From: Candidatus Heimdallarchaeota archaeon
Lineage (GTDB): Archaea > Asgardarchaeota > Heimdallarchaeia > JABLTI01
Direction of reading: 5' to 3'
Length of the DNA stretch: 64,000 bases
NCBI GenBank assembly: GCA_019056785.1
Contig: DXJV01000073.1
Coordinates: 39,957-103,956 of the forward strand
Shown here: positions 1 to 64,000 of the stretch, in pieces
How positions within the stretch are numbered: position 1 is the stretch's first letter
How the letters are laid out: each line of letters begins with the position of its first letter
The notes under the pieces: model-generated
What the model was told of the DNA's origin: nothing
The model's database searches: none
What the model saw: only the letters and a program-made list of their open reading frames with translations
Program-made: the position numbers and the translations under genes

Positions 1-1507
1 AACAACATTACAAGAAAATCTCATCCGTAGTCACAGTGTTGGTGTTGGTGAACCTGCGCCAGATGAGTACGTCAAAGCAATGATGGTTCTCCGTGTGGCA
101 GCACTTGCCCAGGGCAACTCCGGCTGCCAGTTGCAAACACTCGAAAATCTAATTCAAATGATAAATAAAAACGCACTTCCTATCATTCCTTCAAAAGGGT
201 CTGTAGGGGCAAGTGGGGACTTGGCGCCACTCTCGCACATGGCCTTGGCAATGATTGGGGAAGGAGAAAACAATCTGAAATTTCAAGGAAAAATTTATGA
301 TGCTAAGGAGGGGTTGAAAGCTGCGGGGATACCGATTACTCGGTTATCTTACAAGGAAGGGTTGGCTTTAAATAACGGCGCGCAATTTTCAGCCGGCATT
401 GCTTGTATGGTTTTACACCAGGCACAGAATTTACTGGAAAATGCGGTCATTGCGGCGAGCTTATCAATGGAAGCATTGAAGGCAGTTGCGCAGCAATTTG
501 ATGAGCGAGTGCATAACGCAAGAAACCACCCAGGACAAATCGAAATTGCTCGGCTATTACGAGTGTTAACCAAGGGAAGTATCTTTGTGAAGAAACATGA
601 TGAATTTTATACTTGTAAAACGCCAAATTGTGGTTATTATTATGAGGCGGCTATAGGGGATCCAAGTCATAACATTCCTAAAGATACTCCATTCACATCC
701 CTCCCAGAAACATGGGGTTGCCCCAATTGCCAAGGGCCAAAACAGAATTTCGAGAAACAGTGGCCAAAAGTACAGGATGATTATTCTTTAAGATGTACAC
801 CACAAGTATTGGGACCAATAAAAGAGACTCTGGACTTTTGTAGAAAGATCGTTTCCCGTGAAATTAATGCTGCAACAGATAACCCCTTAATTTTCATTAC
901 GAAGAACGACCCGCTGGAATGTGACATTATTTCTGGTGGGAACTTCCATGGAGAACCCATCGCCCTTGCAATGGATTATCTGGCAATTGCGATGGCAGAA
1001 GTGGGTAATATCTCCGAACGAAGAAGTGCAACTTTAATAGACGAGAAGCGAAATCAAGGGTTGGGCTTATTTTTGATACCAGAAAGTGAGCTGGGATTAA
1101 GTAGTGGCTATATGATGCCACAATACACCGCTGCAGCGCTGGTCTCTGAAAATAAAACCCTTGCAACACCCGCTTCGGTGGATTCCATACCAACATCAGA
1201 TGAGGCCGAAGACCATGTGAGCATGAGCCCCATAGCAGCTCGGAAAGCCGCAAAAATCCTGGAAAATTTGGAGTATATTTTAGCAATTGAAATGCTCCTC
1301 GCGGCGCAGGCGATCAGCTTGCGATGTGCTATTCAGAAGGTGCAACCCGAAAAGGCCTTGGGGGCAAAAACGAGAGAAGTCTATAAACAAATTCGTAAGA
1401 AAGTCCCGCAGTTAACAAAAGATAGAATCCTGTATCCGGAAATCAATTTGCTGGCAAAGATGATTCATGACGGGGCATTAGTGGAAGAACCACTCTTTCG
1501 AAATTAG
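1..1507 (+). CDS. hutH: Histidine ammonia-lyase (5'-truncated by window edge) with inserted rubredoxin-like domain
   Basis: Frame is open from base 2 (LQENLIRSHSVGVG). MIO motif GSVGASGDLAPL, KEGLALNNG, VQDDYSLRC, GGNFHGEP, EDHVSM. Insert CKTPNCGYYY...LPETWGCPNC at ~605-757. Confidence 0.92.
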   Translation, partial: TTLQENLIRSHSVGVGEPAPDEYVKAMMVLRVAALAQGNSGCQLQTLENLIQMINKNALPIIPSKGSVGASGDLAPLSHMALAMIGEGENNLKFQGKIYDAKEGLKAAGIPITRLSYKEGLALNNGAQFSAGIACMVLHQAQNLLENAVIAASLSMEALKAVAQQFDERVHNARNHPGQIEIARLLRVLTKGSIFVKKHDEFYTCKTPNCGYYYEAAIGDPSHNIPKDTPFTSLPETWGCPNCQGPKQNFEKQWPKVQDDYSLRCTPQVLGPIKETLDFCRKIVSREINAATDNPLIFITKNDPLECDIISGGNFHGEPIALAMDYLAIAMAEVGNISERRSATLIDEKRNQGLGLFLIPESELGLSSGYMMPQYTAAALVSENKTLATPASVDSIPTSDEAEDHVSMSPIAARKAAKILENLEYILAIEMLLAAQAISLRCAIQKVQPEKALGAKTREVYKQIRKKVPQLTKDRILYPEINLLAKMIHDGALVEEPLFRN

Positions 1508-1623
1508 CCCCCGTCCTTTTCTCTAAAAAACAAGGATGAAGAATAGAGTGCATAAAAACACAAAAAAGATAGCTTCAAAAAATTTTATTAACTGGCTGTC
1601 AATTGCTTGATGTGCGCTTTACA

Positions 1624-1736
1624 GCCGGGATGGTCTAGTGGTAGAATTCGGGACTGTGGAATTCGCGTGAGCGTTTCTTCCTGCTCCCGAAAGCAGATAT
1701 CCTGAGGTCAGGGTTCGATTCCCTGTCCCGGCACCA
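1624..1736 (+). tRNA. tRNA-His(GTG) with 39-nt intron at canonical 37/38 position (1660-1698), encoded CCA
   Basis: Acceptor stem GCCGGGA/TCCCGGC, anticodon GTG at 1656-1658, T-loop TTCGATT. BHB motif with central helix CTGT/GCAG and bulges GGA and ATA. Confidence 0.93.
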
Positions 1737-1944
1737 CCTCTCATTTTTGTTGTTTGATAATAGTCAAAGGGAAACGTTCAGCCTTTTCTACTTTGCATGT
1801 GATATATAACAATCAATTCGAAAAAGCACTTTTTGTAGGAGAATGAGAGACCCTTGCCCGCAATTTTCCCCATCAAAACAATACTTTGGATAAAAGATTT
1901 AAAGCGTGAAAAGTGACCTAAAGAAACTCTAAAGAGGCTTTAGT

Positions 1945-3468
1945 ATGACTTATACAATTACTGGTTCTGGAATGACGATTGATGACGTCGTCAGAGTAGC
2001 GCGACATGGCGAGAAAGTGGAATTACACAAAGATGCTATTGAACGCATGAAGAAATGCCGTGCAATGCTTGAGAAAAAGATCGATGCACATGAAATTATG
2101 TATGGAGTAAACACCGGTATAGGTGAATTCTCAGAAGTGGTGCTCACAGATGAGCAGGTCAAACAATTCCAAAAATACCTCATCTACAATCATGCTGCAG
2201 GGATCGGTAAACCAGCACCTATCGAACATGTTCGAGGCGCGATTTTGGGACGACTTAATGTCCTCGCCCACGGAAACTCGGGCAATCGTCCTGTGATTGC
2301 TGAAACATTTGTCGAAATGCTCAATAAAGGCGTTACCCCAGAAGTCTGTCGTAAAGGTTCTGTCGGCGCCTGTGGCGACCTTGCCCCAATGTCACAAATC
2401 GCCTTGTTGTTAATGGGCGAAGGACGAGCTTTCTATGAAGGAGAGCTTCTCGAAGGCGCAGAAGCGATGGACCGCGCAGGTATCAAAATACCCGGGCTAA
2501 AGGCTAGAGATGGTCTAGCAGCAATCAATGGTTCAAACTTTTTAACAGCAATGAGCGCTCTGTGGCTCTATGATGCAAAGCGTTTTCTCAAACAAGCAGA
2601 AATCGCCGCAGCAATGTCCTTAGAAGCACTCCTTGCAAACATGAAACCCTATACTCCACTCTTACATGAGGCCCGCGGGTTTCCTGGAGCCATACGCACA
2701 GCAAAAACCATCCATAAATTGGTGAAAGGCGGCGACTTGTTTGAAGGGCGTCTAAAAGTGAAAGTACAGGACGCATATTCCATGCGGTCCACACCACAAG
2801 TCATCGGTGCAGCGCATGATGCTTTAGCATGGGCACAAAAACAGGTGGAAATCGAATTGAACGGTGTCGGTGATAACCCTGTTTTCTTCCCTGATAAAAA
2901 CCTTCAGCTCTCCGGCGCCAACTTTCAAGGCTCACCTGTTTCTTTGCCGATGGATATGGCAGGCGCAGCAATAACAATGGTCTGTGTGATGTCAGAACGA
3001 CGAATGAATAGATTAAACCACCCTGCCTTAAGCGTCGGATTACCACCATTCCTCACAAAAGGCGCAGGTATGATGTCTGGTTTGATGCTAAGCCAATACA
3101 CAGCAGATATGCAAATCGTGGAAATGCGCATCCTATCCATGCCGGCAAGTATCCAGTCAATACCTGCCGCAGCTGACCAAGAAGATTTTGTCAGTATGGG
3201 AATGAACACGGCATTAAAGAATGATCAGATTCTGGATAATGCTTATGGTGTGTTGGGCATCGAGTTTATGGCTGCTGCACAAGCACTTGACTTTAGAGAA
3301 CACAAGCCAGGAAAAGGAGTTGCAAAAGCAAAAGAAGTTATCAGAAAACATGTCAAGTTCTTAGACGAGGACCGACCATTATTCGACGACCATAATCGAA
3401 TGAAAGAATTAGTGAAATCGTGCGAAATCCTTGAAGAAGTAGAAAAAGAAATCGGAAGTCTAGGGTAA
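1945..3468 (+). CDS. MIO-family aromatic amino acid ammonia-lyase/aminomutase (HAL/PAL/TAL family), substrate uncertain
   Basis: YGVNTGIG, GSVGACGDLAP (Ala-Cys-Gly), VQDAYSMRS, GANFQG, QEDFVSMG. Confidence 0.88.
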   Translation: MTYTITGSGMTIDDVVRVARHGEKVELHKDAIERMKKCRAMLEKKIDAHEIMYGVNTGIGEFSEVVLTDEQVKQFQKYLIYNHAAGIGKPAPIEHVRGAILGRLNVLAHGNSGNRPVIAETFVEMLNKGVTPEVCRKGSVGACGDLAPMSQIALLLMGEGRAFYEGELLEGAEAMDRAGIKIPGLKARDGLAAINGSNFLTAMSALWLYDAKRFLKQAEIAAAMSLEALLANMKPYTPLLHEARGFPGAIRTAKTIHKLVKGGDLFEGRLKVKVQDAYSMRSTPQVIGAAHDALAWAQKQVEIELNGVGDNPVFFPDKNLQLSGANFQGSPVSLPMDMAGAAITMVCVMSERRMNRLNHPALSVGLPPFLTKGAGMMSGLMLSQYTADMQIVEMRILSMPASIQSIPAAADQEDFVSMGMNTALKNDQILDNAYGVLGIEFMAAAQALDFREHKPGKGVAKAKEVIRKHVKFLDEDRPLFDDHNRMKELVKSCEILEEVEKEIGSLG

Positions 3469-3948
3469 AAAAACACACTGCTTCCCCCCATTAATCTTTT
3501 TGCTTCTTTCCATTTCTTTTTTTATCTTTTTTCCATCGAAAAGTTTGCCTGAACAATCTTGAAGAGAAAGGCAATTTAAATGCCAAAAATTTAGGAGATG
3601 GCTTCTTTTAAATAGTAGAAACGAAATAGTCTATTGACTGTGCGAGAAGAACAAACAGAGACCTAAAACCCTTTTTCCCTTTCCTTGTCTGAGCGGGAAC
3701 TTCTCAATCGGCCCTTACCTTACCGCCCCGCTCAGCCCCTCCTTTTCTAGCTCCTCAAAAGAGAACGGCAATCGAACTAAGAGAAATAGTTAAATAACGA
3801 TGAAAGTTGACAGTCCCGTGGTGAACTTTTAATGTGGGATAATTTTCACTCAGAAAATCTATAAATTGTTAAGGCTATTTTATACAAGATTTGCTCCCAC
3901 GATAGCTCCATGTCAAAGTTCGTTTAAAATGATTTTTGAGGGAAAGTA

Positions 3949-5451
3949 ATGGCTGAAAAAGAACAGCAAAAAACTATAACCATTGGTCGTCCCGCAGGCT
4001 TTCGGGACTTTTATCCGGAAAAATACGCAAAAGTCCAATTTATTCTCGAAACAATGAGGCGCATTTCCAAAGAGTTTGGGTATGTGGAATACGTCACTCC
4101 TTCTGTTGAGCTCCAAGCACTTTATGAATTGAAATCTGGTGAAGGGCTTGTCGGAGAAACTTTCAAAGTACAGAGCCGGAGTAAACAAAAACTGGTGCTC
4201 ATCCCAGAACTAACCCCCAGTCTCACTCGATTGTTGGCGGAAAGGCAACAAAACTATACAAAACCAATACGTTGGTTCTCCATACCAAAATGCTTTCGTG
4301 ATGAGACCCTGCAACGAGGGCGTGTGAAAGAGTTCTGGCAATATAATATTGACTTACTGGGAGTCGAAGACATTTATGCGGATGCTGAAATAATCACTAT
4401 CCTAATCAGAATTATTACAGCTTGTGGATTGACAAAGGATCAGTTTGTTGTGCGCGTTAATGACCGGCAGTTTATGCAAGAAGCATTGGAATTGCTAGGG
4501 GTGAAGAATTTCCTTGAGACAATCCGTGTCTTTGACCGAAAAGGAAAGTTATTCCAAGAGCAACTCGAGAAAGAACTACGAAAAGAGTTCTCAAAAGAAG
4601 AAGCAGCAAAAGTTGCTTTGAAAATCCGGCAAGTAAAACTAAATAAGAAATATTCACTCGAGGAGCTTCCTAGCTCACCACTCGTACAAAAACTGTTGGA
4701 AACAGCAAAGCAACTAGAACGAACAGCATTTCTCACTGCACTGCAAACTCTTGGCGTAACAGAAGCACAAGCGGAAACGCTTTATGCTCTTTCAGAAATA
4801 CGCGACACCCCCACAAAATTCATCGCGCGAGTGGAAAAACTCATGCCTAACAAGGATGTGAAAGCCCTTCTGGAACCTTTAGCAACCCTTGCAAAATTGC
4901 TTGGTGATTTTGGCGTGCTTGACTTTGTTGAATATGATGGAAGCTTGGCACGAGGGCTGGATTATTACACTGGTATTATCTTCGAAGCATGGAGCAAAGA
5001 TAGCATCCTGCCAAGAGCCATAGCCGGTGGGGGGCGCTATGCAGACCTCGTAGCAACGCTAGGGGGGCAGCCTCTTCCAGGGACAGGTTTTGGTTTTGGT
5101 GAAACGGTTCTTTTGGAGCTACTGGAGGAATTTAACATTCCCACCCCAAAACCAACAACAGCGGATGTATACATTGCTCCAATAAAATTAGCAGATGTAA
5201 AGCCAGCAATAAGCTTGTCAAACAAGCTGCGGGGGAAGGGAATAAAAACCATCCTGAATCCGTTCAATTGGCGCATTAAACGCCATTTCGAAAATGCTGA
5301 AAGTCATGGAATAGAATGGATGATAATTGTTGGTGAAAAAGACCTGGCACAGCAGTCTGTAACACTCCGAAATATCGTCACAGGCAAACAGGAAATCATC
5401 CCACTCACAAGCATTGTGAAAACAGTGGCAAAGTGTCTTAAAAATAATTGA
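3949..5451 (+). CDS. hisS: Histidine--tRNA ligase
   Basis: GFRDFYP, PELTPSL, motif 2 FRDETLQRGRVKEF, ARGLDYYTG, GGGRY, C-terminal anticodon-binding domain. Confidence 0.96.
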   Translation: MAEKEQQKTITIGRPAGFRDFYPEKYAKVQFILETMRRISKEFGYVEYVTPSVELQALYELKSGEGLVGETFKVQSRSKQKLVLIPELTPSLTRLLAERQQNYTKPIRWFSIPKCFRDETLQRGRVKEFWQYNIDLLGVEDIYADAEIITILIRIITACGLTKDQFVVRVNDRQFMQEALELLGVKNFLETIRVFDRKGKLFQEQLEKELRKEFSKEEAAKVALKIRQVKLNKKYSLEELPSSPLVQKLLETAKQLERTAFLTALQTLGVTEAQAETLYALSEIRDTPTKFIARVEKLMPNKDVKALLEPLATLAKLLGDFGVLDFVEYDGSLARGLDYYTGIIFEAWSKDSILPRAIAGGGRYADLVATLGGQPLPGTGFGFGETVLLELLEEFNIPTPKPTTADVYIAPIKLADVKPAISLSNKLRGKGIKTILNPFNWRIKRHFENAESHGIEWMIIVGEKDLAQQSVTLRNIVTGKQEIIPLTSIVKTVAKCLKNN

Positions 5452-5477
5452 TACTAGAGAAGGCATGGTGAAACCCA

Positions 5478-6164
5478 GTGGATGCGACACTTCTTCTCGC
5501 GCTGTTAAAACAAACAAAGGATCAGCCCTTTATTTTCCCTCAAGAACTCGAACATGTGGCAAGAAACAGCTCGAAAGTTAAAACATTTCTTAAAGAGCTT
5601 GCTGTCCAAGGTTTTTCTTTTATACCAACTATCGATGGGAATTTCCGTATTGAGCACGAAGAAAGGGCGCGATTGGTACTTCTCGGCGCAAAAAATGGGC
5701 TTGATTTTGACCTCCTGGTCAAACATCTAACCTGGCAAGAGTTCGAACTTTTAGTCACCATTTTTGGCGATGAAGCCGGCTATAGCGCCACTACCGGATT
5801 GAATTTTTCCACGGGAGAGCGAAAGTACCAAATTGATGTTGTCTTGAAAAATAACCCCTATGTCTTTTTAATTGATTGTAAACACTTTGGGGGGACAGGA
5901 AAGAAAGCACAATTGCGAGCTGCAGCCGAAGCTCAGCGGGCTCGTTGCATGGCAGTTCGGCAGCATTTTCTTACTCTTAAAACAAAACTTGCCATTGGCT
6001 CCTGGCAGAAGGTGGTGCTCCTCCCTATGCTTGTCACCTGGTTAGATGATGAAATCCGCTTTTATGAACATGTCCCCATTGTCCCTATAGCAAAACTGCG
6101 TTCTTTTTTCATGAACTTTTACGAGTTTTATGAGGACCTCTTTTGGCTCGAAATAAGGTCGTGA
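5478..6164 (+). CDS. PD-(D/E)XK nuclease-fold protein (Mrr/NERD-like)
   Basis: LTWQEFE...QIDVV...IDCKH motif pattern. Confidence 0.7.
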   Translation: MDATLLLALLKQTKDQPFIFPQELEHVARNSSKVKTFLKELAVQGFSFIPTIDGNFRIEHEERARLVLLGAKNGLDFDLLVKHLTWQEFELLVTIFGDEAGYSATTGLNFSTGERKYQIDVVLKNNPYVFLIDCKHFGGTGKKAQLRAAAEAQRARCMAVRQHFLTLKTKLAIGSWQKVVLLPMLVTWLDDEIRFYEHVPIVPIAKLRSFFMNFYEFYEDLFWLEIRS

Positions 6165-6419
6165 GAATGTTCTCTTTGCTCCAAAACAAACCTTTTTCTT
6201 CTAAAAAAGGATTTTTTAATGAAAAAAACGTGTCACTACCTATCTAGTAGCTTTATTAATAAGTGATTCTTTATCTTATATACCGAACTAAACTATTAAT
6301 AAAGAGCTTTACAATAGATTGGTACAATAACAAGTACCGGGAAAAGTAACTGGCTCATGCTACGAGAAAAAAAGACATGTGAGTTAGTACTTCCACACGC
6401 ACAGCAATGAGGTTGAAAA

Positions 6420-8051
6420 ATGGCTGAAATGCAACCACCAAATATTGACGAGATTAAAAGGCAGTCAATTGTTCGTTTTCTTGCAGAAATGCAGGACTTG
6501 AAAGCGAAAGTCGAGTTAGAATTTGCATCGCGATTTGACGAGCAAAAGAATAACTTCTTGGCTGTTTCAAAATCGAGTTATACGCCCCAGGAGATTGGAG
6601 ATATTTTTGATCGGATCAAAAATCTCGAGTTAGAGTTAATGAAACAAATCCTCACAGACACATCTGGAAATGGGAGTAAGATTCTGGGGAATACCCTTAG
6701 TAGCGCTTTAACCGGGAATTTGACTTTTAGTGGCGAAGCAACCGCACGCATTGCCGAACTCGAACAAGAAAACAACCGCTTAAAAGCCCAGCTTATTGAA
6801 AAAGAAAAGGAGTTTGATGCGGAGAAAGCGCGCATTGCAGAGAAAGGAGAAGGACAGATCGAAGAATTGAACCGACTCCAGGAATTAGTTGATGAGCAGA
6901 AACGGACAATTGAAATGTACGAAAAGCAAGTAATGGAACATGGTGAGGCTTTAGCCCAACAACGAATTGAAATCGAAGAACTCCAAGGACAGATCGGTGA
7001 GTTGTCTCAGGAAAAGGAGCAGGTGGAAACCCTTCTAAAAGAAAAGGAAGAAACCCTCCAGGAACAGGAAAAAGAAATTACCGCACTCAAAGAGCAACTG
7101 ACTGCAATGGAAAAACGTCTCTCCGAGGTTAGTGCCGTTAGTACTGAAAAACACGACGCTGAAATCGCTCGCTTAGAAGAAACATTAAAAATTGAACGCG
7201 CCCGTGCAGATGACCTTGCCGTGAAACTGAAAGAAGCAACCTCCGCTGTTGAGAATTACAAGAAAGCTTTGAGCCAGAAAGACGTGGAAATTGACAAATT
7301 GAGGAAAACCATCACAGAGACAAAAGCAGAAATCGCCTCTGCAGAGACAGAAAAAGAAGCGAAGATTCGGGAACTCTTAGATGAGAAGAAAGCCAAAGAG
7401 CATGAACTTAACGATATTAAGAACTCTCTCGAACGGGCTGAACACAAAATTGACGCCTTAACTGGGGAATTAACTGAGAAACAACAGCTCATTGATGAAC
7501 AAGCAAATGAGATTTCCAAACTCAAAAAACAACTTGCTGAGGTGGAGGACAGTTTGTCCTCGGAGAAGGCTTCCCAAGAGTCGCGCTTACAGGACTTATT
7601 GCGCGAGAAAACTAAATCAGAAGAAGAAATCAATGATTTGAACAAAAAGATTAGAGATCTACAAACGACGCTTGAAGAGAAAGAAAAGACTCTTACAGAA
7701 GTCACCAAAATGCAAGATGTCATTGAGAAGGATCGTGATGCTCTCCAAGAAGAACGCGATAAAACCCTAGTTCAACTCGAGAACCTTCGGAAAGAAGTTG
7801 AAGAGCTGAAAGCCCAGGCCGAGCAAAAAGATACTTTAGTGAAAAATCTCACAAAATCCTTGCAAAGTATCCCTAAGTTCCGGCTCTTTTTAGCCATTCA
7901 AGACATTGGTGGCGATATTTCTATCAATGACCTGGCGAAAATTGTCGGGCAGTCGCCAGATATAGTCGAGCATATTGTGAATGACTTGAAGAAAGATGGG
8001 CTTGTAAAAGTCAATAAGAAGGAAAACAAATTATTTGTCTCGAAAGTATAG
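6420..8051 (+). CDS. Long coiled-coil protein with C-terminal winged helix
   Basis: About 400 aa of E/K/L heptads, then ISINDLAKIVGQSPDIVEHIVNDLKKDGLVKV (wHTH pattern). Confidence 0.75.
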   Translation: MAEMQPPNIDEIKRQSIVRFLAEMQDLKAKVELEFASRFDEQKNNFLAVSKSSYTPQEIGDIFDRIKNLELELMKQILTDTSGNGSKILGNTLSSALTGNLTFSGEATARIAELEQENNRLKAQLIEKEKEFDAEKARIAEKGEGQIEELNRLQELVDEQKRTIEMYEKQVMEHGEALAQQRIEIEELQGQIGELSQEKEQVETLLKEKEETLQEQEKEITALKEQLTAMEKRLSEVSAVSTEKHDAEIARLEETLKIERARADDLAVKLKEATSAVENYKKALSQKDVEIDKLRKTITETKAEIASAETEKEAKIRELLDEKKAKEHELNDIKNSLERAEHKIDALTGELTEKQQLIDEQANEISKLKKQLAEVEDSLSSEKASQESRLQDLLREKTKSEEEINDLNKKIRDLQTTLEEKEKTLTEVTKMQDVIEKDRDALQEERDKTLVQLENLRKEVEELKAQAEQKDTLVKNLTKSLQSIPKFRLFLAIQDIGGDISINDLAKIVGQSPDIVEHIVNDLKKDGLVKVNKKENKLFVSKV

Positions 8052-8083
8052 CTTAATGCAAGTCCTTTCCTCGGAAGAAAAAA

Positions 8084-10111
8084 TTAACCTCCTTTTAAGG
8101 ACTCATATCTATCAAAGGACATCTGCCAAAACGCTCGCCCTTCTGTTTCCGAGCGCAAGGCTTGATCAATGCCAAACGACTCAGCAACCGGTAAATTCCC
8201 AGTTATGATGAGAAGGTCTTGGTCAGTTCTTACATCAAGTACTGCCCCCTGTCGTTTATTAAGGATAGCAGTCACTTTTCCGAGGTAGGAGGCCGGAATG
8301 GTTATTTGGATGCGATAAATGGGTTCCTGTATTGTTATCTTTCCTTTCCTTAACGCTTCCCAGACAGCATTTCTCATTGCGGGGACTGTGTGTTCGAACT
8401 TCTCGCTTCCTTCTACAGTGAACTCTTTTAAAATTACTCTGACCTCTGAAACGGGCTTGGAAGCAATAGGGCCAGAAGCGAGGGCATTTTCTGCCCCTAG
8501 CAAAATATTTTCTACAGCATCCTTTGAAAGCTGCTGGAAAAGAACAGCAGGAATAATGATTTCATTTTGGTACTGTGGCAGTTTGACAATCTTGTCATTT
8601 TTTTCAGGCGATGTGGCAGAAGATGTATAAGGGATAGTGGCCGGTTCGACAGAAAGGCTAATGGTGGTACCAAACATTTCATATGTAACTATTCCACTGG
8701 GCTGTTCGATTTTTTCCACTAATACTACCAAAGGTTTGGATGCTGTACATCGGATCTCCTTTGAAAGTTCTTTAACCACTGTTTCAAGATGCAATTCTCC
8801 CAATCCCATCAATAAAATCTCTCCTGATTGATCATCAATACGAACAGAGAGGTTGGGGTCCTCGAGATCAAACCGTTCCAACAAATGTTTTAATTGTGGG
8901 AGGTCACGGAGCATTTCAGGTTCGATTGCCACTGTTACCACTGGATTTGCGAGATACTTTATCTCTTCGAAAGGAGTCATTTTAGTCGTTTTATTGTCAA
9001 CAAGTGTCTCCCCTGGAGAAACTTTTCCTAACCCTGAGAGTGCTACTGTATTCCCAGCGGGGACTGCTACGACTCGTTTTTTCTCTTCGCCCATAAATAC
9101 GTAAAGGTTTTGAACTTTCTTAACTTCGTTTGTATTTAGAAGCCTAACCGTCATTTTTTCCTTTAGTATGCCGGAGAATACTCTGCCAAGAACCAATAAC
9201 CCCACATGGGGGTCCACTAAAAGTTTTGTAGTGCCAAAAACCATTGGAGCAGATTCGTCCTTTGAACATGCTACAAGTGCTTTGCCAATCGGGCTGTCTA
9301 TAGCTCCCTTCCAAATTTTCCGCAGTCGGTATTTTTGGGCGCTAATGGGGTCAGGCAAATGGTCAATTATCATATCAACCAAAGGTTCCTCTATCGGGAG
9401 CATTTGCTGGAGTGCTGCGATGTCATTTTCTTGATACAGCTTGTAAATTGTATCAAAAGTAATATTCTTTTCCTTCGCAAGTGGGACAGAAAGCGCCCAG
9501 CGATGAAGTGCAGAACCAAAAACCACACTCCCTTTTTTTGTTGAAACACGCCAAGCTGGTAATGAGGTTTTTTTGGAATATTGCTTTATCAAGAGGTTAA
9601 AATTAGTATAAATAATTTCAATGCGTTCAGCAATCTCTTTTGGCGGAAGTTTGAGTTCGTTTATTAGTCGGTCGATTTTATTGATAAAGAGGATCGGTTT
9701 AACGCCTTCTGTTATGCATTGGCGAATGACCGTTTCGGTTTGCGCCATTATTTGCTCTACTGCATCCACAACAACAATTGCCCCATCAACAATGCGTAAT
9801 GCACGAGCAACTTTCCCAGAAAAGTCGACATGCCCTGGGCTGTCAATAAGGTTAATAAGAAAGTCACTGTCGTTTTTCTTAATAATGAGGGAGATATTGG
9901 CTGTTTTCATAGTAATGCCCCGGCGTTGCTCTTCTGGTAGGAAGTCAAGCGCGCGGGCTTCTCCGGCGGTGGAAGGAGCAAGAATACCTGCAATGGCCAG
10001 CAGCGAATCTGATAAAGTGGTTTTTCCATGATCTATATGTGCTACTAAGGCAATGTTTCGGATGCGCTCTTGTTGCTCCATAAGAGAGCTTATTTGATCA
10101 ATTAGCCGCAT
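8084..10111 (-). CDS. Elongation factor 2 paralog (aEF-2p type, lacks diphthamide site)
   Basis: AHIDHGKTT, RGIT, DSPGHVDF, NKID, GLGELHLE, LRSETEG. Domain IV is shortened and has no HRG motif. Probable start is MRLIDQ at 10111. Confidence 0.88.
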   Translation of the reverse strand: MRLIDQISSLMEQQERIRNIALVAHIDHGKTTLSDSLLAIAGILAPSTAGEARALDFLPEEQRRGITMKTANISLIIKKNDSDFLINLIDSPGHVDFSGKVARALRIVDGAIVVVDAVEQIMAQTETVIRQCITEGVKPILFINKIDRLINELKLPPKEIAERIEIIYTNFNLLIKQYSKKTSLPAWRVSTKKGSVVFGSALHRWALSVPLAKEKNITFDTIYKLYQENDIAALQQMLPIEEPLVDMIIDHLPDPISAQKYRLRKIWKGAIDSPIGKALVACSKDESAPMVFGTTKLLVDPHVGLLVLGRVFSGILKEKMTVRLLNTNEVKKVQNLYVFMGEEKKRVVAVPAGNTVALSGLGKVSPGETLVDNKTTKMTPFEEIKYLANPVVTVAIEPEMLRDLPQLKHLLERFDLEDPNLSVRIDDQSGEILLMGLGELHLETVVKELSKEIRCTASKPLVVLVEKIEQPSGIVTYEMFGTTISLSVEPATIPYTSSATSPEKNDKIVKLPQYQNEIIIPAVLFQQLSKDAVENILLGAENALASGPIASKPVSEVRVILKEFTVEGSEKFEHTVPAMRNAVWEALRKGKITIQEPIYRIQITIPASYLGKVTAILNKRQGAVLDVRTDQDLLIITGNLPVAESFGIDQALRSETEGRAFWQMSFDRYESLKGG

Positions 10112-10157
10112 TTTTCTTTCCCAGCTTCTCTTTTTTCTATAGAGGGCAATAAGAACC

Positions 10158-10430
10158 TCAACCGCCATGTGCCAACGGCAAAATAGTTACTACTTGGTTT
10201 GGCTTTAAAGGCACATCAAAGAGGTGCAATCGTTTCGCATCTTTTTGGTCGACCATTATCAATAGGTCTGCTCTGATAGCGTCGTCTTTAAACAGCAAGT
10301 TGGAAATATGAGGGTATTGTTTACAAACTTGCTGGAGTGCTTTTAGTAAGGTTGTCTGTTCTGGCAACTCGAGGGTGATTTTTTCTTTTTGATTAAATAT
10401 CGATCCTTTAAAGTCGAAAGAGACATTCAT
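10158..10430 (-). CDS. Ubiquitin-like beta-grasp protein (Urm1/SAMP/MoaD family)
   Basis: 90 aa, ends ILPLAHGG (di-glycine, Urm1-like HGG). Confidence 0.85.
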   Translation of the reverse strand: MNVSFDFKGSIFNQKEKITLELPEQTTLLKALQQVCKQYPHISNLLFKDDAIRADLLIMVDQKDAKRLHLFDVPLKPNQVVTILPLAHGG

Positions 10431-10487
10431 GTTACGTTTCCCCTCGTTTCACCAACAGAAGAACAGCTAATTAAGTATTTCAGTCTC

Positions 10488-10763
10488 TTAGGAATTTGCG
10501 GCTTGAAAAATGACGGTAACCCAATCTTCCACGGTTATTCCTGGTGTTAAGAACTGTTGTTTAGAGTAAAAGGCAGCAATTACCTCTGACAGCGCTTCCT
10601 TGTTTATGGGCACCCCGATAAGGCTGTTTTCAAACTGTTCAAGAGAGTCTTCCGGGTAGACAAAAAAATCCCCTGTAAGAGAGATCTGCTCAATTTTCCC
10701 CTCGCTTAAAAGGAGCTCAACTTCTATTACGCCTTTTTTTGTTCGTACTCTCGCTGTTTTCAA
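10488..10763 (-). CDS. Lipoate-protein ligase C-terminal domain protein (LplB-like)
   Basis: KGVIEV...I.LTGDFFVYPE..LE..L.G pattern. Confidence 0.8.
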   Translation of the reverse strand: MKTARVRTKKGVIEVELLLSEGKIEQISLTGDFFVYPEDSLEQFENSLIGVPINKEALSEVIAAFYSKQQFLTPGITVEDWVTVIFQAANS

Positions 10764-10871
10764 TGAGGATTCACGCTCAAAAACTCTAGCCGTTTTTTAT
10801 ATAAATTAAAGCATAATAAAAGTGTTGATTGCTAAAAAGAAAAAGAGCTTAGCAAAGGGCAACAGCCCTTC

Positions 10872-11285
10872 TTACTTCTTTCCCGGCGAGACAAGTTCCA
10901 TTAAGTGTGCTTCTATTTCCTTTAAGGAAGCAGTCAGCTCTGTTAAAGCAAGGCCCTTTTCGAGTAAGACTGTGACATTATCAATTGATTCTTCTGCCTC
11001 TTTTAATCGCTCGTCTCGTAATTTTGCCAATTCTTGAACAATGGGCTCTAAGTCGGCTTTGGTTAGCATAACTTTTGCCATTTGGTCAATTCGATCCTCT
11101 AAGGGGCTTAGGTCAACAGGCATCCCAGCTCCTGAAGAAACAGAGGGAACCTCAGCTGCGGCTGCACCGCTCTCATTTACTTTATTTAAAATTTGAATCA
11201 ATTGAAAATTCAGCCTATCAATTTTACTTGATAATTCACTAACGGCATTTTTCAACTCTTTTACTTCTTGTTCGATTTTTGCCAT
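10872..11285 (-). CDS. Hypothetical coiled-coil protein
   Basis: Two helical heptad segments joined by an A/S/G/P linker. Confidence 0.65.
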   Translation of the reverse strand: MAKIEQEVKELKNAVSELSSKIDRLNFQLIQILNKVNESGAAAAEVPSVSSGAGMPVDLSPLEDRIDQMAKVMLTKADLEPIVQELAKLRDERLKEAEESIDNVTVLLEKGLALTELTASLKEIEAHLMELVSPGKK

Positions 11286-11321
11286 TGTTTTAACCTTTCC
11301 TTTTTTTATGCTACTTTTGGA

Positions 11322-12236
11322 TTAAAATCCACCGATGTTTATTGTCAAAAGGCGAAGCTCGATAAATATCTTGTAGGAGATCCACCCAACAAGAACCATA
11401 ATTGTGGAATGTTTTAGGCCGGCGCTTGCTTTTCCTTCGCCCATTTTTCCTGCAACTAATCCACTAAAAAGGCCTTCAATAATTGTCATATGCAAGAAAA
11501 GAATGGTATAAGAGGCCAAGATCTGCGGGGGAAGGCCCATGCTTTGTCCGCCAAAGCCCACATCCTGAAACTCGAGATACATCTCTGACATCGGATAGAA
11601 GAATGTTTGGAATAAAACAACAATCACAAGGAGGAAGATAAAGAAAGCAGCATATATAATCCAGATGTACGGTTTCATCTGTCCTAAACGCTCCTTCTTG
11701 AGGGCAAGTATGTCTTCTACATGCTTTTGTGCGGAATCAAAAATGTCTTCGATAACTCCTCCTGAGCGTTGCGCTTCTAGGATAAGGATTGCTGCTCGGT
11801 TATTTAGTTCTGTGTCAGCATAATTTGTGAAAGAACGCATCGCTTGATCAAACGGAATCCCCCAAGAGATTTTCGCGGCCATTTTCTTTAGCTCAGGGGT
11901 GAGTGGGCCATAGTTCCGCTTCGAAGATTCAGTTATTGCTCGTGGGAGTGAAAGGCCGGTCCTTTGGGCATCTGCAATATCACGCAACAAATTCGGTAAG
12001 TTTGAATCAATCCCTTCTCTCCAATGACTGTCGATATAAAATGCAATTGATGGAGGAGCGATTGCTATAAGAATGCCCAGGGCAATAAAGTCACTCGGGG
12101 TGATTGATTCGCCTAAGGAAAATACTTCTGCCCATATAAGCGCGGCAATTGTTCCCATAACCAGACCTAATAAAATTGATACCACCCAGACAATTGTTTG
12201 AATTTTTTGTGGGACTTTTGGCAAATTATCACACAC
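11322..12236 (-). CDS. Type II secretion system F / TadC-like pilus platform protein
   Basis: LPNLLRDIADAQRTGLSLPRAI...YGPL, SGG, GLVAGKMGEG, multiple TM helices. Confidence 0.9.
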   Translation of the reverse strand: MCDNLPKVPQKIQTIVWVVSILLGLVMGTIAALIWAEVFSLGESITPSDFIALGILIAIAPPSIAFYIDSHWREGIDSNLPNLLRDIADAQRTGLSLPRAITESSKRNYGPLTPELKKMAAKISWGIPFDQAMRSFTNYADTELNNRAAILILEAQRSGGVIEDIFDSAQKHVEDILALKKERLGQMKPYIWIIYAAFFIFLLVIVVLFQTFFYPMSEMYLEFQDVGFGGQSMGLPPQILASYTILFLHMTIIEGLFSGLVAGKMGEGKASAGLKHSTIMVLVGWISYKIFIELRLLTINIGGF

Positions 12237-12645
12237 CAGATTTATTTTCTATTTCTAATTACTTTTCACGCAATTCTTTTTCCGAGAACGCTGAGACAAA
12301 TTGTTCTCGTTCTTAAGATAGTTTCATATGATGGAACAATTTGACCCATCCGTTTGTTATATTGAAAATCTATCTTTTTGGTATTATAATTTTACCATCA
12401 TGGATTTTTAACTTTCCGCTATGACCGAAGTTCTTTTTAAAGGGTTTAAAAGCACTCGGTGGCTTTTCGAGGGCAGTACCTGAGCTTTTTTCCCAGCAAA
12501 CGTCTGTTCCAATAAATAATTAAATACTCAAAGCAAAAATATTTTAGCAAAAAACAATCTCTTCTTTATAGAGATATCTTCTAACCCAAGATACTGGAGA
12601 GCAACAAAGACAAGCCGAGAAAAAACCATTGGAGAAACAATTGGT

Positions 12646-13737
12646 ATGATAAAACGGATCTTTAAGAACAGACGGGGGCAAATCCAAGGAGTGGATTTTG
12701 CTCTTGCAATGATTGTTTTCATGATAATGTTTGCTGAAGTGATAGTACTTTCGCTCTCCTTCCTTGAGCCGAAATACCAAAACCTCGAGGATAGAGCCTT
12801 TGAATCTCGCGCAGAGGAAATTTCAGAAGCGTTCTTCGCAAGCGCGGGCTACCCCGAGAAATGGGAATATACCTATCCCGGAGCGCTTAATTCATTTGGT
12901 TTGCGCAAGATTGGTTCCACAGCTCTCGATGCTAACAAGCTTGCCCGTGTTGTTCCAAACAGTCTCTATGAGCTTAATTATGAAGCTGTTAAGAGCTTGA
13001 TTTCACGAGAAGAGGAGATTGGCTTTCAACTGCAACTTCGGAGTTTATTTGAAGTTACAGGTACATTTACCATGGCAATCCCTACCAGTTCGATTTCCGT
13101 GAGCACTTCAGAAACAGGGTGCAGCATCTGGGTTTTTGTTATAGGACCAACAAATGAAGTCATCTTCACACAACGAGCTGCAACAAATAGCTCCGGTGGT
13201 TTTGAGGTATCGTTTGCCACGAGTACTTTGCCAAACGGCTATTATACTCTTGTTGTTTTTGCTAAAAACTCCAAAGGGATTTTTGCCGTAGACTATGCCC
13301 AAGCTGTACGGGGCACTTATGTTGACCTTGCATTGAAAATGCTCATCCAGGAAGATAAAAATAGCAATGGACGTGCCATTATTCAAGCAAGTCATAATGG
13401 TTCAGCCACCTCACTCAGCGCGACGATTGTTTATCCTTACTTAATCGGCGGAGAAGCAAATGCAAATGATTCAAAAACTATTGCCTCTCCTGCCCAGAAT
13501 GAGATATTTAATTTGCGCCTGGTGACTAATGGCACGAGCGTCGTAATTCTCTCAGCCGATTCATTGCTAGGGGCAGCAAGAACCGTAGGCATATACCCGG
13601 CACAACTGAACCAAAAGTTCGGCTCTTTTGGGGAGGTCCAACTCCCAGAGAACAAGCAAGTCGTCACTGTTGAGAAATTAGTGATAATTCGAGAATGTAT
13701 TTTTAAGGCGGTGTTATATCTTTGGTCCGAAAGTTAA
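12646..13737 (+). CDS. Class III signal peptide (type IV pilin-like) protein
   Basis: KNRRG|QIQGVDFALAMIVF cleavage motif followed by hydrophobic helix. Confidence 0.8.
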   Translation: MIKRIFKNRRGQIQGVDFALAMIVFMIMFAEVIVLSLSFLEPKYQNLEDRAFESRAEEISEAFFASAGYPEKWEYTYPGALNSFGLRKIGSTALDANKLARVVPNSLYELNYEAVKSLISREEEIGFQLQLRSLFEVTGTFTMAIPTSSISVSTSETGCSIWVFVIGPTNEVIFTQRAATNSSGGFEVSFATSTLPNGYYTLVVFAKNSKGIFAVDYAQAVRGTYVDLALKMLIQEDKNSNGRAIIQASHNGSATSLSATIVYPYLIGGEANANDSKTIASPAQNEIFNLRLVTNGTSVVILSADSLLGAARTVGIYPAQLNQKFGSFGEVQLPENKQVVTVEKLVIIRECIFKAVLYLWSES

Positions 13738-14177
13738 TCAAAAAAACAACCCTGAAAACAAAGAAAGGACAGCTCTTCCTCCTCGAAGTATTTATCGCAT
13801 TATCAGTCCTTATCTTATTAATGATTGCTCTGTTTCAAGTAGAGCTTATTACCCAACCAAACTATCAAGAAAATCTTTCAACGTTGGGCTACAACACCTT
13901 GGATTCACTTAACGAAGCCGGAATTTTGAAGCCGCTGATTTATAATCAACAGATTACCGAGCTAAAAGAAAGTATAAATGGCGCTCTTCCAGAAACAGTC
14001 TTTTGGCGCCTTTCTGTAAGAGACAGTGCGGGAACCGTCTTATTTGACGTTTATTGGGATAGAACGCCCCCTCTTGATTTGACTATTGGGGTAACCGACT
14101 ACATTCTTTATGGAATGGCTGATGGACTGGATCAGTATCAAGTTCTTCATTTAGAATTATGGCAACTTGTAGGGTGA
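13722..14177 (+). CDS. Type IV pilin-like protein
   Basis: KTKKG|QLFLLEVFIALSVL class III signal. Confidence 0.8.
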   Translation: MVRKLIKKTTLKTKKGQLFLLEVFIALSVLILLMIALFQVELITQPNYQENLSTLGYNTLDSLNEAGILKPLIYNQQITELKESINGALPETVFWRLSVRDSAGTVLFDVYWDRTPPLDLTIGVTDYILYGMADGLDQYQVLHLELWQLVG

Positions 14178-14185
14178 TATTAAAA

Positions 14186-14869
14186 ATGAAGCTTTTTAAA
14201 AAACTCTTAAAAGAAAAGAAAGGGGAGATCTTCCTCGTTTGCACTATAATTATAATTATCTATATGCTCTCCTTCATTGGCATACTTTATGAACTCAATG
14301 TTAAACAATATAATAAGACCATTGAAGTGCAAGATTTTGAAGCTGCCTTTTCAAACTTCCAAACGGAGACCAACAATTTTGTCAAATCGTTACTGGCGAA
14401 TTATTCCCAACCATTAACTATCATTGTAAGTAATGCAACGGCAGTACAACTGATGACAAACTGGCTCACCTTTGCAGAACAGCAACTTGCTCTCCGCGGA
14501 TATACCGCAGTTTTTGCTGTTGAGCAGACTGTAGAACCATTTCTACTTCGCAAAGCAAATGGCTTCATTGGTTTGCAAGGCAGGATTAGCGTTTATCTTA
14601 GCTGCACGTATGAAACAATTGACACGCAATTTCGCTATAATATCAATTACACTTTGAGTTTTACCAATCAACCAACTTATGCGCTTATTGAGCTGATGGG
14701 GCATTCCACTTCAGGCGACTTTTACATTGGCTATGCAGAGGTAACAGTGAATGGTGGAGCAACAACCAGTTATTATAACGGCACATACTATTATTCGGCT
14801 CCCCTTGTTGCAACTGATACTATACAAGCAATCACAAACGAGCAAATAATTGTCACTTATGTTGTCTAA
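14186..14869 (+). CDS. Type IV pilin-like protein
   Basis: KEKKG|EIFLVCTIIIIIY class III-like signal. ATG at 14186 follows GGTGA. Confidence 0.72.
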   Translation: MKLFKKLLKEKKGEIFLVCTIIIIIYMLSFIGILYELNVKQYNKTIEVQDFEAAFSNFQTETNNFVKSLLANYSQPLTIIVSNATAVQLMTNWLTFAEQQLALRGYTAVFAVEQTVEPFLLRKANGFIGLQGRISVYLSCTYETIDTQFRYNINYTLSFTNQPTYALIELMGHSTSGDFYIGYAEVTVNGGATTSYYNGTYYYSAPLVATDTIQAITNEQIIVTYVV

Positions 14870-14919
14870 GAAAAATGAAGAAAAACAAACATTTTCCCTT
14901 CTTCTGCCGGTGATATTAG

Positions 14920-15528
14920 TTAGAGATTCACTTCAAGCGCGATTTTCACAGCTTTTTTCATCATTGCTAATGACATTGATGGCAAAGCTTTCTCTTTCTT
15001 AGCTACTTGCTCTGGGAGGTAGGGAACATGGAGAAAACCATATTTGCTTGGTAACTGGTATGTAGTTATATAATGTAAGGTGCCATAAATGAGGTTATTG
15101 CACACATAGGTTGACGCGCTATAGGAAAGTATTGCTGGAATACCCGCTCGAGTGATGGCTGTCACGGTTCTACGGCAATCAATGGTAGTAAAATATGCTG
15201 CTGGGCCATCTTTAACAATAAGTTCATCTTTGGGTTTATTTCCCTCGTTATCAGCAATTCTAGCATCATTAATATTAATCCCTATTTTTTCTACGGCAAT
15301 TGTATTTCGCCCGCCTGCTTGACCAATAGAGAGAATCAAAGCGGGCTTTGCTTTTGCTATTGCTTGTTCTAATATTTCAATAGCCTTTCCAAAAACAACT
15401 GGAAGTTTGATGGTGAGTAATTCGCACCCTGGCAACTGTTCTTTGCTTAAATCGGTTATTATTTCCAGTGCAGGATTAAGTTTATCCTCTCCAAATGGTT
15501 CAAAGCCTGTAAGAATAACGCGTTGCAT
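14920..15528 (-). CDS. pcp: Pyroglutamyl-peptidase I
   Basis: LTGFEPFG..NP, GQAGGR, YVCN (catalytic Cys), GFLHVP. Confidence 0.96.
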   Translation of the reverse strand: MQRVILTGFEPFGEDKLNPALEIITDLSKEQLPGCELLTIKLPVVFGKAIEILEQAIAKAKPALILSIGQAGGRNTIAVEKIGININDARIADNEGNKPKDELIVKDGPAAYFTTIDCRRTVTAITRAGIPAILSYSASTYVCNNLIYGTLHYITTYQLPSKYGFLHVPYLPEQVAKKEKALPSMSLAMMKKAVKIALEVNL

Positions 15529-15670
15529 AATGCTACCACCTTAATCAATTAGTGGTGGTTGTTCCTTTTAAAACTTGAGTCCTTTAGAAATTCCCAAATA
15601 GAAACGTATAAATGATTTAAAGGAGACCATTTCTTTAATTGACTGTGTTAAAGCAATTGGAGTAACAGCA

Positions 15671-16462
15671 ATGAGTTCTGAAGGCACAATCGTTCGATGC
15701 CCCATTTGTAATGAGACATCCCCTCAAGGATACTTGCTCTGTCCCTATTGTGGGGCGGACCTTACTGCGGTTTATCAAGAGAAATTATTCCCTCCAGTTA
15801 CTTATAAAGAGACCTTCTTCCGGATCAAACGCCTGATCACCCAACCCAGAATGATTGCTCAAGACATTGCCGATAACCCCGATAATAAAGCATCCTTTCT
15901 CTTTAGTGTGGCAATTGCCTTTGCTTTTTCATTGCAAATTGTTGCCTATTTAATTCACACTCACAGTTTGAATTGGAAGGTTTATCCTGGAGTCTTCTTG
16001 TTAAGCTGGATTTTGACTTTATTACTGCCGATTCTCGTATGGCTTATTGGCAGCTGGATTATTCGAACAATTACTCGTCTTTTAGGCGGGAAAGCTACCA
16101 GTAAACAAATCCGAGCTGCCGTTGGTTATGCTTTCCTTCCGGTGACTGCAGCAGAGTTACTTATTGCTCTTCTCTTTCTAATTGGGCTTCCTTGGCGAAC
16201 TATTGATACTGTTGATATTGGCACCATTGTTTCCCAATTTTTAGAAATGCGGAACTCTTTCATGGGTATTTTCGGGATGATAATCCATTTTTTGGGGTTT
16301 CTAGCGGCGGGTTTTTATATGGTACTCATCGTAAAACCCGCAAGCAATTTTTCCTGGATAGAAGCAGCAATTAGTGTGGGTATCCCCCTCCTTGTTTTTT
16401 TGATTCTTATGATAACCTATTATGTCGGAACTAGCACAATAGAGGTTACACCCCCGCCGTGA
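15671..16462 (+). CDS. Yip1-family membrane protein with N-terminal zinc ribbon
   Basis: CPIC..CPYCG, then Yip1-like pattern (LITQP, RLLGGKAT..Q...AVGYAFLP), 5 TM helices. Confidence 0.75.
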   Translation: MSSEGTIVRCPICNETSPQGYLLCPYCGADLTAVYQEKLFPPVTYKETFFRIKRLITQPRMIAQDIADNPDNKASFLFSVAIAFAFSLQIVAYLIHTHSLNWKVYPGVFLLSWILTLLLPILVWLIGSWIIRTITRLLGGKATSKQIRAAVGYAFLPVTAAELLIALLFLIGLPWRTIDTVDIGTIVSQFLEMRNSFMGIFGMIIHFLGFLAAGFYMVLIVKPASNFSWIEAAISVGIPLLVFLILMITYYVGTSTIEVTPPP

Positions 16463-16555
16463 TTTTCAAACATCAAACAAAATTATAAATAGTCTTTTCC
16501 TTGCTGTCTAGTTTAATTTTCATAGTTGTAATGCAGATAACAAGCTGGTTGACAA

Positions 16556-18478
16556 ATGGCATATAAAGAAGAAAAACCCCCTAAAGAAAAGGTTGAGGAA
16601 GAAAAAGTTAATGTAAAAAAGGGTGACAAACATCCTCAAAATAAAAAGCAATTAACAGACGAACAGCGACAAGCACGAAAGAAGAAGATTATTAAAACAT
16701 CGATTATTGCTTTTGTAATTGTTGCTTTAACCGTAGGTGTGTCATTTCTTGGGCCTTCAGATATGAAACCCGGTGTGTATCGTGTTGAATTGACCTTTAC
16801 TTTTTCCCCGACACCTGAAACCATTGAATTTAATATCACCATGGCTAGTGCTGAAAATACGGAAGTTCTCGAGTATTATCTTCCAATTGGAAGTACCGGG
16901 CAATCTTGTCTCGTGGTCACAGAAAAGGCTTACAAATCTGCAACTCATTCTGAAGTAATTTTTAAAGTTGGCATTCTCGATTCCCATAATAATTCTGTGC
17001 AGAATCTCGAACTAAAAGAAGTGACTGGGAAAATTTTTGGACCAAATATGGAACGGAAAATCCGCCCTATTACCGATACCACTGTTCATAGCTCACTCTT
17101 GGGAGAAACAATCAATGCATTCTATTTTAAAATGGCTGTTCCTTTCAAAGCAGGTATAGCTTTAGCACTATTAGTATTGATAGCGGGTCTTTGGATAACT
17201 GAAATTGTCCCCACTATTGTTGGCGCCTTCTTGGTTCCTATTGCAGTTGTTGTTATGCAAATTTCCTCTACGGCTGAAGCTTTGACCCCCTTCTTTGATC
17301 CTGTTATTGCTCTTTTTCTTGGCGGATTTATTATTGCAGAAGCCTTAAAGAAGCATAATATTGACCGTCGGTTGGCTTTGGGCATTGTGAGTAAGGCAAG
17401 ATTTCGACCGTCTATGCTTATCTTACTCTTGATGGGGGTTTCGGCCTTTCTTTCCATGTGGATGAGTAACACTGCCAGTGCAGCGGTCATGATCCCAATT
17501 GCTATTGCCCTTGTATCACAAATCGAAAAGAGCGAGGGAGCGCAAAAAACGCTGGGCTTTAAAAAAGCAATTGTTCTTGGCATTGGATATGCAGCAACCA
17601 CAGGGGGAATTGCCTCTGTCATAGGTACCCCCGCCAATCCTATAGCCATTGCTGGGTTAAATGAAGTTGGTATTGAAATCTCGTTTCTAAAATGGTTTGG
17701 CTTTGGGTTGCCGTTTGTTTTCATCATGTTGTTTATTATCTGGGGTTATTTACTTTTAGTCTTTAAACCAAAAGTATCAAAGGAAAGCCTTGGTGAAGTT
17801 CAACTCCAATTCAAAGAAGAATTAAAGAAATTAGGAAAAATGGATGCAAAACAATGGATTACAGTGGTCATTTTCATTATAACCATTCTTCTCTGGCTAT
17901 TAGCGAAACCCATCAAAACTTGGACCGGCGGAACGATTGCATTGAGCTCAGGAATAATAGCTCTTTTTGCTGTAGTGTTAATTTTCGGCACGGGCACCCT
18001 TGAGCCGAAGGATGTAAAAAACGTTAATTGGAACGCCCTGTTCTTATTTGGTGGTGGGTTAAGCCTCGGGCAAGCCCTCACCGCAACAGGTATTGGAGAT
18101 TGGATCGCTTCAAATATGGGTGTCATAGAAGGCAAGCATTTTATCGTCATCTCCTTAATTGTTGGTGGGATTTCTTTGTTAGTAACAGCTGTTGCAAGTA
18201 ACACCGCAAGCGCAGCAATGCTTATCCCCCTTGTAATCCCTATCGCATTTAGTATTGGCATTGACCCAACCCTTTTAGCGCTCATTGTTGCTATTGGCTC
18301 GAGTGTAGATTATGCACTTGTTTTTGGCACACCCCCCACAATGATCAGCTATTCTACTGGCTATTTTAGTGTAAAAGAAATCTTCCGTATTGGAAGTATC
18401 TTGGACCTTATTGGCATCTTGTTACTTTCAACTGTTTCCGTACTACTGTGGGCGGCATTTGGCTTGATCGCTGTGTGA
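16556..18478 (+). CDS. SLC13/DASS di-/tricarboxylate or sulfate transporter with N-terminal extension
   Basis: SMWMSNTA, IGTPAN, ASNTA, GTPPT motifs. Confidence 0.92.
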   Translation: MAYKEEKPPKEKVEEEKVNVKKGDKHPQNKKQLTDEQRQARKKKIIKTSIIAFVIVALTVGVSFLGPSDMKPGVYRVELTFTFSPTPETIEFNITMASAENTEVLEYYLPIGSTGQSCLVVTEKAYKSATHSEVIFKVGILDSHNNSVQNLELKEVTGKIFGPNMERKIRPITDTTVHSSLLGETINAFYFKMAVPFKAGIALALLVLIAGLWITEIVPTIVGAFLVPIAVVVMQISSTAEALTPFFDPVIALFLGGFIIAEALKKHNIDRRLALGIVSKARFRPSMLILLLMGVSAFLSMWMSNTASAAVMIPIAIALVSQIEKSEGAQKTLGFKKAIVLGIGYAATTGGIASVIGTPANPIAIAGLNEVGIEISFLKWFGFGLPFVFIMLFIIWGYLLLVFKPKVSKESLGEVQLQFKEELKKLGKMDAKQWITVVIFIITILLWLLAKPIKTWTGGTIALSSGIIALFAVVLIFGTGTLEPKDVKNVNWNALFLFGGGLSLGQALTATGIGDWIASNMGVIEGKHFIVISLIVGGISLLVTAVASNTASAAMLIPLVIPIAFSIGIDPTLLALIVAIGSSVDYALVFGTPPTMISYSTGYFSVKEIFRIGSILDLIGILLLSTVSVLLWAAFGLIAV

Positions 18479-18483
18479 GCGGG

Positions 18484-19407
18484 CTATTTCGGGGAAATAA
18501 TCTTTATTTCCCCTGTTTCTGAGATTAAAGCAACCTTCGCATTGACATAAGTATAATACTCTTCAGAAGTAAAAAGGCTGAGCAATTTATTTTCGAATAG
18601 ATATCGGTAACCTTCGGGGACAACTTCATGAGCCCGAATTATCATTGCCAACTCATTCGTTTTCAAGAACTCTTCAACAAGTGCTTTCCCAAAGGTGTAA
18701 ATGCCGTCTCCCCTCAAGCTATAGGAGGACCACTCGATTTCTGGTTGTGGGTCATTCCAAAGCAATTGCATTATCGTTGGATTCTCAACCATAAAATCAT
18801 CTTTTGGGAGAGAAGCGATTTCTTGGAGAGAGAAATCCTCGATGGGAATTCCTCCATGGACAAAGAAATAGCGAAACTTCTCATGAACAAGGGCTAATGG
18901 TAGCGTTGCAAATGCTTTGTTAAAATGCATAAAGAGTGGCGGTAATGAATGCGGTTCCAATGTATAGTGGAAAAGCGATTCATTTATCCCCTCAAATCGA
19001 AATACCTCCTCTAGAAATCCATAACGTGTATTTACAGGGAATGATTCATGGTTTCCTCGGATAAAATGAACTCTTTTTGGATATTTCAGAACCAAAGCAA
19101 AAATGAGGTTCAAACAAGCAAGAGAATGCGAGCCACGGTCGACAATGTCTCCGAGAAAGATCAGATGTTTTGGATGATTCTTCTCAAGAAACCTTGAAAC
19201 GACGGATTTCAACATGGCAAAGTCTCCATGGATGTCGCCTACAACTAAGATTGATCCCTTAGCAACCCTTTCTAGTGTTGGCAAGGTTGCTGAATGGGTC
19301 ATAAAAGAGCCAATTAAAGAGTCAATCTCTTCCTTTGTGAGCGATTTTGCAACATCAAAGTCTGATAAAAGGCGGTCAATAAATGAGGGGGGGTTTTTAG
19401 TTGGCAT
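18484..19407 (-). CDS. PPP-family Ser/Thr protein phosphatase
   Basis: GDIHG, GDIVDRG, RGNHE, HGG, LLWNDP, RAHE. Confidence 0.93.
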   Translation of the reverse strand: MPTKNPPSFIDRLLSDFDVAKSLTKEEIDSLIGSFMTHSATLPTLERVAKGSILVVGDIHGDFAMLKSVVSRFLEKNHPKHLIFLGDIVDRGSHSLACLNLIFALVLKYPKRVHFIRGNHESFPVNTRYGFLEEVFRFEGINESLFHYTLEPHSLPPLFMHFNKAFATLPLALVHEKFRYFFVHGGIPIEDFSLQEIASLPKDDFMVENPTIMQLLWNDPQPEIEWSSYSLRGDGIYTFGKALVEEFLKTNELAMIIRAHEVVPEGYRYLFENKLLSLFTSEEYYTYVNAKVALISETGEIKIISPK

Positions 19408-19448
19408 GATAGCAGTATCTAAGTTGGAGCGATTAAAAAAGCATTTCT

Positions 19449-20711
19449 TTATTCGGTTTTAAAATCATCTGTTTTAAGGTGCCTTCGACAGATAGGGCAC
19501 GTACCTTGAACCTTCACCCATTCCACTAAGTGAGAATAATGAGCAATAGAATGACAATAAGGGCATGAAGCTATTTTTTGTCCTTTCGCTATTGGCCGGC
19601 GACAAACAGGACAAGGTTCTGATAGGTCCTCAGTGGCAATGCCCTCTCCACTAGCCCGTTGTGCAGCTATCAAGGAAGCTAAACGGCGCAAGGCATTAAC
19701 ATAAGATTGCTTTTTCAAGGGATTATTTGTGAGGTCTGCAGCTTTATCAAAATAATTTACTGCTTCAGAGAACTTGCCATTTCGTTCTAACACAACTGCG
19801 ATTTCGGCATAGAGATCTGAGGTGGCAAGCGCCGGGAAGGCATCACTTATCTCCTGAATCATTTCCTCAGCGGACTCGATGTCACCTGCTGCAGCATAAT
19901 CTCTGAACTTATCAAGAAGCACAAACTTTTCCAATCGCTTTTCAACTCGCAGGGCATCTTTTGGTTGATTGGAGTCATCATAGGCTTTAATGGCTTGTTT
20001 AAAAGCCTCTTTTGCCTCTTCAATTCTCCCTGCTGCAAGTGCACGTTCTCCTCTTTCCTCTTGAGATTCTCCTACCAAATCTTGTCGGCCCAGCTCTCCA
20101 TATATCGAGGCCGATACACCCGGTTGTTCTATAGCTTGATAATCGTGCGCACCGACAGCGAGAATAGCATCAGCCTCGTCAACAAAACCAAGTGCCCGCA
20201 AAAGCTCAGAAGAGATGCGGTATTTTCCCCTATTAAAACTATATTGTGAAAGCTTTCGAACAGTTTGTTCTTGAAATTTTGGTGGGATATACTTCACAAG
20301 GTCGATAACAGTGTTAGTATCATTCCGATCGATAAACATCTTAATAACATCAAAATATGCCCCCGCTAAAAGATAAGCAATTTTAGCTCGTTCCGGGTCG
20401 CTTCGCTCGAATCGTCGCCCTGTTTTGATCCAAAACAGCTGTGCTTCTTTTGGTCCGAGTTCTTGTTGTACGATGGATTCGAATAAAGGGCGCTTATCGA
20501 GAGGTGTTCGAAAATAGAGATTTGCGGCTTCAACATAATTCTTTTGGCGCAAATAGAGTTTGCCTGCCGAGATAAAGTCACCATAACTTAGATATGTTTG
20601 AATGGTTTTTTCTGGTTGCCTTCTTTTCTTCTTGTTCTTTCGACTTGCTGCAATTATCAAAAAGATTAGTGCAATTCCAAAAGCTGTTATAAAGACTAGC
20701 CAAGTTTCCAT
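19449..20711 (-). CDS. Membrane-anchored TPR/alpha-solenoid protein with C-terminal RING-variant domain
   Basis: N-terminal TM plus basic cluster, TPR-like repeats, CPVC-x10-CPYC-x4-HYSH..W...CPIC. Confidence 0.8.
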   Translation of the reverse strand: METWLVFITAFGIALIFLIIAASRKNKKKRRQPEKTIQTYLSYGDFISAGKLYLRQKNYVEAANLYFRTPLDKRPLFESIVQQELGPKEAQLFWIKTGRRFERSDPERAKIAYLLAGAYFDVIKMFIDRNDTNTVIDLVKYIPPKFQEQTVRKLSQYSFNRGKYRISSELLRALGFVDEADAILAVGAHDYQAIEQPGVSASIYGELGRQDLVGESQEERGERALAAGRIEEAKEAFKQAIKAYDDSNQPKDALRVEKRLEKFVLLDKFRDYAAAGDIESAEEMIQEISDAFPALATSDLYAEIAVVLERNGKFSEAVNYFDKAADLTNNPLKKQSYVNALRRLASLIAAQRASGEGIATEDLSEPCPVCRRPIAKGQKIASCPYCHSIAHYSHLVEWVKVQGTCPICRRHLKTDDFKTE

Positions 20712-20821
20712 TGTATAACCCTTTTTTTATCAGCTGTTCTTTGAGGTGAAATAATGCAATTGACTATTAATACATTTGTTTTCTTAAAGAGTTTTTAGGT
20801 TTGACAAGATTTCCTCGAGAA

Positions 20822-22639
20822 TCATTTATGAGCCAAATTAACATAGAGACAGTCTTTAGTCTTTTTATCAACTCTTACAAAACCATACCGTTCAAACTGT
20901 GCTAAATCGCCTACTTTTTGTTTTGCGAAAGCCTTCTCTGCAACACCAGTAACAACTGTCAAACTTTTTTCATTAAAGGTATTGTCAATAAAGAGAACAT
21001 CCGGCACCCTAACTTTTACCTGGACAATTGCTGCTGTTTGCGCGGGCACCCATTGAATCTTTGTCCCAAGTTTAAGTTCTGTTCCAGTGAATTCTGCTAT
21101 TGCGTGTGTTTTATATTTTATTAAAAACTCTTCTGACCCCCCAACAATTTTCAATGTTCGTTTTGTTAAATTAACATTTTTTGCGATCAGCTTAATATTA
21201 AAGAGATCCTTTAATCGAAATTCCTCACCTTTGGCTAACTGCTTGAAATCACTGTTTGCTATTAAGAAGAGATTTCCGGCTGGAAGGGTACGCCTTCCTC
21301 GCTCTGGATGATCGGGATGACATAATGGTTCACAAACACGTTCTTTAGTGATGTTTTGTACATATACAACAACTGGATTTGGAACAAAAAAGAATCTATT
21401 AGCAATGGAGTCAATAATTTTCCTATTCGTTGCTGCTATCAAACTCCAATCGATATTCGTTGGTTGGGTGGTCATTCCAACTTGTACGGCTATTTGTTTT
21501 ATTGTTTCAGGAACAATACCCCGTCGTTGTAAACCTTTTATGGTAACAAGACGAATATCGTCCCATCCTTCCACCTTGCCCTCTTGGATTAAAGGAATAA
21601 TCTTTCGTTTTGATGCAGGGCTACCAATGACGTTAAACCGCGCATAATGGAATATCTCAGGATGGGGGAGTAAACCTAAAAGCTCACGAATTTTATTTTG
21701 AAGCTCAATACGGGTGTCAAATTCAGCACTTCTACCTACATGAGTAATACCACAAAGATGGTCTTCTATTGCTACAGCAAAATCATACAAGGGCCAGACA
21801 TTATACTTTCGCCCCTGTAAACAATGCTTTGCTTTTCGAATGGCAAAAATCGCCGGATCACGCATGACAGCATTTTGGCTTTTCATATCGCCCCGCAATC
21901 GAAGAATCATTTCTCCTTCGGCGAATTCTCCTTTCAGCATTTTTTTCCATTCAGCCATAGTTTCTTTTGGGGCCTTTTTTACATGGGGGCAAGCTTTCAT
22001 TTGAGCTCGTAATTCACGGAGTCGGTCAATAGGGCAATTGCAGGTATATGCCAGATTTCTTTTAATTAATTCTTCTGCCTTTTCATAGAAAATGGGAATA
22101 TCATTTGAAACAATGCGTTCCACAGTTGGCTCTAACCCCAGCCATTTTAGAGCATCACGATGGGCTTGCATATATTCTATGCGCTCTTGTTTGGGATTTG
22201 TGTCTTCAAACCGCAACACAAATGTTCCCTCATATTCTTTAGCATAATAATGAGCAAAAAATGCGGTAAAAGCATGTCCGAGATGCATCTCGCCGTTTGG
22301 CTCGGGAGCATATCGGGTGATAACTTTCCCACGTTGCGCGTTTTTAAGTTTAGGTAAACGGTAGGTGCGTTTTGTCGCTGTTTTTTCTTCTAAAAGTTCC
22401 GGGGCAAGAGTTGTTAGTTGATTTTTTTGATCCTCAAAAGTTAATTGATTAATTTCAGCTACGACACGCTCAACCTCAGAAATGATTTTTTTTGCATCTT
22501 TCCGCAATTCTGGATGACGAGCCATAATCTTTTGCATTACTGACTTTTCGTGTGCCTTGCCTTGGTGATGGATGGCATTTTCTAACGCATATTTCTTTAT
22601 GAGCGTTTCCAGCTCACTGGGGGATTGAGCATCTGTCAA
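20822..22639 (-). CDS. gltX: Glutamate--tRNA ligase (archaeal type)
   Basis: TRYAPEPNG.MHLGH, RFEDTNP, WPLYDFA, SKRKI, GWDDIRL, QFERYGF. Confidence 0.97.
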   Translation of the reverse strand: MTDAQSPSELETLIKKYALENAIHHQGKAHEKSVMQKIMARHPELRKDAKKIISEVERVVAEINQLTFEDQKNQLTTLAPELLEEKTATKRTYRLPKLKNAQRGKVITRYAPEPNGEMHLGHAFTAFFAHYYAKEYEGTFVLRFEDTNPKQERIEYMQAHRDALKWLGLEPTVERIVSNDIPIFYEKAEELIKRNLAYTCNCPIDRLRELRAQMKACPHVKKAPKETMAEWKKMLKGEFAEGEMILRLRGDMKSQNAVMRDPAIFAIRKAKHCLQGRKYNVWPLYDFAVAIEDHLCGITHVGRSAEFDTRIELQNKIRELLGLLPHPEIFHYARFNVIGSPASKRKIIPLIQEGKVEGWDDIRLVTIKGLQRRGIVPETIKQIAVQVGMTTQPTNIDWSLIAATNRKIIDSIANRFFFVPNPVVVYVQNITKERVCEPLCHPDHPERGRRTLPAGNLFLIANSDFKQLAKGEEFRLKDLFNIKLIAKNVNLTKRTLKIVGGSEEFLIKYKTHAIAEFTGTELKLGTKIQWVPAQTAAIVQVKVRVPDVLFIDNTFNEKSLTVVTGVAEKAFAKQKVGDLAQFERYGFVRVDKKTKDCLYVNLAHK

Positions 22640-22747
22640 ACTCTTTTTCCTCGCAATTACTCTTATTTTGTTTTTTAGTCGCTTTGATAGGCTATATAAA
22701 AGATTCTTTTCTGGTTTAAAACAAAGTGAAAAAAGGAGAGAGAAGGA

Positions 22748-23446
22748 TTAGTCCTTCGCTTTCAAAATGATTCGTGCATCAACACCAAAAATGCCGTCTT
22801 CGTTTGCAATTACAGGGTTGAGATCGATTTCTTTGATGTAGTTATTGTATTTGTCTGCTATTTTTGAGACATTTACAATCATCTCTGCTAAAGCATCTCT
22901 GTCAACAGGTGGGAGGCCACGAAAACCGTTGAGCATCTTCTGGGTTTTTATTTCATCGATCATTCGCTGTGCGCGCTCTTTCGTTGTTGGGCATAAACGG
23001 AAGGTGACATCACGAATAGCTTCAATTAATGTTCCACCAATGCCAAAAGCAATCACCGGGCCGAATGTTGGGTCGATATTCATACCAATAAATAATTCAA
23101 TGCCCTTTTTAACCTGTTTTTCAACAAGAATTCCATTAAGGGCAAATTTTTGCAAACGAGCTTTCATTGCTTCATATTTTGCTTTCAAAGCACCTTCATC
23201 AGTTATGCCAATTTCCACTGCTTTGAAGTCAGATTTGTGAAGAATTTGGGGCGACATTGCTTTGATGACAATTGGATAACCAATTTTCTTTGCAAAGGCG
23301 ACTGCCTCATCAACATCTTTTGTCAACTTATTTGGCGGAAAGACAACACCTGCAGCTTCGAAGATTTGTAATGCTTCATGCTCTAAAAGGAAATTTCGTC
23401 CTTCTTTATAGGCTGTTTCAAATAAACTTTTTTTATCTGTGGTCAT
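22748..23446 (-). CDS. acdB: Acyl-CoA synthetase (ADP-forming) beta subunit (ATP-grasp)
   Basis: IGYPIVIK, HKSD, DPTFGP, EIDLNP, VDARI. Start MTTDKK at 23446. Confidence 0.9.
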   Translation of the reverse strand: MTTDKKSLFETAYKEGRNFLLEHEALQIFEAAGVVFPPNKLTKDVDEAVAFAKKIGYPIVIKAMSPQILHKSDFKAVEIGITDEGALKAKYEAMKARLQKFALNGILVEKQVKKGIELFIGMNIDPTFGPVIAFGIGGTLIEAIRDVTFRLCPTTKERAQRMIDEIKTQKMLNGFRGLPPVDRDALAEMIVNVSKIADKYNNYIKEIDLNPVIANEDGIFGVDARIILKAKD

Positions 23447-23462
23447 TTTTACATTTCTCCTT

Positions 23463-24893
23463 TTATTCTTTTGGCACTTCTCGAAGTTTGGGAAGAGCCA
23501 TGCCATGTGCCCGGAGGTAGTCAGCATATTCTGTTAATTTATCAATGGCATATACTGAACGCGCCGGTGTTGGATAAAATGGAAAGTTCATTTTTTCAAG
23601 CTCTTCACGGATATATGCCGCTTCTTTCCCACCTATTGCACAAAAGGTAATGGTTTTTTTAATGGTTTTTGCATAGGGTTTCAATCCTTCCATTAGGTCA
23701 TATACATTAATTGCGGGTGGTGTTGGAATTATTATATAGGTTATAGAATCCACATTTGGGTCATCAATTGTTTGCTCGAGAGCGTAGAGATATTCTTTTG
23801 CAGTTGCACTCCCAGTGAGATCGATGGGATTTGCAACAGAGATAATTGGTGGCAAATCAGCACGCATTTTTTCATGAATGTGTGGAGAAAGTTCGGCTAA
23901 TTCCAAACCAAGTTCACCAACAGCATCAGAAGCCATGACGCCAGCGCCCCCACCGTCTGTGATGATTAACACACAGCGCCCTTCAGGGAGGAAGGAGGAA
24001 TTAAATGCATTCATACAATCAAATAATTCATCCCAGGTATATGCTCGAATTATCCCGGCTTCTCGGAAGAGAGCATCTGTCACAGCATCATTTGCTGCAA
24101 GAGAAGCAGTATGACTTGCAACTGCATGAGCACCGGCTTCGTTTCGATTGGCTTTTATGGCGATTATGGGCTTCTTCAGAGAGACTTTCCTGGCGATTTC
24201 AATAAAGCGTCGCCCTTCTTTGAAGCCTTCAAGATAGGCAAGAATGATCTTGGTTTCGGGGTCCTCGCCAAAATATTCAAGAATGTCCGCTTCGTTAATA
24301 TCCGAGGCATTCCCATAGCTAACGAATTTCGAAAGATAGTTCCCGTTCCCCAAGGAACCCATAATATCCAGAAAGGCAGAACCAAATGCGCCGCTTTGAG
24401 AGAGAATCGATACCCCACCAACGCCTGGGCGTTTCAGCTTTTCGTCTGGTAAGAAGATCATATCTAATCCTCTCTTCGGATAGAATAAACCTATGCAGTT
24501 TGGTCCAATTATGCGCATATTGTTTGCTTTGGCAATTTCGTCTATTTCTTTTTGTAGACGAATGCCCTCTTCACCTATCTCTTTAAATCCACCAGAGATG
24601 ATAGTGACAAATTTAATGCCCTTTTTGGCACAATCAGCAACCGCTGAAGGGGTGTATTTTGCAGGAACGATAATTACTGCTGAGTCGACCGGTTCGGCAA
24701 CCTCTTGGATAGATTGATAGACTGGTTGCCCTAAAATTTCTCCTCCTTTCGGATTGATGAGAAAGGTTTTCCCCTTGAAATTTTTTATGAAATTTTCAGC
24801 AATAACATAGCCTGGCTTCCCCTTGGAAGCTGAAGCACCAAAAATCGCTATGCTCTTTGTTTGAAAAAAGTCATGTAATGGATTTTTGGTCAT
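23463..24893 (-). CDS. acdA: Acyl-CoA synthetase (ADP-forming) alpha subunit
   Basis: IGPNCIG, SQSGA, SYGN, ASHTASLA (phospho-His), NPIDLTG. Confidence 0.92.
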   Translation of the reverse strand: MTKNPLHDFFQTKSIAIFGASASKGKPGYVIAENFIKNFKGKTFLINPKGGEILGQPVYQSIQEVAEPVDSAVIIVPAKYTPSAVADCAKKGIKFVTIISGGFKEIGEEGIRLQKEIDEIAKANNMRIIGPNCIGLFYPKRGLDMIFLPDEKLKRPGVGGVSILSQSGAFGSAFLDIMGSLGNGNYLSKFVSYGNASDINEADILEYFGEDPETKIILAYLEGFKEGRRFIEIARKVSLKKPIIAIKANRNEAGAHAVASHTASLAANDAVTDALFREAGIIRAYTWDELFDCMNAFNSSFLPEGRCVLIITDGGGAGVMASDAVGELGLELAELSPHIHEKMRADLPPIISVANPIDLTGSATAKEYLYALEQTIDDPNVDSITYIIIPTPPAINVYDLMEGLKPYAKTIKKTITFCAIGGKEAAYIREELEKMNFPFYPTPARSVYAIDKLTEYADYLRAHGMALPKLREVPKE

Positions 24894-25130
24894 TTTGTAT
24901 TTACTTCCAGAAGTTTGTTTTGTTTTTTTAAGTTTGTAAGTGTCTTCAAATGGTGAGGTAATCCGATGCTTTTTTAAGAGTTTTCAAGGATAACGTAAAT
25001 CTTTGCCCTTCCAAGCAGGAAAATACTTTCAAGCATCTCCCAGTTGTAAGCACTTTTTTGAAAACTCGCAGTTTCGTAGGAAAAAGATTAGAATAGATAG
25101 GGCTTAATCATTGATAGGTAGAGTGCTCAA

Positions 25131-25958
25131 GTGAAAAAAATGACCCGACTGGAAGAATTTTTTAAACAATATGCTGAAAAAGAAGGCTCAAGTTTCTTAC
25201 TGGGAAAAGACTGGTTGACGAAAGGAAAGCAAGAACCGCGAGATTGTCTAATAACGGCACGTCTTACTTCTGGGGCTGTTGCCAAAGCCTTGCAAGAAGA
25301 GGTTCAAACAATTATTTGTATCTATCCCCCCTTTTTTACTCAAGGGTCTCAATCAGGGCTTGTTCCTTGGGAGCTCGAGATATTAACCATGCTAATTGAC
25401 AATCGTTTGGCGGTCTTTTCTCTGGGAGAGAACTGGATAACAAAAGAGCAAGGGGGGTTTGATTATTTACTTGAACTATTAGATTTCCGATATAAACAAC
25501 CACTATTTAACACCTATAATAAACAATGGCTAACTGCCAATGAAGAACCGCAGAAAGTACTGGGGCGGCTTGGGGAACACGCGAAAAAGTTAGACCTAGA
25601 CGAATTATTGACGCTCATTACCCAGCTCACAAACGAAAACCACCGGTATTTTGGGTATAACAAACATCCTATCAAACAACTTGCGATTCTTGAACGGGTA
25701 ATGGAAAGAACCACTCTTTCAGCCATCATAACAAATAATCATATTGATGGTATGGTCGTAGGGAGGATGTTCTACGAAGGGCTCTTAGTGGTCCAGCAGC
25801 TAAGGTTCCCCACCATCGTTCTTGGAGAGCGAGTATTAGAAAATCTGCTCTTAAGACAAGTGCAAAGGCAGCTTTTAGAAGTGTTGGAATTAGAAGTGGG
25901 AAGAATAGTGATCTATAAGCAAAAAAAACTGGGAACACTATTCCTTCCTAAAGATTAG
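25131..25958 (+). CDS. NIF3/YbgI-like protein, divergent
   Basis: Overall NIF3 layout (VAKALQEEVQTIICIYPPFF...LIDNRLAVFSL), but metal-binding His residues are absent. Confidence 0.55.
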   Translation: MKKMTRLEEFFKQYAEKEGSSFLLGKDWLTKGKQEPRDCLITARLTSGAVAKALQEEVQTIICIYPPFFTQGSQSGLVPWELEILTMLIDNRLAVFSLGENWITKEQGGFDYLLELLDFRYKQPLFNTYNKQWLTANEEPQKVLGRLGEHAKKLDLDELLTLITQLTNENHRYFGYNKHPIKQLAILERVMERTTLSAIITNNHIDGMVVGRMFYEGLLVVQQLRFPTIVLGERVLENLLLRQVQRQLLEVLELEVGRIVIYKQKKLGTLFLPKD

Positions 25959-26851
25959 AGCGCCTTCTTCAATGTCTCAACAATTTGGTCTGCTTCAACA
26001 AGAAATTGTCCTAACCGAGGGCGCTTTTTACTAATCCCTACAAAGATACAATCTTTATTAATTGCCTTAAATATCATAAAGGTGTTTTTCTTCATTTGCA
26101 GGATCGTTGAGCTGACCTCATCATCTTTTTCGAGTTCTTCCGAGATGCGACTCACAGTACTAAGCATAACATTTGCAGCAAGCTCAACAACCGGTGAGAG
26201 TTCACCGGCAACATAGATAGGCAAACCATCGTGGGAATATACCGCCATACTATGAAAACTCGAGCCTTTTAACATTCTATTTAGATATTGCTTAACAGAG
26301 ATTTGGTTTGACACCTCTTTTTGCATTACGTCCTTAAATGCAAGAAAGATGGACGCGTCATATATACTTGTCTCATGAATGTAGATATCTAATCCCTCCA
26401 CTTCAAAGAGATTTCGTGTAGCACGAATATATTCTGCGACATTTTCATCTTCATTTAAAAGGTCAATTTTATGTAAAAGGAGGAAGATACGGGCATCAGG
26501 GCTGAATTTATGAAGGTGGCCAATTAAATTATCAAACCAGTATTTGGCAATTGAAAATGTCGATTGATCGCTTATATCTAACACAAAAACTAAAGCAGCC
26601 ACATGCTCATAAATGGGGTCATTTGCTTTTGACAACACATCTTGAATGGATTCATCTCCTCCACAACGAACAACCAAAACCCTTCTTTGGAGAACGTCTC
26701 TAAAAGAATTCCCAACATCCAACTTTTGAATGATTTTCTTTAATTTGGTTGGTGGGTTATTGTCAACTACAACTGCTTTAATAGTCCGTAAGCCAGCCCC
26801 AGGAAGGCCTGCAATGAGAATTTTTGGTGGTTCATCTTCAATATAACTCAA
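25955..26851 (-). CDS. Rag/Gtr-like small GTPase domain (degenerate) fused to roadblock domain
   Basis: KILIAGLPGAGLRT, RCGG, LVFVLD, HKIDL, ETSIYD, then roadblock-like MAVYSHDGLPI. Confidence 0.82.
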   Translation of the reverse strand: MSYIEDEPPKILIAGLPGAGLRTIKAVVVDNNPPTKLKKIIQKLDVGNSFRDVLQRRVLVVRCGGDESIQDVLSKANDPIYEHVAALVFVLDISDQSTFSIAKYWFDNLIGHLHKFSPDARIFLLLHKIDLLNEDENVAEYIRATRNLFEVEGLDIYIHETSIYDASIFLAFKDVMQKEVSNQISVKQYLNRMLKGSSFHSMAVYSHDGLPIYVAGELSPVVELAANVMLSTVSRISEELEKDDEVSSTILQMKKNTFMIFKAINKDCIFVGISKKRPRLGQFLVEADQIVETLKKAL

Positions 26852-27010
26852 ACTGTTTCACCCATCAGGAAAGAAATTTAGGAAGTGATTTTTTCTACTC
26901 ATAACATTAAGCTATCATACTTCAAAAGATTTGCGTTGAGGAAAAACGAATGGTGCAGCTTAGAATGAAAAAAAGAGGAAAGCCGCCCATCTTTTATTTC
27001 CTTGTAATAA

Positions 27011-27622
27011 TTAATTTTCTCGTTCTTTTCGTAATTCTTCAATTTCTTTTGCTAATTCAGCTGACCGGATGTCTGGAGTTGGCAAGCCAGTTTCAGCCCC
27101 GAGGCCAATCTCTGTACCAATTTCACCCATAATTTTATCGACGTCCGTTTCATCAACATCGAGGGACATCATACTTTCAAAATCTTCATCCATCATATCT
27201 GTCGTCATTTCAATGCCTTCAAAAGAGCGTTCCAAATCCTCGATAAGCGCGGAAATTTCAGGAGCGTTGAGATTCGCATTCACTTCACGCAGAGCCCCCG
27301 CCATACCTTTTAATTCGCCGGCGAGTTGTTGTACGGAATCTGCTTGTTCCAGCCTGAATATGATGCCTTCAATACGGGTTGTCAATTTTGTATAACTGTA
27401 CACCCATTTTCGGTTGCGGGCGACATTGGATGCATACAATCGGGCTTGATCCATTAGTCCTTTTCGCATGGCTTCTCGTACTTTCCTTTGTAATTTTGCC
27501 TCGTCATTTTCAAGTTTCTTTGCTGACCGAGCCAAACGTTTGTTGACCATTTTCAAATCGATTATATAATCACGAGTTGATTTTCCGCCACCAAGCCATC
27601 GAATAAATTTACCAAATACCAT
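27011..27622 (-). CDS. ESCRT-III / Snf7-family protein (Vps2/24/46-like)
   Basis: Basic helical N-half with ARLYASNVARNRK, acidic C-half (VDKIMGEI), C-terminal MIM1-like helix ELAKEIEELRK. Confidence 0.9.
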   Translation of the reverse strand: MVFGKFIRWLGGGKSTRDYIIDLKMVNKRLARSAKKLENDEAKLQRKVREAMRKGLMDQARLYASNVARNRKWVYSYTKLTTRIEGIIFRLEQADSVQQLAGELKGMAGALREVNANLNAPEISALIEDLERSFEGIEMTTDMMDEDFESMMSLDVDETDVDKIMGEIGTEIGLGAETGLPTPDIRSAELAKEIEELRKEREN

Positions 27623-27909
27623 TGTTCATCACTTTTAACTATCAATTAATCATTATAGCTGCTTTTCTGTAAAAAAAAGCTTTCTTAATGACAAATTTTA
27701 GGATTATTTTTTAGTTATACTAATTAAAGGGCAATCGGCTTTTTTTACCTTTTGATTTAGTCATGGAATAGCTCTAATAGGAAAAGGAGACGATGGAAAA
27801 AGCATTTTTCTGAAAACAAAAGGAGAAGGGGTGTATGAATGCCTTGCCAATAAGTATATAATCCCTTTTCTGCAACTATTTGTTAAATTAGTTAAGGAGA
27901 TGGTAGTAA

Positions 27910-28791
27910 ATGGCAAAGCAGATAGTGAGAGTATTGGCAGATGCAACAATAGACCTCCCCCCAGAGTGGATCACGAAATACAACATTGGTATTTTACCCA
28001 CTCAGATAATGATGCATGATAGGGAAAAACCATATAGAAATTACATTGATATTACTGCCGAAGAATTCTATGAGAAACTCTTAAAGGCCGACGATGTTCC
28101 AACTACAGCAGTGCCAAAACAAGGCGATATTTATCGTGCCTATGAAGAGTCTCTCCAAGAATATGACTCCCTTGTTGTACTGGCACACTCGAGTAAAATT
28201 AGTGGGAGTTATAATATTGCTAAGAAAGTTGCAGAAATGTTCCCCAGAAAAGACATCACAGTTATTGATACTCAAACGATAACAATTATGGAAGGGCTAC
28301 TGGTCTATGAAGGAGCGAAAATGGCTTTGGCAGGAGCAACAAAAGAGGAGATTGTTGCAAGAATCAACTCACTTATCCCTCACACACATGGAATAGCAAT
28401 CTTGAAAACACTCGAGTATCTCCGGAAGGGTGGTAGAATTAGCATAACAAAACAGGTCCTTGGCAACCTTGCAAAACTGAAACCCATCATCGCTGTTGAA
28501 GACGGGCTTGTGAAAAACATCGGCAAAGTAAAAGGGTTTGAGAATGGAGTGGAGCTCCTTAAGAATGCTATTCCGAAAATTGTTGCAGGGAGAAAGTTTG
28601 AAACCATGGTAATTCTTCATGCTCTTATGCCTAGAGAAGCAGCAGAACTGAAAGAACATGTCCTAGCACAAGAAAACCCGCCAAAAGAGGTTGAAGTTTT
28701 TCTTATAGGACCAGTATTAGGGGCTCACATGGGCCCCTATTGTCTTGGGCTGGGCTGGATTGGTACGTGGGATAAAAAATGGTTTCAATAA
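27910..28791 (+). CDS. DegV-family fatty-acid-binding protein
   Basis: DATIDLP, PTTAVP, SSKISGSY, LEYLRKGGRI, GAHMGP. Confidence 0.95.
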   Translation: MAKQIVRVLADATIDLPPEWITKYNIGILPTQIMMHDREKPYRNYIDITAEEFYEKLLKADDVPTTAVPKQGDIYRAYEESLQEYDSLVVLAHSSKISGSYNIAKKVAEMFPRKDITVIDTQTITIMEGLLVYEGAKMALAGATKEEIVARINSLIPHTHGIAILKTLEYLRKGGRISITKQVLGNLAKLKPIIAVEDGLVKNIGKVKGFENGVELLKNAIPKIVAGRKFETMVILHALMPREAAELKEHVLAQENPPKEVEVFLIGPVLGAHMGPYCLGLGWIGTWDKKWFQ

Positions 28792-28908
28792 ACAAAAGAA
28801 ACAATTACCGGTAGTTACTTTTGCAAGAAAAATTTATCAAAAAGAAACCCTTTTAGCATAAATCAGCCAGAAATAATATAGACGTTAGAAGTTATTGGAG
28901 CAATTAAA

Positions 28909-29736
28909 ATGGCAAAACCAGGTCAGCTTATTGGTGGACTTATCATCGCAATTTCAATAGCATTACAAGTGATAACCATCGTTGAGATTACTCACTATTA
29001 TTGGCTTTTGTTTATTTGGACCGCAGGCTTGATAGCAGGTATAAGTTATGTGTCAGGCGGTTTAGCCATTGAGCGAGACAAACTTGAATATTTCACGATC
29101 TCAGGGATTAGTATAGGGGCAATTTTTGCAATTACTGCCTATTTCTCCTTTTTTCAAGGCGAAGCCATCTTTAACGCCTTAACCGACACCTTTCAAAGAA
29201 CCCAGGAAGAAGTTTGGTTCATGGTCTATTGGACGTATGGAGCAATAGCCTTTTCCACCTTTGCAGCGATATTGATGTTTATTGCTCCTTTGTTTATCGT
29301 CGCCGGCTCTGGCAAGCAATTAAAGGGTGTAAAACCCGGCGCAATTATTGGTGGCATCCTTATTAGTGGGTCATTAGCATTACAGATCATTACTGTCATT
29401 CATTTTGCAAAATATTACTGGTTGTTAGTATTCTGGTTTATAGGGCTAATAGGGGCAATTTCTTTGGCAATAGGCGCCAGAGCCAAATGGGGGTATAAAA
29501 GCACCGAATCGGTAGTAATGGCTGGTATTTTCATTGGAATTTTGGTTGCCCTCGTTATTTGGTGGACCGTTTCACCACACATGAAAGCTGCCATCGATGC
29601 GAAAACAGTTGGAGTAACCCACCCCTTAGGAGCTTTACGAGCAATCCTCCCAACTATAATCTCATTTATCTCGAGTGTCGTTGCATTCTTTGGTGTGCTT
29701 TTCTGTGCGGCATCAAGTAAAAGAGGGTTCTATTAG
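28909..29736 (+). CDS. Polytopic membrane protein with internal duplication
   Basis: KPGQLIGGLII..ALQVIT..YYWLLFIW is repeated as KPGAIIGGILI..ALQIIT..YYWLLVFW. Confidence 0.75.
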   Translation: MAKPGQLIGGLIIAISIALQVITIVEITHYYWLLFIWTAGLIAGISYVSGGLAIERDKLEYFTISGISIGAIFAITAYFSFFQGEAIFNALTDTFQRTQEEVWFMVYWTYGAIAFSTFAAILMFIAPLFIVAGSGKQLKGVKPGAIIGGILISGSLALQIITVIHFAKYYWLLVFWFIGLIGAISLAIGARAKWGYKSTESVVMAGIFIGILVALVIWWTVSPHMKAAIDAKTVGVTHPLGALRAILPTIISFISSVVAFFGVLFCAASSKRGFY

Positions 29737-29869
29737 CTAAAGCTCCCTTTTTTCCTCCATCTGCCCTCTTTTTTCTTCTCTAATGACTTTCTTTATTAAA
29801 ACCACCAGACAAAATGATTAAAAAGCCACAGAAACTATCTGACATAAAAAGCACCCTTGAGGTTCATCT

Positions 29870-30391
29870 TTGACAAAAAAAAGCACCACCACCTTCCAAT
29901 TTGATTATGCTTGTCTTGGCGGAACATTTGATAGGATTCATGGGGGGCACAAGCTTTTATTACAAACGGCTTTAAAACTAGCAAAAAGAGTTCTAATTGG
30001 TGTGACGACAGACGAGTTGGCTCGACGCGGGAAAAAGCTGCCAGAATTAATTTACCCCTATGAAAAACGTGTGCAAGATGTTATTGATTTTCTTCAGAGT
30101 ATAGGAGTGACTGAAGACCGGTATGACATCCGTCCACTTTCTCGGGCAACCCAATATGCTGATGAATACCCTGAAATCAAGGCCATTGTTATTAGCCCAG
30201 AAACATACGGAAGGGTGCTAGATATAAACGATATTCGACGGGAAAAAGGACTTGAAGAGCTTATTGCAATTGCGATACCATATTATCGCGACGAAAACGG
30301 AAGAATAGTCAGCTCACAAACATTCCGTGAACTCGAATTGCGGTTGCAAGAACAGATAAAAAGCAAAGATGATGATGCAACCCTTCCTTGA
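29870..30391 (+). CDS. coaD: Phosphopantetheine adenylyltransferase (archaeal/eukaryotic type)
   Basis: GGTFDRIHGGHK, GVTTDE, VISPET, IN..R...GL, VSS. Confidence 0.9.
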   Translation: MTKKSTTTFQFDYACLGGTFDRIHGGHKLLLQTALKLAKRVLIGVTTDELARRGKKLPELIYPYEKRVQDVIDFLQSIGVTEDRYDIRPLSRATQYADEYPEIKAIVISPETYGRVLDINDIRREKGLEELIAIAIPYYRDENGRIVSSQTFRELELRLQEQIKSKDDDATLP

Positions 30392-30400
30392 AATCAGCCC

Positions 30401-33184
30401 TTAAAAGAAATCATCCAAAGAGCGGATGCCAATGATTTTATCAAAGGAAACACCAATGGGGTCTAAGATTTGAGTGAGAGTGGATTCCATTTGTGCAAGA
30501 TATTTATCAGTATCTATTTCGGCGGTAGAAGCTAATTCCACAGGGAGAACAGATTCATTACCAATGGTTTTAACGAATGAGATCAAATCTCCGGCGCCCA
30601 ATTTTTTGTTCAAGCGCTTCTCGAGAAGTCTCGCGGCCTTAACATGTTGTGGGGTGGTTTTTACATATTGATCTAGCCCTTTATTTAATTGCACCCGAAT
30701 TGCAAAAGCTTCAACAGGTAATTCGCGATTCTTTAGTTTCGTATAGACCTCTTTTACAACATTTTCAATATTGCTTCTTGCAGGAGCAATGTCTTCTTCT
30801 GTTTCCACTTCACTCAAGATTTCAACGATTTGATTGAAAAGCTCTTTTAGGAACGGTGGTGTATTGCGTTTTTTCCCGAGGAGCCCTTTAACATCTACTT
30901 TCCCATCCATAAATACGCCGAGGTAATTTTTCTTCCGCTCAGAGAGTGCCAGATATCGATAGGTTTTATCAATATCCAAATCGATCTGAAGTTTCTTTTC
31001 GCTCCAATTAATAAGCGTATTAATTTGCTCCTTTGTTGGATTTTTCAAGAAGACAGAGTCCGTATCGCCATAAATGACTTGAACACCCATTTCATTGCAC
31101 TTTTCAATTGTTCGTGTAATAGCCTGGCGCCCGATGGCAGTGGTTGCTTCTGCCAGAGGGGGGCAGTAGAAAGGGAAATGAGCAGCACCAAAAACACCAT
31201 AAGAAGCATTAATTACGACTTTAAGTGCTGATTGAATGACATTGTAGAAGTCGCGGGTGTTTTTATCTAGCATCTTATCTTTCGCTTTGGGTTTGAACCA
31301 TAAGACCCGGATATCGCGGATAAAACCAACAAGAATAGACATTAAGCCGTGATTTTTCACACAGACCCAGTGGGGCGTGTCTGGAACAGGACGTTTCCCT
31401 TTACAACTCGGATGAGCACAATTCATCGTTTCATAAGAAAGATTCCAGACTTTAATAATGCTCGGATACAAACTCGCAAAGTCTAAGACTGTCACCTTGA
31501 AGTGAACACCCGGAATGGGTTTTACAACAATGGCGCCTTTGTATTTCTTCCCTTTTATCATGGCGTCTGTTGTGGAATCCCCTTTTGATTTAATAATTTC
31601 TTCTGGACGAGGAATAAGGTAGTGGCGTCTTCGATGCTCAAAAAAGAGCCAGTTGCGGATCCAGCTTGAAACCGCTTGACGGGTGATGTCTTCAAAGGTC
31701 ATTCCTGTTAAACGCATAAGAAGTATGATCAGACGTATTGTTACTGAATCATTAAATGTTGTTAACTCGAGGGTTATTTTGCTGTCCCAAAAGTTATACT
31801 CAACAAGAGTGTAGCAATCCAGAAAACCAATTTCATCTCCCAATTCGATCTTGTTTTCGTGGAGGAGGGCTGAACTTACAGCGTCCAATGAACTTTCGCT
31901 ATATTTAGCACCAAATGCATAAATCCTGATGGCTGCTTGATTGAAGAATCGGTAGGCATCAAAATGGAGGGAATTGCGGATGCGACAGGTATCACGTATT
32001 ACAATGATGGGATTTTCTTGACGGGGAATTTTCAATCTATTAGCACGGTTATATAAATAGGGCAGGTCATAATTGTCCCCATTAAAGGTAATAATCATCG
32101 GATAGCTTTGCATAAGCCTAAACGTTTCACGCAAAAGTTCAGCTTCGTTTTCAAAGAAAACAACTTCTACATCTTTATCCATGGAATCCGAACGCGTCCC
32201 CAGAGGAACATCTTTTCTTTTCAGAACCAAGACTTTTTTTAAGCCATCATTTCCGGCAAACGAAACTGCAATAACCCGTTCTTCTGCTTTTGTCGGGTCA
32301 GAAATATGGGTCATGCTTTTCGTGTAAACTTCGATGTCCATTGCCGCACGTTTAATATGTGGAATGCGGGTGAGTAATAATGGCAAATAAACACTAATCA
32401 ATTCCTGAACGTCTGTAGGCGCGTCTTTAAAAAGAGCAGAAACTTCTTCATGAACTTTCGCGTCAATTGTAGGGAAAGCTTTGATCAAATTACCATTCTT
32501 TATTTGATAATACATGCCAGGGTATAGCTCTCTATCATAGAGGTAGTTTTGGTGGTAGCGTATGTTTGCTTCCCAGGCTGCAGGCAACTTGTCGCGTAAA
32601 CTATCTAAACCACCTGCAATCGCAAGGGGGTCAGTAACCGTTACCTTGGTCATCTCAACCTCTTTGTCTAATAGCAAATTCCATAAATGGATGGGATGAT
32701 AGCCGGTAATCTTTGAGAATTTTTTCACGGGGGTAATGCCTTTGAGCTGTTCCTCAGTCAGATCGGTTAAAAGGTAAGGTTCATGGCCTGTATTATCATA
32801 CCACCCGTAAAGCCGGTTTGCTTTTTCGTCTAGCAAATATAGAAAGGCTTTCCCACTTTTACCGTCATACACAGATTGAAGTAAAACACAGGGTGGCGTA
32901 TTTTTTGGGCAATGTTCGACGGGTGCCCCTTCGAAAATTAATTCGCTTTCTTGCCCATTTTTTGATGCTTGTTTCTCTGTAAAATGATTCTCTTCCTCAA
33001 TAAAAGTATCTTCGGAGGGGGAATCTTTCTTTGAAGAACTTATCGTTTGATTGGTAGCCTCTGATTGTTTTGGTTCCTTCTTTGAAACTTTCCTTTTTTC
33101 ATCTTTTTGTACTTGCGAGGGTTTTGGTGCTTCTTCTTTTTTTGAGGGGAAGAAACTATCTAATGATGGTTGTTTTTTACTCAT
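30401..33184 (-). CDS. polB1: Family B DNA polymerase, PolB1 type
   Basis: DIEV (ExoI), FNGDNYD, DFASLYPS, NASYGVFG, YGDTDS, KKNY. N-terminal YDNTGHEPY and WEANIRY are typical of PolB1. No intein. Confidence 0.93.
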   Translation of the reverse strand: MSKKQPSLDSFFPSKKEEAPKPSQVQKDEKRKVSKKEPKQSEATNQTISSSKKDSPSEDTFIEEENHFTEKQASKNGQESELIFEGAPVEHCPKNTPPCVLLQSVYDGKSGKAFLYLLDEKANRLYGWYDNTGHEPYLLTDLTEEQLKGITPVKKFSKITGYHPIHLWNLLLDKEVEMTKVTVTDPLAIAGGLDSLRDKLPAAWEANIRYHQNYLYDRELYPGMYYQIKNGNLIKAFPTIDAKVHEEVSALFKDAPTDVQELISVYLPLLLTRIPHIKRAAMDIEVYTKSMTHISDPTKAEERVIAVSFAGNDGLKKVLVLKRKDVPLGTRSDSMDKDVEVVFFENEAELLRETFRLMQSYPMIITFNGDNYDLPYLYNRANRLKIPRQENPIIVIRDTCRIRNSLHFDAYRFFNQAAIRIYAFGAKYSESSLDAVSSALLHENKIELGDEIGFLDCYTLVEYNFWDSKITLELTTFNDSVTIRLIILLMRLTGMTFEDITRQAVSSWIRNWLFFEHRRRHYLIPRPEEIIKSKGDSTTDAMIKGKKYKGAIVVKPIPGVHFKVTVLDFASLYPSIIKVWNLSYETMNCAHPSCKGKRPVPDTPHWVCVKNHGLMSILVGFIRDIRVLWFKPKAKDKMLDKNTRDFYNVIQSALKVVINASYGVFGAAHFPFYCPPLAEATTAIGRQAITRTIEKCNEMGVQVIYGDTDSVFLKNPTKEQINTLINWSEKKLQIDLDIDKTYRYLALSERKKNYLGVFMDGKVDVKGLLGKKRNTPPFLKELFNQIVEILSEVETEEDIAPARSNIENVVKEVYTKLKNRELPVEAFAIRVQLNKGLDQYVKTTPQHVKAARLLEKRLNKKLGAGDLISFVKTIGNESVLPVELASTAEIDTDKYLAQMESTLTQILDPIGVSFDKIIGIRSLDDFF

Positions 33185-33396
33185 GAAAGACACCCTTCAA
33201 AGAGATCTCAAAGGAGGGAAGCTGATTCGAGCTTGGCAATCAGTTAATAAGATTTCATTATACCTTTTAAGCTTTTCAATCCTTATTAATACTATTGACT
33301 TCTTCCTTTAACTAACCCATTCAATGGGAGTTCAAGAAAGGCTAGCACTAGAGTTGTTTAAAACTGATCTTTGTCCTACAAACGATGTATGTTTCA

Positions 33397-34675
33397 TCAT
33401 TGCTCCTTATGCAACACAAAAGAAACGGGGTGGCGATAGCTGGCTAAGGCTAAAACGTAATTGTCAATCTTTTTAGTGGCAAGATAAACAGTCTTCCCTT
33501 TAAAACGGCAAAAACGTTCATTATTCTCTCCGGTCTGAATTTCGAGCTCTTGCATGGTCCGGGTAAAAAGAACTATTCGGAGAGCACGTTTTAAGGCGTG
33601 TTTTTTAGCTATGGCAAGAAATTGTTCCTTCTCATCGAGTGAGTTCAATAATTGGCGTTCTTCTGTTCGAAGGAAGGTTTGTAAAAAGGCCGGTTTGCGA
33701 GAAAGTTTATTTTAAAGTAGACGCAGGCTAACAACTTCCAACCAAGACCTTTTAGGGAGGACATATTGTGTTCGAATGACATGTGAGCGAATTTTTTCCA
33801 AGGCACTGAGAGTGTTTCCCATCTTAATTTCAACAATTTGATAACCCGTTGCATGAAGAATCACTCCGCCTTTTTTTGTGAGCACAGTAAAGTTAAATGT
33901 CCCCTCTTTATTTTTCTCCCTTAAAAAATATAGTGGGGTTTACTAGGGGTGCGGTAAAACGTCAAATGAGTTATTTTACTTGGAAGCCCTGCCTTCCCCG
34001 TGGCCACAAAATCCAGCAAGCCTATTGCTTGGAAACAGGCTTCAATAGCGAGGGGATTTACTACTAACTTTTTATACTTCCAGCCAAATAATTGGCGTTT
34101 CGAGAAGTCACCAATGGCAACAACAGTGTGATCATCCAGTTGGTTGATCTCGGCAAGAACTTGCAATAAGGGACCGTGTGGTAAGATTTGATAAATCATC
34201 TGCCGTGGTAAGAAAGGCTTGTTCTGTATTGGTGGAAGTGCTTGGTGTTTACTTGTCCGTTCAGCAAATTCGAGCTCTGTTTGAAAGCACAGCCGTTCGC
34301 CAGTTTGTTTAGCTGGTTGCCCTTTTAATTCGGGAGCAATTTGAGTTGTGCTAAACCAGACTTCGAATCAAATTGTAATGAAGCAATAACCTTCCAAGGA
34401 CGATCATCCTTAAATTTAATACTGGAAAGAAAAGCCACATTATGAAAAGCGGCAAGTTTATTAGAGGGAAGTGCGAGTTTCGCCAATTCGGCAAACAACT
34501 CGAGACCAATGACCCCCGGAAGAAAAGAGACATCACCAAAACGATGGTGAGCAAGATAAGGGTCGCTTGAGAGGGAGAAGGAGCGTTCACAAACAAGGAG
34601 GCCTGGTTTTTATTGGGCAACTACACCGAGAAGGGGAAATTCTTTTGGGGAAGGAGTAAGAGCAGAAGACATCAT
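33397..34675 (-). pseudogene. Disrupted gene: PKS-type double-hotdog dehydratase fused to AcpS/PPTase-like domain
   Basis: Stitched frames give PYLAHHRFGDVSFLPGVIGLE ... PHGPLLQV ... NPLAIEACFQ ... FLQTFLRTEERQ ... AKKHALKRAL ... ELEI. In-frame TAA at 34610-34612 and 33712-33714; frameshifts near 34350 and 33925. Confidence 0.8.
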
Positions 34676-34803
34676 CTCTCTAGTAAAGAAAACATCTGGC
34701 AATTAAGTCTTGTGCTGAACCTGTGGGTTAAAAGAGAAACTCTCAAATGTAAAACATACTAGAAGAAAAGATTAAAAAAGGAAAAGACGAAAAAAACCAC
34801 CGA

Positions 34804-34914
34804 GCCCCGATAGTGTAGTACGGCCTATCATCTTCGGCTGTCACCCGATGGACACGGGTTCAAAGGGTAAGAAAGAAGAATCTTTTTTACCGGAAACTCC
34901 CGTTCGGGGCGCCA
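34804..34914 (+). tRNA. tRNA-Asp(GTC) with 33-nt intron at non-canonical 59/60 position (34865-34897), encoded CCA
   Basis: GCCCCGA/TCGGGGC acceptor stem, anticodon GTC at 34840-34842, T-stem ACGGG/CCCGT interrupted by an 11-bp hairpin. Splicing restores TTCAAAT. Confidence 0.92.
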
Positions 34915-35082
34915 TTTCTTATTTCATACCTGTCGTTTGCTTTGTTTTCTTTGGGCTTTTCCCTCTTTTTTCTTTCAGTAAACCATTATGAAACCTAACT
35001 TGAACCTTTAGAACCAAAATAGTACGATTGTCAAAGATTGTTTTTGAAGGACATTACTAATACTATTTCATGTGATTAAAAT

Positions 35083-35514
35083 ATGAGAAAAGCAGTTCTT
35101 ATACCCACTTTAGTAGCAGGCATACTGGTCCTTCTGGCAGGGTCCTCAATTGGAATTTGGTATGCCTTAGCTCCGAGCGATGACAGCGAACTCTCAGTTG
35201 TTAGTCTTTCGACTGACGCCGATTCTGACACAGTAAGTGTCGTTTTAACTTGCGAAGGAAACGAGTCTGGACACATGCATAGATTCCAACATCGATTCGC
35301 CTACATGCACAAATTACAGTTCCGCAATTCTACTTCCAACGAAACTATGTTCGAGCAACAATACCAATGGCAATGGCGCCATAGAATCCAAAACGGGAAA
35401 AACCATACCTTTCAGTTCCAAATTGAAGGGCTCGAGAAAGGGCAGATGCTTCAATTGCGAATTGAATACAATAACGGCAAGGTTTTAACCTATAATTTCA
35501 CTGTAAATCATTAA
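35083..35514 (+). CDS. Hypothetical secreted or membrane-anchored protein
   Basis: N-terminal hydrophobic helix, beta-rich His/Gln-rich domain. Confidence 0.65.
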   Translation: MRKAVLIPTLVAGILVLLAGSSIGIWYALAPSDDSELSVVSLSTDADSDTVSVVLTCEGNESGHMHRFQHRFAYMHKLQFRNSTSNETMFEQQYQWQWRHRIQNGKNHTFQFQIEGLEKGQMLQLRIEYNNGKVLTYNFTVNH

Positions 35515-35639
35515 TCGTTCCTATAGAAAGTCCAACTTCAAAATACTTGAAAAAGTATTTTTATCTTTTTTTTCATTTTTTGTGAATTTTACTCTAACCA
35601 GACCCTTTTTGCTTAGTCTGTTACAGCTTGATTTAATGA

Positions 35640-36365
35640 TTACATTCGCAGTTTCCGTTTCAAGTTTGCACCTTTTAAAAGCCGGAAATGGAGGTATAAT
35701 AAAAAGCCTCCAATTACTACCGTAAGGGCTAAAACATAGAGAGACCAATTTACAGTGAATCGATCATAAATATAACTGCTAACAATGAAATCTATTCCTA
35801 AGCAAATAATTCCTGCACCTAGAACAATGAGAGCAGCAATATTGAGCCCCTTATTTTTAAGGAACAATGAGCCTATGCCAATTGCCAATCCAACAGTAAT
35901 TATAACACAGAGTATTGGCAAGCCAAGACGCAAGTACCAATCGATTTTCCTATTATCCGCCAGATCAATTACCAATAAATAGATGAAAAAGGGAATCGTT
36001 TCGCCAGGCACGATAACAGCAACCTTTTTGGGGAAAAGAAGGGGGCAAGTGATTACTATCCACGCCAAGACAAGAGAGGCTATCGGATAGAGGGACCAAG
36101 TAATTGTTTTACTTATTATCAAGTCCAGGAAGAGGACAATCAGCAATGTTGTAAGAAGCGTTACGCTTAGAATTTCCCAAATTAAGAATCGTTTTTGTTT
36201 AGTTGTTCTCATTCTTTTCGGTGGTTTGACTTCTTCCGGATAAATTTTTTGCGCAGTTGGTGGTTCTTGTGTCTCCTCTTCTTGATCAAGGGGTTGTTGG
36301 CACAGGGGACAATGAGTCAATCCCTTCTCAATTTCTACACCACAGCGATTGCAAATAGGCGTCGT
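35640..36365 (-). CDS. Zinc-ribbon plus multi-TM protein (DUF6320-like), no canonical start codon before the ribbon
   Basis: Open frame TTPICNRCGVEIEKGLTHCPLC extends upstream of the called TTG at 36320; about 6 TM helices with WSLY motifs. Confidence 0.7.
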   Translation of the reverse strand, partial: TTPICNRCGVEIEKGLTHCPLCQQPLDQEEETQEPPTAQKIYPEEVKPPKRMRTTKQKRFLIWEILSVTLLTTLLIVLFLDLIISKTITWSLYPIASLVLAWIVITCPLLFPKKVAVIVPGETIPFFIYLLVIDLADNRKIDWYLRLGLPILCVIITVGLAIGIGSLFLKNKGLNIAALIVLGAGIICLGIDFIVSSYIYDRFTVNWSLYVLALTVVIGGFLLYLHFRLLKGANLKRKLRM

Positions 36366-36377
36366 TGTTCTTTCCTC

Positions 36378-37712
36378 CTAATTTGATGTTATTTTTACTT
36401 CTATTCCTTCTTTCACTAAACGAGTAAAAAACAATTTCTCTACTACCGATTCTTTAATGGTCCGTCCAAAAGTAATGAAGAGTGTATCTTTATAACTTGC
36501 AACGGCACAACCCGTTTTCGTCACAGGGCTCGGTGCCGGGATAAAATCAACTTCTTGGACAAAGTCACTTACCGGCTCTGGTAAAACTATCCGCCCCAGA
36601 TTGGTTATGACTCCTGAATAGAGATATTCTCCCAATCGATTATAAATGACCTTTCCAAACAATCGCTTAAGGATTAAGGGGGTCATTCGAAGGAGTGGAT
36701 TAAGCTCTCCTCTCACGTTTCTCGCAACCCATTGATTAATGAATTTATCACAAATCTCTACGCGCATATAATGATAAACTTGGTTAACAATTTCTTCGAA
36801 AGAATGCTTGCCTAACCGCGGGTCGATTTCTGGTGTAACATAGAGGGAAAAGTTTCGCATTGTCTTAGAGGGATATATTCGTCGAAGATTGACCGGTACT
36901 TGAAGCCGTATTGGCCGAAGGTGCTTTTGGCGCAGTTTTTTAGGGAGGGCAAAAACGATTTCCTGTAAAGAATCCAAATAAATAGCTATAAGGTATTCAG
37001 TAAGTGTAAGGTTAAGGGCTTTTGCTTTTGTTAAGACTTTTTTCACAGGCATTTTTCCTTGAATAACATGGTAGATTCCTTTTGGTTCGAGTTTATAGGG
37101 CAGGTGGAAAGCTTTCGATGGGCTTTTTGCTGAAGGAATGGCTTTCTGATAATTACGCTTAAAAGCATCTTCATACTCTTCAGGATCAACTTTTTCTGTT
37201 GCTTTAAATACATCCAGCCAATCCCTTGGTTCGTAACCTTTAAGGCGGAAATATTCTACCACCAATGCTTTAAGGAATGTTAGCCCTCCGGTGCCATCTG
37301 TAATGCTATGATGAAATTCTACTGCAATGCGATTTTTATATGCTCGAACACGAAAGGGGAATACACCTTTCTTTGTAATCGGCAATTTCTGGCAGGGGTA
37401 TTGTTGTTCCACTTCTACTTTTGGCGTTGCAAGATTTTGTTCCCAATAAAACCAAAATAATCCTGGTCGGAGATTGACATTGTAATACGGAAAACGCTTT
37501 ATAATATTTTCAAGTGCTTGTTGTAATTGTTGGATATTTATTGCTTCGTTAAGAGTAAATGCAAGCCGAAACATACAAGGAATGCGCGCGGATGTCACCA
37601 GTGAAAAAACAGTCGCAGCATTATCTAATCGAAACCAATCTAGTGTTTCTTTATCGCTTTGCTGTCGCGCGCTTTTTCTTTTCTGAGGAGTATCATTAGA
37701 TCGTCTGTACAT
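36378..37712 (-). CDS. CoA-dependent acyltransferase (alcohol acetyltransferase/condensation-domain fold)
   Basis: WFRLDNAA, HHSITDG (HxxxD), PVNLRRIYPS.T.RNF, TNLG. Confidence 0.88.
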   Translation of the reverse strand: MYRRSNDTPQKRKSARQQSDKETLDWFRLDNAATVFSLVTSARIPCMFRLAFTLNEAINIQQLQQALENIIKRFPYYNVNLRPGLFWFYWEQNLATPKVEVEQQYPCQKLPITKKGVFPFRVRAYKNRIAVEFHHSITDGTGGLTFLKALVVEYFRLKGYEPRDWLDVFKATEKVDPEEYEDAFKRNYQKAIPSAKSPSKAFHLPYKLEPKGIYHVIQGKMPVKKVLTKAKALNLTLTEYLIAIYLDSLQEIVFALPKKLRQKHLRPIRLQVPVNLRRIYPSKTMRNFSLYVTPEIDPRLGKHSFEEIVNQVYHYMRVEICDKFINQWVARNVRGELNPLLRMTPLILKRLFGKVIYNRLGEYLYSGVITNLGRIVLPEPVSDFVQEVDFIPAPSPVTKTGCAVASYKDTLFITFGRTIKESVVEKLFFTRLVKEGIEVKITSN

Positions 37713-37816
37713 TAGTTTTAACCTTGAACCAAATAAATTGTAGTTATTCTTTTAGCTTGTTTTTAATATATCTATTATTTATTATTACATTCAATTTTTG
37801 AGTATTTTAAATGAAA

Positions 37817-38662
37817 TTATAAAATGTTCTTTTTCATTGCAGTTATTACAGACAAGAGTGCCGTATAGGAATCAAGTCGCCGTTCTAAAGGTAATGCAAC
37901 TAAAGTTTTCTTCTGTATCTTCTGGAAGCTGACATTGGGTTCATAGAGAACATCATAAAGCACCAGCCCTTCCGGAGGAGCTGGTTTTATCCCTCCAGGT
38001 AAAAGAGGGATTTCGGGGTCTAATAATTCGTCAATAATGTTCATTGAAAGGTCTTCGGCACCAATTTGTAATACTAATGAAACCATTTTTCGCACCTGAT
38101 ACCATAGAAAACTTCGTGAAGCAAATTCGAATTCCAAAACAGCATTTTTTTTGTGATGGGTAACTTTGGCGGTTTCCAACGTCAACACAGTAGACTTTTG
38201 ATAGCCACTCGGCAGAGGATCTGGTTTTTTACAGAGCTTCTTAAAATCATGGGTGCCTTTTAGGCGCTTTAATGCTTCAGTAAGCAGACCAATGTTTTCG
38301 TTTTTATAACGGCAAAAATACCGATAAATGCGCAGAATGGCATCTCTTCGTGCATTGAATATGGAGGGGACTTGAGAAATCCCCCAAGCAAAGATATCAT
38401 CTGGGAGGTTGGCATTAAGTTCTTCAAGGCAAAACTTGTCACGAACGGCATCAAAAGCGATCACTTGACCAAGAGCATTTACCCCTTGATCCGTTCGACC
38501 AGCAGCAGAATATCGCGCCGAACGTATGTTGTCGATTATTTTTTGTTGTAATAAAGTTTCGAGAATTGTTCCTTCCACGGTCTGGATGCCTTCTTTTTGC
38601 CTTTGGAAACCGTGGTAATTTTGCCCAAGATAAGCGATTTTTATTGCAAACCTTTTTTTCAT
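37817..38662 (-). CDS. truA: tRNA pseudouridine(38-40) synthase
   Basis: IAYLG.NYHGFQRQ, AGRTDQGVNA, GTHDF, FLWYQVR, APPEGL. Start MKKRF at 38662. Confidence 0.95.
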   Translation of the reverse strand: MKKRFAIKIAYLGQNYHGFQRQKEGIQTVEGTILETLLQQKIIDNIRSARYSAAGRTDQGVNALGQVIAFDAVRDKFCLEELNANLPDDIFAWGISQVPSIFNARRDAILRIYRYFCRYKNENIGLLTEALKRLKGTHDFKKLCKKPDPLPSGYQKSTVLTLETAKVTHHKKNAVLEFEFASRSFLWYQVRKMVSLVLQIGAEDLSMNIIDELLDPEIPLLPGGIKPAPPEGLVLYDVLYEPNVSFQKIQKKTLVALPLERRLDSYTALLSVITAMKKNIL

Positions 38663-38687
38663 GCCTTCCTTTTTACTCTCATAAACT

Positions 38688-38909
38688 AAAAAGATTTGTA
38701 CCCACGAGTGCAGGTTAAGATACCGTATCCCACTCCTCAGCAATGGGTTGTGCGACAGCAAGATCAGAGCATGCTTTTTAGCCGATGTTGCATACAGTGT
38801 TTATTGCTGCATTGCTGACGAAGATATAATGGGTTGCAGATGGACAAACCCCGGAAGACGCGATTACTCTATTCTGAATTCTGCCCTTAGCCATACAAGC
38901 AAATCCCCC
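38688..38909 (-). ncRNA. Candidate structured non-coding RNA (~220 nt), family unrecognised
   Basis: Nested stems GGGGGAUUUG/CAAAUCUUUU, UAAGG/UCUUA, GCAGA/UCUGC, CCCA/UGGG, CUUC/GGAG, UCAGCAAUG/CAUUGCUGA, CAGCAA/UUGCUG, GUAUGC/GCAUGC. G-U wobbles favour the minus strand. Ends in a U tract. Confidence 0.6.
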
Positions 38910-39267
38910 TTCATCTTGCAAAAAAATGCAGCCAATGAAAGCATTGATCATTACCCTGAGAAAAGAAGCAACGAAACAAAAACAGCAGGAATGGCTGGTT
39001 GGAAACTTTCGGCGAACTCCTTAAAAAAAAGGTTAAATACTTTATCAATAACTCCTTTTTTGAGAATAGCAGGTGCTCATTCAAAGCTCCCCACTAGCGA
39101 GGAGAGAAAGGCATCGTTCATGTGCCAATACCCATGGATATAAAACCTTTTCAGGAAAAAAAAGACAAGATACAGAATAAATCTCCTACAAATAAGTGAA
39201 AGATATAAATGGTGGTAAGGAAAAGAAAAAATACCCCCAGTTAGAAAAACGCGGTTGCCAGAGTAAA

Positions 39268-39669
39268 ATGGTAAATCTTCGAACTGAAACCATCAGATGT
39301 ATATTGTGCAATCATGAGATTGATTATTCCTCACAAAAAAAAGAGGAGTTATATATCTGTGCAGAATGTCAGGCATATTTCTGCCAAAAATGTCGAGAAG
39401 CAGTTAGGGGCTATGAATCATGCCCGGCCGCACGCTTATTAGGGGTAAAAGAACATAAATTAAAATTCATCAAACTCCTCCCGCCAAAAGTGCTTCTTTC
39501 CCCGATGAACGGAGCAACAGTCCCAGTTAGCAGGGAAGAAAAGACAAATCAAAAAGCAAGGGTGAAAATCCTTTCGGAACCATCTGTGAAAATCATCGAC
39601 AAAGATGACAACAACAAAAAGAGTAGCTCCAAAGGGAAAGCTCGGAAAAAGAACACAAAACGGCAGTGA
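39268..39669 (+). CDS. Zinc-finger protein with basic tail
   Basis: CILC...CAEC...FCQKC...CP...H. Confidence 0.72.
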   Translation: MVNLRTETIRCILCNHEIDYSSQKKEELYICAECQAYFCQKCREAVRGYESCPAARLLGVKEHKLKFIKLLPPKVLLSPMNGATVPVSREEKTNQKARVKILSEPSVKIIDKDDNNKKSSSKGKARKKNTKRQ

Positions 39670-39679
39670 AAATGTAGCA

Positions 39680-41404
39680 ATGCTTTTAAGACCATTTCTT
39701 GTTATAAGCGCGACAAGTCAGCAACCATTAACCGCTGCAAACATAATAACGAATGGGCAAACATTGCGTATTTTAATCATTCCGGAAGAGGGAGACGAAG
39801 AGATAGAGGAACAGCTGCAAGTGGTAATCTACAATCCGATTGATGCACCGGTTGTCGTTGGGAAAGTTCCGACACTTAAAACTGAGACGATTGCCTCTTT
39901 TAATGTTCAAATTCCAGAAAACTGGATAGCAGGAAATTATCGCCTTGTTCTCATGAAAAAAGCGAGCGGCGAAATTGTAAAGAGTAATTTTTTTACTATG
40001 AAAGCCACCACCCCACTGGGAAAACACCTCACAGAGCGGATACTTTCTCCCCACTGGCAGATAAACTATAAAGTTCAGATAAGTAATCCAACAGATAAAC
40101 CAGTCGGAAACTTTTCCGCTTTTGTAGCCTTACCAATAACAATCCCACCACATCAAATTGTTAAACGATTGACCGTTTCCCCAGAAACAGTGCGACTTTC
40201 CTCAGATGTAGAAGGAAACCACTGGGCCCATTATGAGGTGACGCGTATAGCTCCCGGGCAGACTCTTGAGTTACGCTATAGTGCGGTTATTCAAAGAAAA
40301 CCATTTTTGATGGCACCCACCCTTGAAAACGTGAAACAGGTAGCAAATCCATATGCCAAAACGTTTCTTAAACCATATCTTGCATCAGAAGCCCATATCG
40401 AAAGTACGCACCCACGAATTATCGAGCTGGCAAAAAACATTGTAACAGACCATCCGATAAAATTTGCAAAACGAGCAATACAAATAGTGAATCAAATTTT
40501 AAGGTATGAAATTCAACCGGAAGAATATGGAGCTGCATATGCAGTTGAAACAGGGAGGGGGGACTGCACAGAATTTGCCGCACTCTTTGTCGCTCTTTGT
40601 AGAGCAAAAGGGATCCCCGCACGTGTTGTTGCCGGATTTGGAATGGGACAGCGATGGGAGCGACATGCAATGGCAGAAATTCTTGTGGGGGGACGGTGGT
40701 TGCCAGTAGATGTTACAGGACAACAAGGAACCCATCCTTCTCTTGGTTTACAAACTAACATAATCACTCTTACCCGTGGAAATTGGATGGGGGGGACACT
40801 CGCAAAAGAAATTTCTTATCGATACCAAATCCTGGAACCAAGGCAAAAATTAGCAATTGGGGTGGATTGGAAAATAACCTTAAAAAAGAGCAGGGCAGAT
40901 CCGCTTTCAAAGGAAAACATGAAAAGCTCGGTCCGGGTTTTATCTTCGCGCTCGCCAGCATTAGTGGAAACAAAAGTGAAAATCGTAAGAGAGACCCTTG
41001 GAGAAGAGCGATTAATGCAGCTTAAAACCAAATCCACAGATAAGCCGGTGAAAATGGACCAAAACATCAAGATCTCTTTGAGAGCCACGCGAAAAAAAGG
41101 GCTCTTTATTCTCCCTACCTTACCCGACGTCATAAAAACCGTTGCTTTGAAAAAGAAGCGACTTATTATTCAAAACAAAACTGACCGGGTGCAAAGAGGG
41201 TGCCTTGAAATCCACGAGCGGGACAATTTTGGGGTGATACGTTTACTAAGCATCCGGGGGCTGCTCTTAGAGCCGGAAAGTGAACGGCAGGTGCAGCTAG
41301 GACTCACGTCTGCACGGAAAGGGCTGGTAACATTACAATTCCTATTCATAAACCGTATAGGGCGAGTACTCGCAAAAGAAGAAAGGACCATTAGTTTGTT
41401 TTAG
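39680..41404 (+). CDS. Transglutaminase-like domain protein with flanking beta-sandwich-like domains
   Basis: GDCTEFAALFVALCRAKGIPARVVAG, HAMAE, WLPVD (Cys-His-Asp triad). Confidence 0.88.
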   Translation: MLLRPFLVISATSQQPLTAANIITNGQTLRILIIPEEGDEEIEEQLQVVIYNPIDAPVVVGKVPTLKTETIASFNVQIPENWIAGNYRLVLMKKASGEIVKSNFFTMKATTPLGKHLTERILSPHWQINYKVQISNPTDKPVGNFSAFVALPITIPPHQIVKRLTVSPETVRLSSDVEGNHWAHYEVTRIAPGQTLELRYSAVIQRKPFLMAPTLENVKQVANPYAKTFLKPYLASEAHIESTHPRIIELAKNIVTDHPIKFAKRAIQIVNQILRYEIQPEEYGAAYAVETGRGDCTEFAALFVALCRAKGIPARVVAGFGMGQRWERHAMAEILVGGRWLPVDVTGQQGTHPSLGLQTNIITLTRGNWMGGTLAKEISYRYQILEPRQKLAIGVDWKITLKKSRADPLSKENMKSSVRVLSSRSPALVETKVKIVRETLGEERLMQLKTKSTDKPVKMDQNIKISLRATRKKGLFILPTLPDVIKTVALKKKRLIIQNKTDRVQRGCLEIHERDNFGVIRLLSIRGLLLEPESERQVQLGLTSARKGLVTLQFLFINRIGRVLAKEERTISLF

Positions 41405-41536
41405 GGAACCAAAGCAAGGGAAAAAAGTCCCTTTTCATGAACAAAAGGGAGAGAATGCGAACCTGTGAAGCGAGAAAAAATTGTCAATAAGAGCAAAAGT
41501 ACATTTTTATACTAAAGACATCTTTTACTACTTATT

Positions 41537-43387
41537 ATGTTGTTTGTTGTCTTTTCTCTAATCATCGGTTTAATTTTCGGTGTACTTGCAGGAGGCATTG
41601 TCCTCCTTAACAAGAGAAAATTTACACCAGCAGTCGGCATTATAGCCGCGGCGGGATTGGTCGGCGGCTTTCTCATCTCATTAACCCTGTTCTGGTTTGG
41701 TATCCCGGTACTAGGGTCAATCATTCTTATCTGTCTTTTATTGGGTGGCATTCTTGTACTGGTACTTTCACGCCTCTATCATCGGAGCTTTGCGCGAGTA
41801 GGGCGAAATGCCCAGGGCATAATTTCATTGGCAATAGCCGGATTAATGCTGTTTGGCTCAGCCTATTTCGGCCTTAGTACAATCATCTGGAAAGGATATG
41901 ACACTGCGAAATACTTTGATAGTATCCTCATGTTTCCTGATGAGAAGATGCCTTTCAATCACATCATTACTGGAGATAACGTGCGGGTAGTGGACAGTGA
42001 CTTGGCTGCAGAAATAATCCAGAAATCACAGCCGTTTGGCAGTAATTCCATGATCCTTGAGTTGCATGTCGGGAAACTATATGGAAAACTAATGTGGATT
42101 GGTGTTATGGGTACGGATGCAATCCAAATTGGAACGGATAACGCAGGGCGGAAACGGAACTCGATCTTCGGCTTTGTGGGCGTCGACCTCACTGACCCTT
42201 CCCAGGCGGTGATAGTTGTCGAGCAACCGTTCAAAATAGGGAGTTATCTTGTCCGGCAAAAGCAATTGGAGCGGATCGTCTGGAAAATTAATCCCAATTA
42301 TCGCGTGGGTGACAACAGCTACTTTTCGATGAATGACGAGGGGGAAATGCGTCTTTTAGCCCCCTATTCTATTTCAACGAGCTTGACCGTCGAAAGCGGC
42401 CTTGGATTGACAACCTTCCTCGAAAAGGTTGGTGGTGTCCTGGAATTTAATGCACAGGGAACGCTCATAAAGGATTATCGCGATTTGAGTGAACTTCCAG
42501 ACTATGCACGCATTCAATGCTACCCTGAAAGTTGGTTAGAATATAATATAAACAAATGGGGGCGCCATCGTAAAGGAAATCACGAATTTGCCTATTGGTT
42601 CACAACAACAGAACAGCTGGGGATATCCTATTATGACGATGTGCGGGTAATCTATGATGCCAATACCCAGGAAACATCTCAGTATGTCATGCTCACCCAG
42701 CCGGAGTCGGAAAGTCAGCTCCTACGAGGGGCTATAAAGGCAAATGCGAGTGGCATCTATTTCTTCGATTGGGCCGACCTCGACCCTAAACCCATTGACA
42801 CTCAAAATGCCCTCTATCATAGCCGAACGGCAATCGATGTGGAAGTCGGTACGACAGAGCATAATTATCGACCGATCCTCCCGTTGCTCTTCCCCATTCA
42901 GATGCACTATAAAAACATGACAGATTATGCCTATGTGGTTCCCATTCAATTTGGGAGCATAAGATTCGGCGGCATTTGTATTACTAACCCGTTCGACCCA
43001 AGTGGGGTAGACACAATTGTCGAGTTAGCAGAGGCAACAGACACCGTGGATGAGGTGTTGACGCGAGCAATAGATGAGTATCTGACATTTATGGGGATAA
43101 CACAACCGGTAGAAGATAATTACACGGAAACCCTTGAAATAGCACAACTGGCATCGTTTGAACAAGATGGAAATACTATCATCTTGGCACAAGGAAATCT
43201 GACATATATCCCCGAAGGAAACACCACAGCAATAAGTAGAAATGAAACAGTCTGGTTCACACAACAGTTCTTAAATGTCACTCAATGGGAAATAGCCCTC
43301 TTTCTCCAAGTCGGCGATACCCTCGAGTTAAACATTATAATCATCAATGAAATCATTTATTGCCAAGAGATCATCTCGGTAAATTAA
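41537..43387 (+). CDS. Hypothetical membrane protein (4 TM plus large extracytoplasmic domain)
   Basis: 616-aa ORF, hydrophobic N-terminus, many NxS/T sequons near the C-terminus. Confidence 0.75.
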   Translation: MLFVVFSLIIGLIFGVLAGGIVLLNKRKFTPAVGIIAAAGLVGGFLISLTLFWFGIPVLGSIILICLLLGGILVLVLSRLYHRSFARVGRNAQGIISLAIAGLMLFGSAYFGLSTIIWKGYDTAKYFDSILMFPDEKMPFNHIITGDNVRVVDSDLAAEIIQKSQPFGSNSMILELHVGKLYGKLMWIGVMGTDAIQIGTDNAGRKRNSIFGFVGVDLTDPSQAVIVVEQPFKIGSYLVRQKQLERIVWKINPNYRVGDNSYFSMNDEGEMRLLAPYSISTSLTVESGLGLTTFLEKVGGVLEFNAQGTLIKDYRDLSELPDYARIQCYPESWLEYNINKWGRHRKGNHEFAYWFTTTEQLGISYYDDVRVIYDANTQETSQYVMLTQPESESQLLRGAIKANASGIYFFDWADLDPKPIDTQNALYHSRTAIDVEVGTTEHNYRPILPLLFPIQMHYKNMTDYAYVVPIQFGSIRFGGICITNPFDPSGVDTIVELAEATDTVDEVLTRAIDEYLTFMGITQPVEDNYTETLEIAQLASFEQDGNTIILAQGNLTYIPEGNTTAISRNETVWFTQQFLNVTQWEIALFLQVGDTLELNIIIINEIIYCQEIISVN

Positions 43388-43468
43388 GACAAGAAAAAAA
43401 AACAATCCCGAAGACTTTCGGGATCTCTCCTTTTTTTTAAAAACTTTATTTGAGCACAATTGCGCAAA

Positions 43469-44860
43469 TTAAGCACTTTTTGCTGCGCGGGCTTTTTTCC
43501 GTTCAATCTTACGAACAATGGCGTCAGCAGCAATAACAATGGGGTAAATTGTTTCGGAAACGGCAGGAGCATAACAAAAGTCAAGGGTTAAAAGGTCATA
43601 AACTGTAAGGCCGGTTTGAAGTGCAAAGGCAATGTAATTCACATTCTCATCAACTTTTTCTTCGCCGAAAACTTCGCCCCCGAGTAATTTCCCATCACTA
43701 GAGCGGGCAATAAGTTTGATAGTAATAGGCTTTGTTGTCGGCATATAATGTGGTCGGATTGGCGCGGTAATTTTTGCTTGGGTTGTTTCGATTCCTTGCT
43801 TTTTGGCTTGTTCAGTATTTATCCCGGCAACCCCCACATAAAAATTCCGTGAAGAAACTATAAAGGAATTAACACTGCCAGGATAGCGTGTGTCCCCACC
43901 TGCAGCATTGATACCAGCAATACGGCCCTGACGGACGGCCGGCCCAGCTAAAAGCACAAGGCTTCGTTCCTTTGTAACTAAATTGGTAACAGAGACACAG
44001 TCACCTGCAGCATAAATAGCTTCATCAGAAGTCTGCATTTTTTCATTAACTTCAATCGCCTTGAAGTTCTCAACAAGCTTCAACCCACTCTTTTGAGCCA
44101 ATTGGGCATTTGGTCGCACCCCGGTTGCCAGGACAACAACATCAGCAGCAAGAGTCTCGAGTTTGTCCTCCGTGCCAATCGTTATGTGCTCCACTTTTTC
44201 TGTCCCGAGAATTTCCTTGACCATCATACCGGTGCGAACGATAATACCCGTTTCCTCAAGACGTTTTTGTGCCAACAAGGCAATATCCTTTGAAATCTTC
44301 AGTGGCATTAATTGTGGGAACATTTCTACAATGGTGACCTCTTTGCCCAGGTGTCTAACTTCTGTAGCAACTTCGATACCAATAGCACTCCCACCAACAA
44401 CAATGACATTTTTAATGCTCTCTGCTGAGACAACTTCCTTAATGGCTTGGGCATCTTCCGCAAACTTCAGGCGAAAAACATTCTTGAGATCGCGCCCTGG
44501 AATGGGTGGGACGAAAACGTTTGAGCCGGTGCAAAGAATTAATTTGTCATAGGGGAGCGTGCTTTTTGAGCCATCGTCGTTGTTCACGACTGTGACCACT
44601 TTTTTCTTCCGGTCAATTGCGTCTGCAACAGTATTTAAGAGAAGCGTGATGTTCATTCGCTCAAAATTGAGGTCCTCAATAATTGTCTCGATTGACGGAA
44701 GATACCCGCCAATGACAAACGGGAGGGCACAAGGATGATAAGTATCGTATTTTTTCGAATCAACAACAGTGATTTCTGCTGTTCGATCTGTTAAGCGCGC
44801 GGTACTGGCGGCAGTGAGCCCCGCAGGACCATTTCCAATTATAACAATTTTTTGTGGCAT
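43469..44860 (-). CDS. NADH oxidase / CoA-disulfide reductase family flavoprotein
   Basis: GNGPAG, YHPCALP (redox Cys), GGSAIG.E, IYAAGDC, YAPAVS. Confidence 0.93.
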   Translation of the reverse strand: MPQKIVIIGNGPAGLTAASTARLTDRTAEITVVDSKKYDTYHPCALPFVIGGYLPSIETIIEDLNFERMNITLLLNTVADAIDRKKKVVTVVNNDDGSKSTLPYDKLILCTGSNVFVPPIPGRDLKNVFRLKFAEDAQAIKEVVSAESIKNVIVVGGSAIGIEVATEVRHLGKEVTIVEMFPQLMPLKISKDIALLAQKRLEETGIIVRTGMMVKEILGTEKVEHITIGTEDKLETLAADVVVLATGVRPNAQLAQKSGLKLVENFKAIEVNEKMQTSDEAIYAAGDCVSVTNLVTKERSLVLLAGPAVRQGRIAGINAAGGDTRYPGSVNSFIVSSRNFYVGVAGINTEQAKKQGIETTQAKITAPIRPHYMPTTKPITIKLIARSSDGKLLGGEVFGEEKVDENVNYIAFALQTGLTVYDLLTLDFCYAPAVSETIYPIVIAADAIVRKIERKKARAAKSA

Positions 44861-44870
44861 ATTTGGCTGA

Positions 44871-44909
44871 CCTCTAGGCCGACTAGCAGAAGCTAGTTCA
44901 GCTGCGAGG
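44871..44909 (-). promoter_or_regulatory. Leader hairpin overlapping the Shine-Dalgarno-like GAGG of the NADH oxidase gene
   Basis: CCUC/GAGG, GCUG/CGGC, ACUAGC/GCUAGU with UUCU loop, 10 nt upstream of the ATG. Confidence 0.45.
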
Positions 44910-44981
44910 AATGACTAAATATGTGCTATTTAAAATTTTATAAAAGGCTTTGAATAACCGGCATAAAAAAACAGCTGGTGT

Positions 44982-45536
44982 TCATAATTCGAGCTGAAAC
45001 GCCATGTCCGCTGCATTCTGTACGGCCACGCTAAAACCCGGCTGGAAGCCAATAATCGCCGTATCAATGCCGTTTGCTTTGGCCGCTCGTAGAATCGGCG
45101 CACAACGAGCATGTCGGCTCGCTACAATAATCATATTGATGTTCTTGCTGAAAACGCAGTCTATTACTTCAATTGCCATACGAATGTAAATATCTCCAGA
45201 AGCAACAATTGGTTCATACCCACTGTTTTCAATGGCTTTTAAGAGCTTTTGTGGGGCATGGCGATTCAAAATAACTTTGGCAACTTTGATCTGACCAAGG
45301 CGGTCGGCGATTTTTTCGATGTCCTCTAAACGTATCTGGCGGTTGTTAATACGGCGAAGAAGGTTCGGGGCATCAATAATAAGGGCTACCTTGCGTTGCC
45401 TGGTGAAAATGTTCTTGACCATTTTGAAGCTGAGACCTTTTTGCCCACTTCGCTTTTCGTCATGGAGCGCTTCTTCAGGAAGACTACCTTCAATTTCCTC
45501 TGGACGCATACTGTTTTCGGTATTTTCGTCGACCAC
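44982..45536 (-). CDS. NYN-domain protein (TIGR00288-like)
   Basis: ALIIDAPNLL, GDIYIRMAIE, IIVASRHA, GFQPGFS.A..NAAD. Several acidic residues are substituted. Confidence 0.8.
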   Translation of the reverse strand: MVDENTENSMRPEEIEGSLPEEALHDEKRSGQKGLSFKMVKNIFTRQRKVALIIDAPNLLRRINNRQIRLEDIEKIADRLGQIKVAKVILNRHAPQKLLKAIENSGYEPIVASGDIYIRMAIEVIDCVFSKNINMIIVASRHARCAPILRAAKANGIDTAIIGFQPGFSVAVQNAADMAFQLEL

Positions 45537-45923
45537 GTATCTTTACCTCACTGTAATACAACAAATTCGGTCTTAATAATTTATTTGTGGATATTATTTT
45601 CACTCACAAAGGCTAAGCATAAGAACCCCCCCCTCAACCAGAAATAATAGGAAGGGGGTTTCAGCACAATGGCACATAGGTGCTTCTTTTTTTTCTCCAA
45701 AGACGAAAGGAGAAAGAAGGGGTCTGGGGGTTGCCACTAATCACTTACCGGCCAATTCTTTTTCTTCATGCTTTGCCTTTTTTTCAACCAAAAAATTATT
45801 TTAGCTCCATAGAGAACAATGTTTGAGGTTGTTTTCTCCCTCCATTACAAAGAAAATTCAAGTTGTTGGAATGGGAAAACTTCCTCATTGGAGAGAATAA
45901 AGATTTAATTGCAAGTGAGCATC

Positions 45924-46880
45924 ATGGCGACAACTATTCTTATTACAGGCGGTTGCGGCTTTATTGGAAGTAATTTAGTTAATCGATTAGTAGCAACAGG
46001 CGCGAACATCCTTGCCCTTGATGACCTGACGGCAGGAAACCGAGCGTTTATTGACCAAGCGCTCAAGAAACCAAATTGTCAGTTCATCAAAGGAAGCATA
46101 ACAGATTTCCCGTTGCTTACAAAGACACTACGCGATGTAGATGTGGTGCTTCATGAGGCAGCACGACCGGATGTTCGAGCGAGTACTGCCAATCTATTCT
46201 CAGACTTTGCGGTGAATGTGCAAGGAACAGTGAATCTCCTGGAAGCGATGATAAAAAATGACGTTCCAAAGATCTTGTTTGCGTCATCGTGTGGTACGGT
46301 CTATGGGGAATCAGCGGTCCTGCCAACGCCAGAAGATGTCCCGCTCGCACCGATTAGTCATTATGGCGCCTCCAAAGCAGCTTCTGAGATGTATCTGTCC
46401 AGTTTTGCCAACCTTTATGGCTTAGAAGCCTACGCTTTACGGCTGGGGAATATTTATGGCCCACCATCCAATCATGGTGTCATGCACGACTTTTACTGGA
46501 AATTGAAGAAGGATCCTACTACACTCGAGATATTGGGGAATGGTGAGCAACTAAAGTCCTATCTGTTCGTGGAGGACTGTGTCAACGCTCATCTTAAGGC
46601 TCTCGAGACAAAAATTCAAGGCTATCTGCCGATTAATATTGCCTCCATAGAAGGGACAACAGTGAACACCATCGCAAAAGAAGTAATCGCGGCAATGGGG
46701 TTAAAGGAGGTTCGCTTGACCTATACCGGCGGGGAACGAGGTTGGGCAGGTGACGTGCGAAAAGCCGTGCCGGATATTTCAAGGGCAAAAGAAGTGCTCC
46801 ACTGGGAGCCAACAACTGCACTTTCGACAGGCATTAAAAAATACATTCAATGGTTGGAACAGAGCAAGAAGACAGATTAA
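45924..46880 (+). CDS. NAD-dependent epimerase/dehydratase (UDP-glucose 4-epimerase-like)
   Basis: ITGGCGFIGS, YGASK, NIYGP. Confidence 0.93.
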   Translation: MATTILITGGCGFIGSNLVNRLVATGANILALDDLTAGNRAFIDQALKKPNCQFIKGSITDFPLLTKTLRDVDVVLHEAARPDVRASTANLFSDFAVNVQGTVNLLEAMIKNDVPKILFASSCGTVYGESAVLPTPEDVPLAPISHYGASKAASEMYLSSFANLYGLEAYALRLGNIYGPPSNHGVMHDFYWKLKKDPTTLEILGNGEQLKSYLFVEDCVNAHLKALETKIQGYLPINIASIEGTTVNTIAKEVIAAMGLKEVRLTYTGGERGWAGDVRKAVPDISRAKEVLHWEPTTALSTGIKKYIQWLEQSKKTD

Positions 46881-47554
46881 GTGGTGCTCTCCTGGGAGGG
46901 GAGCGCAACAAGTTCTGTTAGAAAACGAATGTGCCGCCAAATGGTAATGCCATATTTTGCTTCATCCAACCGCTCTTCCCGAATGAGAATGAACCTGACC
47001 CCAGCGTTTGTTGCAGCAAGAGCATCTACCCAGGAATCACCAACAAAAACAGCCTGTTCCGGAGATAAGTTGAATTTTGTGAGGATCAGAGAAATTCCTT
47101 CAGGGTCAGGCTTCATTTTCTTGACATCTTCACGAGCAACAACAAGGTCGAAAAAGGACTCCAGGTGAAACCGCTGAAGTACCTCAAGAGTGGGACTTTT
47201 AGCATTATTAGTAAAGACAATAAGTAAAAAGCCCTTTTGCTTTAAAGCCGCAAGCGTCTCTGTTATGCCGTCTGCAACTGTAATGTCCCGCATCCCCTCC
47301 CGCTCGAAAGACTCAACAAGTGACCATAATTCTTCCGCCAGGGAGGTTCCATGCTCCTCGTCATAGGCAGCCGCTTGCTCGATGATTTCCCCAGCAGTGA
47401 ATTTGTGGGGGATGGTCTCATCGGAACCAAAACTAAAGCCATAACGAGAAAGGCGGTGAGCCATTTCAACTTTCAATTTAGGAAAGTCAATATGCGATTT
47501 TACCAGCGTGTTATCGAAATCAAAGATTATTGCTAAAGGCTGAGAGGAGGGCAT
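46877..47554 (-). CDS. HAD-family hydrolase
   Basis: FDFDNTL, FTNN, KPDP, VGDSWVD. Confidence 0.93.
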   Translation of the reverse strand: MPSSQPLAIIFDFDNTLVKSHIDFPKLKVEMAHRLSRYGFSFGSDETIPHKFTAGEIIEQAAAYDEEHGTSLAEELWSLVESFEREGMRDITVADGITETLAALKQKGFLLIVFTNNAKSPTLEVLQRFHLESFFDLVVAREDVKKMKPDPEGISLILTKFNLSPEQAVFVGDSWVDALAATNAGVRFILIREERLDEAKYGITIWRHIRFLTELVALPSQESTT

Positions 47555-47576
47555 AAGTGGTTTCTCCTGAAAATTA

Positions 47577-48830
47577 TTAGTCGGGGGGCTCTTCTTTCAA
47601 ATCCCTAGTATGAACCGCATACGCTGAAAGCTTAGTTCCCTGCGGAAGCGTCATTTTACTCCCAATAACACTCTTCGCCCCAATTAGTACTAGCTCTTCT
47701 AGTTGGGAGGGGGGGTCTAGCGGGGCACGGGCAGCATCGGCGGTGGGCGGTATTGGTGGGCCAATCTTTGTCTGAGCGCCTATCAACACTTCTTCCCCCG
47801 CAACAAGATTCCGAACGGTACAGCCGGCCTCAAGACGGCAGCCGTCAAGAAGAAGACAGTGGGCAAGCTTAACGCCTGCACCAAGCGTGCAATCTTTTCC
47901 CAGGAAAACAGCCGGCCCAAGAATCGCCCCAGGCTCAACAACGGTTCCTTTTCCGAGCAGCACAGGGCCGCGAATGGTAATGCTGGAAAATTCAATTGTA
48001 GTCTCCGCGTCGAAGAACAACTCATCCGCAGCTTTGAACCCTATCTCGCCGCCAGAATGGAATTGCATGCAGCGCAGCTCGTCTTCTACCGTAGCTTTGA
48101 AATAGCTTTGCGCTTTGAGTAAGTCCAACGGATTCTCAAGACTCATCCAAGCATCAATAATCGTTGCCCCTATTGGTCCTTCCTTCCCGAGAAGCGTAAT
48201 GGCATCTGTAAGCTCGTATTCTCCCCGTTCGGAGAGAGGGGTTTGGCGAATGGCATCGAAAATTGCCCGGTCGAACAGGTAAATGCCGGCATTAATGTAA
48301 CCACTCTCGGTAGCGATTGCTGCCAACTGCTGTTTCTCTTTAATACTCAGCACAGTCCCATCGGCGGCAAGCTGCAAAAGACCATAACGACTACCGGTTC
48401 CAGGGAAGACCGCCAGCACCGCCTTCGCATGTAAAGCGGTTTGCTGAACAAAGAGCCGCGGAAGCACTGCCGGAAGGTCGGCAAGAATGTCGCCATTCAA
48501 CACTAACAACTGGCGCTGGTCAGAAGCAACAAAAGGCTCCACCTGGGCAACTGCATCTGCTGTGCCCTTAGGAGGGTCCTGCACGGTGAACAACACATCG
48601 GCAGAAAAAGCCGTCGAAGCAAAAAGAGAACGCATGGCGGCTTCCTGCCAGGGGGTAATCACCAGCACTACCCGCGAAACAACACCACTGGACAACAACT
48701 GCTCCACTAGCCAGAGCAAGAGCGGCTTGTTGTGAAAGGGCAATGAACCTTTCAACCGAGTCTCAGTTAAGGGGCGCATGCGTTTCCCCCGACCGGCAGC
48801 AAGAATGGCGGCAATCATTATTAGTCTCAC
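47577..48830 (-). CDS. Sugar-phosphate nucleotidyltransferase with hexapeptide (LbH) domain, GlmU-like
   Basis: ILAAGRGKRMRPLT, GTADA, LNGD, SERGEYELTDAI, hexapeptide repeats. Confidence 0.9.
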   Translation of the reverse strand: MRLIMIAAILAAGRGKRMRPLTETRLKGSLPFHNKPLLLWLVEQLLSSGVVSRVVLVITPWQEAAMRSLFASTAFSADVLFTVQDPPKGTADAVAQVEPFVASDQRQLLVLNGDILADLPAVLPRLFVQQTALHAKAVLAVFPGTGSRYGLLQLAADGTVLSIKEKQQLAAIATESGYINAGIYLFDRAIFDAIRQTPLSERGEYELTDAITLLGKEGPIGATIIDAWMSLENPLDLLKAQSYFKATVEDELRCMQFHSGGEIGFKAADELFFDAETTIEFSSITIRGPVLLGKGTVVEPGAILGPAVFLGKDCTLGAGVKLAHCLLLDGCRLEAGCTVRNLVAGEEVLIGAQTKIGPPIPPTADAARAPLDPPSQLEELVLIGAKSVIGSKMTLPQGTKLSAYAVHTRDLKEEPPD

Positions 48831-49043
48831 TCAACGAATTCGAATGAAAGATAATCCTACCTAAGGCTAACAGCCGAAGGCTATTTTAAAGTTGCTTGCA
48901 GTTTCAGAAAAAGAAAGAACGAGCATTAAAGAAAGTCTGGGAAGAAGAAAAGGAAAGAGGAAAAAAAAGAGCGAATGAACGAACCATCTCGCTCGCACAG
49001 CAGGAAACAACGTGGAAAACGGCGCAGGCAGCGGCTGCCACGT

Positions 49044-49724
49044 CTAACTCTGCAACGCGATGAGCTGGAGCTGGGTGCGGATCCGGAGATATTCCTTAGC
49101 GAAGTCGACGGAAGAAATGTCAGCCCAGTGGAAGCGCTCCTCAATATCGAACAGCTCCTCCTCAAGGGAGAGCTTGCGCTTCTCGAGATATTCCTGCCGC
49201 TCCTTGGTGGGGTCAACACGACGACGACCACTGAGCGCAGCACGCATACGAGAAAGATCAGCCTCCTTCTGACGAAGGACCTCCTCAAGCTGCGCCTTCT
49301 GCCGGGTGAGAACCTCAAGAGCAGCATCAGGCTTGACCTTAGGGGCAGCACCGCGCTCAATAAGATGACGGGCAGGACGAAGAGGCTCACGAGCAAAAAG
49401 ACCCTTAAGACTGTTAGCAACCTGGAAAAGATGATACTGAGGATTCCAGCGCTTGAGAATCCACAAATCAACAACACCGCCACGACCAACACGAGGATGG
49501 TCAACCTCACTAATCATACGAACAAGAGGAGGAACAGCAGGAAAGCCGTCCAATAACTGAATCTCAACAGTAAAATACCGGTCTCGAAACTGACCGCGAC
49601 CAGGAATTAAACCACGCCAACGAGTGAGATCACCATTAAAAGGCTCGAAACCACGACCCTTCTCGAACATGAGACCGGCCTCGCGAGCGAGAATGACGTC
49701 AGGGATATTGATATTACTACTCAA
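49044..49724 (-). CDS. UEV-domain protein, Vps23/TSG101-like ESCRT-I subunit
   Basis: UBC fold (W.GLIPG, FPAVPP.V, HPRV..GG.VDL with catalytic Cys replaced by Asp, W.P), coiled coil, C-terminal ISSVDFAKEYLRIR steadiness-box-like hairpin. Confidence 0.82.
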   Translation of the reverse strand: MSSNINIPDVILAREAGLMFEKGRGFEPFNGDLTRWRGLIPGRGQFRDRYFTVEIQLLDGFPAVPPLVRMISEVDHPRVGRGGVVDLWILKRWNPQYHLFQVANSLKGLFAREPLRPARHLIERGAAPKVKPDAALEVLTRQKAQLEEVLRQKEADLSRMRAALSGRRRVDPTKERQEYLEKRKLSLEEELFDIEERFHWADISSVDFAKEYLRIRTQLQLIALQS

Positions 49725-50206
49725 TTTTTTTCAACTCTTTCGAATTTTCTTATTGGTTCTTCTCTTTCTATGTCTTTTTTCTTCCCATTCCTCGAGTTAG
49801 TTGCGCTCTCCTGGGTTTTCTTCCTCATGAAAGAGAGGGGCTGCTTTTCAGCATCCTTAGCGGGTTTGTCCCTCAGGGCTTTTCCTCGCCGATGCTTGTT
49901 CTTCTCAATTGATAATGCCACTTCCTCCTTATTATTTATTACTAAATTGCCATTAATAAAGTAATTAATCGCCAGGTTGACCATTAGCAGCAGGTGGTTT
50001 CTCAAGTTGTTTCTCTTGTAGTCCATTGCTTCCATTATTCTTGCCAGCTCTTTCGAGTGGGAGATGTAGTGGTAGAGCCTGTAGGCGGAGCCCTGTCGTT
50101 CCTCGATGTCTTTCTGTAGCCTTTCGAAATCTATCTTACCGTTTTCGTAATCGTAGCGGGCAATTGCTTTCTGTGATTTTTCTGGTTCAGCCACTCTGCC
50201 ACCCAT
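49721..50206 (-). CDS. Hypothetical protein; stop overlaps start of the Vps23-like gene
   Basis: GGAGG-type SD before ATG 50206; TTGA overlap at 49721-49724. Confidence 0.5.
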   Translation of the reverse strand: MGGRVAEPEKSQKAIARYDYENGKIDFERLQKDIEERQGSAYRLYHYISHSKELARIMEAMDYKRNNLRNHLLLMVNLAINYFINGNLVINNKEEVALSIEKNKHRRGKALRDKPAKDAEKQPLSFMRKKTQESATNSRNGKKKDIEREEPIRKFERVEKN

Positions 50207-50380
50207 ACACCCCTCCCTCCCAATCCCGGATCTCGCAAAATACCACGCTGCTATGGTGCATAGCAAAATGAATTTTAACAGATTGTTATAGATTTATAGA
50301 TTAATAAATTTAAGAGCGGTAGGAACATCTATCAGACTTATTTTTCCCCGAATAGTCAAAAACTCACAAATTTACATTTT

Positions 50381-51172
50381 TCATTCATATTTTAATTTTC
50401 CATATTCTTTAGTTCCAATTTTATCTTTATATTTGTTCATGGCTTTTTTCATGATTTTGAAGAACATCCAATTAAATAAGTGCCCCAATAAACGATTAAA
50501 CGGATTTGTTTTACATTTATAATAATAAAGTTGATCTAACCATCCTCTTTCATTCCAATATTCATAATCATTTGGGAACACGGTTTTTGCAAGTACCTTT
50601 TTAGTCTGAAATTGGATAATTTGATTTAAAGTAACTTTATGTTCTTTTGGATTTTGAAATAGACTCTTTATAAATTTCGAAAGAACTTTCTTATTTTTTT
50701 TCATATTTGTCGTTCTTTTGCTTGCCCAAATATTCCCAACAAAATGCGCACCCCAATTGATACCAACTATTTTTAGATATTTCAAAGTAATATTTAGACC
50801 GGAACTCGATGTTGTTGTGACTCCAAGATAGGGTTTGGCTGTCAAAATAGGGCTGTGGGCCCATTTTGCTGTTTTATCGATAAACATTTTCATTTTTCCG
50901 GTGACATTGTTATTATAAACAGGAGATGCAATGATAATTCCGTCGCTTTTTTTCATTTTATCCCTAATCTCAATCATATCATCTTTTATGATGCAACCAG
51001 TCCCTAACACACAATTTTCACACCCTTTACAATCTTTTATGTCCTTTTCGCTAAGAATAACTACTTCTAATCCAATTTCATTTTCATTAAGTTTCGTTTC
51101 AAGGAATTTAAGGAGGTTATGAGTATTTCCATCCTTTTTTCCTCCCAAAATGGCGACGACTTGTTTTTTCAT
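50381..51172 (-). CDS. Flavodoxin-like iron-sulfur flavoprotein / NAD(P)H-dependent FMN reductase
   Basis: GNT, CKGCENC.....C, DDM, ASPVY, MKMFID. Visibly more AT-rich than neighbours. Confidence 0.9.
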   Translation of the reverse strand: MKKQVVAILGGKKDGNTHNLLKFLETKLNENEIGLEVVILSEKDIKDCKGCENCVLGTGCIIKDDMIEIRDKMKKSDGIIIASPVYNNNVTGKMKMFIDKTAKWAHSPILTAKPYLGVTTTSSSGLNITLKYLKIVGINWGAHFVGNIWASKRTTNMKKNKKVLSKFIKSLFQNPKEHKVTLNQIIQFQTKKVLAKTVFPNDYEYWNERGWLDQLYYYKCKTNPFNRLLGHLFNWMFFKIMKKAMNKYKDKIGTKEYGKLKYE

Positions 51173-51333
51173 AATTTTCTACTCCTTAATTTACTCTCAA
51201 TTACAAATAATTTACCGGTTGAATTAATCTTACTTTAGTTTTTAAGAATTTGTTGCTTTCTCTATTCGCAGTTGTTTTTCTTCCCCTTATCGCAACGTGG
51301 TTTTTATACTCTCGAGGCAAAGTACTTTGTATT

Positions 51334-52944
51334 ATGGCGAATGGACCTGTGCTCACCTGGCGGTGTGACCCACTCTTGTATGACCCACAAGCCGTTTCCG
51401 CTGACGCTTGGCTCACAGCAAACAAACTGATCGAGCAAGGACAATTAGAGCGCATTTTCTATGACCCGGCCGCACTCAAACTCGAGCTTTATCCCATTCT
51501 CGTCCGAAAAGTGGATTTTCTCCGGGAGCGGCAGAGCGACCGTATTCTTGCTCGCTTCCCGTTCAAAGTGCTAACTGAGGACGAAATTGCCGCCATTAAC
51601 GACCGGCTCCTTTCGCTGGCAGAGCAAGTTCATCATTATTTCTACCGCTCAATAGATTTCTCCATTCGCTCCTGGCGCGAGAAACTACGCCATTACCTTG
51701 AGCGGGGGGCATTACCATTCCCTCTTCTACGTTGCCTCTGGAAAATCAACCCTGAGCTTGTCCATTACCCACAGGACTCTGTTATCTTTGAAAGTGCGCG
51801 AGGAAAACGGTATACCATCCCTTGTAAAATAACCAAACAGTTAGTCTATCTCTGTGGTGTTGTAAATGGTGATGGGCATCTCCGGACGCATTGGTTACGG
51901 ATTGTTGATGAAACAAAAGAGCATATCCAATTTCTCTCCCAATTATTTATGCAATTGTTCAGCGATGGCGGTGTTATATTCCAAAGTGGAAACGCGTGGA
52001 ATGTTGAAATCCGTTCCTCACAAGCTGTTCGGTTATTTCACTTTCTCACGGATCAAACCATTAATGGCGCAAAATATGGCTCTTTGAGGGAACCCGTCTT
52101 TTTTCAACTTTTAGACCAACCATATCGCTCACTTTATTGGCGGGGCGTGATGGATGCAGACGGTTCCTATAAAAATCAAATCTCGTTTGGAAGCGCAAGC
52201 AAACGCTATATCTCGGACTTCCAGTTATTTTTGCGTTCTGTAGGCATTAAGAGTTCAATTACGACTATGAAGACAGGGACGTTTCTCTTGCAAATTCCAC
52301 TTGACTTTAAACTCCCATTTGCAAGACAGATTGGTGTACACAATCCGAAAAAGAAAAGGGATCTTAAAAACCTTCTCAATAAGAAATCACTTATCTTTAA
52401 TGGTCTAAGAGAGGAACATATCACGCGAGAAGGTTACTTTGACCTGAGCAAATTAACACCGTTATATGTGCTCGGTCTCGAAGCCTATCTAAAGGCTTAT
52501 CGAAAACCACTCTCCTACGCTGCAGTCGAGCGAAAATTGGGATTGAGTTCCGGACAATATTATCATTACGAACATGGAACAAGAGCTCTCCCGTTTCCAC
52601 TACTCTTCAAATTGTTTGACCTCAAAGAGCCAAATACGCTTATGAAGAAGCTTGTCGCCTTGCCGGGGAAGCTCCTCTTTCGCGCCTCAACATCTAAACC
52701 ACACCCCTTACCCTTGAAACCTACACAAGAGCTACTCTTTGTTATGAGTCATCTTTTACCTTTGACTAATTGGACGCGCATTCTTCAACCAACAAAACAA
52801 TTATACCAGGCAATTGAAAGGCTTTTTGAGGTGGAACCCGTAAAAAAGCATATTAGGGATAAATTATTGTTGCGCTTTTTACAAACGTTTGGTGACTATA
52901 GGAAAATAGAAATAGGGATATTTCGAAATTTAATAAGCTATTAA
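51334..52944 (+). CDS. Free-standing LAGLIDADG endonuclease-like protein with HTH domain(s)
   Basis: LVYLCGVVNGDG (51841-51876), LYWRGVMDADG (52132-52164), XRE-like HTH LSYAAVERKLGLSSGQYYHYEHGTR. Confidence 0.82.
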   Translation: MANGPVLTWRCDPLLYDPQAVSADAWLTANKLIEQGQLERIFYDPAALKLELYPILVRKVDFLRERQSDRILARFPFKVLTEDEIAAINDRLLSLAEQVHHYFYRSIDFSIRSWREKLRHYLERGALPFPLLRCLWKINPELVHYPQDSVIFESARGKRYTIPCKITKQLVYLCGVVNGDGHLRTHWLRIVDETKEHIQFLSQLFMQLFSDGGVIFQSGNAWNVEIRSSQAVRLFHFLTDQTINGAKYGSLREPVFFQLLDQPYRSLYWRGVMDADGSYKNQISFGSASKRYISDFQLFLRSVGIKSSITTMKTGTFLLQIPLDFKLPFARQIGVHNPKKKRDLKNLLNKKSLIFNGLREEHITREGYFDLSKLTPLYVLGLEAYLKAYRKPLSYAAVERKLGLSSGQYYHYEHGTRALPFPLLFKLFDLKEPNTLMKKLVALPGKLLFRASTSKPHPLPLKPTQELLFVMSHLLPLTNWTRILQPTKQLYQAIERLFEVEPVKKHIRDKLLLRFLQTFGDYRKIEIGIFRNLISY

Positions 52945-53331
52945 CTAAAATGCTTTTGGAATAAAAAATTTCCATCATTAAAGAGTAAAGAGAAGCTTAC
53001 AAAATTGGGCGTAAATATGTTCATGTAGGACTTTAGCATACAAAATATCATTTGAGCTTTGCATTTTTCCTTTCTACCATTTTTACTGATGAAAGCTTAT
53101 TTCAGTTCTTTTATTTTGACAGCAACTTCTTTTGTTATATTGACAAATCCTCGTTCATCTTGCAAAAAGATGAGTGTATGGATGAATCTGCTCTTTACAA
53201 TTCGATTTGGTTGCTTTTTAAGAATGATTCAGGTAGTAATGTAGTCAGTGCTCTAATCATACTGCTCTGGGGCTTTTATATCTCCAAATCCAATGTACTT
53301 AGTAGTATCATCGATTGAAGGATCGCGAGAA

Positions 53332-53814
53332 ATGAAACAAGACGTGTTACTGGAGGAGCTCCTAGGCACCAGTGATTTCCAAGCGATAGCCGGCTTTGTT
53401 CATGCCCAGGAGGAAGAGCTCCGAGCCAGGGCGCTCTGGGCTTTAGCACGGTACGCAAGAACGAGCGTTTCTTTTGAGCAAATTAAGAAGGAGTTACAAA
53501 AGGCTAAAAACGACGGTTCCAGGATTCTTCTAGCAGCTGCGTTGTATCAACTCAATTCGTCACCAACCTCTCAGGAAATGCGCTTTCTTGCTGAGTATTA
53601 TAAAACCCACTATTATGACGAGGTGCATGATGAGCTGACGGTGGATTTTACCGGCGATTTTGGCCTTTCTGCCGCGGTTTTGGGATTCATCCTGTGGGAG
53701 GTTGGCTACAAGTTTTTCGCCATGGATGATGACCTCGCTGCCTACGACCTGGACTGGCTGACCGAGAAAAACGATGAAAAGGAGGGTAATTTTAGTATTC
53801 TTGCAAAGAAGTAA
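53332..53814 (+). CDS. Hypothetical protein, HEAT-repeat-like
   Basis: LRARALWALARY...RILLAAALYQL helical repeats. Confidence 0.55.
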   Translation: MKQDVLLEELLGTSDFQAIAGFVHAQEEELRARALWALARYARTSVSFEQIKKELQKAKNDGSRILLAAALYQLNSSPTSQEMRFLAEYYKTHYYDEVHDELTVDFTGDFGLSAAVLGFILWEVGYKFFAMDDDLAAYDLDWLTEKNDEKEGNFSILAKK

Positions 53815-54082
53815 ATCAAAACTTTCCAAAATGGCAAATGGACTAATCGAAAAAATGAGAGGGGGAAAGTCATTCCTTTTATTATATATTAGGGAGGTAG
53901 TTCAATGACAAAAAAGGCTCTTAAAATACCCTAAGAAGATTTTTTAGATTTAGACTTTAGAAAAAAAGAGCGAAAGGTCACTTTTTTGTGATTATTGCCA
54001 AGCATTTGGCCGTTTTTTTGTGACCATTAGACAAAAAAACTCTTCAAAAGTTATCTAATAGCAAGAGAGGAAAAAAAATAAG

Positions 54083-54159
54083 TGGTGGACCGGGCGGAAT
54101 TTGAATCCGCGGCCATCTGACTGCGAATCAGACGATCTTCCAGGCTGATCTACCGGCCC
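54083..54159 (-). tRNA. tRNA-Ala(CGC), encoded CCA
   Basis: GGGCCGG/CCGGTCC with G3:U70, TCTGA-TT-CGC-AG-TCAGA anticodon arm, TTCAAAT T-loop. Confidence 0.96.
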
Positions 54160-54355
54160 TTTTTTGTTTCTTTTTCTTTTTTCTCTTTTAATGATTTTTG
54201 ATTGTTTCTTGAAAAAAAAGTTCTTTTTCTTAGTCTCTAACCAAAACTCTAAAAGGTAAAGCTAGTTATCAAAGAATTATGGATTGTGATCTTTCTCTTG
54301 AGATTATTATCCCTCCTCTTCCCCTTTCCATTCATGTTATTGGAGTTTCCTGAAA

Positions 54356-57300
54356 ATGGCTCTTAAAGAAGCAAAATCACTTCAGTTATTACCTCGTTTG
54401 TCTGCAACTGAGAAGCGTATTTTCTCCGTTTTAAGTTCTTATGGCATTAGTTCTCCTCTTGACATTTCCTCTCGTAGTGGCATTTCTAAGGGTCGTGTTC
54501 TTTCTTCTCTTGAGAAGCTTTTACAGCGCGGTCTTGTTATTGAGGTTCCTTCTGCTGACAAGGATTCCCCCCATTATGCTGCTGTTTTTCCCATCCGGCG
54601 TTTTACTGCTGTTGTTGACAAACTCATTCATTCTCTCGAGGCTCGTCGTGAGGAGTTAGAAGCCACTAGTCAGTTGGTAAATGATTTCACTGAGAATGCG
54701 ATTAAGAATGTTCGCGAAGCGAGTGTTGAGGAGCGTAAAAAGAGAAACGAGCGTTCCGAAGAAGACATTAAAGACCTTGAGATGGCTTTAGACGCTTCTT
54801 TCAGTGGTATTTTAGCTTCTGTTGAGACGGATTTGCAAGACTTGAAAAAGATTGCCCAGACTTCTCGGGAGTTTTTAACTGAGTCTTCGATTCGTTGTGA
54901 TGAGACTGTGGCTAATATCTCTCATTCTCTCGTTCCTTTGAAACAAAAGTATACTGCCATGATTAAGCAGGCCCAGCAACACATCGAGGAACAATTGGAA
55001 GCCACCGTTGATGAGCGTGTTGGTAATGTCTTGGAATTTGAGATGAATGCTAATAGGGCTTTCAATGAGGTTGTGGAAGTTTTCAAGGCCTCCCAGGATG
55101 CTTTTGAAGAGATTATCTTTAATGTTCTGGATGCTGGCATTGAGAACCTTGAAAAGGTCACCCGGCCAATTAGCGATCAAATAGAGGAAGCAATTACCTC
55201 CTTGAAAGTTGCCATCAAAAAAGCCTCCAATAATTTCCAGACGGAGATCATCCGTGTTTTAACGGAGCAGAAACGGCCAATTATCAATGCTGTTGACAGT
55301 CTCCGCCCAAAAATGAGTAAACTTTTGAAAAATTCGTTAAGTTCACATAATACCATTCTTGATAACCAGTATCAGTCCTTAGTTGCTGTTCTCGAGGACC
55401 ATACATCCCTCTTTTCTGAAGCCATTGACCAGCTTATCAGTGAATTCAATCGAAGGGTTAGCGATCTTGTGGAACAGACTCAACTCACCCTCTCAAGCAC
55501 AAGAGACGAGCTTTCTGCTGAAGAAAGCAGATATAAAGAAACTCTTGAGACCGACATGGAGGTAAAGAGCAACCTCATCCAAATCACTCTGAATAAAACA
55601 AATGACCTTTTAGATGACATGAGGGAACAATTTATTATCGCTTTAAATCAAGCTGTTGCAAAATATCAGATGGATTTGAGCGATCAAGTTGCAAAATTGG
55701 AGAATGATTTTCTCAACGTCGTGGACAAAAACGGCATTAGCATTCAAAATATTTTGAATGTAGCCAGCGTCTCCTTAACAGAGCCATTGAAAACATTCAT
55801 TGAGAATCTCGAGCAATTAAACGACAAAATTCGAAAGGAAGAAGACGCTTTTCTAAAGAAATTCGAATCTGCCCTGACGACTGACTTACTTGCTCTTAAT
55901 AAGGACTTCCAAGAGGAGACCAAGAAAGCTGAAGTGGAACTTGAACGGACCATTCAAAGATTGATCAAGAAGCTTGCTAAGGACATTAACACCAACCACA
56001 CTGTCTTGCTTAATAGACTCAAAACAAGCCAAAAGAATCTACAGGCCAGCTTTACCAATTTCTCTGAAATTCATGAGCGTGAATTGCGTGCCACCACCAA
56101 AGAATTGAACTCCCTCACAACAAAGCTGGAACGCTGGAAAGAAGAGAGTCAGAGCTTGCTTATCCGGCAAATTAATGATCGGGTGAATAAGAGCTTGGAA
56201 GTTCTGGAAAATGAAATTAATGAAATTATCACCAAGATTGAGGAAGAATCGGGCCAAGGCTCCAAAGAAAACACTATTGCTGTTGTTAAAGAGTCGTTTA
56301 CTGACATTTCGAAAAGTTTCAAAGGATTCGGTGCAGCTGTAAATTCGCTTCTTAAGCAATCTTTGGATGAAATTAACACCACTCTAAAAAAAGAAAGTCT
56401 GAACATAAAGAATCGATTTGTCCAATTCAAAAAAGAACAAGACCGGCTTGTGGACGAAACAAAGAAGCCCTCTATCAAGTTGATAAGAGAAATTGCCAGT
56501 GATTATGATGAGCTTACCAAGCAATTAATCAATGACATTCAGAAATTCTTTGACAGCGAATATTCTTCATTAAAGAAAACCAGGCAGGACCTTTCGAACA
56601 TCTTGGAAAAGATCCTAACAAAGAGGAGCACCAAAAGCTCGAAGGACATTAATAGATTACAAGAAATCTTGCGACGCTCCCGGGAGGATTATCTGAAAAA
56701 AGCTGGGAGTAATCTCGAGAAAACTGAAAAAGTTGTTGTAAAAGAAATCGCTCAATTAGTCGATCAAGAGAAGAATTCCCGAAGTACAATTACTGCTCTT
56801 ACAGAAAAAATCGTTTCGGACTTGAGCGAAGGAGTCAATTCTACTGCAGAAGTTTTACGAACAAATCTCTGGGATGGTACAACCAAAGTTTTCGGAGAGG
56901 CAATGGCAGAGATTAATAAACAATCTATCGAACTTACGAACTTAAATGAAAAATTGAAGGAGAACTCCTTTGCAACCATCCAAGCGTTACATGGAAAATT
57001 ACATGCCAGTTTGGATGTCTTTGAGCAAAAAACTGTGCTTTTACATGAAAAACAAATTGGCAATATAAGTGAGTTTAAAGACAAATTCCAAACTGCCCTC
57101 GAAAATGATTTGAAGACCAAGACTGAGGAACTCCAAATTTCCCGAAAAGAGTTGTCAAATGTCAGTCGAAAACTAAATGAGATAATCCAGGAAACTATTG
57201 ACAAAGAAACGTTCCAAACGATTCTTGAATTAGAGGCACAAACCTCCGGAATTGAGGGGGCTATTTTTAACACTGTTGGGGGCATTACTGCTGAGGCAGC

Positions 57301-57955
57301 AAGGCGTACTGATAGTGTCGTTGTTATAGGTGAACAAGCTGTTTTAGGAATTGAAGAGCGATATGTCGAAAATCTAGAGCAAATCAGGAAAAACCTTACC
57401 GATGAAGTCATAGGAAAGATCGAAGAAGAAGCAAAGCAAATCGAAAAGTACAAAGAGCACTTCAAAGAGATCGGGCGAAACCACCGTGTCGTTTATGGCG
57501 AGGCAATGAGTCAATTAAATCAGCAACTTGCATATGATCTCCATGAAGCCGCAAAGTCCGCTGAGAAGATCTTTACTGCCTGCGAGACAATTTCATCGAA
57601 ATATCTACAAAACTTGAATGATGAAATATCCGCAATGGGCGACCGTGTTGGATTAACTACTGATAAATTAACAGAAGAGATTCTCGAAGATATTGACCGG
57701 GTGTTCCAAAAAGTAAAACGCGAAGTGGCCTTATTTGCGCGAAAGCAGTTTGAGCTTTCCAACAAAAGCAATCAAGAAATTGCCGAGGCATTTCTCAAAT
57801 CTGTTGATGACCTCGAGGAAGTGATGCTCAAGCAAATTTCCAGTTTCACAAAACGCGTCAGCTCAGCTTTAAGTCGCACAAAAGATGTTTCCGATATTAT
57901 CAATCAGCACATTAAAGACATCACCGAAACTTTTAGCGAACTCCGACAAAAATAG
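54356..57955 (+). CDS. TrmB-like winged-helix protein with ~1100-aa alpha-helical/coiled-coil region
   Basis: LSATEKRIF..L...G.SSPLDISSRSGISKGRV..SLEKLLQRGLV, then long amphipathic helical repeats. Confidence 0.8.
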   Translation: MALKEAKSLQLLPRLSATEKRIFSVLSSYGISSPLDISSRSGISKGRVLSSLEKLLQRGLVIEVPSADKDSPHYAAVFPIRRFTAVVDKLIHSLEARREELEATSQLVNDFTENAIKNVREASVEERKKRNERSEEDIKDLEMALDASFSGILASVETDLQDLKKIAQTSREFLTESSIRCDETVANISHSLVPLKQKYTAMIKQAQQHIEEQLEATVDERVGNVLEFEMNANRAFNEVVEVFKASQDAFEEIIFNVLDAGIENLEKVTRPISDQIEEAITSLKVAIKKASNNFQTEIIRVLTEQKRPIINAVDSLRPKMSKLLKNSLSSHNTILDNQYQSLVAVLEDHTSLFSEAIDQLISEFNRRVSDLVEQTQLTLSSTRDELSAEESRYKETLETDMEVKSNLIQITLNKTNDLLDDMREQFIIALNQAVAKYQMDLSDQVAKLENDFLNVVDKNGISIQNILNVASVSLTEPLKTFIENLEQLNDKIRKEEDAFLKKFESALTTDLLALNKDFQEETKKAEVELERTIQRLIKKLAKDINTNHTVLLNRLKTSQKNLQASFTNFSEIHERELRATTKELNSLTTKLERWKEESQSLLIRQINDRVNKSLEVLENEINEIITKIEEESGQGSKENTIAVVKESFTDISKSFKGFGAAVNSLLKQSLDEINTTLKKESLNIKNRFVQFKKEQDRLVDETKKPSIKLIREIASDYDELTKQLINDIQKFFDSEYSSLKKTRQDLSNILEKILTKRSTKSSKDINRLQEILRRSREDYLKKAGSNLEKTEKVVVKEIAQLVDQEKNSRSTITALTEKIVSDLSEGVNSTAEVLRTNLWDGTTKVFGEAMAEINKQSIELTNLNEKLKENSFATIQALHGKLHASLDVFEQKTVLLHEKQIGNISEFKDKFQTALENDLKTKTEELQISRKELSNVSRKLNEIIQETIDKETFQTILELEAQTSGIEGAIFNTVGGITAEAARRTDSVVVIGEQAVLGIEERYVENLEQIRKNLTDEVIGKIEEEAKQIEKYKEHFKEIGRNHRVVYGEAMSQLNQQLAYDLHEAAKSAEKIFTACETISSKYLQNLNDEISAMGDRVGLTTDKLTEEILEDIDRVFQKVKREVALFARKQFELSNKSNQEIAEAFLKSVDDLEEVMLKQISSFTKRVSSALSRTKDVSDIINQHIKDITETFSELRQK

Positions 57956-58015
57956 TTTCCTACAGAAAGAAGAAAGAGAAGAATTTAACTAGAAGGAAAA
58001 CAATGTAAGTATACC

Positions 58016-59080
58016 TTGAATGCTGAGAATTCTGTTCCTAAAAAACCTGCACCCGAATCTACAGCTAGAGCACAAAAGGTGCCTAAACATGTCTTTGTAC
58101 TTATTGTAGTTGCAATGGTGATGACCTCCTTCGCTTCTATTCTTATCCGCTTAGCAGGGAAAGACATTGTTCTTTTTTGGCCCCAACGGCAGCCGGCAGA
58201 TGCTTCCGTCATTGCTTTTTGGCGCCTCCTTTTTGCCACTCTTGGGATGTTTTTGGGGGCTGTGGTTACAGGCAAGCTTGGAAAGTTTAAGCAAGTGGAC
58301 AGAAAAAAAGACCTCCCCTTGTTAGCTCTTTCGGGTTTAATGCTCGCCATTCATTTCATCAGCTGGAATCAATCACTACAAATGACTACCATCGCTAGTT
58401 CTGTAACCATTATTTATTTAATGCCATTGTTTGCTCTCCTCTTTTCAGTGTTCTTTTTAAAGGAACGAGCAGGCTGGTTGCAAATTATCGCCATCATTTT
58501 ATCTGTTGGAGGGGCAATAATCGTCGGCCTTGCAGACTTGGTTTTTCAAGCAACCCCAGGCGGTCTTAGCGTTCTCTTTGGTGATTTGCTTGCCCTTTTG
58601 GGGGCTGTCTCTGGAGCAGCCTATTTTGTTATCGGACGAAAGAAGCGTGAAAAAATAGATATTTTCTCTTATACAACCATAGTCTATGGCATATGCACCG
58701 TTTTTATTTTCATGTATTTACTGGCGAATAACGCTCTTGCTTTGCTCCCAAGCGGCCCCTTCGAAACAGTGGCGATCTTCCACTTAAATTGGCAACATTT
58801 CTTATTCTTCTTACTTCTAGCAGTTGGCCCTTCCTGCTTAGGACACACTTTATATAACTATGCCCTGGGATATGTTAAAGCACCGGTAATAACAGTAACT
58901 GCTCTTGGGGAAATGTTCGGTTCTACCCTTTTAGCTTATGCTATCTTTCATGAGACGCCGACTCATTGGAGCGCATTTCTTGGAATGTTCCTAGTTGCAT
59001 TAGGTATTATTATCACTGTTCTTACAGAAAATCGGGCTTTAAAACGCCTTTCTCTTTCAGAAATAGAAAAGATGCTTTAA
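58016..59080 (+). CDS. EamA/DMT family transporter
   Basis: About 10 TM helices, FWRLLFA, HFISW..SL..TTIA, GDLLALLGA, GHTLYN. Confidence 0.93.
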   Translation: MNAENSVPKKPAPESTARAQKVPKHVFVLIVVAMVMTSFASILIRLAGKDIVLFWPQRQPADASVIAFWRLLFATLGMFLGAVVTGKLGKFKQVDRKKDLPLLALSGLMLAIHFISWNQSLQMTTIASSVTIIYLMPLFALLFSVFFLKERAGWLQIIAIILSVGGAIIVGLADLVFQATPGGLSVLFGDLLALLGAVSGAAYFVIGRKKREKIDIFSYTTIVYGICTVFIFMYLLANNALALLPSGPFETVAIFHLNWQHFLFFLLLAVGPSCLGHTLYNYALGYVKAPVITVTALGEMFGSTLLAYAIFHETPTHWSAFLGMFLVALGIIITVLTENRALKRLSLSEIEKML

Positions 59081-59212
59081 CTCAGTAAAAAACCCTCTTC
59101 TCTAAAAGATTAAAGAAAAATTTAGGTGACCAGATGCCTAATTTTGCATAATTTCGAAAGCAGTTTGGAACAAGGTATGTCTTACGAGCACTCTTATCAG
59201 CAATAGATGTCT

Positions 59213-60340
59213 TCATTTTTGTCCCTCTACCAACTGTCTTGCCAATGCTAACTTTTGCTCTTTTTTTTCACAATGCTTTTCAATAAACGGAAGAGCTTGG
59301 TCAAACAATTCTTGCTTGCATTCGCCACACAAAAGCTCGCCGGATTTACAAGCGTGTTCCCTCTTTGTTAGGAGTTGGTCATCGTCTGTGAAATAGAATT
59401 TGAACAAATCGAATATGCGGCAATCATCTATTCTTCCTCCTTTTGCTTTCTGTTCTCTTTTGGTTTCTCTGCCGCCTGTGATGATATTGCTAATTTTTCT
59501 TTGCAGAGACTTTTCTGTTTCACTTAAAGTCAAGATAAAGGCAGTCCCGGCACTTTTTGACATTTTTTGCCCACCATCTAAGGACCCCAGGATTTTGTGG
59601 AACGTAAAGGATGGTAAGATGAAGCCAAACCGCTCTTGGTGTATTTTTTTTCGAGCAATATCTCTGCTCAAGCGAGAGTGAGGGGCTTGTTCTAATCCCA
59701 CAGGAGTAATGGTGGGTAATGGTCCTTCGTAATCCGGTAGTTGCGGTAATAATATATCTCCAATCTGAATGAGGGCACTTTGATAAGCGCCAAATGCTTG
59801 TTCACCATAAATAGCTCTCATCATATTGTAGGTTACATTACGTGAAAATAATGATGCCAAACGTAAGACATTGTGCTCCTCTGATTGCTTATAAATATAG
59901 GCTGTTTTGGGCTCTAGACCCAACGCCAAAATGTCAGCAATATTGTCAATGGCAATTTGGTGAGCCCGTTCTAAAGGCACTCCATTATGCAAGTACCCCT
60001 CCATATCTGCAATGCAGAAGTAGACTTTTGCACCAAGTGATTGATAATACAAAACCTCATTACAAGTGATAAGAGAACCAATATGATACTTCCCCGTGGG
60101 TTTGATCCCAGTCATAATTGCAAAAGGCTTCTTTGCTTCAATTGCTTCGAAGACCTTTTTAGCATCAGTATGACCAAAGATCAACCTGCGCCGGAAGTAC
60201 TTGTGGTTCATCCTTCCCTCGAGGGAATCAGCTATCTCGCTAATGTCTTGAATACCAAATTCAAGCATCGCGCGCTCGTAATTAGTTATTTTGCCGGAAA
60301 AGGCATCGATACTAGTATTAGTTACTTGTTGATTCTTCAC
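59213..60340 (-). CDS. trpS: Tryptophan--tRNA ligase
   Basis: TGIKPTG.YHIGS, PVGLEQAPH, KMSKS, TGGR, CGECK. Probable GTG start at 60340 after GGAGG. Confidence 0.95.
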   Translation of the reverse strand: MKNQQVTNTSIDAFSGKITNYERAMLEFGIQDISEIADSLEGRMNHKYFRRRLIFGHTDAKKVFEAIEAKKPFAIMTGIKPTGKYHIGSLITCNEVLYYQSLGAKVYFCIADMEGYLHNGVPLERAHQIAIDNIADILALGLEPKTAYIYKQSEEHNVLRLASLFSRNVTYNMMRAIYGEQAFGAYQSALIQIGDILLPQLPDYEGPLPTITPVGLEQAPHSRLSRDIARKKIHQERFGFILPSFTFHKILGSLDGGQKMSKSAGTAFILTLSETEKSLQRKISNIITGGRETKREQKAKGGRIDDCRIFDLFKFYFTDDDQLLTKREHACKSGELLCGECKQELFDQALPFIEKHCEKKEQKLALARQLVEGQK

Positions 60341-60627
60341 ATGAAAAACCTCCAAAAAATAGAGTGGTGCTACCAATAGGAAGCCTTCTTTCATCTAGGA
60401 GGATTAGAATTAATCGCGCCAAGCGAACTCTAGATGAAATTCTGCGGCAACCATATTAGTAACCATGAAAAGAAACGTGCCGCCTTTTTTTTAAACTTTA
60501 CGTAATGATTTGTTTTTCCTAAAAAAAGTGTTTTTTTCAGCTCAAAGGTGCTTTCCTACACTTGTAGCTCCGCAGGAAAACTTTCAATAATATTCCATTT
60601 AAAAAATAGGCTTTAAAGAAAAAGTTG

Positions 60628-60713
60628 TGGTGCGGGGAAGGGGAGTCGAACCCCTGCACTCCTGCGAGACAAGAGCCTGAATCTTGCGTCTTTGACCACT
60701 TGACTATCCCCGC
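60628..60713 (-). tRNA. tRNA-Leu(CAG), encoded CCA
   Basis: GCGGGGA/TCCCCGC, CAAGA-TT-CAG-GC-TCTTG, long variable arm, TTCGACT. Confidence 0.96.
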
Positions 60714-60779
60714 AGTGGTAATTAATTATTGACCAAAAGTTCTTTTTAACTCTAACGATGAAACCTAAATCCCAGAAGT

Positions 60780-62120
60780 TTAGCTCATTTTTTCTAATAG
60801 TTTCTTTACCATCTCGAAGTAGAAATTGGTTACTGCAACAAAAGAATCAAGGTCCAGCCATTCATTCTTAGCATGCACTCCACCACCTATCGGTCCAAAA
60901 TCAAAGGTGGGGATGCCTTCACGGGAGAAATAGCGTGCGTCGGAAGCGCCTCCTTTTTCCACCACTTTCGCTGGGAAGTTAAATTGTTTGGATACTTCGA
61001 GGGCTGTCTTAATTAACATTGAATCTTTAGGGGTGTTGACCATTCCCTGACCAGGTTTGAAGGTTAAAGAATACTCAGCACCAAATAATTCATCGCACAT
61101 TTTTCGCAACGTATGCTCAGCTACAGTATAATCTTGAGTCATTGCTCGAATGTCTAAGAGTAATTCCCACTGGTCGTCTTTTTCTAATAACATATTTGGA
61201 CCAATCGTTATCCCATAGGTAGAAAACGCAGTGGGAAATTGTGTTCGAACCAGAAAACGCAAGTTTTCGAAGAGCATTGTTAGATGTTCATCATAAGTTA
61301 CTTTAGCGTTTATGGTCTTATCTGGGATAACAACCTCGAGGCTCACTTCATCCGGAACAACATTTCCTTTGATAAATTTCCCAGTAAGATGTGCTACTTT
61401 CCAAGCATTGAAGCTTACTTCCCGTGAGGCACGAAGCATGCAATGAACATCTCCTCCAGGGTTTTGATACGCTGAATGACGCCCCCATTGATCAGTAACA
61501 AATGTCTTTTGTTCGATGTGCCCCCTGATTTGTGCTGTTTTCTTTGGAAGGGAAATTACTGCCCCCATGGCATTTCTCCGTCGAGAGATAATTACCAACC
61601 CTTCCCCATCAAGATTCATTACTGCATCAGGCATACGCTTGAATTTTTTCAAGTAATTGCCCGCGCTGTGGACACCACCAATTTCCTCATCACCAGAGAG
61701 TTCAAAACAAACAGTCAATTTATCTTCAAGATTTAATTCTCGGATCAAAGGGAGAATTGTCATTATGGATGCAACATTGTTCTTATTATCTATAACACCC
61801 CGACCAAAAGCAAGATTGTCTTTGATGACAAGTTCAAAGGGATCTGTTGCCCATCCCTCACCAGTAGGGACAACATCAAAGTGAGCCATGAGCAACAAGT
61901 GGAACTTACCATTGCCAACTTTTCCATAGACAGAATAATAACCTTCATCCTCAAAAAGTTGAGCAGCAATCCCTCGTTCTTGCAAATACTGCACTATAAA
62001 TTCTGGGCATTCTTTTCCCAACTTTATCCCTTCTGCAGGGCGATTAACTGTCTTAAAACTTACCAATTTTTCTAGCAAAGAAATTAACTTCTCTCGGCTG
62101 ATTTCTACCACGATAACCAC
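60780..62120 (-). CDS. M20 metallopeptidase (ArgE/DapE family)
   Basis: AHFDVVP, GRGVIDNK, DEEIGG, GGASDAR, FGP...H..NE. Confidence 0.93.
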   Translation of the reverse strand: MVIVVEISREKLISLLEKLVSFKTVNRPAEGIKLGKECPEFIVQYLQERGIAAQLFEDEGYYSVYGKVGNGKFHLLLMAHFDVVPTGEGWATDPFELVIKDNLAFGRGVIDNKNNVASIMTILPLIRELNLEDKLTVCFELSGDEEIGGVHSAGNYLKKFKRMPDAVMNLDGEGLVIISRRRNAMGAVISLPKKTAQIRGHIEQKTFVTDQWGRHSAYQNPGGDVHCMLRASREVSFNAWKVAHLTGKFIKGNVVPDEVSLEVVIPDKTINAKVTYDEHLTMLFENLRFLVRTQFPTAFSTYGITIGPNMLLEKDDQWELLLDIRAMTQDYTVAEHTLRKMCDELFGAEYSLTFKPGQGMVNTPKDSMLIKTALEVSKQFNFPAKVVEKGGASDARYFSREGIPTFDFGPIGGGVHAKNEWLDLDSFVAVTNFYFEMVKKLLEKMS

Positions 62121-62352
62121 GACTTTTTTTAAGCACTATTAATTAAACAAGATTACTCTACTTTATAAACTGTAGCACTTTCTTTAACAAATTACTAGTT
62201 GTTTTCTAACTATCAAGTAACGGGCCTTTTCTTACCATTAATACAATTGAAATTAGTAGTACTAACGTAACCAATGCAAAGAGATGCAATATGTCACTGT
62301 AGTTTGAACGTGAAGGCGTTTCCTGTTGTAAAGGATTACAAATCGCATTTAG

Positions 62353-63504
62353 TTAGGCTTTCTTCTTTGAGGGGGGTCCATCCAATATTATTACCTCTTC
62401 AGGTAGGAGCCTGCACTGACAGTAGGGACATTTTCCTTTCACCTTTAACCATTCTTGGAGGTGGGCGAGATGCCCTATCGTGCCACATTCCGGGCATTTG
62501 CCTGCTTGTTCGCCAAAAGAGATTGGAAGTTTGCATACATTGCAGTAAAGAACTTCTCTCTCACAAGAGCTACATGTCTGAGCTTTTTCGTCTAAAGGCA
62601 TCCCGCAATAATAACATGTTTTCTCTTGTAATCTTATCAAACTCTTTGCAAGTGTTTTTGCTGTTTTTTCCCTCTCCTTCTCATCTGTTTGCAGTTTGTT
62701 TTGAAAGAACACCCTATCATTAGAAACTTGAAATGGAATTGATTCCGGTAGATCGATTAACCAATCTTGTAAAGAAATGATGTCTCTGAAATCTAATATC
62801 TTGGCTAGTTCCTCTAAAGAAATAGACACATATCGTTTTAGGATCCTCTTAAAATCTTCAATGCGTTCTTCTTCACTCTTTGTTATTGTTAAAGGAGAGG
62901 AAGAAATATATGGTTTATAGATTGGGCTATATGGAGCTGAAGCTGCAGAGGTTTTTTTCGAATCGTTTCTAGCAATTGCAGATTGGATTTTTAAAGAAAG
63001 AAACATCATAATTAGAAAGATTGGGAGCAATAGTATCTCAGGTAAGAGATATAAAAATAGGTTTGCAACATTAAAAAACGATTTTGCTTGTGCAGTGCTA
63101 CCATAGGAGCCTTCTCGTACAATCAGTGTCCCAAAAGAGGAGGCAATATTTAATGAAAAATAATGAATGCCTGTTTTGCTTGCAGTAAACTCGAAGCTTT
63201 CTCCAGTATAACCGGGCCCATCCACTTTTTTTCCTGAAAGCAATAAATAGGAATCAAACAATGTGATGCTATAGTCTTTCTGCCAGAAGTAATCAATAGT
63301 TACGATAATAGTATAAGTCTTGCCTTTTGTTAGATGAATTTTATACGTTTTAGAAGATGCTATACTAAAAAGGTCAACACTTTGCCCCACATCAATTTTT
63401 CTTCCTCGAATTAAAGGAATTGTGAATGCTAGAGTATTGGTCACCGACAAAAGCACAACAAAAATCACAGTTATATTTACAATCAAACTTTTCTTGGAAG
63501 TCAT
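62353..63504 (-). CDS. Single-pass membrane protein: extracellular beta domain, TM, wHTH/PCI-like segment, zinc ribbon, RING variant
   Basis: N-terminal signal helix, second TM LFLYLLPEILLLPIFLIMMFL, ISLEELAKILDF, CYYC..CSSC, CNVC-x10-CPEC-x4-HLAH..W...CPYC. Confidence 0.8.
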   Translation of the reverse strand: MTSKKSLIVNITVIFVVLLSVTNTLAFTIPLIRGRKIDVGQSVDLFSIASSKTYKIHLTKGKTYTIIVTIDYFWQKDYSITLFDSYLLLSGKKVDGPGYTGESFEFTASKTGIHYFSLNIASSFGTLIVREGSYGSTAQAKSFFNVANLFLYLLPEILLLPIFLIMMFLSLKIQSAIARNDSKKTSAASAPYSPIYKPYISSSPLTITKSEEERIEDFKRILKRYVSISLEELAKILDFRDIISLQDWLIDLPESIPFQVSNDRVFFQNKLQTDEKEREKTAKTLAKSLIRLQEKTCYYCGMPLDEKAQTCSSCEREVLYCNVCKLPISFGEQAGKCPECGTIGHLAHLQEWLKVKGKCPYCQCRLLPEEVIILDGPPSKKKA

Positions 63505-63600
63505 CTCTGAGTAATTTAAAAGAAAAACCTTATTATTAAGCTTTTTAAATGAAAAAAGTGACCCGTGGTTCGAATTTCATTTTGTTCATAAAATTTGTCT

Positions 63601-64000
63601 TTAGCATAGTTCTTTAAGTTGTTGAGGGTGAAATGAACGAGCACCCATCCTTCTTATTGTTGCACTTGCCGCTTTTACGCCCAACCGAGCTGCTTTTTTA
63701 ATGTCCCTTGTTTTTAAAAATTCATGAAGAAAGCCCGCAGAAAAGGCATCACCCGCCCCTGTAGTATCGACCACTGGAGTTGGGAGTGCCTTTTCGAAAT
63801 GTTCTTCTCTTTCTCGTGTTTTAATAATGACGCCTTTTGCTCCTAAGGTTAAGACAGCAATTTCTGCGAATTTTAGCATTTCATCACTAATCTCTTTTGG
63901 GCTGTTTTTCTGTGTGAATGTTTTTCCTTCGAAGAGGTTCGCAAAGAGGATGAACGGTGGATGTTGTTTCATTAGTTCTTGCAAGACCGGCCGGGTGCGG
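63601..64000 (-). CDS. PfkB-family carbohydrate kinase (5'-truncated)
   Basis: TLGAKG, VVDTTGAGDAF. Confidence 0.93.
   Translation of the reverse strand, partial: RTRPVLQELMKQHPPFILFANLFEGKTFTQKNSPKEISDEMLKFAEIAVLTLGAKGVIIKTREREEHFEKALPTPVVDTTGAGDAFSAGFLHEFLKTRDIKKAARLGVKAASATIRRMGARSFHPQQLKELC

What the first reader, a model, noticed from the sequence alone, without database searches (positions are those of the whole stretch)
605..757. Rubredoxin domain inserted inside a histidine ammonia-lyase
Seen: a complete rubredoxin-like unit (CKTPNCGYYY..IGDP..NIP..TPF..LPETW.CPNC..PK..F) sits in frame just before the conserved VQD.YSLRC motif, and the HAL catalytic motifs (RSH, ASG, NFHG, EDHVS) are intact. 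Established: HALs are non-redox MIO enzymes with no Fe domain, and this position is a variable surface loop near the active-site entrance. Inference: an iron- or redox-gated histidase, or a docking/electron-carrier module linking urocanate formation to its reduction. I do not know of this architecture being described.
Basis: partly seen in the sequence, partly recalled or inferred. Interest (0 to 1): 0.8.

Follow-up and report, generated by a model that had tools for sequence, protein, structure and literature searches.

The report
Rubredoxin domain nested in histidine ammonia-lyase
One family of Heimdall (Asgard) archaea from marine sediments and vents makes an otherwise normal histidine-degrading enzyme with a complete four-cysteine rubredoxin domain built into the loop that caps its active site; the fusion is real and conserved, I found no paper on it, and its role is untested.

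Summary
Window 2-1507(+) is the 3' part of a 575-aa histidine ammonia-lyase (HAL). It passes NCBI's hutH equivalog cut-off and keeps the MIO triad and all eight mapped catalytic residues.

Window 599-754 encodes a 52-residue insert:
- It matches Pfam Rubredoxin (48-54 bits, cut-off 23).
- It is predicted to fold like D. gigas rubredoxin (TM 0.94, rmsd 1.1 A).
- Its only departure is a CX4C first knuckle.
- It lies between P. putida HAL residues 270 and 271, six residues before Q277/Y280/R283, in the outer active-site loop.

It is not an assembly error. Contigs from four independent studies bridge it, and 12 of 12 genomes of one Heimdallarchaeota family carry it. The four Cys and the aromatic core are invariant, and dN/dS is 0.11-0.26.

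Two results are new here. The loop is an insertion hot spot across HALs, and the nearest sister protein carries a different 8-Cys insert at the same site.

Best reading: a metal-stapled cap on the active-site entrance. A PknG-like redox or metal switch is possible; an electron carrier to urocanate reduction has no support. Metal content and function are untested.

The scan noted this fusion before on other genomes (e1-5394689, e1-5497237).

The parts
1..1507 (+). 3' 501 codons plus stop of the 575-aa rubredoxin-bearing histidine ammonia-lyase (Rd-HAL). The start codon lies 221 nt upstream of the window (G000:C47:39736).
   Evidence: ORF list. Full protein P0003. Pfam PF00221 2e-159. hutH TIGR01225 582.8 bits, cut-off 539.15.
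599..754 (+). 52-residue rubredoxin insert (P0003 residues 274-325). It lies between the equivalents of P. putida HAL residues 270 and 271.
   Evidence: PF00301 at 48-54 bits. phmmer to PDB rubredoxins at 9e-13 to 1e-10. Predicted fold TM 0.94, rmsd 1.1 A to 1RDG. Boundaries taken from the alignment to 1gkm and 7tqr.
614..631 (+). First metal knuckle, C279-x4-C284-G. It is two residues longer than the canonical CxxCG.
   Evidence: Sequence. Alignment to P. furiosus rubredoxin shows a 2-residue gap there. Both Cys and the x4 spacing are invariant in 14 family members.
719..730 (+). Second metal knuckle, C314-P-N-C317.
   Evidence: Sequence. C, P and C are invariant in the family.
209..217 (+). 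A144-S145-G146, the precursor of the MIO electrophile.
   Evidence: Sequence. Aligns with ASG 142-144 of P. putida HAL.
773..793 (+). Q332, Y335 and R338, the equivalents of P. putida HAL Q277, Y280 and R283. They lie 7-13 residues after the insert.
   Evidence: Alignment to 1gkm.
1624..1733 (+). tRNA-His(GUG) gene with an intron, between the two lyase genes (context).
   Evidence: Rfam tRNA 48.9 bits. ARAGORN with the intron option, which also finds it next to Rd-HAL in 7 of the 12 loci examined (this genome's L020 and six relatives).
1945..3468 (+). Paralogous lyase without the insert (HAL2, 507 aa, about 37-40% identical) (context).
   Evidence: Syntenic in 9 of 11 related loci.
3949..5451 (+). 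Histidyl-tRNA synthetase (context).
   Evidence: Pfam tRNA-synt_His plus HGTP_anticodon. Syntenic in 7 of 11 related loci, 6 of them in genus g1.

Best explanation
The gene encodes a functional histidine ammonia-lyase (histidine to urocanate plus ammonia, MIO chemistry, no redox step). Its short outer active-site loop has been replaced by a whole rubredoxin-fold domain holding one metal ion (Fe or Zn) on four cysteines. Rubredoxin's two ends lie side by side, so it fits into a loop without disturbing the host fold. Once docked, it forms a rigid, metal-stapled cap over the substrate tunnel, probably that of the neighbouring subunit's active site. No electrons are passed to the substrate. A properly closed active site then depends on the Cys4 site being metal-loaded and unoxidised. 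Shown here: the architecture, the fold, the position, conservation and selection. Inferred: the capping role and the metal dependence. Unknown: which metal is bound.
For: The HAL part is intact: the hutH equivalog score is above its cut-off and the MIO triad and eight catalytic residues are conserved. The whole-protein AF2 model has pLDDT 96.9 and pTM 0.95, with the insert at 95-97, and it matches solved HALs at TM 0.92-0.94. hutU and hutI are present in the genome. The insert is a true rubredoxin by profile, by sequence and by predicted fold. It sits between HAL residues 270 and 271, six residues before Q277. In AvPAL, residue 306, eight residues before the Y280 equivalent Y314, is named as part of an active-site loop that reaches the adjacent chain's substrate, and an outer loop is described as the external cap (also for HAL). 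The four Cys, G285, Y286, Y287, G293, F305, W312, P315 and F324 are invariant across 14 members. dN/dS of the insert is 0.11-0.26 in close pairs. The same loop carries unrelated inserts of 45-158 aa in many other HAL clusters, and the sister protein P0026 has an 8-Cys insert there. This argues for a general capping or bracing role for modules at this site. The PDB table shows that crystallographers use rubredoxin as a loop-insertion module in GPCRs. The insert is acidic (net charge -1 to -7) like free rubredoxins, so nucleic-acid binding is unlikely.
Against: I had no model coordinates, so I measured no distance from the insert to the MIO or to the Tyr55 loop. The capping geometry rests on sequence position plus published descriptions of PAL and HAL loops. 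The full rubredoxin signature is kept, which is more than a simple zinc staple would need and may point to a redox role. The insert evolves faster than the core (dN/dS 0.11-0.26 against 0.03-0.13). Metal content, activity and oligomer state are untested.
Confidence: 0.5

Rival explanations
1. Physiological redox, oxygen or iron switch. The Fe(Cys)4 centre reports the cell's redox or metal state. Oxidation or metal loss loosens the cap and changes histidase activity, as described for the rubredoxin-like domain of the kinase PknG.
For: PknG precedent: its Rdx domain limits access to the substrate site, and perturbing its metal centre alters activity. The complete Fe-rubredoxin signature is retained. 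The hosts come from sediment and vent metagenomes and carry the usual anaerobe's rubredoxin and rubrerythrin genes. The position is at the active-site loop.
Against: There is no direct evidence. Other HALs carry non-metal inserts at the same site, so a sensor is not needed to explain an insert there. The neighbourhood holds no linked redox regulator or reductase.
Confidence: 0.25
2. Electron-transfer or docking module. The rubredoxin exchanges electrons with, or recruits, a partner such as a rubredoxin reductase, a urocanate-reducing flavoenzyme, the paralog HAL2 or HutU.
For: Most natural rubredoxin fusions are electron carriers, for example AlkB-rubredoxin and flavorubredoxin in the PDB table. 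The insert has an acidic surface like free rubredoxins.
Against: The HAL reaction needs no electrons. The genome has the hydrolytic hutU and hutI route. FAD_binding_2 genes are not linked to the HAL cluster, and the one on C57 lies about 40 kb from hutI. The conserved neighbours are a ubiquitin-like system, tRNA-His, HAL2 and HisRS, with no redox enzymes.
Confidence: 0.1
3. Tolerated passenger. A rubredoxin gene landed in a permissive loop and is kept only because its removal or misfolding would now damage the enzyme.
For: The loop is highly permissive. The insert evolves faster than the core.
Against: The ligands and the core are invariant, and dN/dS is well below 1, across genus- and family-level divergence. 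The insert is present in 12 of 12 genomes of the family with no losses.
Confidence: 0.12
4. Assembly or frame artefact.
For: None.
Against: Contigs from four separate studies span both junctions without joints. Twelve genomes and nine or more protein clusters share the architecture.
Confidence: 0.01

Closest known systems
Histidine ammonia-lyase HutH (P. putida 1B8F/1GKM; Thermoplasma acidophilum 7TQR)
   Same: Same fold (TM 0.92-0.94). Same MIO triad and all eight mapped catalytic residues. Above the hutH equivalog cut-off. hutU and hutI are in the genome.
   Different: 52 extra residues form a rubredoxin domain between residues 270 and 271. That is where bacterial HALs have a short loop of the form S-H-x-x-C-x-K-V.
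Rubredoxin (PF00301; e.g. P. furiosus 1BRF, D. gigas 1RDG)
   Same: Four Cys in two knuckles. Conserved G, Y, Y, F, W, P, K and F core. Predicted rmsd 1.1 A. Acidic.
   Different: It is nested in an enzyme rather than free. The first knuckle is CX4C, not CX2C. It scores below NCBI's stand-alone rubredoxin equivalog cut-off (38-43 bits against 90). No close free-standing relative was found by word search.
Rubredoxin-like domain of mycobacterial kinase PknG
   Same: A Cys4 rubredoxin-type domain beside the active site of a non-redox enzyme, reported to limit substrate access and to respond to perturbation of its metal centre.
   Different: PknG's domain is N-terminal to the catalytic core, not nested in a loop. 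The host enzyme is unrelated. No functional data exist for the HAL insert.
Engineered rubredoxin loop fusions in GPCR crystallography (e.g. CCR5 4MBS, MT2 6ME6)
   Same: Rubredoxin placed inside a loop of another protein, made possible by its adjacent termini. These chimeras are among the sequence and fold matches.
   Different: They are artificial and the rubredoxin has no function in the host. Here the fusion is natural and under purifying selection.
Other HALs with inserts at the same loop (e.g. P0026 with an 8-Cys insert; P0016, P0029 and P0091 with inserts of about 100-158 aa)
   Same: Same insertion point. P0026 is the sister of the Rd-HAL clade (SH-aLRT 95).
   Different: Those inserts have no rubredoxin signature. 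P0026 gives only sub-threshold zinc-ribbon hints and shares little beyond CPNC and the flank.

Membership tests
Histidine ammonia-lyase (HutH, TIGR01225 / PF00221) | Profile score above the curated equivalog cut-off | tested here: met
   TIGR01225 582.8 bits against 539.15. NF006871 608.6 bits against 524. PF00221 2e-159.
Histidine ammonia-lyase (HutH, TIGR01225 / PF00221) | Ala-Ser-Gly triad that forms MIO | tested here: met
   A144-S145-G146 aligns with 142-144 of 1gkm. It is present in all family members.
Histidine ammonia-lyase (HutH, TIGR01225 / PF00221) | Catalytic and substrate residues Y53, H83, N195, Q277, Y280, R283, F329 and E414 (P. putida numbering; the list is recalled from the literature) | tested here: met
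   Y55, H85, N199, Q332, Y335, R338, F389 and E477 in the alignment to 1gkm.
Histidine ammonia-lyase (HutH, TIGR01225 / PF00221) | HAL fold | tested here: met
   AF2 pLDDT 96.9. Foldseek 7tqr and 1gkj, TM by target 0.92-0.94.
Histidine ammonia-lyase (HutH, TIGR01225 / PF00221) | Converts histidine to urocanate | not testable with these tools
   Needs an enzyme assay. Context is consistent: hutU and hutI in the genome, and a tRNA-His and HisRS neighbourhood.
Rubredoxin (PF00301) | Pfam score above the gathering cut-off | tested here: met
   48.2 bits in context and 53.8 bits alone, against 23.
Rubredoxin (PF00301) | Two Cys knuckles, CxxCG and CPxCG | tested here: inconclusive
   Four Cys are present and invariant. 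The first knuckle is CX4C-G, and the residue after the second knuckle varies (Q, G, H or N).
Rubredoxin (PF00301) | Rubredoxin fold with an aromatic core | tested here: met
   Y286, Y287, F305, W312 and F324 are invariant. The model of the insert matches 1RDG at TM 0.94, rmsd 1.1 A.
Rubredoxin (PF00301) | Binds Fe and cycles Fe(II)/Fe(III) | not testable with these tools
   Needs metal analysis, a visible spectrum and electrochemistry.
Stand-alone rubredoxin (NCBIfam NF045768 equivalog) | Score above the equivalog cut-off of 90 bits | tested here: not met
   38.4-43.3 bits. It is a domain, not an equivalog of the free carrier.
PknG-type regulatory rubredoxin domain (functional analogy only) | The metal centre state changes the host enzyme's activity | not testable with these tools
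   Only the precedent could be read.

The most novel reading that the evidence does not exclude
The rubredoxin is a working Fe(Cys)4 sensor that opens or closes the lid of an MIO enzyme. Histidine breakdown in this Heimdallarchaeota family would then be switched by oxygen, redox or iron status. I know of no redox- or metal-gated aromatic amino-acid ammonia-lyase described so far, and it would be a natural counterpart of PknG-type control.
Probability: 0.25. Interest if true: 0.75.

Novelty: new variant of a known kind. Interest (0 to 1): 0.58.

Why it matters
MIO lyases (HAL, PAL, TAL) are studied closely as medical and industrial enzymes, and their activity and stability depend on two loops that cap the active site. 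This is a natural enzyme in which one of those loops is a whole metal-binding domain. The data also show that the same loop has taken up many different modules across HALs. If the domain controls lid closure, it offers a built-in handle (metal or redox) on an otherwise unregulated enzyme class and a template for engineering. If it is only a brace, it is still a clean natural example of domain insertion using rubredoxin's adjacent termini, the same device crystallographers use. It also adds to the picture of histidine metabolism in Heimdallarchaeia.

Tried and rejected
- Misassembly is rejected.
- Literature searches found nothing relevant: 'histidine ammonia-lyase' + rubredoxin (4 irrelevant papers), rubredoxin + CX4C (0), ammonia lyase + outer loop + Tyr78 (0), HAL + Cys273 (0). 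My recollections about type-2 CX4C rubredoxins and about the reactive Cys273 of P. putida HAL therefore stay unverified and carry no weight.
- A word-based search for free rubredoxins close to the insert gave no candidate. This says nothing about more distant ones.
- The ESM Atlas returned only ordinary HAL clusters.
- No RNA holder was listed among the sequencing runs. This is no evidence on expression.
- I did not use complex prediction. Two full chains exceed its size limit, and a HAL homo-oligomer would pass by likeness to solved structures.
- Homology of P0026's 8-Cys insert to rubredoxin could not be shown: only CPNC and the flank align, and Pfam hits are sub-threshold.
- The PF00890 search for a urocanate-reductase-like flavoenzyme was ambiguous and showed nothing linked to the HAL cluster.
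- Nucleic-acid binding by the insert was considered and set aside because the insert is acidic.

Full report
OBSERVATION. Pfam gives Lyase_aromatic at 2e-159. It also gives Rubredoxin PF00301 at 1.1e-12 (48.2 bits; 53.8 bits for the piece alone; cut-off 23), covering window 608-751. The window lies at G000:C47:39957-103956. The complete gene starts 221 nt upstream and encodes 575 aa (P0003).

THE HAL PART IS INTACT.
- Full-length P0003 scores 582.8 bits on NCBI's hutH equivalog model (cut-off 539.15) and 608.6 bits on the HAL subfamily model.
- Aligned to P. putida HAL (1gkm), all mapped residues are kept: Y53, H83, A142-S143-G144, N195, Q277, Y280, R283, F329 and E414 correspond to Y55, H85, A144-S145-G146, N199, Q332, Y335, R338, F389 and E477.
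- An AlphaFold2 model built on a 112-sequence alignment has mean pLDDT 96.9 and pTM 0.95, with 95-97 across the insert.
- That model matches solved HALs (7tqr, 1gkj, 1b8f) at TM-by-target 0.92-0.94.
- The genome holds only two PF00221 genes, this one and its neighbour.
- It also holds hutU and hutI side by side on contig C57.

THE INSERT IS A TRUE RUBREDOXIN.
- The extra 52 residues (P0003 274-325, window 599-754) lie between the equivalents of HAL residues 270 and 271.
- phmmer finds free rubredoxins in the PDB at 9e-13 (9w1v) and 1.5e-10 (P. furiosus 1brf). The only gap is two extra residues in the first knuckle, C-KTPN-C against C-K--I-C.
- A model of the insert with its flanks matches D. 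gigas rubredoxin 1RDG at TM 0.94, rmsd 1.1 A.
- It scores below NCBI's stand-alone rubredoxin equivalog cut-off. No close free-standing relative turned up in a word-based search.
- The genome's own 53-aa rubredoxin on contig C49 is 44% identical to the insert.
- The insert is acidic (net -1 to -7), as free rubredoxins are.

IT IS REAL AND CONSERVED.
- A region-restricted protein search found nine 90%-identity clusters of 572-584 aa, one of them the window's own protein (100% identical), all carrying PF00221 plus PF00301.
- Among 400 genomes of the phylum, the nested form occurs in 12 of 12 genomes of one family, the window's own among them (genus g1: 11 of 11; genus g2: 1 of 1). Elsewhere only free or differently fused rubredoxins were seen.
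- A motif scan of 185,579 species genomes returned ten loci, nine titled Heimdallarchaeota or Promethearchaeati and one titled Bathyarchaeia.
- Logan contigs from four separate sediment or vent studies cover window 605-757 and both junctions with no joint or deletion (records 3, 6, 7, 8).
- Across 14 members, C279, C284, G285, Y286, Y287, G293, F305, W312, C314, P315, C317, F324 and K326 are invariant, and the CX4C spacing is always kept. The g2 form lacks 7 loop residues.
- In four close pairs, dN/dS of the insert is 0.11-0.26, against 0.03-0.13 for the core. Selection on the insert is purifying but weaker.

WHERE IT SITS.
- The C-terminal junction is six residues before Q332 (Q277), nine before Y335 (Y280) and twelve before R338 (R283).
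- Published descriptions say each MIO active site is built from three subunits and is capped by an inner loop and an outer loop, the outer one acting as the external cap.
- In AvPAL the Y280 equivalent (Y314) acts on the adjacent chain's substrate. Residue 306, eight residues before it, is named as part of an active-site loop.
- The insert therefore replaces the outer capping loop. I could not measure this on the model because no coordinates reached the script box. The geometry is inferred.

NEW CONTEXT FOUND HERE.
(a) I aligned the 150 best representatives of a full HMMER scan. In that alignment the stretch from T262 to V331 is 15-18 aa in ordinary HALs and often reads G-S-x-I-x-x-S-H-x-x-C-x-K-V. 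About 17 clusters carry 100-158 aa there, and several more carry 45-82 aa. These include P0026 with eight Cys and P0132 with a His-rich run. None of the six long inserts I scanned has a Pfam match. The loop is a general insertion hot spot.
(b) In a maximum-likelihood tree whose trimming rule (columns filled in under 30% of rows are dropped; the insert is in 12 of 51 rows) should have removed the insert columns, the twelve Rd-HALs form one clade (SH-aLRT 100). Its sister is P0026 (SH-aLRT 95). P0026's insert shares a CX4C, a CPNC and the flank, but shows no demonstrable rubredoxin homology. It comes from a single 2.8-kb contig.
(c) All 83 genomes of the class have HAL genes. Other families have an ordinary HAL of about 510-515 aa, often beside a HAL2 ortholog. 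In family f1 the Rd-HAL fills that role.
(d) Synteny in genus g1 runs: ubiquitin-like system (JAB, ThiF-type E1, E2-like), Rd-HAL, tRNA-His(GUG), HAL2, HisRS. This is a histidine theme with no redox enzyme.

MECHANISM.
- I commit to a metal-stapled cap (0.5). Rubredoxin's adjacent termini let it sit in the loop, the same property exploited in GPCR chimeras.
- The high pTM suggests rigid docking. The variety of other inserts at the site suggests that extra capping or bracing there is what selection favours.
- Because the fold needs its metal, the enzyme's lid then depends on the Cys4 site.
- A physiological redox or metal switch like PknG's rubredoxin domain is the most interesting alternative (0.25). 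It fits the fully retained Fe-rubredoxin signature and the hosts' anaerobic setting, but has no direct support.
- An electron-carrier or docking role (0.1) lacks any linked partner, and the hydrolytic hut route is present.
- A tolerated passenger (0.12) is disfavoured by the invariant ligands and the low dN/dS.
- An artefact is excluded.

NOVELTY. I found no paper on this architecture. The sequences are public and annotated simply as histidine or aromatic amino-acid lyase. Earlier notes of this scan record the same fusion in other genomes and reach a similar reading (e1-5394689, e1-5497237). They are not independent evidence. I rate it a new variant of a known kind with moderate-to-high interest, limited by the untested function.

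Noticed in passing
window 2368-2376 (within HAL2, 1945-3468 +): The paralog's MIO-forming triad reads Ala-Cys-Gly in this genome. All 9 HAL2 orthologs in related genomes read Ala-Ser-Gly. It could be a strain variant or an error. HAL2 also differs from HutH at two conserved motifs (L-I-Y-N-H and Q-E-D-F-V-S) and falls below the hutH equivalog cut-off (497 against 539), so its substrate may not be histidine.
   Followed up: partly
window 1624-1733 (+): tRNA-His(GUG) with an intron after the anticodon. ARAGORN missed it in default mode. Rfam and ARAGORN with introns allowed found it. A tRNA-His lies next to Rd-HAL in 7 of the 12 loci examined (this genome's L020 and six relatives), and it carries an intron in two of the seven.
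   Followed up: partly
L020:7984-11590 (G000:C47, just upstream of the window): A ubiquitin-like modifier cluster (Prok-JAB, ThiF-type E1, a 105-aa conserved ORF, a weak UQ_con E2-like protein) lies directly upstream of Rd-HAL. It is syntenic across the genus.
   Followed up: partly
proteins P0026, P0132, P0016, P0029, P0091 and others: The HAL outer loop is an insertion hot spot in metagenomic HALs. Inserts range from 45 to 158 aa, mostly without Pfam matches. They include an 8-Cys module (P0026, sister to the Rd-HAL clade) and a His-rich run (P0132).
   Followed up: partly
L055 and L061 (G028:C34, G011:C38): In a sister family of the class, an ordinary HAL of 511-513 aa and a HAL2 ortholog lie back to back. 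The two-lyase pairing therefore predates the rubredoxin insertion.
   Followed up: partly
window 8084-10168 (-): A 693-694-aa EF-2/EF-G family GTPase. A second such gene fragment lies next to the free rubredoxin on contig C49.
   Followed up: no
L036 (DATKZI010000043.1): One genome carrying the Rd-HAL is titled 'Candidatus Bathyarchaeia archaeon', while all its relatives are titled Heimdallarchaeota. This is probably a taxonomic mislabel in the record.
   Followed up: no

Follow-up and report, generated by a model that had tools for sequence, protein, structure and literature searches.

A histidine-related gene neighborhood with a candidate G-1-independent tRNA-His/HisRS pair in an Asgard archaeal family

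The DNA analyzed here (the window) is a stretch of 64,000 nucleotides from Candidatus Heimdallarchaeota archaeon (contig DXJV01000073.1). At positions 1-5451, gene calls and profile matches identified four genes in a row on the plus strand: a histidine ammonia-lyase (HAL) gene (hutH), a tRNA-His gene, a gene for a second MIO lyase, and the histidyl-tRNA synthetase (HisRS) gene hisS (Table 1). This confirms the original prediction of four co-oriented histidine-related genes. A default tRNA scan missed the tRNA-His, which was recovered by ARAGORN with introns and by Rfam. Both tRNA-His and hisS were found as single copies in the assembly; because its completeness is 82.5%, we describe hisG, hisD, and Thg1 below as not found rather than absent.

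Table 1. Features of the histidine-related locus (nucleotide positions in the window)
Feature	Position	Strand	Remarks
hutH, histidine ammonia-lyase	1-1507	+	3' 501 codons of 575-aa gene; start 220 nt before window
MIO triad of first lyase	209-217	+	Ala-Ser-Gly
Rubredoxin domain	602-763	+	~54 aa, in frame within hutH; PF00301; Cys codons 614-730
BRE/TATA-like element of tRNA gene	1578-1591	+	conserved in relatives; putative function
tRNA-His(GUG)	1624-1736	+	encoded CCA, G1-C72, A73; ARAGORN with introns, Rfam
tRNA-His intron	1660-1698	+	39 nt at 37/38
BRE/TATA-like element before second lyase	1889-1904	+	~45 nt before gene; conserved; putative function
Second MIO lyase	1945-3468	+	507 aa; unnamed anaerobe clade
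MIO triad of second lyase	2368-2376	+	Ala-Cys-Gly
BRE/TATA-like element of hisS	3783-3796	+	kept in all family loci aligned
hisS 5'-leader element	3820-3901	+	conserved; GGTG 3820, TGTGGGA 3833, TTCAC 3845, TCCCAC 3895
hisS, long-type HisRS	3949-5451	+	500 aa; TIGR00442 above cut-off
Insert in HisRS insertion domain	4585-4749	+	55 aa, helical; residues 213-267

In addition to its MIO triad, the first lyase has a Ser-His switch and retains the equivalents of Tyr53, Asn195, Gln277, Tyr280, Arg283, Phe329, and Glu414 (residue roles from PMC11432326). The 5'-truncated 501-aa sequence scored above the PRK09367 cut-off (538 against 524) and below that of TIGR01225 (513 against 539). Its AF2 model (mean pLDDT 91.7) gave P. 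putida and Thermoplasma HAL as best fold matches, and the fold resembles that of the HutH structures of P. putida (1B8F/1GKM), Thermoplasma acidophilum (7TQR), and T. cruzi (6V6H) (TM 0.89-0.93 by target). These structures share the ASG triad, the Ser-His switch, and the catalytic residues with the first lyase; however, none of the other homologues listed carries the rubredoxin insert of the latter. As in bacterial hut operons, hutH is accompanied in the genome by hutU, hutI, and ftcd. Whereas the genes of those operons lie together, here the other three are on a different contig (C57), and hutH sits by tRNA-His and hisS. The original prediction had suggested looking for hutU and hutI upstream of the window. 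Neither hisG nor hisD was found in the assembly, and the host is a probable histidine auxotroph. The first lyase is very probably a working histidase that would feed urocanate to HutU, HutI, and FTCD in such an auxotroph.

Pfam identified the rubredoxin domain with 48 bits (cut-off 23), inserted in the loop immediately before the QDxYSxRC active-site segment. The domain has the motif C-x4-C ... C-P-x-C, with the Tyr and Trp core and both Cys knuckles present, and was modeled at pLDDT 88-95. All four Cys residues are kept in 26/26 fusion clusters; the first knuckle is C-x4-C in 25 of these and the canonical C-x2-C in one. The insert is family-specific, being absent from the next 94 homologues, and the same loop in another Asgard family holds an unrelated, Cys-free insert. 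The metal may be Fe or Zn, judging from sequence. The HAL reaction is non-redox, and we propose that the domain would cap the active-site loop as a metal-bound lid and would not carry electrons for the lyase reaction. A structural or modulating role is on balance the one we expect; a true Fe redox switch seems unlikely.

The second lyase belongs to a very conserved clade that is widespread in anaerobes, within which the Asgard sequences form a single clade. With an Asn-His switch, GANFQG, QEDF, and Ala-Cys-Gly, it differs from the HutH structures and departs from the HutH signature (Ser-His, GNFHG, QEDH, ASG) at all four motifs, although it retains the His83 and Glu414 equivalents. Its score was below the TIGR01225 cut-off (497 against 539) and above that of PRK09367 (528 against 524); we predict that it is HAL-like in action and do not class it as a HAL. 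Assignment as a PAL, TAL, or aminomutase was rejected, as the protein has no Phe-Leu or His-Leu switch and missed the curated cut-offs. The Ala-Cys-Gly triad occurs in 29 of 79 second-lyase homologues, which rules out a sequencing error; nor is it a family trait, since the other family copies examined are all ASG. We think it fairly likely that this protein is optional cargo at the locus and an active MIO enzyme, acting putatively on histidine or a close analogue (e.g., ring-methylated histidine).

The most unusual feature of the locus, absent from the original prediction, is the changed identity of its tRNA-His, which encodes A, not G, at position -1 and has discriminator A73. As a tRNA identity element G-1 is nearly universal; exceptions are known from a single clade of Alphaproteobacteria and from some eukaryotes. 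We placed the intron by hand from the bulge-helix-bulge, replacing a 24-nt ARAGORN call. A73 on its own is weak evidence, because 23 of the 30 scorable tRNAs in the source genome carry it. Across 161 genomes, a strict tRNA-His pattern proved too tight, matching the source genome only, and was replaced by a covariance model; no tRNA-His was recovered from Thermoplasmatales.

The HisRS has Thermoplasma and trypanosome HisRS as its best PDB matches. In its motif-2 loop, RDETLQRGRVK, the two Arg residues that contact the G-1 phosphate are replaced by Thr and Lys, and its G-1 pocket has Ser-Lys in place of Gly-Gly (residue roles from PMC4357726). In the long clade of 117 HisRS sequences, the Arg115 position is Thr or Ser in 116 and the Arg122 position is Lys in 109, whereas both are Arg in 95/95 next relatives. 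Gly-Gly, the commonest pocket dipeptide in those next relatives, is outside the 12 commonest in the long clade.

Among genomes with the long HisRS, every complete tRNA-His gene (25/25) has A73 and no G at -1, a count that may reflect just one or two events, as related genomes are not independent. In one long-HisRS genome the tRNA-His has G at -1, and its 3' end is cut off. By comparison, 12 genomes whose HisRS is of a short type combine G-1 and C73, and one C73 tRNA-His without G-1 comes from a genome that has Thg1, in line with the published rule. Two short-HisRS Asgard genomes also have tRNA-His without G-1 (one with A73, one with U73) and no Thg1 was found in them, indicating that the HisRS insert is not required for G-1 absence. 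Searches for Thg1 returned 0/41 genomes of the class and 0/19 genomes of another family, with a positive control genome.

The tRNA-His lacks the canonical archaeal and bacterial configuration, in which C73 faces a G-1 that is either encoded or supplied by Thg1, and of the eukaryote-type combination of A73 and Thg1 only the former was found. What the genes do show is the combination of a G-1-independent pair: no encoded G-1, no Thg1 found, and altered HisRS contacts to G-1. We consider it probable that tRNA-His and HisRS are a co-evolved pair in which the enzyme would charge a tRNA without G-1, recognizing mainly its GUG anticodon and holding the acceptor stem with its enlarged insertion domain. 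Alternatively, a guanylyltransferase other than Thg1 could add G-1.

Three known systems resemble this candidate pair. Caulobacter crescentus and related Alphaproteobacteria combine a G-1-less tRNA-His with a divergent HisRS (PMC3064791, PMC9976931), and the likeness extends to A73, an altered motif-2 loop and G-1 pocket, and an extra HisRS peptide. However, the Asgard candidate pair is archaeal, with C72 rather than U72, another motif-2 loop, a single 55-aa insert, an intron-containing tRNA-His, and linked tRNA and synthetase genes. The HisRS enzymes of Trypanosoma brucei and Acanthamoeba castellanii are G-1-independent (PMC4338351); shared features are that no G-1 is encoded and no Thg1 was found, and the trypanosome HisRS was the second-best PDB match. 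Those systems are eukaryotic, T. brucei has U73, the similarity is distant (E ~1e-54), and no such insert is shown there. In eukaryotic cytosolic tRNA-His, which likewise has A73 and no encoded G-1, G-1 is added by Thg1 (PMC3245924), whereas no Thg1 was found in the class, and the HisRS is far from human HisRS (E 4e-29). The same review assigns the switch to A73 to an early stage of eukaryote evolution; we consider a convergent origin of the resemblance likelier than a shared one. The Asgard pair, which combines A73 with the lack of an encoded G-1 and of any Thg1 found, offers a testable archaeal case in a group most closely related to eukaryotes, as well as a candidate orthogonal tRNA/synthetase pair. 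Our literature search, which did not cover subscription journals, returned no match for Asgard Thg1 or tRNA-His, Asgard HAL, a HAL-rubredoxin fusion, an Ala-Cys-Gly MIO precursor, or an SSN of the second-lyase clade. The papers searched describe neither a G-1-less archaeal pair nor a MIO lyase containing a rubredoxin, nor do they report Ala-Cys-Gly as a natural MIO precursor.

Separate BRE/TATA-like elements precede the tRNA gene, the second lyase, and hisS, that of the second lyase being kept in 12/12 orthologous upstream regions, Heimdallarchaeaceae included. A sigma-70 and terminator scan gave results at chance level, with models unsuited to archaea. The leader of hisS contains a predicted 6-bp long-range helix, possibly a pseudoknot, and its UGUGG word matches the tRNA-His anticodon loop. 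In 11 of 12 family genomes the motif occurs once, always upstream of hisS, with 0 control hits. The helix is 100% paired and all eight changes retain a G-U pair; there is no double-sided compensatory change, and the helix does not beat shuffles. Rfam covariance search of 1450-4000 (E ≤ 1) returned the tRNA only, with no T-box or other leader. The full motif was not found before hutH or hutU/hutI, and we rejected a shared operator before all four genes.

In the E. coli thrS operator and in T-boxes, a leader before a synthetase gene carries a word that resembles an anticodon or codon of the amino acid concerned. The hisS leader is similar in its conservation, its anticodon-like word, and its place before a synthetase gene; unlike them, it has no Rfam match, is much smaller, and has an element order unlike that of a T-box. 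We found no earlier mention of it (tRNA-like mRNA elements are reviewed in PMC9976931). We propose that the leader would control hisS itself. The likeliest mode, at somewhat short of even chances, is as an RNA that mimics the anticodon and is recognized by HisRS, or that switches its pairing; it could alternatively act as a DNA operator. The leader is thus a candidate feedback element of an archaeal synthetase gene.

The order hutH (with rubredoxin), tRNA-His, second lyase, hisS is kept across the genus and the Gerdarchaeales-type Asgard family. This recurrence excludes chance juxtaposition in one genome, the outcome that the original prediction had tied to a lack of synteny; the relatives are nonetheless non-independent observations, since synteny is kept by common descent. 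In 9/10 genus relatives the two lyase genes share a contig and an orientation, with hisS next in eight, and the first lyase is followed by tRNA-His or a tRNA-His remnant in 10/11 family genomes. The second lyase is absent from the hutH–hisS interval in three family loci: hutH, tRNA-His, and hisS stand without it in another genus of the family and on one further contig, and hutH and hisS on a third. Antisense genes interrupt the cluster in most relatives, and the working tRNA-His has been relocated away from it in two. Given these antisense genes and the separate promoter-like elements, the four genes are probably not a single operon.

Beyond the family, tRNA-His lies directly upstream of hisS in 7/7 genomes of one family of another class, where hutH is on separate contigs in 5/5 checked. 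The HisRS of that family is sister to the Gerdarchaeales-type HisRS (SH-aLRT 96) in a quick tree that is unrooted and has long branches. Among unrelated bacteria, hisS adjoins the second-lyase clade in 6/62 non-Asgard loci, with examples from Bacteroidales and from a Zixibacterium. In the Zixibacterium, hisS is also immediately preceded by a tRNA-His that lacks G-1. This bacterial recurrence hints at more than inheritance.

The reading we favor, with reasonable though far from full confidence, is a family-wide histidine neighborhood of separately promoted genes that accreted around the tRNA-His/hisS pair. Histidine would then be split between translation and catabolism passively, via enzyme affinities; we found no evidence for a dedicated switch. 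The original prediction had instead proposed one coordinated system partitioning histidine, possibly sensitive to redox or iron. Under that proposal, the rubredoxin would gate a switch according to its redox or iron state, in co-regulation with hisS and tRNA-His, and it could draw on the family-wide synteny, the invariant Cys residues beside the active site, the probable auxotrophy, the bacterial hisS–lyase loci, and the GTGGG/TCCCA words upstream of the second-lyase promoter in three relatives. We nevertheless judge it unlikely: the promoter-like elements are separate, antisense genes intrude, the second lyase is optional, the tRNA moves, and the full leader motif is confined to hisS. Its sensing component relies on the rubredoxin insert alone; the corresponding loop carries a Cys-free insert in another family, and the host enzyme catalyzes a non-redox reaction. 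More improbable still is a fuller scheme in which an archaeal HisRS dropped G-1 for anticodon reading, would repress itself via the UGUGG leader, and sits beside a rubredoxin-gated histidase, with the auxotroph balancing decoding and breakdown by tRNA load and redox.

Historical accident is similarly improbable; in this reading insertions favor the tRNA-His gene, the second lyase and others are passengers, and the order is merely inherited, with proximity not under selection. Gene content varies widely on both sides of tRNA-His among relatives; in one of them a 4.8-kb insertion with a TnpB-like gene and a replacement tRNA-His interrupts the original tRNA-His. The genes are no longer linked in Heimdallarchaeaceae and further families. 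However, an att-site search found no duplicated tRNA 3' end in the window or genome, the GC3 of the second lyase (0.415) is like that of its neighbors (0.41 and 0.39), its Asgard sequences form one clade, it adjoins hutH and hutI in Heimdallarchaeaceae too, and four histidine genes are unlikely to be grouped by luck.

We give very little credence to a quality-control role, in which the second lyase, repeatedly beside hisS, would destroy histidine analogues (e.g., N-methylhistidines from sediment protein) that a divergent HisRS would mischarge: the retained His83 and Glu414 equivalents with three differing pocket motifs, the frequent pairing of this clade with canonical HAL (24/79 loci), its occurrence beside hisS in three or more lineages, and a reported HAL using N-tau-methylhistidine (PMC11432326) are consistent with it, but many long-HisRS genomes are without the second lyase (0/19 in another family with long HisRS), and in several bacteria this type is the sole lyase seen beside hutU/ftcd, as for a plain histidase.

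Gene calls confirmed the four histidine-related genes in one orientation; the first lyase is cut by the window edge, and the complete gene encodes 575 aa. The source assembly (Asgard; completeness, 82.5%) belongs to lineage JABLTI01, which we take to be Gerdarchaeales within Heimdallarchaeia, and carries one copy each of tRNA-His and hisS. The original prediction was of a coordinated system partitioning histidine between translation and catabolism. Synteny speaks for it, as the gene order was seen again on independent contigs: both lyases lie on the same contig in the same orientation in 9 of 10 genus relatives, hisS follows in 8, and the first lyase is followed by tRNA-His or a tRNA-His remnant in 10 of 11 family genomes. 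However, coordination itself was not supported: conserved BRE/TATA-like elements occur at each of tRNA-His, the second lyase, and hisS; spacing is loose, with varied intervening genes, many on the opposite strand; the second lyase is optional, not being found in the interval in the other genus of the family and on two more contigs; in two relatives the tRNA-His at the locus has decayed and the intact copy lies elsewhere; and hutU and hutI, which the original prediction proposed to look for upstream of the window, are together with ftcd on contig C57 of the source genome. Neither hisG nor hisD was found in this incomplete assembly. We infer that the locus is the gene neighborhood of a probable histidine auxotroph and not an operon.

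The best reading, which we hold to be probable, is a neighborhood that accreted around a G-1-independent tRNA-His/HisRS pair. According to published rules, archaeal tRNA-His carries G-1 opposite C73, and this G-1 comes either from the gene itself or from addition by Thg1 (PMC3245924, PMC4338351). The source-genome tRNA-His has A at -1 and discriminator A73. Thg1 was detected in none of 41 genomes of the class; across the phylum it turned up in 14 of 161 genomes, and no long-type HisRS occurs in any of these 14. Of the complete tRNA-His genes from long-HisRS genomes, 25 of 25 have A73 and a non-G at -1, and 12 genomes with shorter HisRS have G-1 with C73; one shorter-HisRS genome with C73 but without G-1 has Thg1, in line with the published rule. 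These counts come from kin genomes and are not independent observations. As exceptions, a single long-type genome shows G at -1, with an unreadable tRNA 3' end, and two Asgard genomes with short HisRS, G181 (L301/L324) and G032 (L264/L322), have tRNA-His without encoded G-1, discriminators A73 and U73, and no Thg1 that we could find. A further caveat is that A73 is common in the source genome: 23 of its 30 tRNAs that could be scored have it, those for Asp, Ser, and Glu among them, which suggests a broader drift of discriminator identity.

The source HisRS belongs to a ~500-aa clade that, among the genomes searched, occurs only in five Asgard families; its 55-aa insert is helical in the predicted structure. 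In the T. thermophilus HisRS complex, G-1 is bound by Arg115, Arg122, and Gly72-Gly73 (PMC4357726), and the equivalents of these residues are replaced in the long-HisRS clade. Because a family of another class keeps tRNA-His directly 5' of hisS (7/7 genomes), with a HisRS sister to the source type and with hutH unlinked (5/5 checked genomes), the locus appears to have the tRNA-hisS pair at its core. Among these Asgard archaea, tRNA-His introns are highly variable (L033, L034, L044, L149, L284, L134): a gene may have none or up to three, and the sites include 37/38, the D-loop, and the T-loop. In one genus, the same locus holds either of two tRNA-His sequence types, ~65% alike.

About 25 nt past the TATA-like element of hisS, the leader contains the pattern GGTG-N7-10-TGTGGGA-N4-5-TTCAC, with TCCCAC ~60 nt downstream of TGTGGGA. 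Of 12 family genomes, 11 carry a single copy of the pattern, invariably 5' of hisS, with no matches in controls. In the consensus fold, GUGGGA is predicted to pair with UCCCAC, and UGUGG is the same as the tRNA-His anticodon loop, which fits feedback by an anticodon-reading HisRS; from its sequence, the leader is a candidate for such feedback. In the helix, 8 of 8 changes preserve a G-U pair, but none is double-sided and the fold is no better than that of shuffled sequences. The main alternative is a DNA operator.

A coordinated redox switch, which the original prediction considered possible, seems unlikely. The first lyase retains every HAL catalytic position, and its predicted structure, confident for the insert as well, matches HAL structures. 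Rubredoxin lies directly before QDxYSxRC in all 26 close clusters and in 0 of the next 94 homologs (those at most ~49% identical over their length). Deamination by HAL is a non-redox reaction; the rubredoxin domain would therefore serve as a lid or sensor. Histidases of Asgard family f16 (L365-L369; ~620 aa) carry a ~75-aa insert without Cys at the same loop, which thus tolerates inserts, and position by itself is no proof of regulation. The source genome also encodes a stand-alone rubredoxin, 48% identical. A stand-alone rubredoxin gene adjoins the EF-2 gene on contig C49; the window holds an EF-2 paralog that falls under the aEF-2 cut-off.

A neutral hot spot is improbable. In its favor, a 4.8-kb insertion in relative G009 separates the 5' and 3' halves of the resident tRNA-His and brings in a TnpB/Cas12f-like gene together with an inverted but intact intron-type tRNA-His as replacement.

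The second lyase belongs to a clade with 78-86% identity across anaerobic bacteria and archaea and with the motifs Asn-His, GANFQG, and QEDF. Of 79 members, 29 have Ala-Cys-Gly, scattered over the tree; a Ser143Cys histidase mutant reportedly retains MIO formation. Neighbors at the 79 loci (canonical HAL, 24; hutI, 16; hutU, 9; hisS, 8; ftcd, 6) point to histidine chemistry. A role in quality control against analogues is very doubtful. Asgard second lyases form a single clade, patchily distributed across families. An adjacent hisS recurs in Bacteroidales and in one Zixibacterium whose tRNA-His also lacks G-1. There, the tRNA-His (U72, A73) lies directly 5' of the gene for a HisRS whose motif-2 loop reads KPDPG, and the NH-clade lyase faces this pair in convergent orientation. 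The arrangement seems to have arisen independently, in the manner of Caulobacter.

Directly 5' of hutH, a gene run conserved across the family encodes an SMC-like ATPase, unknown proteins, a JAB protease, a ThiF/E1 enzyme, and 105-aa and 248-aa proteins, possibly ubiquitin-like and E2-like, without Pfam match. The genes that come after hisS in relatives encode a transglutaminase-domain protein, a 617-aa protein, and a pyridine nucleotide-disulfide oxidoreductase; the source genome has this block ~34 kb downstream, so the region directly after hisS has been rearranged.

Coordinates of the features discussed (window positions unless a contig or locus is named)
Feature	Position	Strand	Remark
First lyase (hutH)	1-1507	+	rubredoxin insert
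tRNA-His	1624-1736	+	
Second lyase	1945-3468	+	
hisS	3949-5451	+	
Region directly after hisS	5478-8051		
EF-2 paralog	8084-10168	-	694 aa
Transglutaminase block	about 39600-44900		
tRNA-Ala(CGC)	54083-54159		
tRNA-Leu(CAG)	60628-60713	-	
Run before hutH	L001:5541-13590		0.4-8 kb upstream of window
EF-2	C49:3409-5643		744 aa
G009 insertion	L042:10580-15414		
Zixibacterium tRNA-His/HisRS	L099:302-3347

Follow-up and report, generated by a model that had tools for sequence, protein, structure and literature searches.

Charging of tRNAHis without G-1 has been shown experimentally in Caulobacter crescentus, Acanthamoeba castellanii and Trypanosoma brucei (PMC3064791, PMC3245924, PMC3561963, PMC4338351); the archaeal pair that we compare with these systems here is known from its sequence. 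In the alphaproteobacterial clade of Caulobacter the tRNA has A73 and no encoded G-1, no Thg1 is present, and the tRNA co-varies with a lineage of histidyl-tRNA synthetase (HisRS) that carries additional peptide insertions (PMC3064791, PMC3245924). The Caulobacter HisRS prefers G1:U72; in place of a Gly-Gly pocket it has Asp-Asp (PMC4357726). A. castellanii and T. brucei likewise have tRNAHis without G-1 and no Thg1, together with a Watson–Crick G1:C72 pair (PMC3561963, PMC4338351); in T. brucei the discriminator is U73 and the HisRS keeps Gly-Gly. In canonical archaeal and bacterial tRNAHis, G-1:C73 is encoded and RNase P cuts at -1, and a 2023 review of identity elements gives '-1, C73' for Archaea (PMC9976931). 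The eukaryotic cytosolic system combines A73, a gene without G-1 and Thg1, and according to reviews A73 first arose early in eukaryotic evolution (PMC3245924, PMC9976931).

The contacts made with G-1 are known from the Thermus thermophilus HisRS complex. They comprise the Gly72′-Gly73′ pocket, Arg7 and two arginines of motif 2, Arg115 and Arg122, with a motif-2 arginine holding the G-1 phosphate and G1, while the insertion domain clamps nucleotides 72–76, on the 3′ side of the acceptor stem (PMC4357726).

We have analysed a stretch of 64,000 nucleotides (the window) from the genome of a Candidatus Heimdallarchaeota archaeon, an assembly of 2.87 Mb in 102 contigs that is 82.5% complete. A sequence-only reading of the window had described a tRNAHis gene with A73 and no encoded G-1, had called it eukaryote-like, and had proposed either a Thg1 activity or a G-1-independent histidine identity.

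The tRNAHis gene

The Rfam model RF00005 matches the forward strand of the window at 1624–1733 with a score of 48.9 bits (model positions 1–71), and the gene reads a|GCCGGGA...TCCCGGC-A-CCA. The 5′ exon (1624–1659, + strand; tRNA positions 1–37) contains the acceptor strand GCCGGGA, the D arm and the anticodon GTG (1656–1658; GUG at positions 34–36), which lies in the loop CTGTGG|A. It is followed by a 39-nt bulge–helix–bulge intron (1660–1698), placed at the canonical 37/38 site from the Rfam alignment and the fold, and by the 3′ exon (1699–1733; positions 38–73), which includes the T arm and the TCCCGGC acceptor strand and ends with the discriminator at 1733. A CCA end is encoded in the genome at 1734–1736. 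Both of the marks of a canonical prokaryotic tRNAHis are missing, since position -1 (1623) is read from the sequence as A rather than G and position 73 (1733) is A rather than C. Upstream, on the same strand, an A/T-rich TATA-like box, TTTTATTAA, at 1583–1591 would place the start of transcription about 10 nt before +1 of the tRNA.

The intron appears as a 42-nt insert in the Rfam alignment. An unconstrained minimum-free-energy fold of 1649–1704 yields a bulge–helix–bulge in which the anticodon stem is stacked on a central helix of 4 bp (CUGU/GCAG), with bulges GG|A(A) and AU|A; as modelled, the splice motif is a slightly relaxed form of the bulge–helix–bulge. ARAGORN did not call the gene even with its intron option, because of the 39-nt intron at 37/38. 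After removal of the intron the tRNA has 71 nt plus CCA and folds as a cloverleaf with a short variable loop and with GUG in a 7-nt anticodon loop. It is thus a tRNAHis(GUG), and in these respects it resembles canonical tRNAHis. Its sole flaw is a C12·A23 mismatch in the D stem (1635 and 1645), where the closest relative (G009) has U12–A23. Compensatory changes in 14 of the 22 stem pairs across nine relatives support the cloverleaf by covariation.

Contigs from public metagenome runs of four studies show 0 differences from the window over 1560–1800, three of them spanning both 1623 and 1733, and we note that one of the matching contigs may be the source of the window's own assembly. Together with the A73 genes of related genomes, described below, these exact matches make a base-call error at 1733 unlikely, which removes one of the objections that the sequence-only reading had raised against itself. 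The absence of an encoded G-1 and the presence of A73, as it had described them, are borne out by the Rfam match, the sequence and the contigs, and the gene is confirmed as a genuine tRNAHis that lacks both an encoded G-1 and C73.

Search for a second tRNAHis gene

The same reading had recognized that a canonical G-1:C73 tRNAHis elsewhere in the genome would count against its proposal. We searched the genome with a covariance model of tRNAHis built in this analysis (R1). The window gene scores 87.3 bits, the next match being a tRNAGly at 52 bits, and no second tRNAHis was found by R1 in the 82.5%-complete genome. A pattern scan of the genome for an 8-bp G-1:C73 acceptor and T arm with a GTG loop gave nothing credible. 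One pattern candidate, on contig C18, was rejected as having no tRNA fold. Genome-wide, ARAGORN reports 16 tRNA genes and Rfam reports 27, and the standard tools clearly under-detect the tRNA complement of this genome. We observe that many of its tRNAs have long or non-canonical introns and that most have an encoded CCA. The RNA component of RNase P is present.

The two closed genomes of family f2 (G016 and G026) have the A73 gene as the only tRNAHis identified. The lower-scoring R1 matches examined in these genomes, three of the four in G016 and one in G026, are tRNAGln and tRNAGly; the fourth match in G016 contains an intron. A second tRNAHis(GTG) copy was observed in G008, a genome of the same genus as the window's, at G008:C94:20300-20402, and has two broken acceptor-stem pairs. 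This damaged copy lies 3.2 kb upstream of the HisRS gene (type I; see below), and the intact copy is on a different contig.

Distribution of A73 and of the base at position -1

We ran R1 on the class Heimdallarchaeia, 83 species genomes in all, and parsed the best gene with a GTG anticodon in each. We label families with numbers: f1 is the family of the window's genome; f2 is Heimdallarchaeaceae and includes both closed Ca. Heimdallarchaeum genomes (aukensis and endolithica); f3, f4, f6 and f7 belong to the same class; f12 lies outside it. The discriminator is A in every parsed gene of five families, 49 of 49 in f1, f2, f4 and f6 and 12 of 12 in f12, and none of these 61 genomes, which are related and hence non-independent samples, yielded a C73 gene. 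At position -1 the 11 genes of f1 have A (seven), T (three) or C (one), and the 29 genes of f2 have T (22), A (five), C (one) or G (one); all of the genes in both families encode CCA. The seven genes of f4 have A (four) or T (three) at -1 and two of them encode CCA, while the two genes of f6 both have A and an encoded CCA. All of the f12 genes have T at -1, and their GCCGGGA/TCCCGGC acceptor is identical to that of the window gene. Over the 61 genes the base at -1 is A in 18, T in 40, C in two and G in one. The f12 genes are 152–154 nt long and apparently contain three introns, one following position 7, one in the D loop and one at 37/38.

The canonical G-1:C73 form is found in all 17 genes of f3, none of which encodes CCA, and in the one gene from a single genome of f7, which does. 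Outside the class, every parsed gene of f8, f9, f20, f22, f24, f25 and f31 has G-1:C73. The canonical form is thus kept by two sister families and by the majority of the remaining Asgard lineages. A73 without G-1 also occurs in three single genomes, G128 (f17), G131 (f19) and G280 (f21). These counts leave out f5, one genome of f7 (G051), parts of f4, and f13, f14, f16, f27, f32 and f33, which gave no parsable tRNAHis.

The tabulation of positions -1 and 73 across Asgard genomes that the sequence-only reading had suggested therefore separates five families with A73 (61 of 61 genes) from a majority of lineages with G-1:C73. A73 without G-1 is fixed in the five families but is not the archaeal norm; the reading's concern that A73 might be common in archaeal tRNAHis proves justified for several Asgard lineages and unjustified for Archaea as a whole. 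Within the Asgard archaea A73 has had four or more origins.

Identity, phylogeny and genomic setting of the HisRS

The presumed partner of the tRNA is a HisRS of 500 residues (P0001) encoded at 3949–5451 on the + strand, 2.2 kb downstream of the tRNAHis gene and on the same strand; it is the sole HisRS of the genome. P0001 matches TIGR00442 with 310 bits (cut-off 286.75), as well as PF13393 and PF03129, and has the catalytic core and the C-terminal anticodon-binding domain of a class IIa HisRS. Analysis of clade and motifs assigns it to a group of proteins of about 500 residues and 38–63% identity that we term type I. Type I enzymes were found in 10 of 11 genomes of f1, 30 of 31 of f2, 10 of 12 of f4, three of three of f6 and 17 of 19 of f12, and in none of the other approximately 300 Asgard genomes searched. 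A73 thus coincides perfectly at the family level with the type I clade.

In a maximum-likelihood tree of HisRS the 21 type I sequences included form one clade (98/95 support), the sister of which is the Loki-type HisRS of f20, an enzyme that serves a C73 tRNA. Mapping A73 on this tree needs three changes, including one on the branch from which type I arises. A73 is not strictly dependent on a type I enzyme, as G128, G131 and G280 have HisRS of other types. In G128 the genes for tRNAHis and HisRS are neighbours in divergent orientation, and the pocket loop of that HisRS carries an 8-residue insertion.

The two genes are on a shared contig, 0.3–9 kb apart, in most f1 genomes. In every f12 genome examined the type I HisRS gene follows the tRNAHis gene after about 65 nt, and the distance between the two in the closed f2 genomes is about 135 kb. 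The window also contains two genes for histidine ammonia-lyase on the + strand. One, at 80–1507, encodes a histidine ammonia-lyase-like protein with an internal rubredoxin-like insert (NF045768 at residues 177–225), and the second, at 1945–3468, lies between the tRNAHis and HisRS genes. The tRNAHis gene is thus flanked by two histidine ammonia-lyase paralogues, with HisRS next, in an unusual cluster of histidine catabolism, tRNAHis and HisRS.

The HisRS of f3 is of a different kind. It has about 440 residues and the eukaryotic signatures LRYDLSVP and QCDAD (FRDGPIKKGRYREFxQCDAD), and its best relatives among solved structures are HisRS of Elizabethkingia (6nhi) and the human cytosolic enzyme (4g84). 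Genomes G047, G017 and G025 show that f3 combines this human-type HisRS with a G-1:C73 tRNAHis and no Thg1. Included in f3 is B3_Heim, which we take to be of the LC_3/Hodarchaeales group.

Changes at the G-1 contacts and in the insertion domain

We aligned 33 type I sequences with canonical enzymes, anchoring the alignment on LxLRPE and motif 2 and taking T. thermophilus numbering from the tetrapeptides given in PMC4357726 and from KGGR of 1wu7. The equivalent of Gly72 is a glycine in none of the 33 type I enzymes (S, K, E, N or Q instead), and that of Gly73 is a glycine in 11. The Gly-Gly pair is replaced by DD, DE, EN, SK and others, Heimdallarchaeum having KDDR and thus the same Asp-Asp pair as Caulobacter. 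The arginine equivalent to Arg115 is lost in all 33 and is Thr in 31, whereas the equivalent of Arg122 is basic throughout (K in 29, R in four). Arg7 has a basic equivalent in eight of the 33, compared with K or R in all 11 of the C73-type enzymes aligned. Motif 2 is invariant in type I and reads R-D-E-T-x-Q-R/K-G-R-V-K/R; the sister clade has R-Y-E-(R/A/Q)-P-Q-x-G-R-x-R.

Canonical enzymes, too, differ among themselves at the Arg115 site (E, A, Q, N), and the T. brucei enzyme keeps Gly-Gly despite its independence of G-1. Judged from the alignment, pocket residues are a weak predictor of G-1 dependence in either direction. With the single pocket glycine in 11 of 33 sequences and the basic equivalent of Arg122, type I enzymes may retain some binding of a -1 nucleotide. 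The sequence signals of type I are suggestive, but not decisive, for independence of G-1.

The insertion domain of type I has about 56 more residues than that of the sister clade, in three blocks (P0001 residues 228–237, 257–287 and 294–304). An AlphaFold (AF2) model of P0001 has a mean pLDDT of 85.5 and a pTM of 0.81. In this model residues 188–320 form a confident bundle of nine helices, and the remainder has the standard HisRS fold. A Foldseek search with the model gives Thermoplasma acidophilum HisRS (1wu7) as the closest structure, with a TM score of 0.90 (normalized by target), followed by the T. cruzi and T. brucei enzymes. The closest eukaryotic structures to P0001 are those of the T. 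brucei and T. cruzi enzymes (3hri and 3hrk), with E values of about 1e-52 to 1e-54. We note from comparisons with P0001 and the f20 HisRS that trypanosomatid HisRS is the nearest eukaryotic relative of the branch containing the Thermoplasma, Loki and type I enzymes, and is much nearer to it than human HisRS.

Search for Thg1

The search for Thg1/TLP that the sequence-only reading had proposed was made with PF04446 and PF14413. No match to PF04446 (Thg1) was obtained in the window's 82.5%-complete genome, in the class as a whole (83 genomes), in the 19 genomes of f12, or in G128, G131 or G280. The same search was positive for 16 Asgard genomes out of 400 and for the Methanosarcina acetivorans control. 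PF14413, for which the window's genome alone was searched, gave only noise. Of the features of a eukaryote-type system, this genome therefore has A73 and a gene without G-1, and a Thg1 gene was not found. In G309 (f29) we observed a tRNAHis with C73 and T at -1 and a Thg1 homologue in the genome, which is the classical templated route of G-1 addition of some archaea.

Comparison with described systems

The window's pair shares with that of Caulobacter the A73 tRNA without an encoded G-1, the lack of a detected Thg1, the co-variation of the tRNA with a distinct HisRS lineage and the replacement of the Gly-Gly pocket. It differs in being archaeal, in having G1:C72 rather than G1:U72 and in its enzyme, which belongs to the Thermoplasma/Loki-type branch and has its main insertion in the insertion domain (the Caulobacter enzyme being compared by its description). 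The Watson–Crick G1:C72 pair, the tRNA without G-1 and the lack of Thg1 are common to the window's system and to those of A. castellanii and T. brucei. In contrast to the window's system, however, T. brucei has U73 and an intact Gly-Gly, and the trypanosomatid HisRS chains have 456 residues, with no enlarged insertion domain, against 500 in P0001. With the eukaryotic cytosolic system the window gene shares A73, the lack of an encoded G-1 and an acceptor that starts GCC, but no Thg1 was detected in the window's genome and the partner HisRS is not of the human type. The description 'eukaryote-like' is in this respect misleading, and all the more so as the family with the human-type HisRS, f3, keeps G-1:C73, as do f7 and f20. 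Of the features of the G-1-independent pairs that form class 2 of Rao and Jackman (2015), those that can be read from sequence are present: a tRNA gene without G-1 in a genome with no Thg1 detected, a divergent HisRS that co-varies with it, and the loss of G-1-binding residues, which is a partial predictor.

Interpretation

In our view, the HisRS and tRNAHis of the window probably form a G-1-independent pair of the kind described in Caulobacter, Acanthamoeba and Trypanosoma. The tRNA would be transcribed with a short leader, and RNase P would cut at +1, since no pair forms between A-1 and A73 that would lengthen the acceptor stem. The splicing endonuclease would excise the 39-nt bulge–helix–bulge intron, the CCA being already encoded, and we infer that the mature tRNA would begin at G1, with an acceptor stem of 7 bp, A73 and no G-1. 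This tRNA would then be charged by the type I HisRS encoded downstream, a member of a lineage that appears to have been freed of the need for G-1, its pocket filled or unconstrained and its motif-2 arginine changed to threonine. Specificity would rest on the GUG anticodon and on features of the acceptor end such as A73, and the enlarged insertion domain presumably supplies new contacts to this end. We infer the G-1-independent charging, and the elements that would replace G-1, from sequence comparison and the predicted structure. As the same G-1-less state of the tRNA is found in every family with a type I HisRS, the data suggest a rewired recognition rule rather than the eukaryotic way of adding G-1. 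Of the two possibilities raised by the sequence-only reading, a Thg1 activity receives no support from the searches with PF04446 and PF14413. A G-1-independent identity gains the support of three indirect lines, namely the lack of conservation at -1, which fits a discarded leader nucleotide, the co-variation of A73 with the HisRS clade, and the loss of residues that contact G-1.

Other explanations were considered. The HisRS might still read G-1 if an enzyme other than Thg1/TLP added this nucleotide opposite A73 after transcription. The eukaryotic gene pattern of A73 with a non-encoded G-1 (PMC3245924) is exactly that of the window gene, and the conserved basic residue at the Arg122 site and the one pocket glycine of a third of the type I enzymes (11/33) would also fit this view. 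The first pocket glycine and the Arg115 equivalent, however, are each lost in 33 of 33, and the switch to another HisRS clade goes together with that in the tRNA, which would not be needed had the G-1 rule been preserved. PF04446 is positive elsewhere in the phylum but finds nothing in the class, in f12 or in the other A73 genomes, and the noise obtained with PF14413 in the window's genome also argues against G-1 addition. We know of no enzyme family besides Thg1/TLP that adds G-1; the lack of a known family does not prove that the activity is absent, but we consider such an addition unlikely.

It is also conceivable that the encoded non-G base at -1 is left on by RNase P or another nuclease, which would give an unpaired eighth nucleotide at the 5′ end of the kind that Aeropyrum pernix tolerates. 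The A. pernix HisRS accepts G-1, A-1 and C-1 (PMC9976931), and an encoded G-1 is retained opposite A73 in Caenorhabditis elegans (PMC4338351). In the A73 genes, however, the -1 base varies as a discarded leader base would, no -1:73 pair is available to shift the cleavage by RNase P, and the pocket residues of type I have been lost; we regard retention of the base as very improbable. Slighter still is the chance that the A73 gene represents a secondary copy, or one in decay, and that a working G-1:C73 tRNAHis is missing from the assembly or hidden by introns. The incompleteness of the genome and its mere 27 Rfam tRNA genes could be taken in this sense, as could the C12·A23 mismatch and the damaged second copy in G008. 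Such a reading is opposed by the intact cloverleaf, the bulge–helix–bulge intron and the CCA end of the window gene, by the failure of the pattern scan to find a credible G-1:C73 gene, and by the uniform A73, with no C73, of all 61 parsed genomes of five families, the two closed genomes included.

Implications

Full-text literature on tRNAHis or histidyl-tRNA synthetase and Asgard archaea yielded nothing on the G-1-less state. The kind of system is already known; the archaeal instance, which has a HisRS clade to itself and solves the structural problem differently, is the first that we could find. G-1 is a near-universal mark of tRNAHis, and here A73 without an encoded G-1 is seen in five families within the archaeal group that is nearest to eukaryotes. 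A link with eukaryotes is tempered by the retention of G-1:C73 in the family with the human-type HisRS and by the lack of Thg1 in the A73 lineages. It may be imagined that Asgard archaea lost G-1 repeatedly, in the type I clade and independently in at least three further lineages, and that the A73 found universally in eukaryotic cytosolic tRNAHis descends from such an A73, G-1-less archaeal ancestor, but we hold this to be quite doubtful. If true, the step in which Thg1 adds G-1 opposite A73 without a template would have been re-acquired later and would not have caused the change from C73 to A73. The G-1-independent pair proposed here would bring to four the known cases in which the histidine identity rule has been rewired, with none earlier that we could find in Archaea, and the type I HisRS and its tRNAHis would constitute a natural and possibly orthogonal pair.

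Follow-up and report, generated by a model that had tools for sequence, protein, structure and literature searches.

In a 64,000-nt stretch of contig C47 of a Candidatus Heimdallarchaeota archaeon (hereafter the window), adenine is almost completely lost from one DNA strand over approximately 1.5–3 kb, starting in the first codons of a gene encoding an E2 variant of the UEV type with Vps23-like architecture (49044..49724, minus strand). This UEV site is a member of a genome-wide class of skew foci, each showing a sharp step from A-rich to A-poor sequence when either strand is read 5′ to 3′, a decay over kilobases and an effect that also reaches non-coding DNA and genes in both orientations. 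We tentatively interpret the A-poor stretch as the strong arm of such a focus, i.e., as a point-anchored, strand-polar mutational footprint of repeated DNA-synthesis starts or strand exposure, an interpretation to which we assign not quite an even chance of being correct.

The depletion peaks in the UEV gene, the product of which has an E2 fold without the catalytic Cys, followed by a coiled-coil tail; it matched UQ_con in Pfam (E 2e-13) and, weakly, the UEV domain, while the PDB matches of residues 25–120 were E2/UEV structures. The initial annotation had counted 5 A-ending codons among 226 and found neither AAA nor CAA, and our recount agrees in every number: adenine at third positions (A3) is 0.022, the five codons being CGA (once), TTA (twice) and GAA (twice), while all 11 Lys codons are AAG and all 11 Gln codons are CAG. 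Four-fold degenerate sites contain A 0.01, C 0.28, G 0.07, and T 0.64, and adenine occupies 0.05 of the two-fold purine sites compared to approximately 0.7 genome-wide. Similar A3 values, had they been common in the genome, would have made this unremarkable; however, across the 2390 ORFs that encode 100 aa or more (mean A3 0.316, sd 0.066) the UEV ORF ranks lowest (binomial P = 5e-30), and the ten genes of a ribosomal-protein operon (C49, 31–39 kb) are normal with A3 of 0.29–0.37. The adenine depletion around the UEV gene is thus confirmed as a genuine observation.

From the UEV gene the bias fades leftward through the next genes, as had been proposed. The intergenic spacer (48831..49043, minus strand) is depleted too, its minus strand containing A 0.15, C 0.25, G 0.19, and T 0.41 as compared to A/C/G/T of 0.33/0.17/0.17/0.33 in non-ORF DNA genome-wide. 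In the adjoining nucleotidyltransferase gene with hexapeptide repeats (47577..48830, minus strand; Pfam NTP_transferase 1e-31), A3 is 0.07–0.13 over codons 31–180, the first 30 codons excepted, and then 0.17–0.23 (approximately 0.2), and the tail of the arm is formed by a HAD hydrolase gene (46877..47554, minus strand; Pfam HAD_2 3.5e-31) with an A3 of 0.19 and adenine at 0.15 of its four-fold sites (A4). A gene-by-gene profile of C47 at 77–86 kb additionally revealed a weak outer left arm (37000..46880), in which the plus-strand four-fold AT skew is +0.19 to +0.30 in genes of either orientation and +0.25 to +0.30 in the plus-strand genes at 39–47 kb; the skew of the left arm reverses after approximately 12 kb. 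All genes in the strongly affected 2.8 kb are co-oriented and maybe constitute one transcription unit, which leaves room for a transcription-anchored process at this locus. Independence of gene orientation is weak within the window and clear only for the class of foci.

The centre of the skew step lies at 49705..49725, at the UEV start codon (TTG at 49724), which shares nucleotides with the stop codon of the upstream ORF, and the cumulative A-T maximum falls at C47:89661, corresponding to position 49705 of the window. Across this centre A3 drops from 0.53, measured over the final 30 codons of that ORF, to 0.00 over the initial 30 codons of UEV, and the plus-strand AT skew in 600-nt windows changes from +0.33 on the left to −0.31 on the right, in agreement with the earlier claim that the plus strand is A-poor at 49975–50210. 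With a step size of 0.64 the UEV focus ranks ninth among 13 foci. The polarity flip reported in the initial annotation therefore exists, but not at the AT-rich patch (49925–49970) where it had been placed, since the plus strand is A-poor already from 49725; the patch itself falls within the HD-domain coding remnant of the upstream ORF. Inverted and direct repeats around the centre were limited to chance-level matches, and neither Rfam nor tRNA scans gave a hit there, the closest tRNAs being located at 54083 and 60628.

Synteny with the genus is kept left of 49.72 kb and lost right of it, with three different upstream contexts in the genus, and this position is a real rearrangement and mobile-element junction. 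Right of it, the upstream ORF of 181 aa (49721..50266, minus strand) belongs to the element here called ARAMP (Asgard RAMP, array-less Cas7/Cas5-HD), as judged by homology to other copies and by its 3′ tail. The ORF is a decayed remnant, in which only the C-terminal part of a Cas5-like RAMP/HD nuclease gene is left, together with the tail: residues 29–177 match a multicopy family of approximately 350 aa with 38–66% identity to full-length copies, which occur together with a Cas7-like partner at C65 and C49, whereas the copy in the window is a fragment without Cas7 and without the HD N-terminal half. The tail is a conserved 3′ element with a hairpin core at approximately 49836–49866; it aligns with three other copies in the genome (nhmmer E 1e-47 to 1e-55; 4e-55 for the tail of this ORF), and in this window it folds no better than shuffled sequence (z = −0.94).

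Thymine at four-fold sites (T4) is 0.14 in the remnant, and an A-rich coding strand with the corresponding AT skew is usual for its family in relatives; because the family composition is itself A-rich, little weight can be placed on the mirror arm at this locus. Moreover, the right arm consists of 0.55 kb of ARAMP remnant only, and the two arms are at most putatively symmetric. It is followed by an FMN-reductase gene (50381..51172, minus strand; Pfam FMN_red 4.5e-24) with a GC content of approximately 0.30 and a plus-strand four-fold AT skew of approximately 0, which is probably recently inserted DNA interrupting the right arm. Next to it, a LAGLIDADG-HTH protein gene (51250..52944, plus strand; Pfam LAGLIDADG_3 5e-7, HTH_3 weak) is one of six paralogues (tblastn matches at C88, at C16 twice, at the end of C65 and at the start of C49), and copies of this gene flank all three ARAMP loci of the genome.

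Scanning the whole genome in 600-nt windows identified 13 or more sharp skew foci in less than 3 Mb with nearly uniform polarity, the counts of the two step signs being 13 vs. 3 in 600-nt windows and 11 vs. 1 in 1-kb windows. Neighbouring genes are correlated in their plus-strand four-fold AT skew to a similar degree as same-strand (r 0.55), convergent (r 0.48) and divergent pairs (r 0.54), which in coding-strand terms corresponds to r of approximately −0.5 for opposite-strand neighbours genome-wide. This correlation persists over 30–45 kb (r approximately 0.2), and long one-signed domains are present, for example at C84 0–166 kb, ending at the focus of EF-1alpha. While EF-1alpha has A4 0.00 and T4 0.72, the values are 0.70 and 0.00 in a gene for a 2-hydroxyacid dehydrogenase (Pfam 1e-62), which is the exact complement of EF-1alpha and UEV. 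In a ppsA-like ORF the third positions flip within a few codons (A3 0.51/T3 0.08 to 0.09/0.50), and further intragenic flips were found in a Ras-like GTPase gene and at codon 21 of EF-1alpha.

Non-coding sequence is affected as well, the strand leaving the centre having A 0.19 and T 0.44 in DNA outside ORFs that lies no more than 500 nt from a centre. Pooled leaving-strand A4 near the centre is 0.08 in co-oriented and 0.16–0.20 in opposite genes, amplitudes exaggerated by the choice of foci by skew, and the baseline is regained at approximately 3 kb and 10 kb, respectively. Some foci lie inside ORFs, some at tRNA genes (two centres fall within such genes) and some, like UEV, at mobile-remnant junctions; the starts of EF-1alpha and EF-2 are centres too. 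No motif shared by the 13 centre sequences was apparent by eye, and strongly skewed genes are over-represented near contig ends (46% vs. 16% within 2.5 kb, P = 7e-4). A local adenine-directed process had been suggested as one reading of the bias, and its independence of gene direction is borne out by the depleted spacer, the mirror-image genes on opposite strands and the flips inside ORFs. The skew belongs to the DNA strand over a region and is not tied to genes, transcripts, or codons as such.

The UEV, nucleotidyltransferase and HAD genes are syntenic orthologues across the genus, and comparison of codon usage showed that UEV orthologues (65–73% identity) have a normal A3 of 0.28–0.38 and adenine at 0.60–0.80 of two-fold purine sites. 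The orthologues are nevertheless T-rich at four-fold sites (A4 0.14–0.31, T4 0.52–0.68), so that the UEV focus may be old in a weak form. The EF-1alpha and ppsA foci are found at the same codons in congeners in weaker form, and the contig carrying ppsA breaks off no more than 10 codons from the centre in two other MAGs. A second assembly of the species, GCA_003662885.1, spans the junction and is 99.8% identical over 39042–50415; the two assemblies differ at 22 positions in 11.4 kb and at none in 47.6–50.4 kb, thus giving no sign of hypermutation under way.

At the affected sites the A:G ratio is 20–40 fold lower and four-fold purines are replaced by pyrimidines, guanine being depleted there as well, while T:C is unchanged. 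GC-biased conversion was ruled out, as four-fold GC is not raised (0.35 vs. 0.36). Under the footprint interpretation, a fixed point at the first UEV codons (approximately 49705–49725) would radiate mutational pressure on the DNA, and the strand leaving this point 5′ to 3′ would lose adenine wherever the protein tolerates it, in favor of T or C at four-fold and of G at two-fold sites. The effect is half gone by approximately 1–1.5 kb and near background by approximately 3 kb. DNA synthesis or strand exposure may begin repeatedly at the point, most likely as repair or resynthesis of DNA that has been nicked or broken at a specific site in the mobile-element junction and less likely as origin-like firing, and the leaving strand could be either an error-prone nascent strand or the strand that stays single-stranded longest. 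A link to breakpoints and mobile elements is favored by the loss of synteny at 49.72 kb, the position of all four ARAMP tails next to a skewed gene, the two centres in tRNA genes, the excess of skewed genes at contig ends and the ppsA contig breaks. Points against this explanation are the lack of differences between the two assemblies in 47.6–50.4 kb and the foci that have no ARAMP; in addition, the pattern does not match simple damage of single-stranded DNA: cytosine deamination would raise T:C, whereas T:C is unchanged and A:G is strongly lowered.

Two known systems resemble such a footprint in part. Strand-coordinated mutation clusters flank double-strand breaks and sites of break-induced replication in yeast and cancers; like the foci, they are anchored at a point, have a kilobase range, switch strand at the break and are associated with rearrangement junctions. 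However, they arise in a single cell lineage and mostly affect cytosines, whereas the foci represent an evolutionary equilibrium composition and are adenine-directed, and any break at them is putative. Vertebrate mitochondrial DNA carries a skew gradient set by the time spent single-stranded during replication, comparable to the foci in its very strong four-fold skew that varies with distance from a fixed start; there, the pattern fits C to T and A to G deamination of the exposed strand, while in the foci T:C is unaltered and purines give way to pyrimidines. We know of no replication, transcription or codon-usage rule that explains the skew foci. Full-text literature searches for skew foci in Asgard archaea turned up no account of them, and origins are mentioned only for a virus in PMC8813620.

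An alternative that we find unlikely, despite several points in its favor, is an asymmetry of mutation or repair associated with transcription, in which the UEV start would have a very strong promoter that exposes the coding strand or spares it from transcription-coupled repair, with read-through decaying downstream. The zone begins at a gene start, preceded by a putative TATA-like A/T-rich stretch 19–30 nt upstream of the TTG, and its gradient decays from UEV across the spacer into the two co-oriented genes that follow. In addition, EF-1alpha, EF-2, and tRNA genes are also centres, co-oriented genes are affected approximately twice as much as opposite ones, and the EF-1alpha-like T-rich codon usage of the UEV orthologues suggests high expression. 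Transcription-associated asymmetry, in which the non-transcribed strand has more T than A and loses A, has been described for E. coli and mammals, and it resembles the foci in the loss of coding-strand adenine from the gene start, fading downstream, and in A to G change at two-fold sites. The known asymmetry amounts to a few percent, is gene-directed and scales with expression, whereas the foci spare ribosomal-protein genes, hit genes on the opposite strand and flip within one mRNA. The unaffected operon is normally among the most transcribed, the dehydrogenase gene demonstrates that opposite-strand genes can be fully affected, and the negative correlation of opposite-strand neighbours in coding-strand terms likewise speaks against transcription. 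The polarity does not follow the direction of each gene, and the skew strength does not appear to scale with expression.

The initial annotation had also proposed a replication origin without an adjacent cdc6 gene or visible ORB. Skew jumps are known at replication origins, both at bacterial oriC and at the borders of human skew N-domains, and they share with the foci an abrupt change of sign at a point, equal polarity of both strands read 5′ to 3′, independence of gene orientation and a strong excess of one sign. A true chromosomal origin or initiation zone at approximately 49.72 kb, from which leading strands would leave T-rich and A-poor and which would be one of many in the genome, as in eukaryotes, would agree with the origin-type polarity of almost all strong jumps, with the long-range correlation and one-signed domains described above, and with the weaker long-range skew that a closed sister-family genome shows. 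The absence of cdc6 and ORB was upheld: C47 has no Orc1/Cdc6 gene, Cdc6_C matches being confined to C76 and, weakly, C3 in this 82.5% complete genome, and neither an ORB-like repeat family nor an inverted pair flanking an AT-rich element was found in 47000–52000. The origin reading fared less well. No focus lies beside the Orc1/Cdc6 genes on the other contigs, and the cdc6 locus of C76, taken as a positive control, shows no such flip on its contig of only 14 kb. The switch at the centre loses its strong part within 1–3 kb and fills no replichore, weak long-range domains being found elsewhere in the genome, while the fork polarity set by an efficient origin should extend much further. Furthermore, the left arm reverses, the centres share no motif and lie inside conserved ORFs, and compared to origin jumps the foci are extreme in amplitude (adenine approximately 0 at free sites), lack initiator genes and origin repeats and number more than 13 in less than 3 Mb. 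We consider a true origin quite unlikely, and it is decidedly unlikely that the foci are dozens of fixed replication start sites in a eukaryote-like mode with many origins, none adjacent to Orc1, the strength of the UEV focus in this species having arisen with the ARAMP insertion at that point.

A very improbable alternative is that the neighbouring ARAMP itself causes the footprint, the type III-derived Cas7/Cas5-HD module and its tail RNA binding adjacent DNA or transcript, with the HD nuclease nicking the displaced coding strand and resynthesis eroding adenine. Each of the four tail copies is directly followed by skewed DNA (UEV, EF-2, ESCRT-III, and the antisense strand of TFS), and in the congeners searched no homologue of the 181-aa fragment turned up within 1.5 kb upstream of UEV, where the strong depletion is missing as well. 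However, an ARAMP tail is lacking at nine of the 13 strongest foci, EF-1alpha among them, the copies in relatives show no consistent downstream flip, the copy here is fragmentary with an unremarkably folding tail, and ARAMP may simply insert before highly expressed genes. As the foci number at least 13 but the tail copies only four, and relatives are inconsistent, we rejected ARAMP as a general cause of the foci.

Very little credence can be given to selection on synonymous sites of UEV, either for translational optimization or for avoidance of A in the mRNA. The effect is strongest at third codon positions, EF-1alpha has the same pattern and the remaining four-fold codons are only those read by GNN anticodons, but ribosomal-protein genes and UEV orthologues are normal, the spacer is affected, the effect ends midway through the next gene, and mirror-image genes and intragenic flips occur elsewhere. 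The pattern is not the translational codon bias of highly expressed genes, and synonymous-site selection is largely refuted. Diversity-generating retroelements likewise lose or change adenine; the foci have no template/variable repeat pair, are kilobase-long and invariant between the two assemblies, and a search for reverse transcriptase gave no RVT_1 match in the genome, so that the site is not the target of such an element. Finally, an assembly chimera or horizontally acquired DNA joined at 49.72 kb deserves almost no credence, since the junction that had been invoked for the shift, though real, matching the exact break in synteny and the fall in GC to its right, and able to explain the right mirror arm, leaves the adenine loss of the syntenic genes on the left unexplained, is crossed by the second assembly and is accompanied by no inverted duplication.

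Strand asymmetry is the main clue from sequence alone to replication, transcription and repair in uncultured microbes, and to our knowledge the genus of this archaeon has no cultured member. The asymmetry described here is saturating, anchored at points and independent of genes, and codon usage can change with it partway through an ORF. Such skew zones break the inference of expression and horizontal transfer from codon usage, produce spurious long ORFs on both strands and coincide with assembly breaks. If the points are repeated synthesis starts or breaks, they would show where such sites lie in archaea closely related to eukaryotes.

In the Heimdall-group Asgard genome analysed (2.87 Mb in 102 contigs, 82.5% complete, GC 38.6%), of which the window covers C47:39957-103956, adenine depletion peaks in a minus-strand gene at 49044-49724 encoding an E2-fold protein with a coiled-coil tail. 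Read against the E2 active-site motif, its sequence has HPR followed by GGVVDLWIL at the position of the catalytic Cys of E2 enzymes; given this replacement and the coiled-coil tail, the label "Vps23-like" in the initial annotation is fair for a UEV-type E2 variant. The earlier count of 5 A-ending codons among 226 was correct, and this fraction (A3) is the lowest among 2390 ORFs (binomial P = 5e-30). Lys is encoded by AAG (11:0), Gln by CAG (11:0), Glu mostly by GAG (18:2) and Arg by CGN codons only, while four-fold sites hold A 0.01, C 0.28, G 0.07 and T 0.64, and two-fold purine sites A 0.05. The protein has an Arg:Lys ratio of 27:11, compared to about 20:18 in orthologues.

In ten congeners whose UEV orthologues are 65-73% identical and share the downstream synteny, A3 of this gene is 0.28-0.38 and A occupies 0.60-0.80 of its two-fold purine sites. 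Codon alignment to these orthologues showed that ancestral four-fold A became T (114), C (29) or G (11) and was never retained, and that two-fold A became G in 178 of 184 comparisons. The second-lowest A3 (0.036), found in EF-1alpha, first suggested an expression-linked bias, but ten ribosomal-protein genes of one operon have A3 values of 0.29-0.37. Adenine loss in the UEV gene is thus due neither to codon selection nor to expression.

Depletion is already total in the first codon block of the UEV gene, and the 213-nt spacer to its left is likewise depleted (A 0.15, T 0.41). The leftward fade described previously is real; in the nucleotidyltransferase gene with hexapeptide repeats (47577-48830, minus strand), which is followed by a HAD hydrolase gene (46877-47554, minus strand), A3 stays at 0.07-0.13 through the greater part of codons 1-180 and is about 0.2 beyond them. 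The polarity switch, however, lies at 49705-49725 and not at the AT-rich patch previously named. Because stop codons are missing both from the A-poor strand and from its T-poor complement, long spurious ORFs of 194 aa (minus strand) and 193 aa (plus strand) overlie the UEV gene within 48926-49556, and on contig C65 the same effect yields a false ORF of 138 aa antisense to the TFS gene. Elsewhere in the window, a 140-nt intergenic patch between an NYN-domain gene and an epimerase gene (45668-45806) is a small hypervariable spot, holding 11 of the 22 differences from GCA_003662885.1, both indels included.

Right of the switch, a 181-aa ORF (49721-50266, minus strand) has no Pfam match, but over residues 29-177 it aligns with the C-terminal region of a multicopy family of about 350 aa, whose full-length copies on C65 and C49 carry an HD motif and lie behind a Cas7-like RAMP gene. 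The ORF is true coding sequence but a fragment only, left from an array-less Cas7/Cas5-HD element (ARAMP). A 3' tail element from the decayed cassette (49725-49925, minus strand) stands before the UEV gene. Exactly four copies exist in the genome (the others at C49:3117-3349, C65:71837-72070 and C80:70766-71010), each abutting a host gene, namely the front of UEV, EF-2 and ESCRT-III and the convergent end of TFS; they share the hairpin core GATGCTG-AAAA-GCA(T/G)C, with the conserved hairpin at about 49836-49866 in the window. A LAGLIDADG-plus-HTH gene (51250-52944, plus strand; family about 560 aa) has paralogues at C88:59362-60951, C16:6220-9987 (two), C65:74373-end and C49:2-208; all three ARAMP loci have a copy on their upstream side, and two contigs stop inside a copy. 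Between the ARAMP remnant and this gene, the FMN-reductase gene (50381-51172), with GC of about 0.28-0.35 against 0.39 for the genome and no strand skew, looks recently acquired.

The DNA upstream of UEV differs in relatives, where three contexts were seen; four relatives have the homologue of the window gene at 60780-62120 next to UEV, in reversed orientation. The junction at about 49.72 kb, named earlier as a possible chimera or HGT border, is therefore a true rearrangement and insertion point, and not an assembly artefact, as a second public assembly (GCA_003662885.1) spans it at 99.8% identity. The proposed mirrored flip fared less well in the window. ARAMP-HD genes of relatives have a coding-strand AT skew of +0.2 to +0.44 at any location, the value here is the same, and the FMN reductase (GC 0.30) and LAGLIDADG genes beyond are unskewed; hence the right arm, being ARAMP remnant, is weak evidence that the process is symmetric. 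Other foci, such as that of EF-1alpha (+1.00 vs -0.95), show the symmetry clearly.

Transcription-linked asymmetry agrees with the gene layout of the window, but is at odds with a ribosomal operon that escapes the effect, with mirror genes and with flips inside genes. On C70, a well-supported gene for a 2-hydroxyacid dehydrogenase, flanked by A-poor genes on the opposite strand, has four-fold A 0.70, G 0.23, C 0.07 and T 0.00, the exact complement of EF-1alpha. Third-position usage flips over a few codons within the ppsA-like gene (codon 796), a Ras-like GTPase gene (DxxGQ motif) and EF-1alpha (just past the P-loop). Moreover, the independence from gene direction noted initially holds genome-wide, as plus-strand four-fold AT skew of neighbouring genes (1826 genes) correlates alike for same-strand (r 0.55), convergent (0.48) and divergent (0.54) pairs, falling to about 0.2 at 30-45 kb. 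Depletion is a property of the DNA strand. An aminotransferase and 2-hydroxyacid dehydrogenase pair (C58:10136-12130) has four-fold A of 0.00 in both genes, placing the two dehydrogenase paralogues at opposite compositional extremes.

Sharp steps favour one polarity by 13 to 3 (11 to 1 with 1-kb windows), the window's own step ranking ninth among the foci. Pooled over 13 foci, four-fold A on the leaving strand is 0.08 in co-oriented genes (baseline 0.30) and 0.16-0.20 in opposite genes (baseline 0.34), returning to baseline by about 3 and 10 kb, respectively, and near-centre non-ORF DNA has A 0.19 and T 0.44, values somewhat inflated because foci were selected by skew. The A:G ratio falls 20-40 fold with T:C unchanged. 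A full-text literature search found no description of such skew foci in Asgard archaea.

Among congeners, the EF-1alpha and ppsA foci occupy the same codons, but EF-1alpha four-fold A is 0.00 in this species compared to 0.13-0.36 in the others, and the UEV focus is strong in this species only (0.14 in the closest relative); within the compared congeners, the extreme amplitude is specific to this species. The sole EF-1alpha gene detected carries an in-frame TGA at the Gly of the DTPGH motif (IIDTP*HRDF; C84:166667-166669, minus strand), splitting it into ORFs of 92 and 363 aa, whereas the frame is open in congeners (459-524 aa). Possible causes are a G to T mutation of the purine-depleted strand, an error in the consensus, or recoding. 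In two other genomes of the genus, contigs stop within the ppsA-like gene at codon 786 (G009:C24, end at 50407) and codon 803 (G002:C74, start), both at most 10 codons from its skew centre.

Origin firing at the skew centre is less favoured, as the decay is steep and, as stated initially, neither cdc6 nor ORB-like repeats were found near the focus; the cdc6 locus itself, on a contig of 14 kb, shows no flip. A DGR-like process was rejected, with no reverse transcriptase found in the genome and no repeat pair around the centre. This leaves a site-anchored process that distinguishes between the two strands to either side of a point. We prefer to origin firing a repeated nick- or break-primed resynthesis at the anchored site, which would fit the ties of foci to mobile-element junctions, tRNA genes and conserved-motif DNA, the enrichment of strongly skewed genes near contig ends, and the way contigs terminate at the ppsA centre in the two other genomes.
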